Below, in pieces: positions 1 to 32,000 of a DNA stretch of 32,000 nucleotides (its first letter is position 1; each line of letters begins with the position of its first letter). The notes under the pieces are model-generated. The model was given only the letters and a program-made list of their open reading frames with translations. It ran no database searches and was not told where the DNA came from. The stretch is from assembly GCF_000021865.1 (NCBI RefSeq), contig NC_014034.1, positions 1,440,001 to 1,472,000 of the forward strand, written 5' to 3'. This DNA comes from Rhodobacter capsulatus SB 1003 (lineage in GTDB: Bacteria > Pseudomonadota > Alphaproteobacteria > Rhodobacterales > Rhodobacteraceae). Both the position numbers and the translations under genes were made by a program.

Positions 1-1
1 T

Positions 2-1576
2 GCCGAGGAAGGGATCGAGGCCTACTGGAAATTCGCCTATGAGGCGGTCGAACATGGTCGGCTCGGGCTGCAAAACCGCATCAAGGCGATGACGATTCCC
101 GGCAAGTATCGTCAGGTGGGCTTCGTCGACGTGCCCTATGCGCATGACGATGTGCGGGTGCCCTCGGATTTCGCCAAGGTCGACACGATCATGCACACGC
201 CCTCGGAGATGACGATCCGCCCGGACGGCACATGGCGGCTCGATTTCGAAGGCGCGTCGCGCTGGGGCTGGCACACCTACAACGCGCATTCGGTCAGCTT
301 CACCTCGGGCATCTGGGTGATGATGACCCAGACCCTGATCCCGACCGAGATGATCAACGACGGCGCCGCCTACGGCACCGAATTCCGCCTGCCCAAGGGC
401 ACCTGGATGAACCCCGATGACCGGCGCGTGGCCTTTGCCTACAGCTGGCACTTTCTGGTGTCCTCCTGGACGGCGCTGTGGCGGGGCCTGTCGCGCAGCT
501 ATTTCGGGCGCGGCTATCTCGAGGAGGTCAACGCCGGCAATGCCAACACCTCGAACTGGCTTCAGGGCGGCGGCTTCAACCAGTATGACGAGATCCACGC
601 CGTCAATTCCTTCGAATGCGCGGCCAACGGGGTCGGCGCCAGCGCCATCGGCGACGGCCTCAGCCATGCCGCGGCGATCTGGAACCCCGAAGGCGACATG
701 GGCGACATGGAGATCTGGGAACTGGCCGAACCGCTCGTCTATCTCGGCCGCCAGATCAAGGCGTCCTCGGGCGGCGCGGGCAAGTATCGCGGCGGCTGCG
801 GCTTCGAGAGCCTGCGCATGGTCTGGAACGCCAAGGACTGGACGATGTTCTTCATGGGCAACGGCCATATCAGTTCCGACTGGGGGCTGATGGGGGGCTA
901 TCCGGCCGCCTCGGGCTATCGTTTCGAAGCGCATGAAACCGGGCTGAAGGAGATCATCGCGCAGGGCGGCGACATCCCCCATGGCGGCGACACCGACCCC
1001 GGCAACCCGGTCTGGGACGGCCTCCTCAAGGGGGCGCGGATCAAGCGCGACAAGCAGGCGATCACCACCGAGGCGATGTTCAAGGATTATGACCTCTATC
1101 TCAACTACATGCGGGGGGGGCCGGGCTTTGGCGATCCGCTCGACCGCGACCCCGGGGCGGTGGCTGCCGATGTGAACGGCGGCTATCTGGTCGAGCGCTT
1201 CGCCCAGAGCGTCTATGGCGTCGTGCTGGTCAAGGGCGCGGACGGTCTTCTTGCGGCGGATGCTGCAGCGACCGAGGCGCGCCGCGCCGCGATCCGCAAG
1301 GACCGTCTCGCAAAGGCCGTGCCGACCGCGGAATGGATGAAGGGCGAACGCGACCGGATCCTGAAAAAGGAGGCGGGCGTGCATGTGCAGCAGATGTTTG
1401 CCGCAAGCTTCAAGCTCGGTCCGAAATGGGAGGAAGGGTTCCGCAAGTTCTGGGACCTGCCGATCGATTGGCGCCTGATGGAAGCCGATCTGCCGATCCC
1501 GTCCTATGGCCGGGACTATTCGATGGATCTGAGCGAATTGCCGGACGTGAAAACCGTCCAGTTCGTCGAGGAATGA
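2..1576 (+). CDS. acxB: acetone carboxylase alpha subunit (hydantoinase B/oxoprolinase family), 5-prime truncated by the window edge
   Basis: The frame of ORF 89..1576 stays open back to nt 2 (AEEGIEAYWKFAYEAVEHGRLGLQNRIKAMTIPGKYRQ...). It has hydantoinase-B-like content and lies directly upstream of a typical 167-aa acetone carboxylase gamma subunit gene. Confidence 0.8.
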   Translation, partial: AEEGIEAYWKFAYEAVEHGRLGLQNRIKAMTIPGKYRQVGFVDVPYAHDDVRVPSDFAKVDTIMHTPSEMTIRPDGTWRLDFEGASRWGWHTYNAHSVSFTSGIWVMMTQTLIPTEMINDGAAYGTEFRLPKGTWMNPDDRRVAFAYSWHFLVSSWTALWRGLSRSYFGRGYLEEVNAGNANTSNWLQGGGFNQYDEIHAVNSFECAANGVGASAIGDGLSHAAAIWNPEGDMGDMEIWELAEPLVYLGRQIKASSGGAGKYRGGCGFESLRMVWNAKDWTMFFMGNGHISSDWGLMGGYPAASGYRFEAHETGLKEIIAQGGDIPHGGDTDPGNPVWDGLLKGARIKRDKQAITTEAMFKDYDLYLNYMRGGPGFGDPLDRDPGAVAADVNGGYLVERFAQSVYGVVLVKGADGLLAADAAATEARRAAIRKDRLAKAVPTAEWMKGERDRILKKEAGVHVQQMFAASFKLGPKWEEGFRKFWDLPIDWRLMEADLPIPSYGRDYSMDLSELPDVKTVQFVEE

Positions 1577-1631
1577 CCTTCCGGGTGCCGCGTCCGGCGC
1601 GGCATCCCCCTCTTTTTGCGGAGACAAACCG

Positions 1632-2135
1632 ATGGCTTACACCAAGGCGAAGATCAAGGATCTGGTTGATGGCAAGATCGACCGGGACACGTTGCACACG
1701 ATGCTGGCGACGCCCAAGGATGCGGACCGGTTCGTGATGTATCTCGAGGTTCTGCAAGACCAGGTGCCGTGGGAGGACAGGATCATCCTGCCGCTGGGGC
1801 CGAAGCTTTATATCGTTCAGCGCAAGAGCGACCACAAATGGGTGGTGAAATCCCATGCGGGCCACGAGTTTTGCGACTGGCGCGAAAACTGGAAGCTGCA
1901 TGCGGTGATGCGGGTGCGCGAGACCCCCGAGGCGATGGAAGAGATCTATCCGCGCCTGATGGCGCCGACGGCGGGGTGGCAGGTGATCCGGGAGTATTAC
2001 TGCCCGCTTTCCGGTGATTTGCTCGACGTCGAAGCGCCGACGCCCTGGTATCCGGTCATCCATGATTTCGAACCGGATATCGACGCCTTCTACTCCGAAT
2101 GGTTGGGCCTCAAGATCCCGGAGCGGGCCGCCTGA
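1632..2135 (+). CDS. acxC: acetone carboxylase gamma subunit
   Basis: 167 aa, MAYTKAKIKDLVDGKIDRDTLHTMLATPKDADRFVMYLEVLQDQVPWEDRIILPLGPKLYIVQ... The size and N-terminus are characteristic of AcxC. GGAG lies upstream of the ATG. Confidence 0.85.
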   Translation: MAYTKAKIKDLVDGKIDRDTLHTMLATPKDADRFVMYLEVLQDQVPWEDRIILPLGPKLYIVQRKSDHKWVVKSHAGHEFCDWRENWKLHAVMRVRETPEAMEEIYPRLMAPTAGWQVIREYYCPLSGDLLDVEAPTPWYPVIHDFEPDIDAFYSEWLGLKIPERAA

Positions 2136-2142
2136 CTGGGTT

Positions 2143-2166
2143 GCCGGGCTGAGCGATCAGCCCGGC
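2143..2166 (+). terminator. hairpin after acxC (gccgggctg-agcgat-cagcccggc) followed by actttct
   Basis: Perfect 9-bp GC-rich stem with a 6-nt loop, 8 nt after the acxC stop. The U-tract is weak. Confidence 0.5.
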
Positions 2167-2190
2167 ACTTTCTCGAGATATCTTGGCGAG

Positions 2191-2219
2191 CTGTTCCCCG
2201 CCCACGCGGGGATTACACT
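2191..2219 (+). CRISPR. solitary type I-E-like CRISPR repeat (ctgttccccgcccacgcggggattacact), 3-prime end diverged
   Basis: The first 23 nt match the repeat at 8189..8217 with 2 substitutions and keep the I-E palindrome core CCCCGC-N-GCGGGG. No spacer or second repeat is adjacent. Confidence 0.6.
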
Positions 2220-2444
2220 TGATGTGATCCTCTTTGATGTATCAACGGCGGCGATTGATCTGCCTTAATGGATCAACGCTTGTGCAGATGCAGGTTTTGA
2301 TCTGTATGAACCAATCAGATCTGCCACATGATCTGTCAGGACAGATCGCCGTGATCCCCGAGGCCGAGGAAATCGCCGCCCAGTTCCGGGCGGCCCTTGC
2401 GCGCAAGGGGGTCAGCCAGCGCGATTTGTCCGCGCGGGCCGGGG
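2220..2444 (+). repeat. dispersed repeat copy A (CRISPR trailer / hipB-like promoter and 5-prime coding region)
   Basis: Aligns by eye along its whole length with 8291..8514, at roughly 85-90 percent identity with 2 single-nt indels. Confidence 0.85.
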
Positions 2445-2503
2445 TGAACGCAGGGCGCGAATTCCGGCTTTGCGGGCGTTTCGGCAGGATCTGCCCGGGG
2501 TGA
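2351..2503 (+). pseudogene. XRE/HipB-like HTH antitoxin gene, frameshifted after the first HTH helices
   Basis: GTG 2351 aligns with ATG 8421 of copy B. It encodes IPEAEEIAAQFRAALARKGVSQRDLSARAGV, a typical XRE N-terminus. The expected recognition helix continues only in another frame (ARIPALRAFRQDL). Confidence 0.55.
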
Positions 2504-2582
2504 TCACGATGACGCCTGCCGAAGGCGATGACAGTCCTGCGGGCGGTTACGCAGACATGGCCGAAGGGCAGGGGGCAGGACC

Positions 2583-2700
2583 ATGCTGCGCTTCTCGCTG
2601 GCCGGGGTGCAGCTGAAGTTTTCCGCCGTCCATGCCGCTGGCGGCGGGCTGACCATTCCGGCTTCGGGCATCGGCGGGAACTGGATCGTCAAGCTGCGCC
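2583..2700 (+). pseudogene. HipA-family kinase toxin, short internal N-terminal fragment
   Basis: MLRFSLAGVQLKFSAVHAAGGGLTIPASGIGGNWIVKL matches the conserved SLAGVQxKxS ... WIVK block of HipA N-terminal domains. Similarity stops near 2700, and the upstream coupling domain and the kinase domain are missing. Confidence 0.55.
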
Positions 2701-3009
2701 AGAGGCGGCGCAGCGTTGGCAATGCGATCATTGCCGCGTTCAATGACGCTGCGCAAAATGCTCCACGATCTGCTCGCCGGAAGTTCCATAATACATTGAA
2801 TATTAATAATTACCAATTTTTGAGGTCCGTATATGGCGGACACTGCTTCCGCCAGCCATCCGCTGCGTCGATCTGTGATTGTGATTGCCAATCAATTGCC
2901 TGAAGGGCTTTCCGCCAGGCTCGGGACGCGTTCCTGATCCTCTCCGGAACAAGACGATTGCGGCGAGGATGAGGACCTGTTCTTGCGCTCCGGCGCCGAC
3001 GGGCGCGCC

Positions 3010-3876
3010 TTACGCGCCCTCCAGATCGTGACGCTTCGCGAGGACATGATCCGCGATCGCCGCAGCCACCGCGCGCACCCGGCGCGAGGCGGCAAGTTCC
3101 GCGTGGGTGGCCAGGAGGATCGGCCGCTCCATCGGCGCGCCGTCGGGCAGCCGGGCCGCCAGCAGGCGCAGCCCGGCCTCGCGCGCAAGGAAATGCGGCA
3201 GCACCGCGACGCCCAGCCCATCCCGCACCGCCTGAACCTGCGCCGTCAGCGTGTTCAGCGCCAGCCGCGGCGCCGTGCGCGCGCCAAAGGCCGCCGACCA
3301 GGCAAGCGGCACCGCCAGGCTGGGCGCGTCGGGCCAGGTCACATGCCGCGCGGGCGGCGCCCCCTCGGCGGGGCCGTAAAGGCCGAAGCCCATCTGCGCC
3401 AGCCGCCGCACCGTCAGGTTGCCGCGCTCGGGCGGCACCATCCGCAAGGCCAGATCGGCGTCATGGCGGTGCAGGTTCACCGTCGCCGTCCCCCAATGCA
3501 CCTCGACGTCGAGCCCGGGATTCGCCGCCAGAAGCGGCCCGAGCGCGGGCAGCACGACCGGCGCCACCAGGCTTTCGATGCTGGCAAGCCGCACCAGGCC
3601 GCGGATCTCGACCTGCGCCCCGGCCTCGCGCCGCATTTCCTGCAATGCCAGTTCCATCGCCTCGGCCCGGGGCAGCAGCGCCGCGCCCTGGTCGGTCAGT
3701 TCGTGCCCGGTCTGGCGGCGCAGGAACAGCGGCAGGCCGAGCGTCGCCTCCATCCGGTCGATGCGCCGCGAGATCGTGGCAACGCCAAGACCCAGTCGCC
3801 GCGCCGCGCCCTGCAGCGTGCCCTCGCGCGCCAGCGCCAGAAACAGCCGGATGTCGTCCCAGTTCTGTGGCTCCAT
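3010..3876 (-). CDS. LysR-family transcriptional regulator
   Basis: 288 aa from MEPQNWDDIRLFLALAREGTLQGAARRLGLGVATISRRIDRMEATLGLPLFLRR (LysR HTH) plus a substrate-binding domain. It is only the C-terminal part of the artefactual 1019-aa ORF 3010..6069. It is divergent from the EamA gene. Confidence 0.85.
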   Translation of the reverse strand: MEPQNWDDIRLFLALAREGTLQGAARRLGLGVATISRRIDRMEATLGLPLFLRRQTGHELTDQGAALLPRAEAMELALQEMRREAGAQVEIRGLVRLASIESLVAPVVLPALGPLLAANPGLDVEVHWGTATVNLHRHDADLALRMVPPERGNLTVRRLAQMGFGLYGPAEGAPPARHVTWPDAPSLAVPLAWSAAFGARTAPRLALNTLTAQVQAVRDGLGVAVLPHFLAREAGLRLLAARLPDGAPMERPILLATHAELAASRRVRAVAAAIADHVLAKRHDLEGA

Positions 3877-3881
3877 GCGCG

Positions 3882-3895
3882 TTCCATTTTTGGAA
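3882..3895. promoter_or_regulatory. candidate LysR-type box TTCCA-N4-TGGAA in the LysR/EamA divergent intergenic region
   Basis: ttccatttttggaa is an inverted repeat 6 nt upstream of the LysR start. A second small palindrome, ttccaggaa, lies at 3922..3930. Confidence 0.35.
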
Positions 3896-3972
3896 ATCAG
3901 ATGCACGATCTTTGCCATATATTCCAGGAATGGGACATGGGACAGATCCTTCGTGTCAAACAGGAGGGTTCC

Positions 3973-4884
3973 ATGTCCGACGTCTTCTCTGCCCCGCGGC
4001 CGCGCGCCGAGACGGCGGCCTTCGCGCTGAGCGCGCTTGCCGCCGTCTTCTGGGGCTCGAATTTCGAGGCGACCCGCGTCGTGCTGCAGGAGATGCCGCC
4101 CTGGACCGCGGCGGCCGGGCGGTTTCTGATCGCGGCGCTGGCCATCCTTGGCTGGCTCTGGCTCGCCGAGGGCTCCGGCCTTCCGGCGCTGCGGCGGAAC
4201 TGGAAGGTGTTTCTGGGGCTTGGCGTGGTGGGGGTGGCGGGGTTCAACGCGGCACTGTTTCTGGGCATGCGCAGTTCCAGCCCGGTCACCGCGGCGCTGA
4301 TCATGGGCACGAGCCCGCTGACGACGACCCTGATCGAGGCGGCGCTGACCCGCCGTTGGCCGAAGGCGGGGACGTTGGCCGGGATGGCGATCAGCCTTGT
4401 GGGCGTGGCCTTGACGGTGGGCGCGTTTTCGGGGGCGCGGCTGGCGCCGGGGGACGGGCTGATCCTGCTTGGCAGTCTTGCCTGGGCGCTTTACACCGTC
4501 GGCTGCCGCCGCTGGGTGGTCGCGGCAAGCCCGCTCGAGACTTCGGTCTGGACGATGCTGGCCGGGGCGCTGGCGCTGCTGGGGGCGGCCTTCGCCCTCG
4601 AGACGCCGGTGGCAAGCGTTCTGGCAGCCTCGCCCGCCGCCTGGGGTGCGACGCTCTGGATGGCGCTGGCGGGCTCGGTTCTGGCCTATCTGTTCTGGCA
4701 GGTCGGGATTCAGATCCGCGGACCGGGGGCGACCTCGGTGCTGTTCAACCTCGTGCCGGTCTCCGCTCTGGCGATCGCCGCGCTTTTCGGCCGGACGCCC
4801 GAGCTCTCGCAACTGGCCGGGGTCGCGCTGGCGATCCTTGGCGTGCTGCTGGCAAGCGGACGCCTGACGGTGCCCCGGCGCTGA
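3973..4884 (+). CDS. EamA/DMT-family transporter
   Basis: 303 aa and about 10 predicted TM helices (AVFWGSNFEATRVVL..., two EamA halves). AGGAGG at 3962..3967 precedes ATG 3973. Confidence 0.8.
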   Translation: MSDVFSAPRPRAETAAFALSALAAVFWGSNFEATRVVLQEMPPWTAAAGRFLIAALAILGWLWLAEGSGLPALRRNWKVFLGLGVVGVAGFNAALFLGMRSSSPVTAALIMGTSPLTTTLIEAALTRRWPKAGTLAGMAISLVGVALTVGAFSGARLAPGDGLILLGSLAWALYTVGCRRWVVAASPLETSVWTMLAGALALLGAAFALETPVASVLAASPAAWGATLWMALAGSVLAYLFWQVGIQIRGPGATSVLFNLVPVSALAIAALFGRTPELSQLAGVALAILGVLLASGRLTVPRR

Positions 4885-5028
4885 CGGAGGAGACCCGGGC
4901 GCGCCTCCTGGCCCGCGCCCGCCTTGTGACGGCGCGGAGCGTGCAACAAGCGGGCGAGGGGCAGGGGCGTCCTGTTTCGCCCGCAGTTCCTGAGTAAAAC
5001 ACTCTTGAGTTCCGCGGGTTGCGGGGAT

Positions 5029-5050
5029 AGTGAAAATCGACTCTTTCACT
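5029..5050. promoter_or_regulatory. inverted repeat AGTGAAA-N8-TTTCACT upstream of the ABC substrate-binding protein gene
   Basis: Perfect 7-bp arms ending 21 nt before ATG 5071. The position fits an operator for a metal or iron-responsive repressor. Confidence 0.3.
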
Positions 5051-5070
5051 CGGAAACCGGACCCTCCCCC

Positions 5071-6105
5071 ATGTTGCCCCTCAAGACCGCCATTCTGGGT
5101 GGCGTCGCCCTCTCCTGCCTTTGCTCCGCCGCGCTTGCCGAGCGGACGAGCTATCCCCTCACCATCGAGAATTGCGAGCAAAAGGTGACCTTCGCGAAAG
5201 CACCCGAGCGCACCGTGGCGCTGGGGCAGAACAGCGCCGAGATCCTGCTCCTGCTGGGGCTCGAGGATCGCATGGCCGCCACCGCCTTCTGGCCGAACAG
5301 CGTCCTGCCGGAGCTGGCCGCGGCGCATGACAAGGTGGAGGTGCTGACGGTCGAATTCCCGACGCTTGAAGCGGTGCTGGCGCAGCAGCCCGATTTCGTG
5401 CCTGCCATGCTGGTGACGCTGATGGGGCCCGACAGCAAGGTCACCAAGCGTGAAGATCTGGAAGCGCTCGGCATCCCGACCTACCTCTCGCCCAGTGCCT
5501 GCACCACCGAGGCCGACACGCAGAGCGCGAACGGCAGCGCGGCGAGCTCTGCCTATGGTGTCCGCAAGGATCTGTGGTCCATGGACCTCCTCTACAAGGA
5601 GATCGAGGACATGGCGCGCATCTTCGACGTGGCCGAGCGCGGCGCGGCGGTGATCGCCGATTTCAAGGCCCGCGAGGCCGCCCTGCGCGCCGAATTCGCG
5701 CCGCGCGAGGATCTGACCTTCCTGTTCTGGTTCTCCAGCCCCTCGCCTGCCGACGATGCCTATCTGGGCGGCGGCCATGGGCCTTCGGGCTACATCGCCG
5801 ATCTGCTTGGCGGCTCCAACGCGATCAGGACCGAGGCGGAATGGCCGACCCTGGGCTGGGAAGGCATCATGGCCGCCAATCCCACCGTCTTCGTCGCCGC
5901 GCAGGTGGACCGCAACCGCTGGGACCTTGACCGGGCCGACACCAAGATCGCCTGGCTGACCTCCGATCCGGCGGTCAGCCAGATGGAGGCGGTCAAGGCG
6001 GGGCGCATCGCGGTGATGAGCGGGGCGGCGATGAACCCCTCGATCCGCACGCTTTACGGCGCCGAGCAACTGGCAGACCAGCTCCGTTCCTTCGACCTGC
6101 CGTGA
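5071..6105 (+). CDS. ABC transporter periplasmic substrate-binding protein (iron-siderophore/cobalamin type, PBP cluster A)
   Basis: Signal peptide MLPLKTAILGGVALSCLCSAALA, then ...PERTVALGQNSAEILLLLGLEDRMAA...QQPDFV..., typical of FecB/FhuD-like binders. Its stop overlaps the permease GTG (GTGA). Confidence 0.8.
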   Translation: MLPLKTAILGGVALSCLCSAALAERTSYPLTIENCEQKVTFAKAPERTVALGQNSAEILLLLGLEDRMAATAFWPNSVLPELAAAHDKVEVLTVEFPTLEAVLAQQPDFVPAMLVTLMGPDSKVTKREDLEALGIPTYLSPSACTTEADTQSANGSAASSAYGVRKDLWSMDLLYKEIEDMARIFDVAERGAAVIADFKAREAALRAEFAPREDLTFLFWFSSPSPADDAYLGGGHGPSGYIADLLGGSNAIRTEAEWPTLGWEGIMAANPTVFVAAQVDRNRWDLDRADTKIAWLTSDPAVSQMEAVKAGRIAVMSGAAMNPSIRTLYGAEQLADQLRSFDLP

Positions 6106-6686
6106 GCATTCGTGACGAGACCGGAAGCGGGGCGGGGAAATTCCTCTTGCTTCTGACGGTGTCCCTTCTGGTTCTGTGTCTTGCCGTCGCGGTGGCGATG
6201 ACCGTCGGCGATTATGCCATCGCGCTTGGCACGGTCGTGCTGGCGGTGGGCAACGGGCTGGGCCTCACGACCGCCGAGATCCCGCGCATCGAGCAGAGCG
6301 TGGTCTGGGACCTGCGGCTGAGCCGCGCGCTGGTCGCGGCGCTGGCGGGCGCGGGGCTGGCCATCTGCGGCGCGATCCTGCAGGCGCTGCTGCGCAACCC
6401 GCTGGCCGAACCCTTCGTGCTGGGCGTCTCGGCGGGGGCCTCGACCGGCGCGGTGGCGGTCATCGTGCTGGGCATCGGCGCGGGCGGGCTGTCGCTGTCC
6501 ATGGGGGCTTTCGCGGGCGCCTTCGCCGCCTTCGCGCTGGTGGCGCTTTTGTCGAACGGCGCGACCAGCGGGCCGAACCACACGATCCTCGCGGGGGTCG
6601 CCGCCTCGCAGCTTTTCAACGCGCTGACCTCCTATATCGTCACCACCTCGGGCAATGCCCAACAGGCGCGCGACGTGATGTTCTGA
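6102..6686 (+). pseudogene. FecCD-family ABC permease, truncated after about 194 codons by an IS end
   Basis: LRLSRALVAALAGAGLAICGAILQALLRNPLAEPFVLGVSAGAS... is canonical FecCD. The ORF ends at ...QQARDVMF, where intact homologs continue (usually FW..G..) for about 140 more residues. The stop TGA at 6684 is the first triplet of the IS3-like terminus. No ATPase gene follows. Confidence 0.75.
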
Positions 6687-7230
6687 CCCGTGCCGGGTTT
6701 GCCGGAGGCTCCAACTCCTGAGTAGGATGGAGCATCATGAGCAAGACAACGAACAAGTTTTTCCCGGAAGTGCGCGAACGCGCCGTGCGTCTGGTCCTCG
6801 ACAGTTCGGCGGACCGCGCCGTCGGTTCAAGCGGATCGCCGAACGGGCAGCATGGATCGCGCTGGCACCACAGCGACCGCGGCAACCAATATCTGTCGAT
6901 CAAAGACGACCCGCGCGGCTGGCCGAAGCGGGTATCGAACCTTCGGTCGCTTCAGGGGCTTACGCGGCCCCACCGGGGCCACGGTCCCCTTTCCCCGTCG
7001 GCGACAGCCATGACAAGGCGCTGGCCGAGACGATCAACGGGCTTTTCAAAGCCGAGGTCATCGATCGTCGCGGTCCATGGCGCCGCTTCGAGGCGGTGGA
7101 ATACGCAACGCTGGAATGGGTCGACGGGTTCAACAATCGCCGCCTGCTCAAGCCGATCGGGACCATTCCGCCCGCCGAAGCGGAAGCAGACTTCCATGCG
7201 GCTTTGGAAACTGAAGCCATGGCCGCGTCA
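6684..7230 (+). mobile_element. IS3-family insertion sequence relic (left end, orfA N-terminus fused to orfB fragments by internal deletions)
   Basis: The terminus begins TGACCCGTGCC. MSKTTNKFFPEVRERAVRLVLD is the IS3 OrfA N-terminus. HHSDRGNQYLSI and GDSHDKALAETINGLFKAEVIDRRGPWRRFEAVEYATLEWVDGFNNRRLLKPIGTIPPAEAEADFHAALE are OrfB DDE and C-terminal motifs, found in two frames. Confidence 0.75.
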
Positions 7231-7254
7231 CCAACCCAAATCCGCCTCCGGCAA

Positions 7255-7495
7255 ACCCGGCGCGGGTCACATCTTCACCCGCCCCCATACACCAAAGACC
7301 AACGGCAGGGCCGAGAGGTTCATCCAGACCCTCCTCAGAGAATGGGCCTACGGCCTCGTACACCCGTCTGCCCAAGCGCGAAATACCGACCTGCCGCGAT
7401 GGCTTGACTGGTTCAACACATCAAGACCACACTCCGCACTTAACGGCCTGTCACCCGTCAAAAGGGTGAACAACCTGATGAGAACTCACAGCTAG
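7255..7495 (+). mobile_element. IS481-family transposase C-terminal relic (boundaries approximate)
   Basis: FTRPHTPKTNGRAERFIQTLLREWAYGLVHPSAQARNTDLPRWLDWFNTSRPHSALNGLSPVKRV is the characteristic IS481 integrase-core C-terminus. No N-terminal part and no terminal inverted repeat are present. Confidence 0.7.
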
Positions 7496-7764
7496 CCGGT
7501 GCTCGATCTGCCCACGGCGGCAATGGCGCTTTATACGTTTCTGGCCTTTGCGCCTTCGGGGGGCGCGGCAACCGCACCTCGATGCGCGGCGGCGGGCCTC
7601 TGGTGACGCTGATCGACCCGCGCGAGGGGCGGGGCAGCCTGTGAGATCTGATCTGGGCGAATGTCCCCTGCGGTCAGCCCGGCCGGGCCGGGGATCTGCC
7701 GTGGATGCGCCCCAGCTTGGGCGAGATTGTCCGCTTTGTCACCGATGCGGTGCGGGGGGCGTGA
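7496..7764 (+). pseudogene. cas7e: cas7e (casC/cse4) 3-prime fragment with one frameshift and one in-frame stop
   Basis: ALYTFLAFAPSGG (frame 2) then GNRTSMRGGGPLVTLIDPREGRGSL-stop-DLIWANV...RPSLGEIVRFVTDAVRGA (frame 1). From memory this resembles the E. coli CasC tail (HMLATEVPGAKQ...MVMVNF...SMANAF...MPTLEQLKSWVRNNGEA). Its stop overlaps the cas5e ATG (TGATG), as in I-E operons. Confidence 0.5.
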
Positions 7765-8000
7765 TGCAGCCCTTTCTCATCTTCGGCCTCTCGGCCAGCC
7801 TTGCCGCGATGGGCGAACTGGCGGGGCACGAACGGGGCGGCTCGCTGATCTGGCCCGGCCGGTCCGCCCTCCTCGGGCGTCCGGGCGCGGCGCTTGGCAT
7901 CCGTCGCGACGGCGATTTTACTGCCCTTGATACGCTGGATGCTTCGGTGGCGATCTTTGACGCGGGGGCGGCGCTGCGCGATTATCACACCATCGAAAGC
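7764..8000 (+). pseudogene. cas5e: cas5e (casD) 5-prime fragment, about 77 codons
   Basis: MQPFLIFGLSASLAAMGELAGHERGGSLIWPGRSALLGRPGAALGIRRDGD...LRDYHTI parallels the Cas5e N-terminus (YLILRLAGPMQAWG...RPTGRFPTRSGLLGLLGACLGIQRDD...LRDYHTV). Similarity ends near 7995. Confidence 0.65.
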
Positions 8001-8002
8001 GT

Positions 8003-8101
8003 GATGATCAGGGCTACGACTTCCGGACCGCAGGTCGAAATCGCCGGAGGCCGGTGGATTTCGACGGGCTGAAGCTGGTGAGTTTCAAGCCGGACAGGTG
8101 A
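8003..8101 (+). pseudogene. cas2e: cas2e 3-prime fragment, last about 32 codons
   Basis: DDQGYDFRTAGRNRRRPVDFDGLKLVSFKPDR-stop matches the Cas2e C-terminus ([30 protein letters not shown]-stop). It joins the cas5e fragment directly, which implies loss of the cas5e 3-prime part, cas6e, cas1e and most of cas2e. Confidence 0.7.
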
Positions 8102-8188
8102 GGCCGATCCGAAGCGGAAAGCTGGAGAGAATTCGATGCGCTCTTTGACATTGCGAAAATCTTGCTGGATCAAGGATCTGCAGGAAGA
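8102..8188 (+). promoter_or_regulatory. CRISPR leader remnant between the cas2e stop and the first repeat
   Basis: 87 nt, lower GC than the surroundings (attcgatgcgctctttgacattgcgaaaatcttgctgg), in the canonical I-E leader position. Confidence 0.5.
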
Positions 8189-8278
8189 CTGTTCCCCGCC
8201 AATGCGGGGATGAACCGGTCGGCGCATCGATCATCGCGCAGACACGCAGCTGTTTGCCGACATGGCCACGGATCAAAG
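8189..8278 (+). CRISPR. type I-E mini-array: 29-nt repeat, 32-nt spacer, degenerate terminal repeat
   Basis: The repeat ctgttccccgccaatgcggggatgaaccg (8189..8217) has the I-E signature. The spacer gtcggcgcatcgatcatcgcgcagacacgcag (8218..8249) is exactly 32 nt. The terminal repeat ctgtttgccgacatggccacggatcaaag (8250..8278) shares about half its positions. Confidence 0.75.
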
Positions 8279-8290
8279 GGCGACGACACG

Positions 8291-8514
8291 TGATGTGATC
8301 CTTTTTGATGTGCCAACGGCGGCGATTGATCTGTTTTGAGGGATCAACGCCTGTGCAGAGGCGGGTTTTGATCTGCATAAACCAATCAGTTCCGCCAGAT
8401 GATCTGTCAGGACAGATCGCATGTTTCCCGAGACCGGGGAAATCGCAGCCCGGTTCCGGGCGGCCCCGCGCGCAAGGGGGTTCGTCAGCGCGAGTTGTCC
8501 GCGCGGGCCGGGGG
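8291..8514 (+). repeat. dispersed repeat copy B (CRISPR trailer / hipB-like promoter and 5-prime coding region)
   Basis: Paralog of 2220..2444. Both palindromes (TTGATC-N10-GATCAA and GATCTGTCAGGACAGATC) are conserved. Confidence 0.85.
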
Positions 8515-8520
8515 GCACGC
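8421..8520 (+). pseudogene. second hipB-like HTH gene relic, frameshifted and truncated
   Basis: ATG 8421 encodes MFPETGEIAARFRAA, then a 1-nt deletion relative to copy A breaks the frame (expected ...ARKGVRQRELSARAG). No hipA-like sequence follows; the pirin gene end is at 8621. Confidence 0.5.
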
Positions 8521-8620
8521 GTGCATATGGAGGATGTCGCGCAGGTGATCGGCGACGAGGGCCGCGATGCGGCAGCCCCCGGGAGATGGGCGGCAGCACC
8601 GCGGCAGGCCGCAGGCCCCC

Positions 8621-9529
8621 TCAGCCGTGCTTGATGAAGGTGCCGTTGTTCAGCTCGCGCAGGGCCTGACGCAGTTCCTCCTGCGTGTTCATCACGATCG
8701 GCCCGTGCCAGGCGACGGGTTCCTGAATCGGGCGGCCGGTCATCAGCAGGAACCGGATCCCCGCGTCGCCCGCCTGAACGGTGATCTCGTCCCCCGCGCC
8801 GAACCGGACAAGGGTGCGGTTGCCGGTGCGGTTGCGCAGGGTCAGCTCCTGGCCGCGAAATTCCTTCTCGACCTGGATGCCCACCGGATCGGCTGCATCG
8901 CGAAACGTCCCCGATCCGGCAAAGACATAGGCCAGCGCATTGGCGCGGGTGTCGATGGGCAGCACCTTGCGCCGCCCCGGCGGAATGGACACATCGAGCA
9001 GCATCGGATTGGCCGCGATCCCGTCGACCGGGCCGGTCTTGCCCCAGAAAGACCCGATGATCACCTTGACGGTGGTGCCGTCGTCGTCGCCCTCGATCGG
9101 AATGTCGCCCGCCGCCACGTCCTGATAGCGCGGCGCGGTCATCTTCAGCGCGGCGGGCAGGTTCGCCCAAAGCTGAAAGCCGTGCATCTTTCCCTCGGCA
9201 TTGCCGAAGGGCATTTCCTGATGCACGATGCCCGAGCCCGCCGTCATCCATTGCACGCCGCCCGCGCCAAGGAGCCCCCGGTTGCCCAGCGAATCCGCGT
9301 GTTCCACCTGGCCCTCAAGCACATAGGTGATCGTCTCGATGCCGCGGTGCGGATGCCAGGGAAAGCCCTTGGCATAAAACCGCGGATCGTCGTTGCGGAA
9401 ATCGTCCATCATCAGGAAGGGGTCGGTCAGCGCCGGATCGCCAAAGCCGAAGACGCGTTGCAGATGCACGCCTGCGCCCTCGATGGCGGGCTGTGCGGTG
9501 CTGGTGGCAAGAACGGGTCTGAAGGTCAT
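8621..9529 (-). CDS. pirin-family protein (bicupin)
   Basis: 302 aa from MTFRPVLATSTAQPAIEGAGVHLQRVFGF...GFPWHPHRGIETITYVLEGQVEHADSLGN...GGVQWMTAGSGIVHQEMP. GGGAG precedes the ATG at 9529. Confidence 0.9.
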   Translation of the reverse strand: MTFRPVLATSTAQPAIEGAGVHLQRVFGFGDPALTDPFLMMDDFRNDDPRFYAKGFPWHPHRGIETITYVLEGQVEHADSLGNRGLLGAGGVQWMTAGSGIVHQEMPFGNAEGKMHGFQLWANLPAALKMTAPRYQDVAAGDIPIEGDDDGTTVKVIIGSFWGKTGPVDGIAANPMLLDVSIPPGRRKVLPIDTRANALAYVFAGSGTFRDAADPVGIQVEKEFRGQELTLRNRTGNRTLVRFGAGDEITVQAGDAGIRFLLMTGRPIQEPVAWHGPIVMNTQEELRQALRELNNGTFIKHG

Positions 9530-9679
9530 CGGCGGCTCCCTGGTTCGATGCGCCCAATCTGGCCCGGCGCCGGGAAATTGGAATGGGCGAAGATCCGGCA
9601 TTCCCTGTGCGCAGATGCGCAGATATCACGGGGCTGTCGGGCAGACCTTCCGCACGGCGCATCGATCAAGGAGAAACGC

Positions 9680-10282
9680 GTGTCCCTTCCCGCAGGCCCG
9701 TTCCGCTTCATCGCGCTTGATGTCGAAACCGCCAATGCCGATGCTGCGAGCCTGTGCCAGATCGGGCTGGCCTGCGTCCGGCATGACGGCGCCATCGAGG
9801 TGTTCAGCACGCTGATCGACCCGCGCCAGCCCTTTGCGCCCTTCAATGTGGCGCTGCATGGCATCGGCCCGGCCAAGGTGCGCGGGGCGCCGAGCTTCCC
9901 CGAGGTGCTGGCCCGGATCGCGCCGTTGCTGGCGCCGCAGATCGTCATTCAGCACAGCCCCTTCGACCGCGGCGCGATCCATCGGGCCTGTCACGCCCAT
10001 GATCTGCCCGAACCGGGCTGGCACTGGGCCGACAGCGTGCAGATCGCCCGCCGTGCCTGGCCCGAGTTTTCCGGCAATGGCGGGCACGGGCTTGCCCATC
10101 TCAAACAGGCGCTGGGGCTTGAGTTCACGCATCACGACGCGGGCGAGGATGCGAAGGCCGCCGCGATGGTGGTTCTGCGCGCCGAGGCGCAGACCGGGCT
10201 GCGGCTGGAGGAGCTGATCGCCCCCGCCCGCCGCGCCCGCCCCCGCCGGGTCGCCGCGGCTTTGGTGCGCCCCCGCACATGA
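9680..10282 (+). CDS. DEDDh 3-prime-5-prime exonuclease (DnaQ/epsilon-like domain protein)
   Basis: GTG 9680 is preceded by AAGGAG. Motifs are FIALDVETAN (ExoI), HSPFDRGAI (ExoII) and HHDAGEDAKAAA (ExoIII). Confidence 0.8.
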   Translation: MSLPAGPFRFIALDVETANADAASLCQIGLACVRHDGAIEVFSTLIDPRQPFAPFNVALHGIGPAKVRGAPSFPEVLARIAPLLAPQIVIQHSPFDRGAIHRACHAHDLPEPGWHWADSVQIARRAWPEFSGNGGHGLAHLKQALGLEFTHHDAGEDAKAAAMVVLRAEAQTGLRLEELIAPARRARPRRVAAALVRPRT

Positions 10283-10355
10283 CCCGCGCGCGGCGCGGCG
10301 CAGACAGGGGCGAAACCCGCCCTATATCTCCCTCATCCCGCAACAGGAGGCACGG

Positions 10356-11306
10356 ATGAGCTGGAACCCCACGCAAGCACATGACGCCCCCGGCCTTGGC
10401 CCCGTCGAGACCCTGATCATCCCGCGCGCCCGCGACATCGGCGGCTTCGAGGTCAAGCGCGCGCTGCCCGCCCCCAAGCGGCAGATGGTCGGTCCGTTCA
10501 TCTTCTTCGATCAGGTCGGCCCGGCGGAATTCCTCACCGGCGGCGGTATCGACATTCGTCCCCATCCGCATATCGGCCTGGCCACCGTCACCTATCTTTA
10601 CAAGGGCGCGTTCGAGCACCGCGACAGCACCGGCGCGCATCAGATCGTGCATCCGGGCGCGGTGAACTGGATGATCGCGGGGAGTGGCGTCACCCATTCC
10701 GAACGCACGAGCCGTGAGATGCGGGCCCGTCCCGGATCGCTTTTCGGCATCCAGACCTGGGTGGCGCTCCCCGAAGCCGAGGAGGACCGCGCCGCCAGTT
10801 TCGAGCATCACGGCAAGGCGGCGCTGCCCTTTCTGGAAGACGAGGGCAAAGAGGTGCGGCTGATCCTGGGCCAGGCCTGGGGGGCGCGGGCGCCGGTGAA
10901 GACCTTCTCCGAGACCTTCTATGCCGATGTCGTTCTGGCCCCGGGCGCGCAGTTGCCCCTGCCCGACGAGCACGAAGACCGCGGCGTTTATGTGGTCGAG
11001 GGATCGGTCACCGTGGCGGGGGACAGCTTCGAGGCCGGGCGGATGATGGTGTTTCGCCCCGGCGACCGGATCAGCCTGAGCGCCGGGCCGCAGGGCGCGC
11101 GGCTGATGGCCCTGGGCGGCGCGACGCTGAACGGGCCGCGCTATGTGTCGTGGAATTTCGTCGCCTCCTCGCGCGAGAAGATCGAGGCCGCGAAAGAGGC
11201 CTGGGTCAAGGGCGACTTCGAGCATGGCCGGTTCCGCCTGCCGCCCGGTGACGGCGCCGAATTCATCCCGCTGCCCGAGGCGCTGCAGCCGAAAGCCGCG
11301 CCCTGA
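10356..11306 (+). CDS. pirin-family protein (YhhW/quercetinase-like)
   Basis: 316 aa with ...RPHPHIGLATVTYLYKGAFEHRDSTGA...GAVNWMIAGSGVTHSER... AGGAGG is the RBS. Confidence 0.9.
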   Translation: MSWNPTQAHDAPGLGPVETLIIPRARDIGGFEVKRALPAPKRQMVGPFIFFDQVGPAEFLTGGGIDIRPHPHIGLATVTYLYKGAFEHRDSTGAHQIVHPGAVNWMIAGSGVTHSERTSREMRARPGSLFGIQTWVALPEAEEDRAASFEHHGKAALPFLEDEGKEVRLILGQAWGARAPVKTFSETFYADVVLAPGAQLPLPDEHEDRGVYVVEGSVTVAGDSFEAGRMMVFRPGDRISLSAGPQGARLMALGGATLNGPRYVSWNFVASSREKIEAAKEAWVKGDFEHGRFRLPPGDGAEFIPLPEALQPKAAP

Positions 11307-11444
11307 GGCCGTGACCGCGCAGGGCATCGCGCGGAAATCGCCGCGCCGCTGGCCTTCGGCACATCGAGCGCATCGCCGCCTTGGGAAAGGTGTCAGGCCA
11401 TTTCCAGCCCGCCCGCGGACCCCGCCCGGGATCGCGGCAAGCCG

Positions 11445-13073
11445 TCAGAACAGGATCGAATCCAACGTGTCCTGCGGCGCGGCAGCGGCAAGTTCGGCCG
11501 CGCCGAAACCCGCCGCCTCGAGCGGCAGCCCCATCACCTCGGCATGGATTTCGCGTTCGCGGTCCATCGTGTAGATCGGCGAAATCTCGTCCAGACAGGA
11601 CAGATCCGGCGTCGCCCCAAGCCCCTCTTGCAGCAGCGCGCCCAAGGCCTCGATGCGCAGGATCGTCTGCACCAGGGCCGAGGTCATCTGCCGGCCCGAA
11701 ACCGCCAGCCGCGCCAGCGCCGCGGTTTCCGTCCGCGTCTCGTCTTCCAGCCGCGACAGCAGCCCCTGACGCGTCCGCGCCTGCTCCAGCCCCGTCGCGA
11801 TCTGCCCCAGATCGCCCTCAAGCCGGTTCATCCCGTCCTGCAGCGCCGAAAATTCCCCGGTGTCGAAGCTTTTGCGCAGCTGATCCAGCGTGCGCCCGGT
11901 ATCGGCAAAGGTCTTGAGCGCCTGTTGCGCCGTCTCCTTCACCGACATCGCGATATAGGTCAGCTCCTTCTGCCCGACCTCGGCCCGGGCCGCTTCGAGA
12001 TGCGAGTTCACTCCGGCCAGCCCGATCGTCTGGCCGATGCCCGCCAGATTGTCGAGCCGCTGATGCAGCAGGTCGATCTGCCCCTCGAACCCGGCCGAAC
12101 GGGCGATGATCCCCTGCAGCATCGGCATCACCGTGCCCAGGGCCTCGTTCAGCTGGCCAAAGGCGCGGTCCTGCGCGGCCAGAAGCGGTTCCATCTCGGC
12201 GCGTTGCGCGGCAAGCTCGGCGACGAAGCTGTCGCCCAGCCCTTCGATGGTCTGGAAACTGTCGTCGAGCAGCGAGAGCACGTCGGCGGTGTCGCGTTCC
12301 AGCGCCTGCAGCTGCGCCGCGGCCAGCCGTTCAAAGGCCGCGCGCTCGGCCCCGGGGCCGCGCGCGGCGGCGCGGGCGAGGATGGTCTCGACATGTTCCA
12401 GCCGCTGCGCCGCCGAATCCGAAAACTGGAACGTGCCGACCAGACGGCCGATCACCTGTTCGATCCGGCCCGACAGCTCTTGCGCCTGCGCCGTGACCCG
12501 GTGCCGCCGCCCGGTCATCTGTGCCTGTCCGGCGACGATCGGCGCCAGGATCTCGGTCAGGCGGCGGGCGGCCGGGTCGAGGTGATCGGCGCCCTCGCGC
12601 GCGACGGCAAGGATGGCCTCGAAGGACTGGTCAAAGGCGTCCAGACCGCCTTGCGCCTGGGCCAGTTCGGTTTCGATCTGCGCCGAGACCCCCCGCAGGG
12701 CGCCGACGAAGGCGCTGAGCTGACCCGAGCGGCTGCGCGAGATCTGGATCGAGGTGATCGTGGCAAGGAACTGAAAGAAGATACGAATCCGCGTCAGCCC
12801 GTTCAGCAGCTTGCGGGTGTCGCGCAGCAGCGTGCGGCTGGTGCCATTGGTCATGCTGGCCGACCAGTGCCGCATCGCCTTGGCCAGATCGCCCGCCAGT
12901 TCCGGAATATGGGTGACGCCTGCGACCGGCTCCTGCTGCGCGGCGATCAGCGCGCCGGTGCGATCGTTCACCGTCAGCAGATGCCCGCGCACGTCGACCA
13001 GAACCGAAGACAGCGCGTCAAGCGACGCGATCATGTCGCGACGCACGGACTGCACGGAAGATAGCCTGTCCAT
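11445..13073 (-). CDS. soluble all-helical coiled-coil protein with a degenerate MCP signalling-tip motif (TlpC/IcpA-like candidate cytoplasmic chemoreceptor)
   Basis: 542 aa with no TM segment and Ala/Leu/Glu/Gln-rich heptad-like sequence. GLAGVNSHLEAARAEVGQKELTYIAMSVKETAQQ aligns with [34 protein letters not shown] of the MCP at 16454..18646. It is divergent from the che operon. The overlapping plus-strand ORF 11544..13064 is an Arg/Pro-rich artefact. Confidence 0.7.
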   Translation of the reverse strand: MDRLSSVQSVRRDMIASLDALSSVLVDVRGHLLTVNDRTGALIAAQQEPVAGVTHIPELAGDLAKAMRHWSASMTNGTSRTLLRDTRKLLNGLTRIRIFFQFLATITSIQISRSRSGQLSAFVGALRGVSAQIETELAQAQGGLDAFDQSFEAILAVAREGADHLDPAARRLTEILAPIVAGQAQMTGRRHRVTAQAQELSGRIEQVIGRLVGTFQFSDSAAQRLEHVETILARAAARGPGAERAAFERLAAAQLQALERDTADVLSLLDDSFQTIEGLGDSFVAELAAQRAEMEPLLAAQDRAFGQLNEALGTVMPMLQGIIARSAGFEGQIDLLHQRLDNLAGIGQTIGLAGVNSHLEAARAEVGQKELTYIAMSVKETAQQALKTFADTGRTLDQLRKSFDTGEFSALQDGMNRLEGDLGQIATGLEQARTRQGLLSRLEDETRTETAALARLAVSGRQMTSALVQTILRIEALGALLQEGLGATPDLSCLDEISPIYTMDREREIHAEVMGLPLEAAGFGAAELAAAAPQDTLDSILF

Positions 13074-13271
13074 TCCTGCCTGATCCTGCCTGACCCCGGG
13101 GTGGCGGCGATGTGCCGCGTCTGCAGGGCACTCTGGGCGAGGGGGATTAAGAAAATCTCTAGGCGCGCGACGAGATGCGAAGAATTGTCGGCACCCTTTG
13201 CCGCAAGGGATTTCGGCCCGTGGCGATTAACGGGGCGGAAACGGATCGGGCGTATCAGTGGCGCTTGAGAC

Positions 13272-13559
13272 ATGATGACGCGGAAAGAGGCTGACGTGAC
13301 AGACGACACAGTGCTGACCCTTGCGATCCCGGCCGATCTGACCATGGCCGACGCCGAAGCGTGCCGCCAGCGCCTTCTTGGCCTTCTTGCCGAGGGGGAG
13401 GGGGCGGTTCTGGTGCGATTTGAGGGCGAGGAACGCCTCGGCGTGGTGGCGATGCAACTGGCGCTGGCCGCCGTGGCCGCCGCCGATGCCGCGGGGCGGT
13501 CTGCACGGGTCGATGACGCCAGCCGCGATGCGCTCGAACAACTTGGATGGGAAGGCTGA
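13272..13559 (+). CDS. STAS-domain protein, first gene of the che operon (CheS/CheX-like accessory protein)
   Basis: 95 aa with an anti-sigma-antagonist-like pattern (LTLAIPADLTMADAEACRQRLLGLL...VLVRFEGEERLGVVAMQLALAA). Its position before cheY-cheA matches alphaproteobacterial che clusters. Confidence 0.6.
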   Translation: MMTRKEADVTDDTVLTLAIPADLTMADAEACRQRLLGLLAEGEGAVLVRFEGEERLGVVAMQLALAAVAAADAAGRSARVDDASRDALEQLGWEG

Positions 13560-13561
13560 GG

Positions 13562-13927
13562 ATGGCGAAAACGGTACTGACGATCGATGACAGCAAGGCG
13601 ATCCGCGACATGGTCTCCTTCACCCTCTCCGGGGTGGGCTACCGCGTGGTGGAGGCCGAAAACGGACTGGAGGGGCTGGCCAAGCTGAAAAGCGAGCCGG
13701 TGTCGCTGGTCGTGGTCGACCTCAACATGCCGGTGATGAACGGTTTCGAGTTCATTCGCAAGGCCCGGCAGGAGCCGAAGGGGTCGGGCGTGCCGATCCT
13801 GATGCTGACGACCGAGACGAAGCCCGAGGCGAAGGCCGAGGGCAAGGCGCTTGGCGCCACAGGCTGGCTGAACAAGCCTTTCGATGCCGCCATGCTGGTT
13901 GCCGTCGCGCGCAAGCTGGCCGGTTGA
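13562..13927 (+). CDS. cheY: chemotaxis response regulator CheY
   Basis: MAKTVLTIDDSKAIRDMV...VVDLNMPVMNGFEFIRK...ILMLTTE...GATGWLNKPF is a receiver domain. GGAAGG lies 8 nt upstream of ATG 13562; an alternative start is 13547. Confidence 0.9.
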   Translation: MAKTVLTIDDSKAIRDMVSFTLSGVGYRVVEAENGLEGLAKLKSEPVSLVVVDLNMPVMNGFEFIRKARQEPKGSGVPILMLTTETKPEAKAEGKALGATGWLNKPFDAAMLVAVARKLAG

Positions 13928-13946
13928 CGGACAGAAGGGACATCCG

Positions 13947-15938
13947 ATGAACCCCGCCGCCCAGAGTTACATTCACGAAGCCCGGGATCTGCTGACGCAG
14001 CTCGAGCAGATGCTGCTCGATCTCGAGACCGAGGCCTCGCCCGAGGCGATCGACTCGGTCTTTCGGGCCCTGCACACGCTCAAGGGCGGGGGGTCGATGT
14101 TCGGCTTTCCGGCCCTGTCCGCCTTCGTGCACCATTTCGAAGACGCTTTCGACCGCGTGCGCGAGGGCAAGATCGGCATTTCCAAGCCGCTGCTCGATGC
14201 GGCGCTGGAAGGCCGCGATCATGTGATCGCCCTGCTCGATGCCGGGGGCGACGAGGCCGCGACGGCAGAGCTGGTCGGCTCGGATCAGGCGCGGCGGATT
14301 CTGGCCGCGCTGGAAGGCGCCGTGGCCGGGGCCCCGCCCGCGGTGGTGCGCCTTGCCCGCTGGGAAGTGTCGTTCCGCCCCTCGAAAGGCGCTTTGCGCT
14401 GCGGCATGCGCCCGGATCTTTTGCTGGGGGAACTGCGTGACCTTGGCGCCTGCCGGGTCCGCTGCGATGTCTCCGACCTGCCGGCGCTGGAAAATCTGGA
14501 TCCGACGCAATCGCATCTGGGCTGGGTGGTCGAGCTGACGACGGCGCAGCCGCGTGCGGCGATCGAGTCGGTCTTCGTCTTTGCCGATGATGCCGATCCG
14601 CGCATCGTCGCCCTGGATCAGGAAGAGACCGCCGCCCCGGCCGCGCCGGTGGCGCAGCCCGCGGCCGAGACCCCCGCCGCCGCGGCCCCGACGCCTGCCG
14701 CCCCGACGTCGGCTCCGGCAGCGGCCCCGGCCCCGGCCCGTTCCGCACCGCGCGCCCAGACGATGGCGGGGCAGGACACCGTGCGCGTGCCCTCGGCCAA
14801 GCTCGATTCGATCCTCGACCAGCTCGGCGAGCTGGTGATCGCCCAGGCCCGGCTGAACCAGACCGCGGCGCGGCTGGGCGATTCGACGCTCGAAGGTCTG
14901 GTCGAAGAGGTGCATCGGCTGGTCACCGGCCTGCGTGACACCACGCTCTCGGTGCGGATGCTGCCGATCGAGACAGTTTTCGGCAAGTTCCGCCGCGTGG
15001 TCCGCGATCTGTCGACCGAACTGGGCAAGGATGTGGTGCTGGTCACCGACGGCGGCGAGACCGAGATCGACAAGAACGTGCTCGACCGGCTCAGCGAGCC
15101 TTTGGTGCACATGATCCGCAACTCGGCCGATCACGGCATCGAATCGGCGGCCGATCGTCTGGCAGCGGGCAAACCGGCGCAGGGCCGGGTGCGGCTGGCC
15201 GCGTCGCAGGATGCGGGCGAGATCGTCATCGTGATCGAGGACGACGGCCGCGGACTGGATCACGAAAAGATCCGGCTGAAGGCGATCGAACGCGGTCTGC
15301 TGGCCGCCGATGCCCGCCCGAGCGACTCGGCGCTGGCGCAGATGATCTTCGCGCCCGGCTTTTCCACCGCCGACAAGGTCTCGTCGGTCTCTGGCCGCGG
15401 CGTCGGCATGGATGCCGTCCTGTCGGCCATCACCGGGCTGCGCGGCACCGTCGAGGTGACCTCGCGCAAGGGCGAGGGCACGCGGCTGACGCTGCGCCTG
15501 CCGCTCAGCCTGGCGATCATCGACGGGCTGCTGGTGCGGCTGGGCCCCGATGTCTTCGTGCTGCCGCTGATCGCGGTCGAGGAATGCGTCGAATTCGACG
15601 TCACCGAACTGACGCGCAACAGCGGCCGGCGCATGCTGCGGATCCGCGAGCATCTGGTGCCCTTCGTCGATCTGGCCGATGCGCTGGAAGGCACGGTCGA
15701 AAACGACGGCCGCCGCCGCGTGGTGATCGTGCGCGCCGAGGGCGAACGGATGGGGCTCGTGGTCGATGACATCCTTGGCCAGCACCAGACGGTGATCAAG
15801 CCGATGAGCGCCTATCACGCCGATCTTGATGATTTCGCCGGGGCGACGATCCTCGCCGATGGCACGGTGGCGCTGATCCTGGATGTGGCGATGCTGCTGC
15901 GGCGTCTGGGCGGCATCAACATCGGCCTTGCGGCCTGA
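13947..15938 (+). CDS. cheA: chemotaxis histidine kinase CheA
   Basis: Contains HPt (FRALHTLKGGGSMFGF), an Ala/Pro linker, a dimerisation domain, HATPase (HMIRNSADHGIE...DDGRGLD...GRGVGMDAV) and a C-terminal CheW-like domain. The start is at MNPAAQSY, after GAAGGGA. Confidence 0.92.
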   Translation: MNPAAQSYIHEARDLLTQLEQMLLDLETEASPEAIDSVFRALHTLKGGGSMFGFPALSAFVHHFEDAFDRVREGKIGISKPLLDAALEGRDHVIALLDAGGDEAATAELVGSDQARRILAALEGAVAGAPPAVVRLARWEVSFRPSKGALRCGMRPDLLLGELRDLGACRVRCDVSDLPALENLDPTQSHLGWVVELTTAQPRAAIESVFVFADDADPRIVALDQEETAAPAAPVAQPAAETPAAAAPTPAAPTSAPAAAPAPARSAPRAQTMAGQDTVRVPSAKLDSILDQLGELVIAQARLNQTAARLGDSTLEGLVEEVHRLVTGLRDTTLSVRMLPIETVFGKFRRVVRDLSTELGKDVVLVTDGGETEIDKNVLDRLSEPLVHMIRNSADHGIESAADRLAAGKPAQGRVRLAASQDAGEIVIVIEDDGRGLDHEKIRLKAIERGLLAADARPSDSALAQMIFAPGFSTADKVSSVSGRGVGMDAVLSAITGLRGTVEVTSRKGEGTRLTLRLPLSLAIIDGLLVRLGPDVFVLPLIAVEECVEFDVTELTRNSGRRMLRIREHLVPFVDLADALEGTVENDGRRRVVIVRAEGERMGLVVDDILGQHQTVIKPMSAYHADLDDFAGATILADGTVALILDVAMLLRRLGGINIGLAA

Positions 15939-15949
15939 GGAGACCCCGG

Positions 15950-16432
15950 ATGACACATTCTTCCGCCGCGACCGTCCTTGCCGAGGACGAGACCAACTCC
16001 ATCGCCCTGATCATCCGCGTCTGCGGCGAGGCGCTGGCGATCCCGGTCACCCATGTGCACGAGGTCATCGACCCGATCCCGCGCACCCGGGTGCCCCGCG
16101 CCTCGGCCTTCGCGCCCTGGCTGATCAACGTGCGCGGCGCCGTGGTGCCGCTGGTCGATGTCCGGCAACGGCTGCGGATGCCGGTGCATGCCACCAACGA
16201 AGGCCGGGTGGTGGTGCTCGACATCACCCTTGGCGCCGAGTCCTTCCGCCTCGCCATGCTGGCCGACGAGGTCCAGGAAGTCGTCGACATCGATCCCTCC
16301 GCGATCGAATCGCTGCCGGAAAACGGCTCTCCCTGGCCTTCCAACTATGTCACCGGCGCGCTTCGGCGCGGCGACGACCTCATTCTCCTTCTCGATCCCG
16401 AAAACCTCTTCCGTCCCGAACAGGCGGCTTGA
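15950..16432 (+). CDS. cheW: chemotaxis coupling protein CheW
   Basis: 160 aa, single CheW domain (ALAIPVTHVHEVIDP...LINVRGAVVPLVDVRQRL). Confidence 0.9.
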   Translation: MTHSSAATVLAEDETNSIALIIRVCGEALAIPVTHVHEVIDPIPRTRVPRASAFAPWLINVRGAVVPLVDVRQRLRMPVHATNEGRVVVLDITLGAESFRLAMLADEVQEVVDIDPSAIESLPENGSPWPSNYVTGALRRGDDLILLLDPENLFRPEQAA

Positions 16433-16453
16433 ACCGAACAAAGTGAGACGACC

Positions 16454-18646
16454 ATGAAGCTGACGATCAAGATCAAGCTGATGGCCACCTTCGGGTTGGT
16501 CCTCATCATGCTGACAGCCATTTCCTGGATAGGGCTGTCCTCTCTGAAATCCTCGAACGCCGATGCGAACCGGATGGCCAATGTGCAGGCGCGCATCCAG
16601 ACGCTTTCGGTGATGCTGAAGGACAGCTACGCGAATTCCGACATCAAGACGCTGCAGCATATCTCCACGGATACCGATGCCGCCATGCAGGCGCTGGAAG
16701 ACGGCATCGCCGCGGATCGGGCCGAGCGGACGAAGATCGTCGAGGAGATGCGCGCGCTTGACGAAGGGACCCTCGGGCAGGAGCTGACTGCGCTTGATGC
16801 GCAGGTGAAACTGGTGGCCGAGACCCGCAACGAACTGCTGGACCTCTCGCGTCAGGCGACGGTGTCGAAGGCCAAGGCGCTTTTCATGGGGCCGTCCTAC
16901 GATGATCTGACGAAAATGGATGGGGCGATCGACACCTTGCAGGAGGTCGTGGCCCGGGCGCCGGTGCTGCCGGTTCCCGCCGATGTGGCGAAAATGCAGG
17001 TCATGGAAGTCGAGCGCGCGATCATGGAAGTCGCGACGATGAATGCGCTTGCGATCATGGACAGCAGCGACGAGGGCACGGCCGCGAAGCTGGGCCAGGT
17101 CGAGAAGCTGCGCGCCGAACTGTCGGCCGACATGGACGAGCTGGACACGATGCTGGGCGCGCGTTTCCCGGCCGAGGTGGATGCGATCAAGGCCGTCGTC
17201 GCGGATTACCTCTCGATCAATGATGATCTCGAGAAGCTGACCCTCGCCAATTCCGAAGGCAAGGCCGCCGTCATCATGCAGGGCAGGATGAAGGACCAGC
17301 TTGCGCAGCTCTATGCGCAGCTCGACAAGGTCTCGCAGGTTGCCAGTGCCGCGATGATGGCGTCGCAAGAGCAGCTGAACGCCAGCTACAACAATAGCAA
17401 GACCCTGATCCTGACGATTTCGGGCATTGCGGTTCTGGGCTCGCTGATTGCCGCGACGCTGATCCTGATCGGCATCACCCGGGGCATGAACCGTGCTGTC
17501 AGCGTCGCCCGCAAGGTCGCCGAAGGGGATCTGAAGGTCGATACCCGCGTCACCTCGAAGGACGAGATCGGCGAGCTGATGCAGGCGCTGGGCGAGATGA
17601 CCGTGGCGCTCGACGGCATGGCCAATGTGGCCGAATCGATCTCGCGCGGGGATCTGACGGTGTCGATCAAGCGTCGCTCGGAGGCCGACACGCTTGGCAT
17701 CGCGCTCGAAGCGATGATCGGCAAGCTGCAGGAAATCGTGATCGACATGCATGTGTCGTCGCAAAGCGTCTCGGCCGGGGCCCATGCGATGAGCGCGACC
17801 GCCGAGGATCTGTCCTCGGGCTCGACCGAACAGGCGGCGGCGGCGGAACAGGCCAGCTCGGCGATGGAAGAGATGACGGCGAACATTCGTCAATCGGCCG
17901 ACAATGCCGCGCAGACCGAAAAGATCGCCACCCAGGCTTCGAGCCGCGCGATCGACACCGGCAAGGCGGTGGACGAGGCGGTCGGCGCGATGAAGACGAT
18001 CGCCGACAAGATCACCATCATCCAGGAAATCGCCCGTCAGACCGATCTTCTGGCGCTGAACGCGGCGGTGGAAGCGGCGCGGGCGGGTCAGCATGGCCGC
18101 GGCTTCGCGGTGGTGGCCTCGGAGGTGCGCAAGCTGGCCGAACGCAGCCAGCAGGCGGCGCGCGAGATCAACGAATTGTCGAGCCGCTCGGTCGAGGTCA
18201 GCCGCAATGCCGGCGACATGCTGGGCGAGCTGGTCCCGGCGATCCAGCGCACCGCCGATCTGGTGCAGGAGATCTCGGCCGCGATGCGCGAGCAGAACAC
18301 CGGCGCCGACCAGATCAACCTGGCGATCCGTCAGCTCGACACGGTGATCCAGCGCAACGCCTCGGCCTCGACCGAAGCCGCTTCGGTCTCCGAGGAGCTG
18401 GCGAGCCAGTCCGAGCAGCTGCATGACGTGATCGGCTTCTTCAAGGTGCAGGGCGAGCCCGGCCGGTCCGACCGCGCCGAACGCGCCAAGGATGCCGCCT
18501 GGGCGCGCACCGCGCGGCAGGAGGCCCCGGCCGCGGCCCCGGCCAGCCGTCGCAAGACGCGCGTGGCGGCGGGCACCCGCAACGGCGGCTTCGCCCTTGA
18601 TCTGTCGGAAGACGACGTGGACGATTCCGACTTCGAGAAGATCTGA
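16454..18646 (+). CDS. transmembrane methyl-accepting chemotaxis protein with a large helical periplasmic domain, HAMP and MA domains
   Basis: 730 aa. TM1 is [17 protein letters not shown], followed by a periplasmic region of about 300 aa and TM2 [24 protein letters not shown]. It also has a HAMP domain and the conserved tip [37 protein letters not shown]. Confidence 0.92.
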
Positions 18647-18753
18647 CACCGGGGCTTTGCCCGATGCGCTGTCCGGCCCCCGCAAGGGCCGGGCAGGCTT
18701 CCTCCGGGCGGCCGGACCGCCGGGAATTTTTCAGAAACGAAAGGGACCTCCGG

Positions 18754-19290
18754 ATGACTGCCGCCCCGCTTCTCAAGGAATCGTCGCAGTTTGGCCACCC
18801 GGTCGAAGCCGAAGTGGTCGAACCGCGGCGGGCTTACGTGACCTTCGACATCGGCAACCAGATCCTGGCGGCCGATGTGGCGGATGTCCGCGAGATCCTC
18901 GACCATCAGGTGATTGCCCCGCTGCCCAATGCCACGGCGGCGCTGCTGGGCATGATCGACCTGCGCGGCGAAGGCATCGCGGTGATGGACATCGCGCTGT
19001 CGCTCGGCCTGTCGCGGCAGGTCGATGACCGCAACGGCCGGATCATCGTCCTCGACCTGCAGACCGACCGCGAGGCGGCGATCGCCATCGTCGTCGACCG
19101 GGTGCGCACCGTGGTCGAGGTCGACGAGGCCGAGGTCGATCCGGTGCCCTCGGTGCCGGGGGGCTGGAACGCCGGGGCGATGTTCGGGCTGACCCGGGTC
19201 GAGGGGGAGCTTGTCTACATGATCGACCTGCGCGCGGCGCTTGGCCAGTCGGACTCGGCGGCCTTGCCCGGGCCGTTCGACTTCGATTGA
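18754..19290 (+). CDS. cheW: second CheW-like coupling protein
   Basis: From MTAAPLLKES after AAAGGGA. The CheW domain is YVTFDIGNQILAADVADVREILD...LGMIDLRGEGIAVMDI. Confidence 0.85.
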   Translation: MTAAPLLKESSQFGHPVEAEVVEPRRAYVTFDIGNQILAADVADVREILDHQVIAPLPNATAALLGMIDLRGEGIAVMDIALSLGLSRQVDDRNGRIIVLDLQTDREAAIAIVVDRVRTVVEVDEAEVDPVPSVPGGWNAGAMFGLTRVEGELVYMIDLRAALGQSDSAALPGPFDFD

Positions 19291-20192
19291 GGGAGACGGC
19301 CTTGCGCGGACCCTCTGTGGCCTATGCCGACATGCTGACACAACCCGCGGTGCCGATGAGCACCGCGGCGGCGCGGGAACTCGTGACGATCCTGAAGGCG
19401 GAAGCCGGGATCCGGATCGATCCGTCGAACACGCAGTTCATCTCCTATCGGCTGGACCGGCGGGTGACGGCGCTCGGGCTGGACGATTACGATCAGTATC
19501 TTCTGCATCTGCAAAGCCCCGAGGGGCCCGCCGAAATCCAGCGGCTGGTGGAAAGCCTGGCGACCCACACCACCAGTTTCTTCCGCGAAAAGGCGCATTT
19601 CGACTGGCTCGACACGGTCGGCCTGCCGAAGCTGATCGAGGCCGGTGCCGGACGCGCGCATCCGCTTGTGGTCTGGAGCGCGGCCTGTTCTTCGGGGCTT
19701 GAACTCTGGTCGGCGGGGATCGTGCTGGACCGCTACAGCCACAAGGTGCAGGGCGGGCTGCGCTGGGGGCTGGTCGGCACCGACATTTCCGCCGCCATCC
19801 TGCGCAAGGCGCGGCTGGGCATCTATTCCTCGTCGGAACTCTCGGGGCTGTCGTTCGACCTGCGCTCGGACTATCTTCTGCGCTCGAAACCCGGGGCGCG
19901 GATCTCGCCGAAGCAGCGCGTCTACCGGATCGCTCCGGCGCTGCGCAACCGCGCGCATTTCAGCTCCGCCAACCTGCTCGGCAAACTCGAGGGGCAGGTG
20001 CCGCTTGCCGATGTGGTCTTCCTGCGCAACGTGCTGATCTATTTCACCGCCGAGGACCGGATCCGGGCGATCCGCAACGTCATGCAATGCTTGCGGCCGG
20101 GCGGTTACCTGCTGCTGGGCCATTCCGACAATCTGCGCAGCCTGCCCGAGGGGTTGACCCCCGCGGGCACGGCGGTTTTCCGAAAGGACTAG
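19287..20192 (+). CDS. cheR: chemotaxis protein methyltransferase CheR (start uncertain: TTG 19287/19302, ATG 19332 or 19354)
   Basis: ...FISYRLDRRVTALGLDDYDQYLLHL...THTTSFFREKAHFDWL...VWSAACSSGLELWS...FLRNVLIYF. It overlaps the cheW stop. Confidence 0.88.
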   Translation: MRETALRGPSVAYADMLTQPAVPMSTAAARELVTILKAEAGIRIDPSNTQFISYRLDRRVTALGLDDYDQYLLHLQSPEGPAEIQRLVESLATHTTSFFREKAHFDWLDTVGLPKLIEAGAGRAHPLVVWSAACSSGLELWSAGIVLDRYSHKVQGGLRWGLVGTDISAAILRKARLGIYSSSELSGLSFDLRSDYLLRSKPGARISPKQRVYRIAPALRNRAHFSSANLLGKLEGQVPLADVVFLRNVLIYFTAEDRIRAIRNVMQCLRPGGYLLLGHSDNLRSLPEGLTPAGTAVFRKD

Positions 20193-20195
20193 GTG

Positions 20196-21302
20196 ATGAC
20201 CGTGATGCCCGATCCGCATTCCACCCGCCGCCCGCCGGGCGACCGCCCGGTCCGGGTCTTCATCGTCGATGACAGCGCGGTGGTGCGGCAAGCCCTGACC
20301 GACATCATCGGCTCCGATCCGCGGCTCGAGGTGATGGCGACCGCCTCCGATCCCTTTGCCGCGGCCGAACGGCTGAAATCCATGGTGCCCGATGTCATCA
20401 TCCTGGATGTCGAGATGCCGCGGATGGACGGGCTGACCTTCCTGCGCAAGCTGATGGCGCAGCATCCGCTGCCGGTGGTGATCTGCTCCTCGCTCGTCTC
20501 CGACCGGTCCGAGACCTATCTGGCCGCGATGTCGGCGGGGGCGGTCGACGTGATCGCCAAGCCCGAGATCGGGGTGAAGCAGTATATTTCCGAAAGCGCG
20601 CAGCGGATTCGCGACGTTCTGGTGCAGGCGGCTTCGGCCAAGGTGCAGCCGATGCGCGAACGGCCGGTGCAGCCCAAGCTCAGCGCCGATGCGATGCTGG
20701 CGCCGCCGCGCGAAAGCGGCGCGATGCTGCGCACGACCGAAAAGATCGTGGCGATCGGTGCCTCGACCGGCGGCACCGAGGCTTTGCGCGAATTGCTGCA
20801 GGCGATGCCGTCCGACTGCCCGCCGATCGTGATCGTGCAGCACATGCCGGAACTCTTCACCGGGGCTTTCGCCAAGCGCCTTGACGGGCTTTGCGCGATC
20901 ACGGTGAGCGAAGCGAAACCGGGCGACCGGCTCTTGCGCGGCCATGCGCTGATCGCACCGGGCAACAAGCACACGCTTCTGGCCCGCAGCGGCGCGCAAT
21001 ATCATGTCGAGGTCCGCGACGGCCCGCTGGTGTCGCGCCACCGCCCCTCGGTCGATGTGCTGTTCCGCTCGGTCGCGCGGTTTGCCGGGCGCAATGCGGT
21101 GGGCGTGATCATGACCGGCATGGGCGACGACGGCGCCCGCGGCTTGCGCGAGATGCGCGACACCGGCGCCACCACGCTGGGCCAGGACGAGGAAAGCTGC
21201 GTCGTCTACGGCATGCCGAAAGAGGCGATGGCGCGCGGCGCCGTGGGCCAGGAAATGTCGCTTGGCCAGCTGCCCGCGGCGATCCTGCGCGCCTCTCGTT
21301 GA
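20196..21302 (+). CDS. cheB: chemotaxis response regulator protein-glutamate methylesterase CheB
   Basis: Receiver domain ([14 protein letters not shown]...[11 protein letters not shown]) plus methylesterase domain ([14 protein letters not shown]...IVQHMP...GMGDDGA). AAAGGA lies 7 nt upstream of ATG 20196. Confidence 0.92.
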
Positions 21303-21345
21303 TCCGGGGCGCTGATCCGGGGCCGCGCCGGACTTGATCCGGGGC
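21299..21345 (+). repeat. three direct copies of TGATCCGGGGC (21300, 21313, 21335)
   Basis: Read directly from the sequence. The first copy contains the cheB stop codon. The copies lie in the 155-nt gap before the FecR-like gene. Confidence 0.6.
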
Positions 21346-21457
21346 GGTTTCGCGTCATACTCGGGCGGGGGACTTCGGAACATCCGGAAAAGGGGCGGCA
21401 CCGCGGTGCAAGCGCGGTACCGGCCGGGGGCCCCGGGACATTCCGAACGGGGGTCAC

Positions 21458-22063
21458 ATGACCATCAGCCGACGTCTTCTGCTGTCCTTGCCTGCGGCGC
21501 TTGCGCTGGCGCCCCGCGCTGCGCTGGCGCAGGCCGCGATCGGCACCACCCGGGCGCTGACCGGGCGGGCCAGCCTGACCCGGGCCGGCACAAGCGCCGA
21601 TCTGCATCAAAGCGATCCGCTGATGGAGGGGGACGAGATCGCGACCATGGCCGCCTCGACCGCGGCGCTGGAGCTGTTCACCGCGACGCGGATCACCCTT
21701 GGCCCCGAAACCCGCTTCACCCTTGATCGCTTCACCGCCGATCTGGGCGGGGTGGTCAGCATCGGCGGCGCGATGGTTTTCGACCGGCCCGAGGATCTGC
21801 CGAAACTCGATCTGACGGTGCAGGGCGCCTTTGCCCGCATCGGCGTGCGCGGCACGCGGTTCTTCTGCGGCCCGTCGAAAGGGGTTTACGGCATCTTCGT
21901 CGCACGCGGCCGCGTCGAGGTGGCGGCGGGGGGCGAGACCCGGCGTCTGGGACCGGGCGAGGGCGTCGACATCGCCCGCCCGGGGGCCGCGCCGGGCGCC
22001 GTCGCGCCGTGGAAAGCGCCGCGGATCGCCGCCGCCTTCGCCCTGGTCGGGCTCAGGCCCTGA
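21458..22063 (+). CDS. periplasmic FecR-domain protein with a Tat-type signal peptide
   Basis: MTISRRLLLSLPAALALAPRAALAQA (twin-Arg), then a FecR-like beta-rich domain (...GDEIATMAASTAALELFTATRITLGPETRFTL...RIGVRGTRFF...VARGRVEV). Confidence 0.7.
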   Translation: MTISRRLLLSLPAALALAPRAALAQAAIGTTRALTGRASLTRAGTSADLHQSDPLMEGDEIATMAASTAALELFTATRITLGPETRFTLDRFTADLGGVVSIGGAMVFDRPEDLPKLDLTVQGAFARIGVRGTRFFCGPSKGVYGIFVARGRVEVAAGGETRRLGPGEGVDIARPGAAPGAVAPWKAPRIAAAFALVGLRP

Positions 22064-23807
22064 GCGTGTAAAGGGCAAGCCGGCCGAAGCTGCGCAGCTC
22101 GGTCTCGCCCAGCGGCACAAGCCCCGGCACCCGCGCGCCCAGCGTCGGGCCGATGCAGATCCTTGTGCCCAGCGACTTGTTCGCCTCTTGCAGCCGCGCG
22201 GCGAGGTTCACCGCCACCCCATGCGCCGTGTAATCGATGCGGGTGCCGAAGCCGACATCGCCCAAGACCGCGGGGCCGCATTCGACACCAATCCGGGTCT
22301 TGCCGAAGCCGTTGTTTTCGCGGGCGAATACCTCTGTCGCGGCCAGAATCTCGGCGGCGCAGGCCAGCGCCGCCGCCTCGTGGCCGGGCTGATCCAGCGG
22401 GGCGTTGAACAGCGCATGCAGGCTGTCGCCGACAAGCTTGTCGATCATCCCGCCATGGCGCAGCACGATGGCGCAGGTGAGCGCGAAATAGGCGTCAAGC
22501 CGCGCCACCATCTCGACCGCGCCCATCGCCGAGGTGGCGGCGGAAAAGCCTTCGATATCAGTGAAAAGCGCCGTGACCTCGCGGGTTTCGCCGTCAAGCC
22601 GCATCAGCCGCGGTTGCGCGGCCAGTCGGCTGACAAGCGCGGGGGGCAGCAGTTGCCCCATGCGGTCGCGCAGCACCCGCTCGGCCCGGGCAAGGGCTGC
22701 GGCGCGGCCCAAAAGCGCGGTGAGCAGGATCAGCGCCAGCGCGGCGACGGGCAGGACCGGGTCGAGCAGCAGCCCGCCGCGGCCGAAAAACACCGCCGCC
22801 CCGGCCCAGAGCGCAGCCAAAGTCGCGGCCAGCGCCGCCGCGCGGGCGGGGCGCAGGCGCAGCAGCACGAGCAGCGTCAGAAGCCCCGCAAGGGTGACGA
22901 AACCGCCTTCCAGCGCCGGGGCCCAGCCCGGGCGATGCGGCAGCTGCCCCGACCGCAGCCCCGCCACCGCATCGGCAAGGATCTGCACCGAGGGCATCAC
23001 CGGGCTGGTCGCGCTGGGGCGCAGCCCGCCGCGCTCGGGCAGGCTCGATCCGATCAGCACCACGGCGTCTTCGGGCGGCAGTTCCTGCCCGGCCAGCACG
23101 GCGGCGGCGGGCAGGGTGCGGGCGGGCCAGTCCGCGGGGGCAGAGGCGGCAAAGCGCAGGCTGCCCGCCTCCAGCGCAAAGGTCCGGGCGCCAAGCCGCA
23201 GCCCGGCGGGGCCGATCAGCGGCAGCACGCCCTCGGCCCTTGCGGCGATGGCGACGGCAAGACCGGGCAGGGCCCGGCGCCCCACCTCTGCCGCGACCGG
23301 GACATGGCGCACGGTGGCATCCGCCCCGCCCATCAGCGCCATCACCGCCCAGTCGTGACCGGCAAGTTGCGGGCAGGGCGTCTCGGCCCCCGGCGCCTGC
23401 CAAAGCGGCAGCGGCCCGGTCAGGCCCAGCCGGGCGGGCGGCCGGGCCGGGCCGGGGGTGTCGGAAAGCAAAAGCCCCAGCACCGCGGGCTGACCCTGCA
23501 GCGCCGTGGCCAGATCGCGGGCGGGGGCGCCGTCGCAATCCCCCGCGATCAGCATGTCGAGGCCGATCACCCGCGGCTTCGCCTGCGCCAGCCGCGCCAC
23601 AAGCCGCGCCGTCGCCGCCCGGGTCCAGACCGCCCCGGTCTCGTCCCGGGCGCCGATGTCGATCACCACGATGCCGCGGCTTGCGGCCGGGCGGGGCAGG
23701 GGGGCGAAGATCCGCTCCTGCAGGCCCCGCACCGGCGCGGGCGGCCGCGCCAGCAACAGGCCAAGCGCGCCCGTCACCGCAAGGACCGCGCCGCGCCAGG
23801 CCATCAC
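22053..23807 (-). CDS. CHASE2-sensor class III adenylate/guanylate cyclase
   Basis: An N-terminal TM segment is followed by a periplasmic CHASE2 domain (IVVIDIGARDE...RVIGLDMLIAGDCDG) and 3 TM helices. The cyclase domain carries ALFTDIEGFS, KLVGDSLHALFNAP, RIGVECGPAVLGDVG and YTAHGVAVNLAARLQ. The start is GTG 23807 or ATG 23804, overlapping the crp-like stop. Confidence 0.88.
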   Translation of the reverse strand: MMAWRGAVLAVTGALGLLLARPPAPVRGLQERIFAPLPRPAASRGIVVIDIGARDETGAVWTRAATARLVARLAQAKPRVIGLDMLIAGDCDGAPARDLATALQGQPAVLGLLLSDTPGPARPPARLGLTGPLPLWQAPGAETPCPQLAGHDWAVMALMGGADATVRHVPVAAEVGRRALPGLAVAIAARAEGVLPLIGPAGLRLGARTFALEAGSLRFAASAPADWPARTLPAAAVLAGQELPPEDAVVLIGSSLPERGGLRPSATSPVMPSVQILADAVAGLRSGQLPHRPGWAPALEGGFVTLAGLLTLLVLLRLRPARAAALAATLAALWAGAAVFFGRGGLLLDPVLPVAALALILLTALLGRAAALARAERVLRDRMGQLLPPALVSRLAAQPRLMRLDGETREVTALFTDIEGFSAATSAMGAVEMVARLDAYFALTCAIVLRHGGMIDKLVGDSLHALFNAPLDQPGHEAAALACAAEILAATEVFARENNGFGKTRIGVECGPAVLGDVGFGTRIDYTAHGVAVNLAARLQEANKSLGTRICIGPTLGARVPGLVPLGETELRSFGRLALYTLRA

Positions 23808-24505
23808 GCCTCCGGCTCGGCGGCGGCCGAAAGCGCCACCGGATCAAGCGTCCAGGCCCCGTCCTGACGCAAGATCGCCCCCGCCGCCTCCAGCGCCTGC
23901 AGCGCCCGGTTGACCTTGGGACGGCTCGCGCCCAGCACCGCCGCCAGCTCCCCTTGCGAGATTTCCAGCCGCAAGACCGCCGTCGGCGGCAGATCGGGAC
24001 CGTTCAGCTGCCGCAGGCTGAACAGCAAAAACCGCGCCAGCCGGGCTTCCAGCTGATAAAGCGCGATGCCCTCCAGCTGCTCGGTCGTCTCGCGCAGGCG
24101 GCGGCAGAAATACCGCGCGACCGACAGCCCCAGCGCCGGATGCGCCCCGGCCAGTGCGGTGAACCGCGCCCGGTCGAGCACGAAGCCCGTCGTCGGTTGC
24201 ACCGCCGTCGCATCGGCCGAGCGCGGCTCGCCATCGACCAGCGCGAATTCGCCCAAGGTGTCGCCCGCCTCGGCATGGCGCAGGATCAGCTCGCGCCCGG
24301 CCGGGGCCAGCAGCGTCAGCTTCACCCGCCCCGCCGCCAGCGCCACCATCCAGTCGCCCGGATCGCCGCGCTGAAACAGCACCTCGCCCGGCTGCCACCG
24401 CTGTTGCCGCGCCCCCGCGGCCAGCGCCGCCAGCGCCGCCGCATCCAGCCCCTGAAACAGCGCGAAAGAGCGCCAGAACGCCGGTTTGCCCGCCAGATCC
24501 CGCAT
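23804..24505 (-). CDS. Crp/Fnr-family cNMP-binding transcriptional regulator (Clr-like)
   Basis: 233 aa from MRDLAGKPAFWRSFALFQGLD. It has a cNMP-binding domain (GEFALVDGEPRSADATAV) and a C-terminal HTH (SQGELAAVLGASRPKVNRALQALE). It is translationally coupled to the cyclase gene. Confidence 0.85.
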   Translation of the reverse strand: MRDLAGKPAFWRSFALFQGLDAAALAALAAGARQQRWQPGEVLFQRGDPGDWMVALAAGRVKLTLLAPAGRELILRHAEAGDTLGEFALVDGEPRSADATAVQPTTGFVLDRARFTALAGAHPALGLSVARYFCRRLRETTEQLEGIALYQLEARLARFLLFSLRQLNGPDLPPTAVLRLEISQGELAAVLGASRPKVNRALQALEAAGAILRQDGAWTLDPVALSAAAEPEA

Positions 24506-24561
24506 CTCAGGCCCCTTTCCCACCCGCCCATGCTGGCCGGGCCGGGGCCGTCTGGCAAGCC

Positions 24562-24577
24562 TGTTCCCTGCGGAACA
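24562..24577. promoter_or_regulatory. palindromic CRP/Clr-type box TGTTCCCTGCGGAACA
   Basis: TGTTCC-N4-GGAACA (TGT-N10-ACA geometry) lies in the 134-nt divergent region between the crp-like start (24505) and the RTX ATG (24640). It ends 63 nt upstream of the RTX start. Confidence 0.55.
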
Positions 24578-24639
24578 GCGCCGTCGCCCGCAACCGGGCA
24601 AGGTGAGCCCACGCAACCCCCAACCGAAAGGTTCCTTCC

Positions 24640-26463
24640 ATGTCGGACATCATCGGCACCAACGGCGCCAACAGCCTTGACGACGCCTTCTCCTTCGGCC
24701 TTCCCGGCTTTCGCAACGACCGCGTCGCGGCGCTGGGCGGCAATGACACGATCACCATCACCGACGGCAACGACACCGTCTTCGGCGGCACCGGCCATGA
24801 CCGCATCGTCGATGCGGCGCTGGCGGGCTTCGTCTCGGGCGATGACCAGATCTTCGGCGAGGCGGGCAATGACACGATCGTGGCGGGCGCGGGCCGCGAC
24901 ACGATCAACGGCGGCGCCGACAGCGACACCGTCGATTACAGCCGCTCGGAGGCGGCGATCACGGTCAACCTGGGGTCCGGCGCGGCGCAATCGGGCGGCC
25001 TGGCCGCGGGCGACCGGCTGATCAGCATCGAGAACGTGACCGCCAGCGGCTTCGGCGACCAGCTGATCGGCTCGGGCGTGGCCAACCGCCTTTTGGGCCT
25101 TGGCGGCAACGACCGGATCTCCGGCCTTGGCGGCAACGACCTGATCGATGGCGGCAGCGGCAATGACACGATCCTGGGCGGCACCGAGAATGACGGTCTG
25201 ACCGGGGGCAGCGGCAATGACCGGCTGTTTGGCGAGAGCGGCGCCGACACGCTGTCGGGCGGTGACGGGACCGACGCGCTCTCGGGTGGCACCGGCAACG
25301 ACCAGCTGGCGGGCGGCACCGGCAACGATCAGCTTGCGGGCGGCGAAAATGACGACCTTCTGTCCGGCGATGCGGGCAATGACGCGCTGTCGGGCGGGGC
25401 GGGCAATGACACGGTGGACGGCGGCAGCGGCAATGATGTCGTGCAGCTTGAAAGCCGCACGGAGGCCGACCGTCTGGAGGGCGGCGCCGGGATCGACACG
25501 CTCAGCTTCGCCAGCCTGCCCGCGGTCTTTCTGCCGCCCGGCGTCTTCAACGGCATCGATCTGGTCAGCGGGCGCAGCTTTGCCACCAGCTATCACGGCT
25601 TTGAAAATGTCCTCGGCTCCTCGGGCGCGGATGCGATTTCGGGCGATGCGCTGTCCAACCGGCTGGAGGGCGGCGCGGGCGGCGACCGGATCGACGGGCG
25701 CGCGGGCGCCGATGTGCTGGTCGGCGGCAGCGGCGCGGATACGCTGGCGGGCAGCGCCGGAGCGGACACGCTTTTTGGCGGCTCCGAGGGGGATCGGCTG
25801 TCGGGCGGCACCGAGGCGGACCGGCTGGAGGGCGAGGCCGGGGCCGACCGGGTCAGTGGCGATGCGGGCCATGACAGCGTTTTTGGCGGGCTCGACAATG
25901 ACACGCTGTCGGGCGGGACCGGGAATGATCTGCTCTCCGGCGGGTCCGGGGCGGATCTGGCGCGGGGCGATGCGGGCGATGACCGGGTCTTCGGCGACGG
26001 CGGGGCGGATGCGCTCTTCGGCGATGCGGGGGCGGATCAGCTTTCGGGCGGCACCGACAACGACCGGCTCGACGGCGGCAGCGAGAATGACCTGCTGCGC
26101 GGCGAGGACGGCGCCGATGTGCTGATCGGCGGCACCGGGGCGGATACGATGGAGGGCGGCGCGGGGGCGGACACCTTCGTCTTTCTGACCACGGCCGATT
26201 CGCTCAATTCGGTGGGCGGCAGCGATCACATCACCCGTTTCGAGCTGGGCCAGGACCGGATCGACCTGTCGGCGCTGGCGCCCGGGGCAGAGTTCCATCT
26301 GGCGCTGGTGGCCGATGGCGCCGGGGCGGTGGTGACGAATGTGGTCAATGGCGCGACGGTGGTCAGCGTCTTCACCGACGCCGATGCCGCCCCCGATCTG
26401 GTGTTCCAGATCGACGCGCTGGTCGGCACCGGCGGGCTGACCGAGGCCGACTTCCTGTTCTGA
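24640..26463 (+). CDS. RTX (hemolysin-type calcium-binding repeat) secreted protein
   Basis: 607 aa dominated by GGxGxDxL/I nonapeptides (GGSGNDTILGGTENDGLTGGSGNDRLFGESGADTLSGG...). It has an acidic C-terminal region plausibly serving as a T1SS signal. GAAAGG is the RBS. Confidence 0.88.
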   Translation: MSDIIGTNGANSLDDAFSFGLPGFRNDRVAALGGNDTITITDGNDTVFGGTGHDRIVDAALAGFVSGDDQIFGEAGNDTIVAGAGRDTINGGADSDTVDYSRSEAAITVNLGSGAAQSGGLAAGDRLISIENVTASGFGDQLIGSGVANRLLGLGGNDRISGLGGNDLIDGGSGNDTILGGTENDGLTGGSGNDRLFGESGADTLSGGDGTDALSGGTGNDQLAGGTGNDQLAGGENDDLLSGDAGNDALSGGAGNDTVDGGSGNDVVQLESRTEADRLEGGAGIDTLSFASLPAVFLPPGVFNGIDLVSGRSFATSYHGFENVLGSSGADAISGDALSNRLEGGAGGDRIDGRAGADVLVGGSGADTLAGSAGADTLFGGSEGDRLSGGTEADRLEGEAGADRVSGDAGHDSVFGGLDNDTLSGGTGNDLLSGGSGADLARGDAGDDRVFGDGGADALFGDAGADQLSGGTDNDRLDGGSENDLLRGEDGADVLIGGTGADTMEGGAGADTFVFLTTADSLNSVGGSDHITRFELGQDRIDLSALAPGAEFHLALVADGAGAVVTNVVNGATVVSVFTDADAAPDLVFQIDALVGTGGLTEADFLF

Positions 26464-26474
26464 ACCCGCAAGAA

Positions 26475-26505
26475 AACGCCCCCGGTCCGCAAGGCCGGGG
26501 GCGTT
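26475..26505. terminator. bidirectional hairpin between the convergent RTX gene and leuA
   Basis: aacgcccccgg-tccgcaagg-ccgggggcgtt has an 11-bp stem flanked by A-run and T-containing tails on either strand. Confidence 0.6.
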
Positions 26506-26518
26506 CGTGCTGGACGGA

Positions 26519-28078
26519 TTACAGCTTGTAGCTGATCGATTTCACATCGGCATCGGGCGCGGTCTTCTGGCTGCGCACGCGCAGACGGTTCAGTGCGCCG
26601 ACATAGGCCTTGACTGAGGCGAGGATCGTGTCGGTATCGGCGGCCGAGCCGGTGACGATGCGGCCATCCTCGGCCAGACGCACGGACACCGTGGCCTGCG
26701 CATCCGTCCCTTCGGTCACGGCATGGACCTGATAGATCTTCAGCTCGGCCGTGGTCGGATAAATCGCCTGCACCGCCTTGAAACAGGCGTCGACCGGGCC
26801 GTCGCCCGCACATTTCGCCGTCTTTTCAACGCCATCGACGAGCATCTTCAGTTCCGCTTCCTGCCCGTCGCTGCCGCAGATCACCCGCAGCCATTTCACC
26901 TGCAGGAAGTCGTGATCAGTGTTCGCGGTGCTGTCGGTCAGAAGCGCGATCAGGTCGTCGTCATAGACTTCCTTCTTGCGGTCGGCCAAGGCCTTGAAGC
27001 GCACGAAGACGTCGTTGAGCTGGTTGTCGGCGAGTTCAAACCCCAGATCGCGCATCTTGGTGCGCAAGGCGGCGCGGCCCGAATGCTTGCCCATCGCGAT
27101 GTTGGTCTCGGTCAGGCCGATGTCGGCGGGGCGCATGATTTCAAAGGTTTCGACGTTTTTCAGCACGCCGTCCTGATGGATGCCCGATTCGTGCAGGAAG
27201 GCGTTCTTGCCGACGACCGCCTTGTTGAACTGCACCGGGAAGCCCGAGACCTGCGCGACGCGGCGGCTCAGATGCATGATCTTCGTCGTGTCGATGCCGG
27301 TGGTGAAGGGCATCAGATCCTTGCGGACCTTGATCGCCATCACGACTTCTTCCAGCGCAGTGTTGCCCGCGCGCTCGCCCAGGCCGTTGATCGTGCATTC
27401 GATCTGCCGCGCCCCGGCCGAAACCGCGGCGAGCGCATTCGCCGTCGCCATGCCAAGGTCATTGTGGCAATGCGTGGCGAAGATCACCTCGTCGGCGCCC
27501 GGCACCTTTTCGAGCAGCATCGCGATGATGTCCGAGCTCTCCGAGGGCAGGGTGTAGCCCACGGTGTCGGGAATGTTGATCGTGGTGGCGCCCGCCTTGA
27601 TCGCGCATTCGACGACGCGGCACAGGTAATCGCGCTCGGTGCGGATCGCATCCATCGCCGACCATTGCACGTCTTCGCAGAGATTGCGCGCATGGGTCAC
27701 GGTGTCGTGGATGCGTTCGAGCATTTCCTCGGTGCCGAGGTTGGTGATGCCGCGGTGCAGCGGCGAGGTGCCGATGAAGGTGTGGATGCGCGGCCGGGCG
27801 GCGTGTTTCACCGCCTCCCAGCAGCGGTCGATGTCCTTGTAATTGGCGCGCGAAAGCCCGGCGATGACGGAATTTTTCGAGGCCTTGGCGATCGCGGACA
27901 CGGCTTCGAAATCGCCTTCCGAGGCGATCGGGAAACCGGCTTCGATGATGTCGACGCCCATTTCGTCGAGCAGCATGGCGATTTCGAGCTTTTCGTCATG
28001 GGTCATGGTGGCGCCGGGCGATTGTTCGCCGTCGCGCAGCGTGGTGTCAAAAATCAGAACGCGGGATTTGTCGGTCAT
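26519..28078 (-). CDS. leuA: 2-isopropylmalate synthase
   Basis: 519 aa, MTDKSRVLIFDTTLRDGEQSPGATMTHDEKLEIAMLLDEMGVDIIEAGFPIAS...HCHNDLGMATAN..., with a C-terminal LeuA dimerisation/regulatory domain. Confidence 0.95.
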   Translation of the reverse strand: MTDKSRVLIFDTTLRDGEQSPGATMTHDEKLEIAMLLDEMGVDIIEAGFPIASEGDFEAVSAIAKASKNSVIAGLSRANYKDIDRCWEAVKHAARPRIHTFIGTSPLHRGITNLGTEEMLERIHDTVTHARNLCEDVQWSAMDAIRTERDYLCRVVECAIKAGATTINIPDTVGYTLPSESSDIIAMLLEKVPGADEVIFATHCHNDLGMATANALAAVSAGARQIECTINGLGERAGNTALEEVVMAIKVRKDLMPFTTGIDTTKIMHLSRRVAQVSGFPVQFNKAVVGKNAFLHESGIHQDGVLKNVETFEIMRPADIGLTETNIAMGKHSGRAALRTKMRDLGFELADNQLNDVFVRFKALADRKKEVYDDDLIALLTDSTANTDHDFLQVKWLRVICGSDGQEAELKMLVDGVEKTAKCAGDGPVDACFKAVQAIYPTTAELKIYQVHAVTEGTDAQATVSVRLAEDGRIVTGSAADTDTILASVKAYVGALNRLRVRSQKTAPDADVKSISYKL

Positions 28079-28202
28079 GGTCTGGGCCTGAGAATGTGCG
28101 ATGTCGGTGTCTTAGCCTTGCGGTCTCCCGAATGCCAGCGTCTCGCCTGGGGTTCGGGGGGTGGGCGCTGATACATCTGAGCGGTCGCGCCCGGGGGCAC
28201 GC

Positions 28203-28295
28203 TCAGAGCAGGCTCAGAAGAAGGAGGCCGCGCACGGACGAAAGGGGGGCGAAAGCCCCGCGCTTGCCGATGAAACTGATCGAGTTCCGTGCCAT
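28203..28295 (-). CDS. candidate leucine-rich leader peptide of leuA (MARNSISFIGKRGAFAPLSSVRGLLLLSLL)
   Basis: Hand translation of the minus strand gives a 30-codon ORF with 6 Leu in the last 7 codons (CTC CTT CTT CTG AGC CTG CTC TGA). It ends 124 nt upstream of the leuA ATG. It is too short for the ORF track. No strong SD was seen. Confidence 0.4.
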   Translation of the reverse strand: MARNSISFIGKRGAFAPLSSVRGLLLLSLL

Positions 28296-28367
28296 GGCGG
28301 GACTATGGCGGGGCGGCGGGAAAATGAAAAGCCCGAAAATGCGCGGTCCGGAAAATGGCGGCGCGGC

Positions 28368-29882
28368 TCAGGCCTGCGAGATCCGCAGCCCGGGCGCGGG
28401 GCCGCGCCCGCCCGGCTGCGCCCGGCCCTGCGGCTGCGGCGTCTCGGGCGGCGGGATGTCGTCGCCAGTGTCGGGGGCAGTGTCGGGGGCAGTGTCGGGC
28501 CGGGTTTCCTCGGCGGGGGCGATCGGCAGCAGAAGATGCATCGCCGTGCCCTCGGACGAGCTGTCGATGGTCAGAAGCCCGCCCGATTGCCGGGCGAATC
28601 CGTCCACCATGCTCAGCCCCAGCCCCGAGCCCTGACCCACCGCCTTGGTGGTGAAAAAGGGTTCGGTGACGCGGCGAATGATTTCGGGCGGGATGCCGCA
28701 GCCGGTATCGGCCACCGTCACCTCGGCGTAATCGCCCGCGGTCAGGATGGTGCCATCGGGCTGCACGTCGTCGGTGAACAGATGCACCGGCCGCGCCGAG
28801 ACCGTCAGCGTGCCGCCGCCCGGCATCGCATCGCGGGCGTTGACGACCAGATTGACCAGCGCGGTGATGAACTGGTTTTCATCCAGCGCCACCCAGAGCG
28901 GCGCCTGCGGCGCCTCGAAACTCTGGGTGATCGAGGCGGGCAGAAGCCGCCGCGTCAGCAGTTGCAGCTGTTCGAGCAGCGCGCCGACATCGCGCCGCGC
29001 GATCCGCATCTGCGTGCGCCGGGCATAGGCGAGCAGCTGCTTGACCAGTTCCGCCGCGCGCAGGGCCGCCGTCTTCGCCTCGGTCACCGCATTGAGCCGC
29101 TCGGCCTCGGTGTCCATGGCGTCGTAAAGATCGAGATTGCCGATCACTGCGGTCAGGATGTTGTTGAAATCATGGGCAACCCCGCCCGCAAGCTGGCCGA
29201 TCGCCTCCATCTTCTGGGCCTGGACCGAGCGCAGCGCGGCCCGTTCCGCCTCGATCCGGATGCGCCGATGCGCCAGCAGCGTCAGCGAGAAATAGACATG
29301 CAGCCCCGCCGCCGCCAGGACCGTGCCCAGAATCGCGCCGGGATGGTCAAGCTGCTGGATGGTGCGGAACACCACCCAGCCGATGGCCGCGCCGATCACC
29401 GCGATCTCGCCCAGCATGATCGCCAGCACCCGGTCCGAGCGATAGATCAGGAAGACGAGCATCGCCCCCATCCCCGCCGCGCCGCCGATGCGCAAGGCCG
29501 GGTCCGCGGTGGTGATCATCTCGGCGGGCAGCCAGATGAAGGCGGCGACCAGATACCAGAACACCGCCCCCGCAATCAGCACATCGCGGCGCGAGCAGAT
29601 CTCGCCACGGCTGCGCAGGAACAGGAAATGCACGATGTGCCCGAGGACCTGCGCCGCGATCCACCAGACCGCCATCAGGCTGTCGAGGTAGAAATGCAGC
29701 ACCACGCCCACGGAAAGGATCAGGCCGAAACGGAAGGCCGCATCAAGACGCCGGCCGTATTCGAGATCGAACAGGCGGTCGATTTCTTTGCGGCTGTCGA
29801 GGCCATCAATGTCGGACTGCTGACTTGCCAACACACCCACCTGCCCGATCGCTGCGGGCCGTTCCGCGCGGACTGCCCACAC
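28368..29882 (-). CDS. membrane-bound sensor histidine kinase (multi-TM N-terminus, HisKA + HATPase_c, no receiver domain)
   Basis: 504 aa with about 6 TM helices. The H-box is [19 protein letters not shown], with N-box LVVNARDAM and G-boxes DTGCGI and GSGLGLSMV. It has a Pro/Asp/Thr-rich tail. GTG start at 29882 (uncertain). Confidence 0.85.
28466..28501. repeat. 12-nt tandem repeat x3 (cagtgtcggggg) inside the kinase tail
   Basis: Read directly from the sequence. It encodes [12 protein letters not shown] on the minus strand. Confidence 0.8.
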
Positions 29883-30014
29883 CGGCCGAATCCCGCCTGT
29901 GTCAGCAATACCCCGGTTTCCCCTACCGATTTCTTACCATTCTACCGTATTCGCGGCATAGTTGCCAATAACGGCAGTGCGGGCATGAAAAATCGCGGCA
30001 GGATTGCGGGGGCC

Positions 30015-31487
30015 TCAGTCGGGGCTGCCGGGCGGCTGGGCTTGCGGTTGCGGCGGCGGGGATGGCGGCGGCGGCGGTGGGGGCAGCGGCTCGGCCGGTT
30101 CGGCCAGACGGTCCTCGGCCCAGGTGCCGCCCGCGACCTTGCCCGAGGCATAGCGCATCACCCCCTTGCCCTGACGGCGGCCATGGACAAAGTTACCCTC
30201 GTAGACATCGCCATTGGCATAGATGGCCTTGCCCGGGCCGTCGATCTCGCCGTCGCGCCACATGCCGTCATAGGTGAAGCCGTCGGGCCGGATCAGCTTG
30301 CCAAGACCCGAGCGCTGCCCGGCCTCGAAGCCGCCCTCGTAGATCGTGCCGTCGGGATGAAGGGCGCGGCCGTGCCCCTGCCTTGTGCCGTCGGCCCAGT
30401 CGCCGTCATAGACATAGCCGTCCGGATAGGTCATCCGGCCCTTGCCATGCTGCCGGGCCTCCAGGAATTCGCCTTCATAAACAAGGCCGTTCGCATAGCG
30501 GGCAAGGCCCCGGCCGGCGATGTTGCCCGCGACCCAGCCGCCTTCGTAGCTGGCGCCGTCGGGATAGGTGATCCGGCCCTGGCCCTCGGGCATGTCGTTG
30601 CGGAACGCCCCCTCGTAGACCGAGCCGTCGGGGAATTGCGCCCGGCCGGTGCCCTCGATCCGGCCCTCGACCCAGCCGCCGGTATAATCATAGCCGTCGG
30701 CGCCGCGGAAATGGCCCTGACCCTGCGGCTTGTCGGCCAGAAACTCGCCCTCGTAAAGATCGCCGTTGGCATAGGTCACCCGGCCCTTGCCCTGCCGCTT
30801 GCCCGCCACCATCGCGCCCTCGTAGCGGTCGCCATTGGGCTGGAGCAGCACGCCCCGACCCTCCATCCGGCCGCCCTTCCAGTCGCCCTCATAGGTGACG
30901 CCGGTCTTCAGGATCAGCTTGCCGCGGCCCGCGCGCTGGCCGCCCGCCATCTCGCCTTCGTAGCGGGCGCCGTCCGGGTAGGTGATCTTGCCGCGGCCCT
31001 GTTTCACGCCCTGCACCCAGTCGCCCTCGTAGCGGTAGCCGTCCGGGCCGGTCAGCACGCCCGTGCCGTCATGCAGCGCATTGGCGAACCGGCCCTCGTA
31101 GCGGGTGCCGTTGGCATAAAGCGCGACGCCGGTGCCGGTGATTTCGCCCGCGACCCAGTCGCCCTCGTAGGTGCCGCCGTCGGGATAGGTGATCTTGCCG
31201 CGGCCATCGGGCTTGCCGCGGGTGAAATGGCCCTCGTAGATCGAGCCGTCGGGAAACCGTGCCCGGCCGTGACCGGCGATTTCGCCCGCCTGCCAGTCGC
31301 CTTCGTATTCATAGCCCGAGGGCAGGCGGTATTTGCCATGGCCGTCCTGCTTGCCGTCCTTGAACGTGCCCTCGTAGATGCCGCCGTCCTGATATTGCTT
31401 GGTCAGCACCTCCTCGGCCGGTGCCGCCGCCGCGGCGACAACCAGCGCCGCCGCCAGCATCAGCCCCCGCTTGCCCGCTTGCCCCAT
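30015..31487 (-). CDS. secreted MORN-repeat protein with a polyproline C-terminal tail
   Basis: Signal peptide MGQAGKRGLMLAAALVVAAAAAPA after AGGGGA. About 18 consecutive 23-aa MORN units follow (YEGxWxxGxxxGxGxxxxxxG). The tail is PLPPPPPPPSPPPQPQAQPPGSPD. Confidence 0.85.
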   Translation of the reverse strand: MGQAGKRGLMLAAALVVAAAAAPAEEVLTKQYQDGGIYEGTFKDGKQDGHGKYRLPSGYEYEGDWQAGEIAGHGRARFPDGSIYEGHFTRGKPDGRGKITYPDGGTYEGDWVAGEITGTGVALYANGTRYEGRFANALHDGTGVLTGPDGYRYEGDWVQGVKQGRGKITYPDGARYEGEMAGGQRAGRGKLILKTGVTYEGDWKGGRMEGRGVLLQPNGDRYEGAMVAGKRQGKGRVTYANGDLYEGEFLADKPQGQGHFRGADGYDYTGGWVEGRIEGTGRAQFPDGSVYEGAFRNDMPEGQGRITYPDGASYEGGWVAGNIAGRGLARYANGLVYEGEFLEARQHGKGRMTYPDGYVYDGDWADGTRQGHGRALHPDGTIYEGGFEAGQRSGLGKLIRPDGFTYDGMWRDGEIDGPGKAIYANGDVYEGNFVHGRRQGKGVMRYASGKVAGGTWAEDRLAEPAEPLPPPPPPPSPPPQPQAQPPGSPD

Positions 31488-31634
31488 GCTTTTCCCCTGA
31501 CTGATGGCCGATCGGCGCAAACCTAATGGCGTGCCAAAAGCGTGACAAGCGCCCGGCGGCCGCGGATTTCGCGCCCGGGTGCTTTTCCCCGCCCGCCCTT
31601 GGCGTTACATCAGGGGCAACAGACAGGATCCAGC

Positions 31635-32000
31635 ATGACCGATCGTTTCCGCATCACCCTTGCGCAACTGAACCCGACGGTGGGGGCGCTGGCCGCCAAT
31701 GCCGAGAAGGCGATGGCGGCCTGGCAGGCGGGCCGCGCCGCGGGGGCCGATCTGGTGGCGCTGCCCGAGATGTTCCTGACCGGCTATCAGACCCAGGATC
31801 TGGTGCTGAAACCGGCCTTCCTGCGCGATGCGATGGCGGCGATGGCGGCTTTGGCGGCGCAGGTGGTGGATGGCCCCGCGCTGGGCATCGGCGGGCCTTA
31901 TGTCGATGAAACAGGAAGTTACAACGCCTGGTGGGTGCTCAAGGACGGCCGGGTGATCGCCCGCGCGCTGAAGCATCACCTGCCGCATGACGATGTTTTC
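31635..32000 (+). CDS. nadE: glutamine-dependent NAD+ synthetase, N-terminal CN-hydrolase domain (3-prime truncated by the window edge)
   Basis: Hand translation gives MTDRFRITLAQLNPTVGALAANAEKAMAAWQAGRAAGADLVALPEMFLTGYQTQDLVLKPAFL... The frame is open to the window end and is not in the ORF track. Confidence 0.8.
   Translation, partial: MTDRFRITLAQLNPTVGALAANAEKAMAAWQAGRAAGADLVALPEMFLTGYQTQDLVLKPAFLRDAMAAMAALAAQVVDGPALGIGGPYVDETGSYNAWWVLKDGRVIARALKHHLPHDDVF

Follow-up and report, generated by a model that had tools for sequence, protein, structure and literature searches.

Orphan or decayed type I-E loci, in which the cas operon has been lost and array remnants have been kept, are found in lineages of Escherichia coli. 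The Rhodobacter capsulatus locus described here resembles them in its cas fragments, which arose via IS insertions and deletions, in its leader and repeat relics, and in the strain-specific nature of the fragments, but it differs in that a solitary repeat lies ~6 to 11 kb from the cas relic and in that one and the same non-CRISPR sequence lies downstream of both array ends.

Shmakov et al. (bioRxiv 10.1101/2023.03.03.530964, PMC10120712) have described mini-arrays and standalone repeat-like sequences within CRISPR-cas loci, with reference to CreTA and CreR. R. capsulatus likewise harbors a solitary repeat as well as a probable two-repeat unit, the distal repeat of which is degenerate, although without spacer-promoter complementarity, intact effectors, or conservation beyond that of the flanks. 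A CRISPR-derived regulatory RNA (CreA, CreR, or mini-array) was considered and is disfavored, the defining features tested not being found. Phages and plasmids carry solitary repeat units, or RNA anti-CRISPRs (Camara-Wilpert et al., Nature 2023, PMC10651486), which are also single CRISPR repeats outside an array, but the R. capsulatus repeat is chromosomal and outside a mobile element, its cognate cas locus is dead, and there are no phage genes nearby. Finally, type II toxin-antitoxin modules of the hipBA family (Gerdes et al., mBio 2021, PMC8262856) share with the sequences studied here the order of HTH antitoxin followed by HipA kinase, palindromic operator-like upstream sequences, and plasmid relatives; unlike those modules, the R. 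capsulatus copies retain only ~32 hipB codons and 21 to 110 hipA codons each, lack the kinase core, and consist of fragments fused out of context.

Two copies of a repeat-hipBA junction

The initial annotation had described two modules, each an I-E repeat followed by ~225 bp, 85 to 90% identical and in direct orientation, and had called for a self-alignment. BLASTN of the window (the whole 32-kb stretch analyzed) against itself bears this out, aligning 2215-2451 with 8286-8520 in direct orientation at 86.5% identity over 237 columns (E = 6.5e-77). The segments overlap those first delimited, with homology extending ~7 nt further 3'. Global alignment of 2220-2451 with 8291-8520 gave 201/232 identities and 2 gaps, a divergence of 13%, the longest identical run being 22 nt. 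A type I-E repeat lies 5' of each ~232-bp homologous segment, and the 32 kb contain no other such repeats: the pattern GTTCCCCGC-N4-GCGGGGAT has two zero-mismatch sites, at 2193 and 8191, both on the + strand, and these copy A and copy B sites are also the best repeat matches in the window (27/29 and 25/29; next best, 20/29). A 20-mer taken from the 232-bp segment was absent from the viral contig collection.

The 232-bp sequence, first taken for a CRISPR trailer, turned out by tblastn and by HipB and HipA profiles to be the start of a hipBA operon, namely, its operator/promoter and hipB codons 1 to ~32. The remnants are as follows.

2220..2350, + strand: copy A hipBA promoter and putative operator region, 7 GATC sites
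2351..2446, + strand: copy A hipB', the first ~32 codons of an XRE-HTH antitoxin gene beginning at GTG, MIPEAEEIAAQFRAALARKGVSQRDLSARAGV (tblastn, HipB profile)
2437..2708, + strand: copy A 'hipA' fragment, HipA profile positions ~73-184, homology stopping at ~2708
8291..8420, + strand: copy B hipBA putative promoter/operator region, 6 GATC sites, both copy A palindromes kept
8421..8513, + strand: copy B hipB' stub, out of frame after a 1-nt deletion (alignment, tblastn)
8515..8553, + strand: copy B 'hipA' fragment, HipA ~236-256 (ARVHMEDVAQVIG), ending short of the pirin stop codon at 8621

The whole window was searched with profiles made from same-subfamily proteins, 39 for HipB and 61 for HipA; the four best HipA and the two best HipB matches all fell inside copies A and B. 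The hipB' of copy A matched a Tritonibacter HTH protein at 59% identity (tblastn, E = 1e-5) and positions 4-33 of the HipB profile (E = 2.8e-6), and HipA matches lay at 2565-2708 (E = 4.7e-22), 2470-2559 (E = 1e-3), and 2381-2500 (E = 0.02). In copy B, the HipB match at 8471-8512 was the second best in the window (E = 0.13), and the 'hipA' fragment, of 21 residues only, was recovered by tblastn (E = 0.01) and by the HipA profile (E = 9e-3, third best of 731 six-frame pieces). In homologous operons, hipA is immediately preceded by an HTH gene, and the fragments stand in the same order in both copies. DNA homology to plasmid hipA genes starts at 2437, exactly at the end of the A/B homology.

Upstream of hipB', copy A carries the palindromes GATCTGTCAGGACAGATC (2330-2347) and TTGATC-N10-GATCAA (2255-2276), to which HipB may bind. 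The regions upstream of the closest hipB homologues examined are also GATC rich (4 to 5 sites per 130 nt) and contain related TGAT/GATC words.

Neither copy contains complete hipBA frames including the HipA kinase core, hipB ending after ~32 codons in both. Each hipBA was destroyed by a deletion joining hipB, at GCCGGGG(TG), to a different point of hipA: the fusion lies at the common GCCGGGGTG (A-G-V) in copy A and at GCCGGGG in copy B. The A/B homology stops at ~2451/8520 because each hipB stub joins a different part of hipA. Comparison with L005/L006 also locates two 1-nt deletions in the copy A 'hipA' fragment, one near 2468 and the other near 2571.

The two array ends

Copy A lies immediately downstream of the acetone carboxylase operon.

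1632..2135, + strand: acxC, acetone carboxylase gamma subunit (PF08882, E = 1e-54), left neighbor of copy A
2145-2168: terminator-like hairpin GCCGGGCTGAgcgaTCAGCCCGGC 3' of acxC (read from the sequence; self-inverted BLASTN match)
2191..2219, + strand: copy A solitary type I-E repeat CTGTTCCCCGCCCACGCGGGGATTACACT (pattern match)

Over its 29 nt, repeat A matches the repeat of a Thioclava plasmid I-E array at 25/29 and the repeat at 8189-8217 at 23/29. It agrees with repeat 1 of strain L124 at each of the first 23 nt, the CCCAC loop being common to both, and its 3' handle is TACACT, against the I-E pattern xAACCG. The 55 nt upstream showed no similarity to the leader of copy B (284/500 shuffles scored equally), no second repeat was found 3' of repeat A (best match, 10/29), and there is no cas gene at copy A. 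Repeat A is kept in every R. capsulatus locus covering the region, in all 11 assemblies examined and all strain types, and its position relative to the hipBA region is that of the copy B terminal repeat. A recombination junction inside it, which had been proposed, is no better supported than a complete 29-nt terminal repeat. The last 9 nt of repeat A (GATTACACT) match the sequence preceding the copy B hipBA region (GACGACACG) and the Thioclava repeat end (GATCACCCG) alike at 6/9, with 5/9 for the end of the local repeat (GATGAACCG).

Copy B, in contrast to copy A, is attached to cas sequences.

6686..7495, + strand: IS relics, with inverted ends at 6675-6709 and 7244-7278 and two rve_3 transposase fragments; lineage-specific breakpoint segment
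7488..7712, + strand: cse1/casA fragment, 75 to 76% DNA identity to casA of Paracoccus versutus and Frigidibacter plasmids
7764..8003, + strand: cas5e N-terminal fragment, ~80 codons (PF09704, E = 1.6e-10), named Cas5 in R. capsulatus YW1
8004..8101, + strand: cas2e 3' end, its translation ending in GYDFRTAGRNRRRPVDFDGLKLVSFKPDR and a stop, 75% DNA identity to Haematobacter cas2e
8102..8188, + strand: I-E leader (GCGCTCTTTGACATT…GGAAGA), homologous to Haematobacter and Thioclava plasmid leaders
8189..8279, + strand: copy B minimal array, with repeat 1 at 8189-8217, spacer at 8218-8249, and degenerate terminal repeat at 8250-8279
8621..9529, - strand: pirin-family gene (PF02678, PF05726), right neighbor of copy B

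The 75% identity to Haematobacter continues from cas2e through the leader and repeat 1, which is complete and matches the Haematobacter repeat at 24/29 and the E. coli repeat at 22/29. The second repeat (~20/30, one gap) is marginal taken alone, being equaled by 49/1000 shuffles, and it begins, with CTGTT, exactly 32 nt past repeat 1. Neither the window nor phage records contained a target for the 32-nt spacer at better than chance level; its best matches in the window were no better than those of shuffled spacers, and none of them lay in either hipBA promoter. Intact cas3, cse1, cse2, cas7, cas5, cas6e, cas1, and cas2 are all absent from the locus, where only cse1', cas5e', and 'cas2 fragments are left. 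In the other strain type, the C terminus of cas3 is fused to an almost full cas2, with no other cas genes; in L124 and L125, this cas3 C terminus and cas2 are followed by the same leader, mini-array, and hipBA region, and the mini-array is identical to that of the window. Since its leader and cas2 are homologous to those of plasmid I-E loci, copy B marks the genuine terminus of an I-E CRISPR-Cas locus situated, in an R. capsulatus ancestor, between a NUDIX gene and pirin. Different cas fragments are kept in different R. capsulatus strains, and the ancestor therefore had the full operon, which decayed by independent deletions in separate lineages.

The intervening segment and its variation among strains

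The contents first assigned to the block between the copies (LysR, EamA, a broken ABC operon, IS relics, and cas remnants) were all recovered by Pfam and DNA matches. Besides the relics given above, they are as follows.

3010..3918, - strand: LysR-family regulator, first gene of the segment (called gene; PF00126 and PF03466 in relatives)
3973..4884, + strand: EamA-family transporter (PF00892)
5071..6686, + strand: ABC uptake operon, with intact periplasmic binding protein (PF01497) and FecCD permease (PF01032, positions 4-164 of 311)

The permease is cut after residue 194, at 6686. Homology to the intact ABC operon of L005 stops at 6685, and homology with the other strain type restarts exactly at 8004. 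Alignment with relatives, which had also been suggested, found the segment in 11/11 assemblies with differing cas and ABC contents. The 6-kb block is not a unit: the A-B spacing is 5996 to 5999 bp in 15/15 loci spanning both copies in the window-type arrangement, but the copies are ~10.7 kb apart in at least one other strain, GCA_000506425.2, where they are separated by a stretch containing the intact ABC operon plus five further genes. Absence of the whole block was never seen among the strains, nor was a loop-out variant among the 11 assemblies, each of which has both copies and the segment. Apart from the IS transposase relics, the block holds no integrase or other mobility genes. An element bounded by attL and attR was rejected on these grounds and on the 86.5% identity of the ends.

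We also compared the repeats with their surroundings. Among strains (4 to 5 alleles), 2/29 sites vary in repeat A and 4/29 in repeat 1 of copy B, against 19/311 and 38/524 (~6 to 7%) in the surrounding segments. The repeats thus vary at least as much as their flanks, and no extra constraint on them was found. Judging from this polymorphism and from the decay, neither repeat is likely to do anything today. A × B pairing could in principle delete the intervening segment, though rarely if at all.

Origin of the two junctions

We consider it probable, at roughly two chances in three, that copies A and B are nonfunctional paralogous relics of one junction at which the 3' end of an I-E array abutted a hipBA operon. 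The two junctions would have come from an array end-hipBA segment that was duplicated, or acquired twice, long ago, probably from plasmid-derived DNA, and array A would later have been reduced to one repeat from its 5' side. The same copy is 97.6 to 99.0% similar between strains over long alignments, compared to 13% divergence between A and B, and the duplication or double acquisition would therefore long predate the divergence of the sampled strains. The modules are homologous, direct, and CRISPR derived. Among the origins proposed initially (segmental duplication of an array end, two former arrays with a common downstream sequence, or a solitary unit left by recombination between repeats), the second fits best. 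Across the 80 nearest hipA loci of other species, no CRISPR array lies within 10 kb, and no hipBA follows the array at the nearest plasmid I-E loci; as no outgroup with an intact I-E array followed by hipBA was found among these loci, the adjacency is known from these two relics only.

The closest competitor, a Campbell-type integration, is unlikely. A circular element, e.g., a repABC plasmid with I-E cas genes, an array, and hipBA, would have recombined through its repeat-hipBA sequence with a homeologous chromosomal copy, leaving hybrids that flank the stretch from LysR through NUDIX and the cas operon. The direct orientation of the copies is as expected of such an event. The closest I-E loci are plasmid borne and have a replication-initiator gene beside them: repC in Frigidibacter, a gene with an RP-C domain in L115/L116, and one for replication initiator protein A in Haematobacter. 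Plasmids, of which at least one was typed as conjugative, also carry the closest hipBA operons, and Rhodobacterales plasmids include relatives of the ABC operon, the acx genes, and pirin. However, replication, partition, and transfer genes are absent between the copies in both strain types, the GC profile of the segment is unremarkable, and the event needs a preexisting second repeat-hipBA copy, so that the presence of two copies is left unexplained. A recent segmental duplication forming a cassette still excisable by RecA-mediated recombination is far less credible. The direct 232-bp repeats do bracket the segment, but against such a cassette stand the 13% divergence with its 22-nt longest run, the presence of both copies and the segment in all 11 assemblies, the constant spacing of 5996 to 5999 bp in 15 loci (~10.7 kb in the other arrangement), and the different hipA fusion points, which show that the copies diverged before they decayed.

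Equally improbable is a functional role, in which the solo repeat, the mini-array, or both encode CreA/CreR-type RNAs with which Cascade once controlled, or still controls, hipBA, and which would make loss of CRISPR-Cas costly. The layout does recall the published mini-arrays with a degenerate distal repeat beside toxin-antitoxin cargo (bioRxiv 10.1101/2023.03.03.530964), and the repeat-then-hipBA junction is present twice. Nonetheless, the spacer matches, including those to both hipBA promoters, do not exceed shuffled controls, the Cascade genes of the locus are destroyed, both hipBA copies are dead, the repeats are no less variable than their flanks, and 0/80 hipA relatives adjoin a CRISPR array. 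We give as little credence to an ancestral form of this coupling, in which hipBA was functionally tied to the I-E array end and propagated with it as a module, read-through or Cas6e processing at the terminal repeat controlling its expression; if true, hipBA would have been an addiction module protecting the array, which would explain the same junction occurring twice. Least likely of all is that the 2191 motif matches by chance or belongs to a conserved element unrelated to CRISPR. The unit is solitary, and no Rfam CRISPR-DR family matched the repeats at the gathering score, but its 17 specified bases match without mismatch, it agrees with a real array repeat at 25/29 and with repeat 1 of L124 over its first 23 nt, and it occupies the same place relative to the hipBA region as the copy B terminal repeat.

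Whatever the route by which paralogous array end-hipBA junctions came to stand twice in R. capsulatus, they result from ordinary genome decay and form neither an active nor an excisable element. A further deletion, the third at the 9-mer GCCGGGG(TG), is segregating among the strains: in P0035 of L021/L022, ARAGV is joined to QLRFSAV.

I-E repeats at two sites and the hipBA remnants behind them

The window, from the R. capsulatus chromosome, holds a pair of fossils, left by a CRISPR-Cas locus and two toxin-antitoxin operons that are all dead. AcxC, the pirin and the CheY-like protein have exact matches in R. capsulatus assemblies, with the gene order of the window, and the local ORFs carry R. 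capsulatus names in the databases. The I-E core GTTCCCCGC-N4-GCGGGGAT occurred without mismatch at only two sites in the window, 2193 and 8191, both on the forward strand. Scored against the local repeat consensus over the whole window, the sites at 2191 and 8189 reached 25/29 and 27/29, respectively, and the next best 20/29. The features on which the comparison rests are as follows.

89-1576, acxB; the window start falls inside the acetone carboxylase operon
1632-2135, acxC, acetone carboxylase operon
2191-2219, forward strand, the I-E repeat of copy A (repeat A)
8189-8217, forward strand, repeat 1 of the copy B mini-array, clear
8218-8249, 32-nt spacer of copy B, clear
8250-8279, second repeat of copy B, degenerate

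BLASTN of 2215-2451 against 8286-8520 gave 86.5% identity (E 6.5e-77), and a global alignment of the two homologous downstream segments, here called trailers, gave 201/232 identities with two single-base gaps. The initial annotation had described an I-E repeat followed by similar sequence at both sites; pattern scan, BLASTN and global alignment confirm that this observation is correct, and all of the genes that it listed between the copies were recovered.

The ORF fragments 3' of copy A have HipA kinases as homologues, and DNA similarity to plasmid hipA starts at 2437, exactly where the homology between copies A and B ends. On plasmids of T. mobilis (Tritonibacter) and P. manganoxidans (Pacificitalea), a gene for a 196-residue HTH protein lies 5' of the homologous hipA; the N terminus of this protein matched window positions 2360-2446 (59% identity, E 1e-5). 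From 80 related loci, 61 HipA proteins and 39 HTH proteins encoded upstream of hipA were made into profiles, which were searched against all 731 six-frame pieces of the window, with the following matches.

2565-2708, hipA profile, E 4.7e-22
2470-2559, hipA profile, E 1e-3
8491-8553, hipA profile, E 9e-3
2381-2500, hipA profile, E 0.02
elsewhere in the window, next best hipA profile match, E 3.7
2360-2449, hipB profile, E 2.8e-6
8471-8512, hipB profile, E 0.13

The shared 232 bp is thus composed of about 131 bp of non-coding DNA and the first ~32 codons of hipB. The non-coding part contains seven GATC sites in copy A and six in copy B, and two palindromes are kept in both copies, GATCTGTCAGGACAGATC directly 5' of the start codon and TTGATC-N10-GATCAA. 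On average, GATC is enriched 5' of homologous hipB genes, most strongly in the closest relatives (4 to 5 sites per 130 nt), several of which carry similar TGAT/GATC words. Judged by these motifs, the non-coding part fits a putative operator/promoter role. At 2208-2232, the 3' end of repeat A (GGGGATTACA) can form a terminator-like hairpin of 10 pairs, two of them G-T, with the start of the trailer (TGTGATCCTC), and TTTGATGT comes next; at the equivalent place in copy B, a GGATCA…TGATCC pairing is followed by TTTTT. The hairpin may have ended array transcription before hipBA, or it could be due to chance, 0.5 such sites being expected per region.

The hipB frame of copy A continues from codon ~32 (…ARAGV) into HipA position ~86 (AGVNAGREF…) without a shift, and the 9-mer GCCGGGGTG provides the A-G-V codons in both hipB and hipA. 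The reading frame is broken by two 1-nt deletions in the window strain, which are absent from loci L005 and L006 of other strains, and the HipA homology extends to about 2708. The hipB of copy B is joined at this same point (GCCGGGG) to HipA position ~236 (ARVHMEDVAQVIG), and the convergent pirin gene has its stop codon ~70 bp further on. Two other strains (L021 and L022) carry a third deletion at the GCCGGGGTG 9-mer, which joins ARAGV to QLRFSAV (protein P0035). By these junctions, hipBA was lost on three occasions, each time through a deletion at this 9-bp microhomology. Such recurrent deletion accounts for the homology of the two copies ending at one hipB position, with no need for a shared junction. 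That the downstream gene encodes one YjjJ/HipH-like protein beginning with an HTH domain was considered and rejected, since in homologues 'AGVNAGREF…' is internal to the HipA N-terminal domain, which makes the hipB/hipA fusion the product of a deletion. The small ORFs that have been called at 2234-2903 and 8085-8378 represent debris of pseudogenes.

A 56-nt segment (2917-2972) matches IS5-family transposase genes of Ketogulonicigenium plasmids (82% identity, E 1e-5). It lies in DNA of lower GC content, past the hipA fragment and before the LysR stop codon, and suggests that hipA of copy A was truncated by an IS.

A solitary repeat and a decayed I-E locus

Repeat A lies 55 bp past the acxC stop codon, just after a terminator-like hairpin, and is present in all five allele types (21 loci). 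Over its first 23 nt, it does not differ from repeat 1 of L124 (GCA_052363435.1), and the whole unit matches a Thioclava array repeat at 25/29 positions, showing that it is genuine I-E repeat sequence. On its 5' side, the 55 nt compared with the copy B leader contained no leader-like sequence, and their reading as a leader remnant was rejected because the similarity was not above chance. Neither a second repeat downstream, degenerate or not, nor a nearby cas gene was found, and annotation of the unit at 2191 as a CRISPR array would be wrong. As to the proposed recombination junction at the end of repeat A, the last six bases may equally be diverged repeat or a deletion junction, competing alignments giving 5/9, 6/9 and 6/9 matches, or 7/9 under a GA-microhomology deletion model.

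Copy B represents the end of a decayed resident I-E locus. The homology of 8004-8217 to I-E loci on Haematobacter and Thioclava plasmids covers the 3' end of cas2, the leader and the first repeat. The second repeat is marginal by itself, as 49 of 1,000 shuffles scored as high; however, it begins with CTGTT, exactly 32 nt past repeat 1. Further remnants lie on the 5' side.

5' of copy B, cas5e N-terminal fragment (Pfam E 1.6e-10)
5' of copy B, cse1 fragment and IS relics

A different arrangement was found in L005/L125, loci of one contig (GCA_000506425.2), and in L124. Here, copy B is preceded by EamA, SDR, SnoaL, LysR and NUDIX genes and then a cas3 C-terminal fragment fused to a near-complete cas2, after which leader, repeat-spacer-repeat, trailer and pirin follow, all as in the window. 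The ABC operon is intact in L005/L125; the L124 contig begins at the second EamA gene, placing this operon outside its coverage. Homology between the window type and the L005 type stops at 6685 and restarts at 8004. As each lineage holds cas fragments absent from the other, their ancestor must have had a fuller I-E operon, probably a complete one, in the interval from NUDIX to the array. The nearest intact relatives of the cas fragments are plasmid-borne, often adjoining a replication-initiator gene; R. capsulatus once held a type I-E system, probably from a plasmid. Searches with the Cas5e fragment and the pirin found no intact I-E locus in R. capsulatus, and no Rfam family exceeded its gathering score. 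Among the titles retrieved on R. capsulatus CRISPR, none indicated an I-E relic, and a paper on its type VI-A system does not contain the term 'I-E'.

Assembly GCA_052363645.1 (L006/L127) has the window-type IS/cas5e arrangement, yet its B segment (leader, mini-array and trailer, equivalent to 8102-8625) carries the allele seen in GCA_000506425.2, a strain of the other arrangement. Strains thus appear to have recombined with each other in this region. A 35-nt inverted repeat (6675-6709 and 7244-7278, 89% complementary) sits exactly at the FecCD breakpoint and looks like the ends of a heavily deleted IS element.

Every R. capsulatus strain examined has a type I-C array (repeat GTCGCTCCCCCCGCGGGGGCGTGGATCGAAAC) that ends just 5' of acxR, outside the window and ~7 kb before its first position.

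L005:25-3246, I-C array
L006:634-3245, I-C array, with Cas1 and Cas2 retained beside it
L001:2671-3265, I-C array

In L001 to L004, an IS66 element has cut this array to ~10 repeats. Insertion of the acetone carboxylase operon into an I-E array, considered from the Cas1/Cas2 upstream of acxR in L006, was rejected, since that array belongs to the unrelated type I-C system. With the I-C array on one side and the I-E relic on the other, the operon lies between relics of two CRISPR systems.

Origin of the two copies

The copies are 5,996 to 5,999 bp apart in 15 window-type loci and, from record coordinates, about 10.7 kb apart in L005/L125; the segment between them is not a unit. It had been proposed to be excisable. 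The direct repeats exist, but their longest identical run is 22 nt, and no loop-out, that is, no acxC-hybrid-pirin junction, was seen in the assemblies and contigs examined; loop-out is unsupported, though it may occur at low frequency. The copies differ by 13%, while the same regions are 97.6 to 99.0% identical between strains in long alignments, so that the duplication or second acquisition long predates the divergence of the sampled strains.

Adjacency of array and hipBA as a family trait was rejected: no I-E repeat or any CRISPR-like array was found within 10 kb of the 80 closest hipA loci of other species (0/80), and hipBA followed none of three related plasmid I-E loci (0/3). Since two independent chance juxtapositions are very unlikely, both junctions derive from one segment of array end plus hipBA. 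This segment would have been copied within the chromosome or have arrived twice, and the route of a second arrival could include Campbell-type plasmid integration. Among the three origins offered in the initial annotation (duplication of an array end, two former arrays with a shared trailer or a solitary unit left by recombination between repeats), one was essentially right, the pair of former arrays with a shared trailer fitting best. No DNA homologue of the trailer was found in the plasmid collection or viral contigs. The trailer 20-mer TGATCTGTCAGGACAGATCG had one chance match in metagenome contigs, inside a chemoreceptor gene (L117), a weak negative from an incomplete scan that missed two JGI contigs (L018 and L019) containing it.

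On a Gemmobacter fulvus plasmid (L130), relatives of the local ABC uptake operon adjoin a soluble di-iron monooxygenase and alcohol dehydrogenase cluster, and a Rhodovulum sp. P5 plasmid (L131) carries a hydantoinase/oxoprolinase-family gene and a sigma-54 regulator ~6 kb from a toxin-antitoxin pair and pirin gene (82% DNA identity). Much of the chromosomal neighborhood has relatives on plasmids.

Function of the repeats and spacer today

Among strains, repeat A varies at 2/29 sites, one of which turns a stem G-C pair into G-U, and repeat 1 at 4/29, compared to 19 variable sites in 311 bp and 38 in 524 bp of the surrounding segments; by this count, the repeats show no sign of extra constraint. 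The matches of the spacer in the window, both hipBA promoters included, did not exceed those of shuffled controls, and its matches to phage records were at chance level, so that targeting of either was rejected. The Cascade genes of the I-E locus are gone. With unconstrained repeats, a matchless spacer and no Cascade, there is no support for a crRNA-like regulator of the CreA/CreR type (Shmakov et al., bioRxiv 10.1101/2023.03.03.530964). The two loci offer a clean, dated example of CRISPR-Cas locus death, in which the cas fragments differ by strain and the array is down to one spacer at copy B and a lone repeat at copy A. This is a fresh instance of genome decay of a well-known kind and reveals no new mechanism.

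Two-repeat mini-arrays with degenerate repeats were seen in the cas3-casA intergenic region of plasmid I-E loci of Haematobacter (L010:3025-3106), Thioclava (L128:6204-6280) and Frigidibacter (L129:15406-15480). They share their position with the regulatory mini-arrays that Shmakov et al. (bioRxiv 10.1101/2023.03.03.530964) described in I-E loci and look like members of this known class.

Follow-up and report, generated by a model that had tools for sequence, protein, structure and literature searches.

Does the stretch 7491–8278 of the window (the 32,000 nucleotides of the Rhodobacter capsulatus SB 1003 chromosome analysed here) hold a CRISPR-Cas locus, and is anything of it still in working order? 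The initial annotation had read it as an eroded type I-E locus left with three cas fragments, a leader, and a one-spacer array. The erosion is borne out by HMM matches and by block-wise collinearity with the intact loci of close relatives, but the cas fragments number four (cas8e, cas7e, cas5e, and cas2e). Together with the leader and the one-spacer array, they lie in the ancestral order and orientation. The stretch very probably represents a type I-E CRISPR-Cas locus that has lost its function and persists on the R. capsulatus chromosome as a neutral scar.

When the Cas5e fragment was scanned against one genome per species, 78 I-E loci were obtained. The closest were those of R. capsulatus DSM 1710 (L004, 91% amino acid identity), R. 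capsulatus SP18 (L025), R. aestuarii, and R. maris. The intact locus of DSM 1710 (contig NZ_QKZO01000019.1) was used as the reference, and its genes are listed with the features of the window in Table 1. Compared with this locus, 7491–8278 consists of three collinear blocks of 90–95% nucleotide identity. The same three blocks were obtained by blastn against SP18, R. maris, R. aestuarii, Thioclava, and Haematobacter; the gene order claimed earlier as that of I-E systems is the order of these intact loci. The operon, about 8.5 kb in the intact relatives, has shrunk to about 0.6 kb in the remnant, and every remaining gene is a fragment.

Table 1. Coordinates of the remnant and its upstream edge in the window, and of the intact reference locus of DSM 1710 (L004).
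Feature	Position	Strand	Basis
Probable IS3-family element, internally deleted, ~578 of ~1.3 kb, both ends matched	window 6692–7269	+	blastn, NF033516
IS481-family 3′ end: transposase C-terminus and complete right inverted repeat	window 7270–7490	+	NF033577, Roseovarius comparison
cas8e/cse1/casA internal fragment, codons ~138–212 of 489	window 7491–7714	+	profile, blastn, tblastn
cas7e, last ~16 codons and stop	window 7715–7764	+	alignment to L004 9952–10001; tblastn E 0.002
cas5e, codons 1–80 of 227	window 7764–8003	+	profile, tblastn, blastn
Two bases (AT) at the cas5e/cas2e junction, matching neither side	window 8004–8005	+	alignment
cas2e, codons 63–93 and stop (TGA 8099–8101)	window 8006–8101	+	profile, tblastn; aligns to L004 12515–12610
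CRISPR leader, 87 nt	window 8102–8188	+	aligns without gaps to leaders of equal length in DSM 1710, R. maris, SP18
Canonical 29-nt I-E repeat, CTGTTCCCCGCCAATGCGGGGATGAACCG	window 8189–8217	+	uniqueness, fold, relatives' arrays
Single spacer, 32 nt, GTCGGCGCATCGATCATCGCGCAGACACGCAG	window 8218–8249	+	length equal to the relatives' modal spacer
Probable degenerate terminal repeat, CTGTTTGCCGACATGGCCACGGATCAAAG	window 8250–8278	+	match at exact 32-nt offset
cas3	L004 4003–6528		
casA	L004 6959–8428		
casB	L004 8425–8919		
cas7e	L004 8916–10001		
cas5e	L004 10001–10684		
cas6e	L004 10681–11352		
cas1e	L004 11349–12332		
cas2e	L004 12329–12610		
Leader	L004 12611–12697		

The first fragment had been taken for a cas7e tail with a frameshift and an internal stop. 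It is not Cas7e, because its profile matches are to Cse1/Cas8e: PF09481 (positions 137–198 of 450, E 3.5e-9), TIGR02547 (E 3.5e-6), and NF007247. In blastn, window 7501–7714 corresponded to L004 7378–7592 with 95.3% nucleotide identity, and in tblastn residues 140–212 of DSM 1710 casA matched the window with an E value of 2e-25. Plasmid records searched by blastn carry the annotation casA over window 7496–7712. Both lesions were found on alignment to DSM 1710, a 1-nt deletion in a G run at about 7566/7567 that shifts the reading frame and a TGG to TGA change at 7642–7644 that creates an in-frame stop, but the sequence that holds them is cas8e. Only the short piece that follows is cas7e; it ends in GEIVRFVTDAVRGA before the stop, where DSM 1710 has EEITRFVTDAVRGA. 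Its TGA (7762–7764) shares one base with the cas5e ATG (7764–7766), as in the intact locus and as had been noted from the start. When the comparison was made with SP18 and R. maris, block 1 began at 7491 and block 2 at 7713–7718.

The cas5e fragment, put at about 77 codons before, has 80. Its ORF opens with MQPFLIFGLSASLAAMGELAGHE, and the fragment matched PF09704 (positions 1–79 of 217, E 4e-11) and also TIGR01868 in the profile search. Its amino acid identity to Cas5e of DSM 1710 was 91% (tblastn, E 4e-41), and the nucleotide identity of block 2 was 93.0% (blastn, window 7731–8003 corresponding to L004 9968–10240). The dN/dS ratio of the fragment against DSM 1710 was 0.33, compared with 0.06 for two intact copies; these values come from small numbers, and the former fits relaxed constraint. 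The ORF continues out of frame to 8072, which gives the 102-aa product reported by gene callers.

For cas2e, the C-terminal peptide ending in GRNRRRPVDFDGLKLVSFKPDR before the stop matched PF09707 (positions 58–86 of 86, E 4e-7) and also TIGR01873, with 97% amino acid identity to Cas2e of DSM 1710 (tblastn, E 8e-17). Block 3, which comprises the end of cas2e, the leader, and the repeat, was 90.6% identical to DSM 1710 (blastn, window 8006–8217 corresponding to L004 12515–12726), and over the same interval the plasmid records found by blastn are annotated as cas2e and downstream sequence. The profile check proposed for Cas7e, Cas5e, and Cas2e thus holds for the last two, the first fragment being a match to Cse1/Cas8e. 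The direct joining of cas5e to cas2e was correct as to the cas2e C-terminus (31 codons and the stop), but the two unmatched bases intervene and the two fragments are out of frame relative to each other. It may be noted that tblastn also aligned Cas2e (residues 42–91) with window 27716–27859 (38%, E 0.004); the sequence there is GC-rich, and the match was judged to be probably due to chance.

Compared with L004, two internal deletions are seen. The first has removed about 2359 bp (~2.36 kb), namely the 3′ part of casA, casB, and most of cas7e. Its junction, at 7714/7715, shows a possible microhomology of not more than 1–3 nt, and the reading frame from cas8e to cas7e happens to be kept. In the second, about 2274 bp (~2.27 kb) is gone, that is, the 3′ part of cas5e, cas6e, cas1e, and the 5′ part of cas2e. 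The initial annotation had explained the loss by IS-mediated deletion together with an internal cas5e–cas2e deletion. An IS is indeed present at the upstream edge and so is that deletion, but the ~2.36-kb deletion had been missed.

The eight Cas proteins of DSM 1710 were searched against the window by tblastn. The only matches were to casA residues 140–212, the cas7e C-terminus, cas5e 1–80, and cas2e 63–93; cas3, casB (cse2), cas6e, and cas1e were not found in the 32 kb (best E > 0.08). The earlier list of missing genes is therefore right for cas3, cse2, cas6e, and cas1 but not for cse1, which survives as a fragment. The window does not contain the gene set of a functional type I-E system, which requires cas3, cse1, cse2, cas7e, cas5e, and cas6e for interference and cas1e–cas2e for adaptation. 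As cas3, cse2, cas6e, and cas1 are missing throughout the window, the locus cannot work: without Cas6e, Cascade, Cas3, and Cas1–Cas2, the remnant can carry out no crRNA processing, interference, or spacer acquisition. Its output would be, at most, a short unprocessed leader transcript. What marks it as a relic of type I-E is the fragment of the signature gene cas8e, the I-E order of cas7e, cas5e, and cas2e, and a 29-nt repeat, a 32-nt spacer, and a leader downstream of cas2.

The IS481 relic reported at the upstream edge is confirmed. Window 7270–7495 encodes the C-terminal 69 residues of a transposase of the IS481 family (NF033577 positions 216–284 of 284, E 4e-23). The right inverted repeat, TGAACAACCTGATGAGAACTCACA, is complete (7467–7490), and GCTAG comes next. 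A Roseovarius plasmid carries an intact element to which the relic has 75% nucleotide identity; there, the inverted repeat terminates at the corresponding position, with CTAG after it. The relic thus has the transposase, the terminal inverted repeat, and the CTAG-type target of the IS481 family, while the 5′ three quarters of the element is missing. At the insertion point, casA of SP18 and R. maris reads GCTACCCGG; the GCTAG at the start of the cas8e fragment is both the IS481 target and the transposase stop, the stop TAG having been made from a casA TAC codon. The casA homology begins at 7491, right after the inverted repeat. This is a genuine IS481 insertion junction and not a random deletion end.

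Further upstream, window 6692–7269 matched IS3 elements by blastn in three pieces that cover both ends and span about 1313 bp elsewhere, and it also matched NF033516 (positions 308–369 of 369, E 1.4e-10). This probable IS3 relic abuts the truncated IS481 on its right and a truncated FecCD permease gene on its left. The latter, a FecCD-type ABC permease gene (6102–6686), matches its profile over positions 2–172 of 325, the IS3 relic having cut it short near the middle. All assemblies have it called as a 194-aa protein, but it is likely to be a pseudogene.

The arrangement suggests the following history. An IS481-family element would have inserted first, in cas8e at a CTAG-like site, which would have been enough to inactivate Cascade. 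An IS3-family element would then have truncated the IS481, and an adjacent deletion or IS–IS recombination may have removed the 5′ part of the IS481, the 5′ part of cas8e, cas3, and anything further upstream. The two internal deletions, involving little or no microhomology, could have occurred in either order. The array was probably reduced to one spacer through repeat–repeat recombination, and point mutations, including the frameshift and the nonsense codon, would have built up.

Did this decay take place at the present site? The comparison with the relatives' intact I-E loci, which had been recommended at the outset, gave collinearity for the remnant blocks but no synteny beyond them: for the 78 related loci, no match was found outside 7491–8234 (within 10 kb). 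As none of these intact loci shares synteny beyond the remnant itself, decay at the present site is an inference. The sequence upstream of the intact locus in DSM 1710 does not continue the FecCD gene but encodes WYL/HTH regulators. They are two WYL-domain proteins (one WYL+WCX) and one HTH protein of the IclR/MarR type. The WYL/HTH genes, at L004 2247–3233 (− strand) and 3277–3969 (+ strand), are candidate I-E regulators, and none survive in the window.

A near-duplicate (99.65% identity) of 4971–6685 (a promoter, a periplasmic-binding-protein gene, and the 5′ half of the FecCD gene) was observed on JBSKGO010000002.1, a contig of 133 kb in the same assembly that is probably a plasmid. The similarity ends right at the IS3 relic, beyond which the contig carries on with the permease and ATPase genes. 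The pattern is suggestive of a recent duplication between replicons, associated with an IS. Such a duplicate makes the region a mosaic, into which the remnant may have come in a damaged state along with IS or plasmid DNA, for example by IS-mediated recombination with a plasmid-borne I-E locus. I-E loci are often plasmid-borne in related Paracoccaceae, and the lack of flank synteny with the relatives' intact loci also agrees with an import. We nevertheless consider it rather unlikely. The closest intact locus is from the same species (DSM 1710), and its 90–95% identity is what vertical or within-species descent would give. Moreover, the array is followed directly by chromosomal genes common to all strains (pirin, 8621–9529; RNase T; the che cluster), with no mark of a mobile-element boundary on the right-hand side.

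We turn now to the leader and the array. The 87-nt leader aligns to the leaders of DSM 1710, R. maris, and SP18 without gaps and has with them the common block GTGCGCTCTTTGACATTG, so the length given in the initial annotation is correct. The same is true of the 29-nt I-E repeat. This 29-mer has no second copy in the 32-kb window, not even with 3 mismatches (0 expected by chance). Its fold is a hairpin with a 7-bp stem and a 4-nt loop, and a AUGAACCG tail comes after it (−13.6 kcal/mol, z −3.4), the 3′ handle being of the 8-nt AUGAACCG type. The relatives' arrays have the repeat CTGTTCCCCGCCCACGCGGGGATGAACCG and spacers of 32 nt; the repeat of the window differs from theirs at two loop bases only, and both can be written as one pattern, CTGTTCCCCGCC(A/C)A(T/C)GCGGGGATGAACCG. 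No match was found in the window with Rfam at gathering thresholds. At permissive settings, CRISPR-DR10 reached 15.9 bits, its gathering score being 39. RsmY (18 bits vs 57) was also sub-threshold and was rejected, the score being ascribed to the repeat hairpin. As no Rfam family exceeded its threshold, typing of the repeat rests on the relatives' arrays.

The spacer has exactly the 32 nt claimed for it. The suggested BLAST of the spacer gave no convincing target in phage or plasmid sequences. No protospacer was found in phage records, plasmids, IMG/VR (searched for exact matches and with every 6th base free), or JGI metagenomes, the best match being at chance level (E 0.08).

The sequence that follows the spacer is, with high confidence, a degenerate terminal repeat, as had been proposed. 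It matches the repeat at 15 of 29 positions without gaps (52%), a level reached by 0.7% of window positions, and its 5′ part matches at 10 of 13. Could the repeat be a solitary one, with the supposed spacer and terminal repeat being flanking sequence that resembles a repeat by chance? The modest 15/29 identity would allow this. The second copy is predicted to fold no better than shuffled sequence does (z −0.86), and a gapped score as high is obtained for 3.7% of random 31-mers of the window. The reading is very unlikely, however, because only a single, pre-specified offset of 32 nt was considered, at which the 10/13 match of the 5′ 13 nt is equalled at 0.05% of window positions. In addition, the terminal repeats of SP18, R. 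aestuarii, and Tabrizicola (L025, L077, L021) show the same pattern, CTGTTC..CCG.C being kept while the 3′ half is decayed.

Two other observations concern this end of the locus. A 97-aa ORF (8085–8378, − strand) is called in every assembly; it has no Pfam match, runs antisense to the leader, repeat, and spacer, and is most likely spurious. Downstream of the array, 8290–8420 is AT-richer and, unlike the flanks of the relatives' arrays, holds several imperfect TTTTGAT(C/G)-containing copies, with direct repeats at 8296–8318/8327–8349 (74%) and an inverted repeat at 8328–8346/8400–8418.

That the stub, with or without the 102-aa Cas5e N-terminal ORF, is retained because it is useful, either as an orphan mini-array on which another I-E system of the cell acts in trans or as a transcribed decoy or regulatory RNA, is very unlikely: the leader, with its ungapped alignment and TTGACA-containing conserved block, and the first repeat, with its perfect hairpin, are the best-kept non-coding parts, but tblastn found no cas6e or Cascade genes in the window, the SB1003 literature found describes a type VI-A system with unrelated repeats, the spacer has no detectable target, the leader is no more identical to that of DSM 1710 (~87–90%) than the dead coding blocks are, and a promoter scan reported no site within it. 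Were the stub useful, for instance if served by a plasmid-acquired I-E system, it would not be a neutral scar.

Five other R. capsulatus assemblies carry the remnant with 100% identity and two more in near-identical form, and the surrounding region is 99.6–100% identical over 21 kb in six R. capsulatus assemblies. An assembly artefact was rejected, as the remnant is identical in independent assemblies; the same identity means that it is fixed in this R. capsulatus lineage. It had been stated that the ORF track hides the locus completely. This was overstated: the truncated cas5e ORF of 102 aa, which occurs on 10 contigs, is called by gene callers with a Cas_Cas5d match, and GenBank has an almost identical protein under the name 'CRISPR-associated protein Cas5 [Rhodobacter capsulatus YW1]'. 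No description of the remnant was found in the literature, and the SB1003 literature found covers the type VI-A system only.

For a model organism, the result amounts to a correction of annotation. The lineage that includes the 3,738,958-bp chromosome has a dead I-E locus beside the type VI-A system that has been studied, and the called ORFs of 102 aa ('Cas5') and 97 aa/252 aa are pseudogene debris. The dismantling of a class 1 system can be followed here at base resolution, through IS481 insertion, IS3-associated truncation, two ~2.3-kb deletions, and collapse of the array, with an intact reference (DSM 1710) available from the same species. The practical value is modest, and no new question on CRISPR biology is opened.

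The intact I-E loci of DSM 1710, SP18, R. maris, R. aestuarii, and Haematobacter massiliensis (pOT1-4) have the same gene order and orientation as the remnant. They also have an 87-nt leader, 32-nt spacers, a repeat that differs at 2 loop bases, and a like decay of the terminal repeat, but their arrays have 20–66 spacers and that of the remnant has one. Another partial I-E locus in the family may be that of Paracoccus versutus pTAV1 (L001 10500–15117), which has casA-casB-cas7e-cas5e-cas6e with no cas3, cas1, or cas2 annotated nearby in a PLSDB gene table that is itself incomplete.

Lineages of E. coli are known in which the I-E cas genes are gone but the leader and residual repeats persist; cas genes disrupted by IS elements are known from Shigella and E. 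coli. The degenerate enterobacterial I-E loci likewise involve IS insertion and deletion, with the leader and a short array left as a scar. The remnant differs from them in its alphaproteobacterial host, in gene-fusing deletions with little or no microhomology, and in the nested IS481 and IS3 relics. With orphan and mini CRISPR arrays, and with solitary repeats on mobile elements, it shares a very short, one-spacer array without a usable cas operon. Unlike these, its array has kept the connection with its leader and cas fragments, and nothing points to a mobile-element function. Being attached to them in the ancestral order, the array is a decay product and not a stand-alone element. The remnant is a clear but ordinary example of CRISPR-Cas loss, IS insertion and deletion being a well-known route.

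Follow-up and report, generated by a model that had tools for sequence, protein, structure and literature searches.

A CHASE2 cyclase locus of Rhodobacter capsulatus as the counterpart of the Sinorhizobium meliloti cyaD1 locus, with a putative RTX output

In Rhodobacter capsulatus, genes for a FecR-domain protein, a CHASE2 cyclase, a Crp-like regulator and an RTX protein lie side by side, and the question is whether they constitute a cAMP circuit in which the cyclase acts through the regulator on the divergent RTX gene. Such a circuit had been predicted from a 32-kb stretch of DNA (the window), and no literature on the R. capsulatus locus was found. The four genes with their domains, both gene overlaps and the single palindromic box were confirmed in the window, and, as judged from sequence, the locus is the counterpart of the S. 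meliloti clr–cyaD1–smc02177 cAMP signalling locus. As a whole explanation, we consider it probable that it encodes an envelope-to-transcription cAMP relay that is orthologous to the cyaD1 locus, with a Clr-activated RTX protein as output and the FecR-like protein as a partner.

The genes and their S. meliloti counterparts

The regulator gene (positions 23804-24505, minus strand, 233 aa) starts with the ATG at 24505, not with the TTG further upstream (24616) from which the longest ORF runs, and it encodes a Crp-like cNMP receptor of cluster G with cNMP_binding and HTH_Crp_2 domains. The protein matches S. meliloti Clr (PDB 7pza) over its full length with 235 bits (E 5e-69), the runner-up chain reaching 86 bits, and all six DNA-reading residues (L152, Q184, S194, R195, K197 and N199), a set taken from work on Clr (PMC10127613), are identical to those of the S. 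meliloti protein. The cyclase gene (22053-23804, minus strand, 583 aa; PF05226 CHASE2 80.7 bits, PF00211 Guanylate_cyc 45.7 bits) follows with a one-base overlap, as in GCGTGATGG the clr stop TGA (23806-23804) and the cyclase ATG (23804-23802) have one base in common, which confirms the TGATG overlap that had been placed at 23804. The FecR-domain gene (21458-22063, plus strand, 201 aa; PF04773 FecR 25.7 bits at a cut-off of 24) has its stop at 22063 and the cyclase gene at 22053, so that the 3' ends of the two convergent genes overlap by 11 nt (22053-22063), again as predicted. An identical overlap is implied by the tblastn coordinates in other R. capsulatus strains, and overlaps of 17 and 43 nt occur in Devosia and Paracoccus lichenicola.

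The order and orientation of clr, cyclase and convergent FecR-like gene are identical in R. capsulatus and S. meliloti, and the sequence identities are 48.7% for Clr, 44.7% for CyaD1 (573 aa) and 44.8% for SMc02177 (174 aa). The original prediction had seen a parallel to the CyaD1–Clr cascade, and with 45-49% identity and the same layout the relation goes beyond analogy to orthology and synteny. Conserved co-occurrence was also found in a sample of 80 alphaproteobacterial species, where the CHASE2 cyclase has a FecR-like gene as neighbour in 72 and clr in 58, counts that are not phylogenetically independent; in five species, no FecR-like gene lies within 8 kb of the CHASE2 cyclase of this clade. 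The RTX gene belongs to this neighbourhood in one clade only, full-length orthologues (46-90% identity) being divergent from clr in R. capsulatus, R. viridis, Gemmobacter and Cypionkella.

The cyclase has the architecture of a CyaD1-type receptor cyclase, with TM1, a periplasmic CHASE2 domain, three transmembrane helices and a class III catalytic domain (hydropathy places the membrane parts at residues 1-19 and 295-374). No metal or transition-state residue is missing, D416, D460, N533 and R537 being invariant, and by alignment the catalytic residues are of the adenylate type. In the PDB, the sequence is most similar to Synechocystis Cya2, a guanylate cyclase, and one might thus assume a cGMP circuit. 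This is very improbable, as K456 (IDKLVGD) and T526 (DYTAHG) align with the adenine-specifying Lys and Thr of the adenylate cyclase CyaC, whereas Cya2 has Glu and Gly; Cya2 engineered to an adenylate cyclase (6fht) has Lys at the first position, and both residues are invariant across the 19 homologues.

The Clr box and the RTX gene

In the 134-bp spacer between clr and the RTX gene lies TGTTCCCTGCGGAACA (24562-24577), a palindrome with perfect 6-bp arms and a 4-bp spacer. A CRP-type box had been predicted in this shared promoter region, and the palindrome is indeed there, but it is of the Clr type and does not follow the E. coli CRP consensus. Nowhere else in the 32 kb is TGTTN8AACA matched (0.07 expected), nor the pattern HGTYHCNNNNGRWACW (0.16 expected), and only one further site in the window comes within two mismatches of TGTTCC-N4-GGAACA. 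Of the 14 RTX-type loci, 13 have kept the box between clr and the RTX gene, and in the twelve species that were aligned it is an invariant block, while the rest of the spacer is 52% identical. The module zones have about 12 times the density of exact boxes that is found outside (23 in 343 kb versus 5 in 871 kb), and boxes with at most one mismatch accompany 40 of the 58 loci with clr versus 4 of the 22 without it (Fisher p ~9e-5, with species that are not phylogenetically independent). Behind the box, different loci have genes for RTX proteins, a cupredoxin, SMc02178 or a small secreted SH3 protein; almost all of these proteins are exported, and many direct Clr targets in S. meliloti have signal peptides (PMC10127613). 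It could be argued that adjacency and box are coincidental and that there is no functional circuit, as the RTX adjacency is restricted to one clade (Rhodobacter, Gemmobacter, Cypionkella and a few MAGs), but the box occurs just once in the window, does not vary although the spacer around it is poorly conserved, and co-occurs with clr across loci, and the core is syntenic with an experimentally characterised S. meliloti locus, so that such a coincidence is hardly credible.

Exactly 21 nt past the box there is a -10-like hexamer, CAAGGT (24599-24604), with A24611 as candidate start site. At the experimentally validated smc02178 promoter of S. meliloti, and likewise at the RTX, SH3 and other box-linked genes, a YAnnnT hexamer also lies 21 nt from the box without any gap, and a cccAtcg-like motif comes after it. 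From this conservation, 24599-24611 on the plus strand is the putative core of the RTX promoter, and with the hexamer 21 nt after the box, the box would be centred at -41.5, a class II position. As this promoter has no -35 element, Clr would therefore be a class II activator. In Clr-activated promoters of S. meliloti, the distances from site to start range from -42 to -76 (PMC10127613). The weak CAAGGT was missed by a simple sigma-70 consensus scan, and below the threshold of that scan is also a candidate clr-cya operon promoter on the minus strand (24530-24558), in which TTGCCA (24558-24553) and CAGCAT (24535-24530) are separated by 17 nt and which abuts the box; it is suggested by the conserved blocks GGCAAG and CATGCTG.

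The box centre is 64.5 bp from the clr start codon in R. capsulatus and 60-68 bp in most RTX-type loci, and due to this fairly conserved distance an additional autoregulation is possible. Together with the conserved promoter-like element that adjoins the box towards clr, this could even mean that the box serves chiefly clr-cya autoregulation and that the RTX gene is a bystander in the same spacer, which we regard as improbable: S. meliloti clr has no box upstream, and operons with FecR-like gene, clr and cya on one strand are mostly boxless at the 5' end, the box being situated 3' of the cyclase before a separate gene for an exported protein, with no clr promoter nearby. Moreover, a -10-like hexamer at a fixed 21 nt from the box is seen in the target direction only, whereas in the clr direction GC-rich hexamers are found at that offset, and boxes precede RTX-class genes also in two different arrangements (Paracoccus lichenicola and a Rhodobacterales MAG).

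The RTX gene (24640-26463, plus strand, 607 aa; 17 HemolysinCabind stretches, 265 bits) is thus proposed to be the Clr-activated output. Its product, a calcium-binding repeat protein, has no N-terminal signal peptide, ends with EADFLF, and stays below the cut-off of every NCBIfam family. Orthology, box conservation and the -10 spacing give comparative support to the predicted path from CHASE2 cyclase via cAMP and the Crp-like regulator to the divergent RTX gene. To call the circuit self-contained is too strong, as no type I secretion system genes are in the window, and Clr likely also has targets in other parts of the genome.

The relay could then operate as follows. The cyclase with its periplasmic CHASE2 domain would make cAMP upon a periplasmic or envelope cue, and Clr, presumably co-translated with the cyclase from one operon, would bind as cAMP-Clr (possibly also as cGMP-Clr) to the sole TGTTCC-N4-GGAACA box and switch on the divergent RTX promoter. 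The RTX protein would leave the cell via a type I system that is encoded elsewhere, its probable role being to remodel the cell surface or matrix, and the FecR-domain protein would act in the periplasm in the same pathway.

The FecR-domain protein beside CHASE2

The N-terminus of the FecR-like protein, MTISRRLLLSLPAALALAPRAALAQA, holds a twin-arginine motif, of which R5 does not vary among 31 homologues and R6 is kept in at least 90% of them, in agreement with the Tat export that had been claimed. Its AF2 model has a pLDDT of 85.6, and among PDB folds the model comes closest to the PupR periplasmic domain 6ovk and the anti-sigma factor BDI_1681, with TM-scores of just 0.35-0.39. The original prediction called the FecR–CHASE2 linkage not established. 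This holds for a physical or functional partnership, but the gene linkage is already in the literature: the cyaD1 neighbour SMc02177 has been described as a FecR-domain protein (PMC5498481), and FecR-domain genes lie beside CHASE2 genes in Campylobacterota (PMC9239204) and Burkholderia (PMC5192318).

Most likely, the FecR-like protein is a partner of the CHASE2 domain or modulates it. Alternatively, it could be a downstream periplasmic effector, with an adjacency that serves co-inheritance only. Smc02177 is itself Clr-activated and needed for secondary infection control, and an smc02177 mutant still perceives the plant-extract signal (PMC5498481); in three loci there is a box with one mismatch before the FecR-like gene, and in a mirror-tree test the divergence of the FecR-like protein tracked CHASE2 no closer than it tracked the catalytic domain or Clr. 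However, what the S. meliloti assay reads out is chiefly the CyaK-dependent signal 1 and not the CyaD1/D2-dependent signal 1' (PMC7529298), and the pair of FecR-like gene and CHASE2 cyclase, the most conserved unit, is kept in 16 loci without adjacent clr, all but one of them boxless. Also the R. capsulatus FecR-like gene has no preceding box, even if 4 mismatches are allowed, and CHASE2 proteins with other outputs, such as Burkholderia histidine kinases, have FecR-domain neighbours as well (PMC5192318). We thus consider the effector role doubtful, albeit the most serious alternative of those discussed here, and favour the CHASE2 partner.

Comparison with known systems

An exported FecR-domain protein beside a CHASE2 sensor is common to R. 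capsulatus, to the Campylobacterota cluster of CHASE2 cyclase, phosphodiesterase, FecR-domain and TPR protein (PMC9239204), and to the Burkholderia cluster of BiofilmReg response regulator, LysM-FecR protein and CHASE2 histidine kinase (PMC5192318). Unlike R. capsulatus, these clusters have accessory phosphodiesterase, TPR or LysM parts, in Burkholderia a histidine kinase output, and neither Clr with its box nor an RTX target. With FecA–FecR–FecI and PupB–PupR, the R. capsulatus protein has in common the periplasmic FecR-domain fold (PF04773 and the structural matches 6ovk and BDI_1681), but it comprises only ~175 mature residues and has a Tat signal peptide where FecR and PupR have an N-terminal cytoplasmic anti-sigma domain and a membrane anchor, and neither an ECF sigma factor nor a TonB-dependent transducer was found among the neighbours searched.

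E. coli CRP is likewise a regulator of cNMP_binding and HTH domains with a class II-type palindromic site at -41.5. However, the R. capsulatus protein belongs to another Crp cluster, G, and scores 52 bits with E. coli CAP versus 235 with Clr; the sites differ (TGTTCC-N4-GGAACA versus TGTGA-N6-TCACA), and so do the cyclases, a class III receptor enzyme versus the class I CyaA, and the targets, which would be local and dedicated in R. capsulatus versus the global catabolite regulon of E. coli. The RTX protein resembles type I substrates with serralysin-type C-terminal repeats in its GGxGxD nonapeptides, the lack of an N-terminal signal peptide and the acidic-then-hydrophobic C-terminus (EADFLF), but it has no detected enzymatic or toxin domain and no adjacent ABC, MFP or TolC genes. 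Rhizobial calcium-binding proteins of the Rap/Ply/ExpE1-like type are also among these substrates.

Closest is the cyaD1 locus of S. meliloti (Tian 2012). It comprises clr (smc02175), cyaD1 (smc02176), smc02177, smc02178 and spdA (Zou 2017, PMC5498481; Mathieu-Demaziere 2013, PMC4222275; Werel 2023, PMC10127613), and both loci have the three core genes, the TGTTN8AACA type of box, the spacing from box to -10 and a local target, in R. capsulatus a putative one, for an exported protein. In R. capsulatus the box lies between clr and the RTX gene, in S. meliloti between smc02177 and smc02178, and homologues of smc02178 and spdA were not found in the R. capsulatus window. The FecR-like gene has no Clr box in R. 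capsulatus, whereas smc02177 is Clr-activated; clr and cyclase genes overlap in TGATG versus a distance of 61 bp in S. meliloti, and cyclase and FecR-like gene have 11 nt in common, where S. meliloti has a distance of 228 bp. As R. capsulatus is a free-living phototroph, the plant-signal context of S. meliloti does not apply, and the locus suggests that what is known as a "symbiosis" cascade may be a general alphaproteobacterial module for envelope signalling.

Gene content and kinship with the cyaD1 locus of Sinorhizobium meliloti

The four genes of the original prediction are all present with the domains ascribed to them, as judged from open reading frames and Pfam. The FecR-like gene (21458-22063, plus strand) encodes 201 aa with a PF04773 FecR match of 25.7 bits (cut-off 24), and converges, as had been described, on the CHASE2 cyclase gene (22053-23804, minus strand; 583 aa, CHASE2 and Guanylate_cyc in Pfam), the overlap of the 3' ends being 11 nt at 22053-22063 when read from the sequence. 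The crp-like gene clr (23804-24505, minus strand; 233 aa, cNMP_binding and HTH_Crp_2) is joined to the cyclase gene by the TGATG junction that had been noticed, in which the stop codon at 23806-23804 and the start codon at 23804-23802 have one base in common. The RTX gene (24640-26463, plus strand) encodes 607 aa with 17 RTX repeat stretches. An upstream TTG, which opens the longest reading frame of clr, was rejected as start, since public gene calls use ATG 24505; with this start, the spacer to the RTX gene is 134 bp. The locus is chromosomal: identical copies of the FecR-like protein are encoded on complete R. capsulatus genomes, R. capsulatus is the source of the best cyclase homologues, and a megablast search of a plasmid collection with the locus gave only a 45-bp chance match. 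Nothing was found on this locus in the R. capsulatus literature, and the RTX genes listed in the FnrL and RegA regulon papers are other ones.

At the cAMP locus of S. meliloti, the gene order is clr(+), cyaD1(+), smc02177(-, FecR domain), smc02178(+) and spdA(+), and the core in the window has the same order and orientation. As the regulators are 48.7% identical and the window cyclase shares 44.7% identity over 573 aa with CyaD1, the proposed parallel with the S. meliloti CHASE2 cyclase-Clr cascade is, together with the synteny, one of homology, and the interpretation of the locus is supported and raised from analogy to orthology. The two loci differ in the position of the regulator's binding site, with the S. 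meliloti box TGTTTCCCGCGGAACA in the interval from smc02177 to smc02178 and the window box in that between clr and the RTX gene.

The window Clr contains PF00027 (66 bits) followed by PF13545 (46.5 bits) and aligns without gaps over residues 5-232 to S. meliloti Clr (PDB 7pza, 235.6 bits); the next-best chain is a mycobacterial CRP with 86 bits, and E. coli CAP reaches about 52 bits, so that S. meliloti Clr is its closest characterised relative over the full length. The base-reading residues of Clr (L152, Q184, S194, R195, K197, N199; Werel et al., PMC10127613) are identical in six of six positions, the helix ASRPKVNRA is the same in both proteins, and judged by its sequence the window Clr belongs to the cluster-G Crp-like cAMP/cGMP receptor regulators.

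In the cyclase, Pfam places CHASE2 at residues 40-309 and Guanylate_cyc at 408-543, and hydropathy indicates hydrophobic segments at 1-19 and at 295-374, the latter with three helices. This predicts a membrane helix at the N-terminus, then about 270 residues in the periplasm (CHASE2), transmembrane helices and the catalytic domain, which is the layout of CyaD1-type CHASE2 class III cyclases. D416, D460, K456, T526, N533 and R537 show no variation among 19 homologues, and an alignment with solved cyclases identifies Lys456 (IDKLVGD) and Thr526 (DYTAHG) as the substrate-specifying positions. As the Lys/Thr pair is that of the adenylate cyclase CyaC, whereas the guanylate cyclase Cya2 has Glu/Gly, and as the metal-binding Asp and the Asn/Arg residues are invariant, the enzyme is predicted to be an active adenylate cyclase. 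One public assembly (L004, Logan SRR20276811) is otherwise the same as L001 over the compared cyclase region and has a 76-bp deletion within the CHASE2 coding region, equivalent to 23085-23160 of the window, that splits the cyclase into ORFs of 224 and 336 aa; it is a natural or laboratory loss-of-function variant.

Several neighbours are recorded here for their own sake. A complete chemotaxis operon (CheY, CheA, CheW, MCP, CheW, CheR, CheB; 13500-21302) precedes the FecR-like gene on its strand at a distance of 155 bp. Of the genomes compared, those of R. capsulatus and R. viridis alone have this adjacency; in S. meliloti, motility and chemotaxis genes are repressed by Clr (PMC5498481). The gap between operon and FecR-like gene contains three direct copies of TGATCCGGGGC (21300-21345, starting at 21300, 21313 and 21335), the first at the cheB stop codon, and there are no further copies on either strand of the window; the array could be a protein-binding array or the remnant of a repeat element. 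Upstream of the operon, a 542-aa protein (11445-13073, minus strand) has as its sole match a faint ATG17-like one (24.6 bits, cut-off 43), and an ORF at 6727-7407 (plus strand) with an integrase-core match (rve_3) of 23.6 bits, below the cut-off, is possibly a decayed insertion-sequence fragment. At the other end of the window, a 501-aa protein with about 15 MORN repeats (30015-31520, minus strand; 317 bits) adjoins a membrane histidine kinase (28368-29882, minus strand), and neither has a Pfam match in the public precomputed annotation.

The Clr box and the proposed RTX promoter

A CRP-type box had been postulated between the crp-like and the RTX gene. There is indeed a palindromic box in this spacer, TGTTCCCTGCGGAACA at 24562-24577, found by a motif search of the window, but it is not of the E. 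coli CRP type. FnrL sites (TTGAT-N4-ATCAA type) bear no resemblance to it. The box fits both published consensuses of the Clr box, TGTTN8AACA and HGTYHCNNNNGRWACW (PMC5498481), and neither consensus has a second match in the 32 kb, where 0.07 and 0.16 matches would be expected. The cognate Clr site (GTNNCNNNNGNNAC, TGTTN8AACA) is thus present at the putative RTX promoter and unique in the window. That the RTX gene is divergent from the crp-like gene with a box in the shared spacer holds beyond this genome, as 13 of 14 RTX-type loci have the box there, and in 12 aligned clr/RTX spacers with a mean identity of 52%, no long block is invariant other than the box together with the two bases next to it at either end.

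When the boxes are printed with their downstream sequence, a YAnnnT hexamer is seen exactly 21 nt past the box in the direction of the target gene, and a cccAtcg-like motif 6-7 nt after the hexamer. The hexamer is TAGGAT in the validated promoter of S. meliloti smc02178, TAGGGT, TAATCT or CATTGT at genes for SH3-domain proteins, and CAAGGT, CAGAGT, CATGGT or CAATGT at RTX genes. From this conserved spacing, the putative -10 element of the RTX gene is located at 24599-24604 (plus strand), and A24611 on the same strand is the candidate start site that follows from it, while the RTX side of the box is without a -35 element. The centre of the box would then be at -41.5 of the RTX promoter, which is the classical position of class II activators. 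In Clr-activated promoters of S. meliloti the distance from site to start ranges from -42 to -76 (PMC10127613), and the presumed placement at -41.5 was counted within this range. On the clr side, conserved blocks on the minus strand (TTGCCA, 17 nt, CAGCAT) abut the box and suggest a basal promoter of the clr-cya operon, on which Clr may have a modulating influence. A consensus promoter scan of the clr/RTX spacer found no promoter, and the elements on both sides are therefore proposed from conservation only.

Conservation of the core and exchange of the proposed output

Neighbourhood conservation had been named as a check of the prediction, and it turned out in its favour. When one genome per species was searched with a cyclase alignment, 80 alphaproteobacterial loci were obtained; a FecR-like gene adjoins the cyclase in 72 of them (tblastn and profile search) and clr in 58, and RTX adjacency is found in Rhodobacter, Gemmobacter, Cypionkella and a few MAGs. 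The layout of the window, with clr, cya and a convergent FecR-like gene, occurs in 33 loci, FecR-like gene, clr and cya on one strand in 21, and FecR-like gene and cyclase without clr in 16. The module zones (343 kb) contain 23 exact TGTTCC-N4-GGAACA boxes and the 871 kb outside them 5, and with up to one mismatch a box is present in 40 of 58 loci with clr as compared to 4 of 22 without it, counts that are not phylogenetically independent. Where the three genes share one strand, the box directly follows the 3' end of the cyclase and precedes the next gene; no clr promoter is nearby, and the box would therefore act on this neighbour besides any autoregulation. Two FecR-like genes, mostly in tandem, are present at the module in L034, L038, L042, L051 and L075, and in Neotabrizicola a box with one mismatch precedes the first of two copies; in the window, no box was found upstream of the FecR-like gene with up to 4 mismatches.

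RTX orthologues divergent from clr (46-90% identity over the full length) are found in R. capsulatus, R. viridis, Gemmobacter, Cypionkella and some MAGs. The tandem GGxGxD nonapeptide repeats of the window protein form the 17 stretches with 265 bits, the N-terminus MSDIIGTNGANSLDD is non-hydrophobic and apparently without a signal peptide, and the C-terminus EADFLF has an acidic residue followed by hydrophobic ones, a pattern also known from many type I secretion substrates. The protein has no catalytic domain and stays below the cut-off of every curated NCBIfam family, and type I secretion genes (ABC transporter, MFP, outer-membrane factor) are absent from the 32-kb window. It may be a surface or matrix protein, in keeping with the orientation of the S. 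meliloti Clr regulon towards the envelope.

Other genes lie behind the box elsewhere. In Paracoccus lichenicola it precedes a 421-aa RTX-class gene upstream of clr on the same strand, and in a Rhodobacterales MAG a 197-aa RTX-class gene divergent from the FecR-like gene. In Devosia, Pararhodobacter and Rhodobacter sp. Har01, the box is linked to the gene of a small secreted protein (about 104 aa, signal peptide, one SH3_3 domain). Outside the RTX clade, this is the most frequent box-linked gene (L087 9938-10249, L088 6798-7112, homologues in 17 loci); it either diverges from clr or directly follows the cyclase on its 3' side, and it looks like a conserved target of Clr that has yet to be characterised. 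Further box-linked genes encode a cupredoxin, an OmpA-like protein, small unknown exported proteins and the FecR-like protein itself. This variety of exported products mirrors the direct targets of Clr in S. meliloti, among which small proteins with signal peptides abound (PMC10127613). P. lichenicola also has a second box with one mismatch (L029/L089, 6624-7231) before the gene of a 146-aa BTP-domain (PF05232) membrane protein, immediately upstream of clr. Neither this gene nor the chemotaxis operon was accepted as a module member, both adjacencies being lineage-specific.

New is the breadth of conservation, the variable exported output behind what is probably a fixed class II Clr promoter, and the RTX output in the Rhodobacter/Gemmobacter clade. 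To our knowledge, studies of the CyaD1/Clr cascade have been confined to its part in legume symbiosis. The same core, box and promoter geometry are found in a free-living phototroph and in Paracoccaceae, Devosia, Bosea and Methylocella-type genomes, and this spread suggests a general module of envelope signalling in which the local output gene is exchanged from lineage to lineage. With one box and one divergent reporter gene, R. capsulatus offers a simple genetic system, and for the RTX protein, otherwise anonymous, there is now a concrete hypothesis of its regulation.

The FecR-like protein and its relation to CHASE2

The predicted Tat export of the FecR-domain protein is supported, because the twin arginines of the signal peptide are kept in 31 homologues. 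With about 200 aa, a PF04773 domain, a predicted export signal, a place next to the cyclase and 44.8% identity over 174 aa, the protein resembles SMc02177, in which a FecR domain was identified by Zou et al. (PMC5498481), and is counted with it. There is no PDB match by sequence, and therefore folds were compared. An AlphaFold model with 31 homologues (pLDDT 85.6) is almost all beta-strand, and in the PDB it has significant neighbours only in the periplasmic domain of the FecR-family regulator PupR (6ovk) and in BDI_1681 (4m0h, 4m0n), an anti-sigma factor, both partial matches with TM-scores of 0.35-0.39. A FecR-type anti-sigma factor of cell-surface signalling consists of an N-terminal cytoplasmic anti-sigma domain, a single transmembrane segment and the periplasmic FecR part, and is partnered by an ECF sigma factor and a TonB-dependent transducer, whereas the protein here is a signal peptide and FecR only. 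As it has neither a cytoplasmic anti-sigma domain nor a membrane anchor, and as no ECF sigma factor or TonB-dependent receptor is found among the neighbours searched, this identity was rejected.

The link between FecR-like protein and CHASE2 had been called not established. As far as the genes are concerned this was too cautious, since in Campylobacterota (PMC9239204) and Burkholderia (PMC5192318), too, genes with a FecR domain are reported to adjoin those of CHASE2 sensors. With the locus, a possible partnership of FecR-domain proteins and CHASE2 sensors can be put to the test. Because the pair persists without clr, a functional tie between FecR-like protein and cyclase is the most economical reading. 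A mirror-tree test, in which the divergence of the FecR-like protein was compared with that of CHASE2, the catalytic domain and Clr, gave pairwise correlations that are all 0.76-0.89 and partial correlations of 0.24 for CHASE2, 0.29 for the catalytic domain and 0.49 for Clr; this shows co-inheritance of the unit and says nothing specific on a contact of FecR and CHASE2.

The mirror-tree test does not support an input role, and neither do two further observations. Of the eight loci without an adjoining FecR-like gene, three are short contigs and five are real absences, namely Gemmobacter caeni, G. lutimaris and three Pararhodobacter (L015, L016, L073, L076, L078), which have a CHASE2 cyclase with clr and RTX gene, or with the SH3 gene, and no FecR-like gene within 8 kb. 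A lack of CHASE2 in the Pararhodobacter cyclases, by which the missing gene would have been explained, was considered, but Pfam shows the domain, and they are therefore real exceptions to the pairing. Also smc02177 mutants of S. meliloti have not lost the perception of plant extract (PMC5498481); what is read out in that assay is mainly the CyaK-dependent signal 1, and CyaD1/D2 respond to signal 1' (PMC7529298).

It is only tentatively, and as a rather doubtful case, that the short FecR-like protein can be regarded as an obligate periplasmic co-receptor of CHASE2 that would relay an outer-membrane or envelope cue to the cyclase. If this were true, it would provide a handle on what CHASE2 senses, and every lineage would have attached an exported output of its own, RTX here, SH3_3 elsewhere and SMc02178 in rhizobia. 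The relay would resemble that of FecR from FecA, with S. meliloti NsrA as the analogue of the outer-membrane component, and the triad of Clr, CyaD1 and FecR-like protein would be an ancient alphaproteobacterial form of cell-surface signalling in which cAMP replaces the ECF sigma factor.
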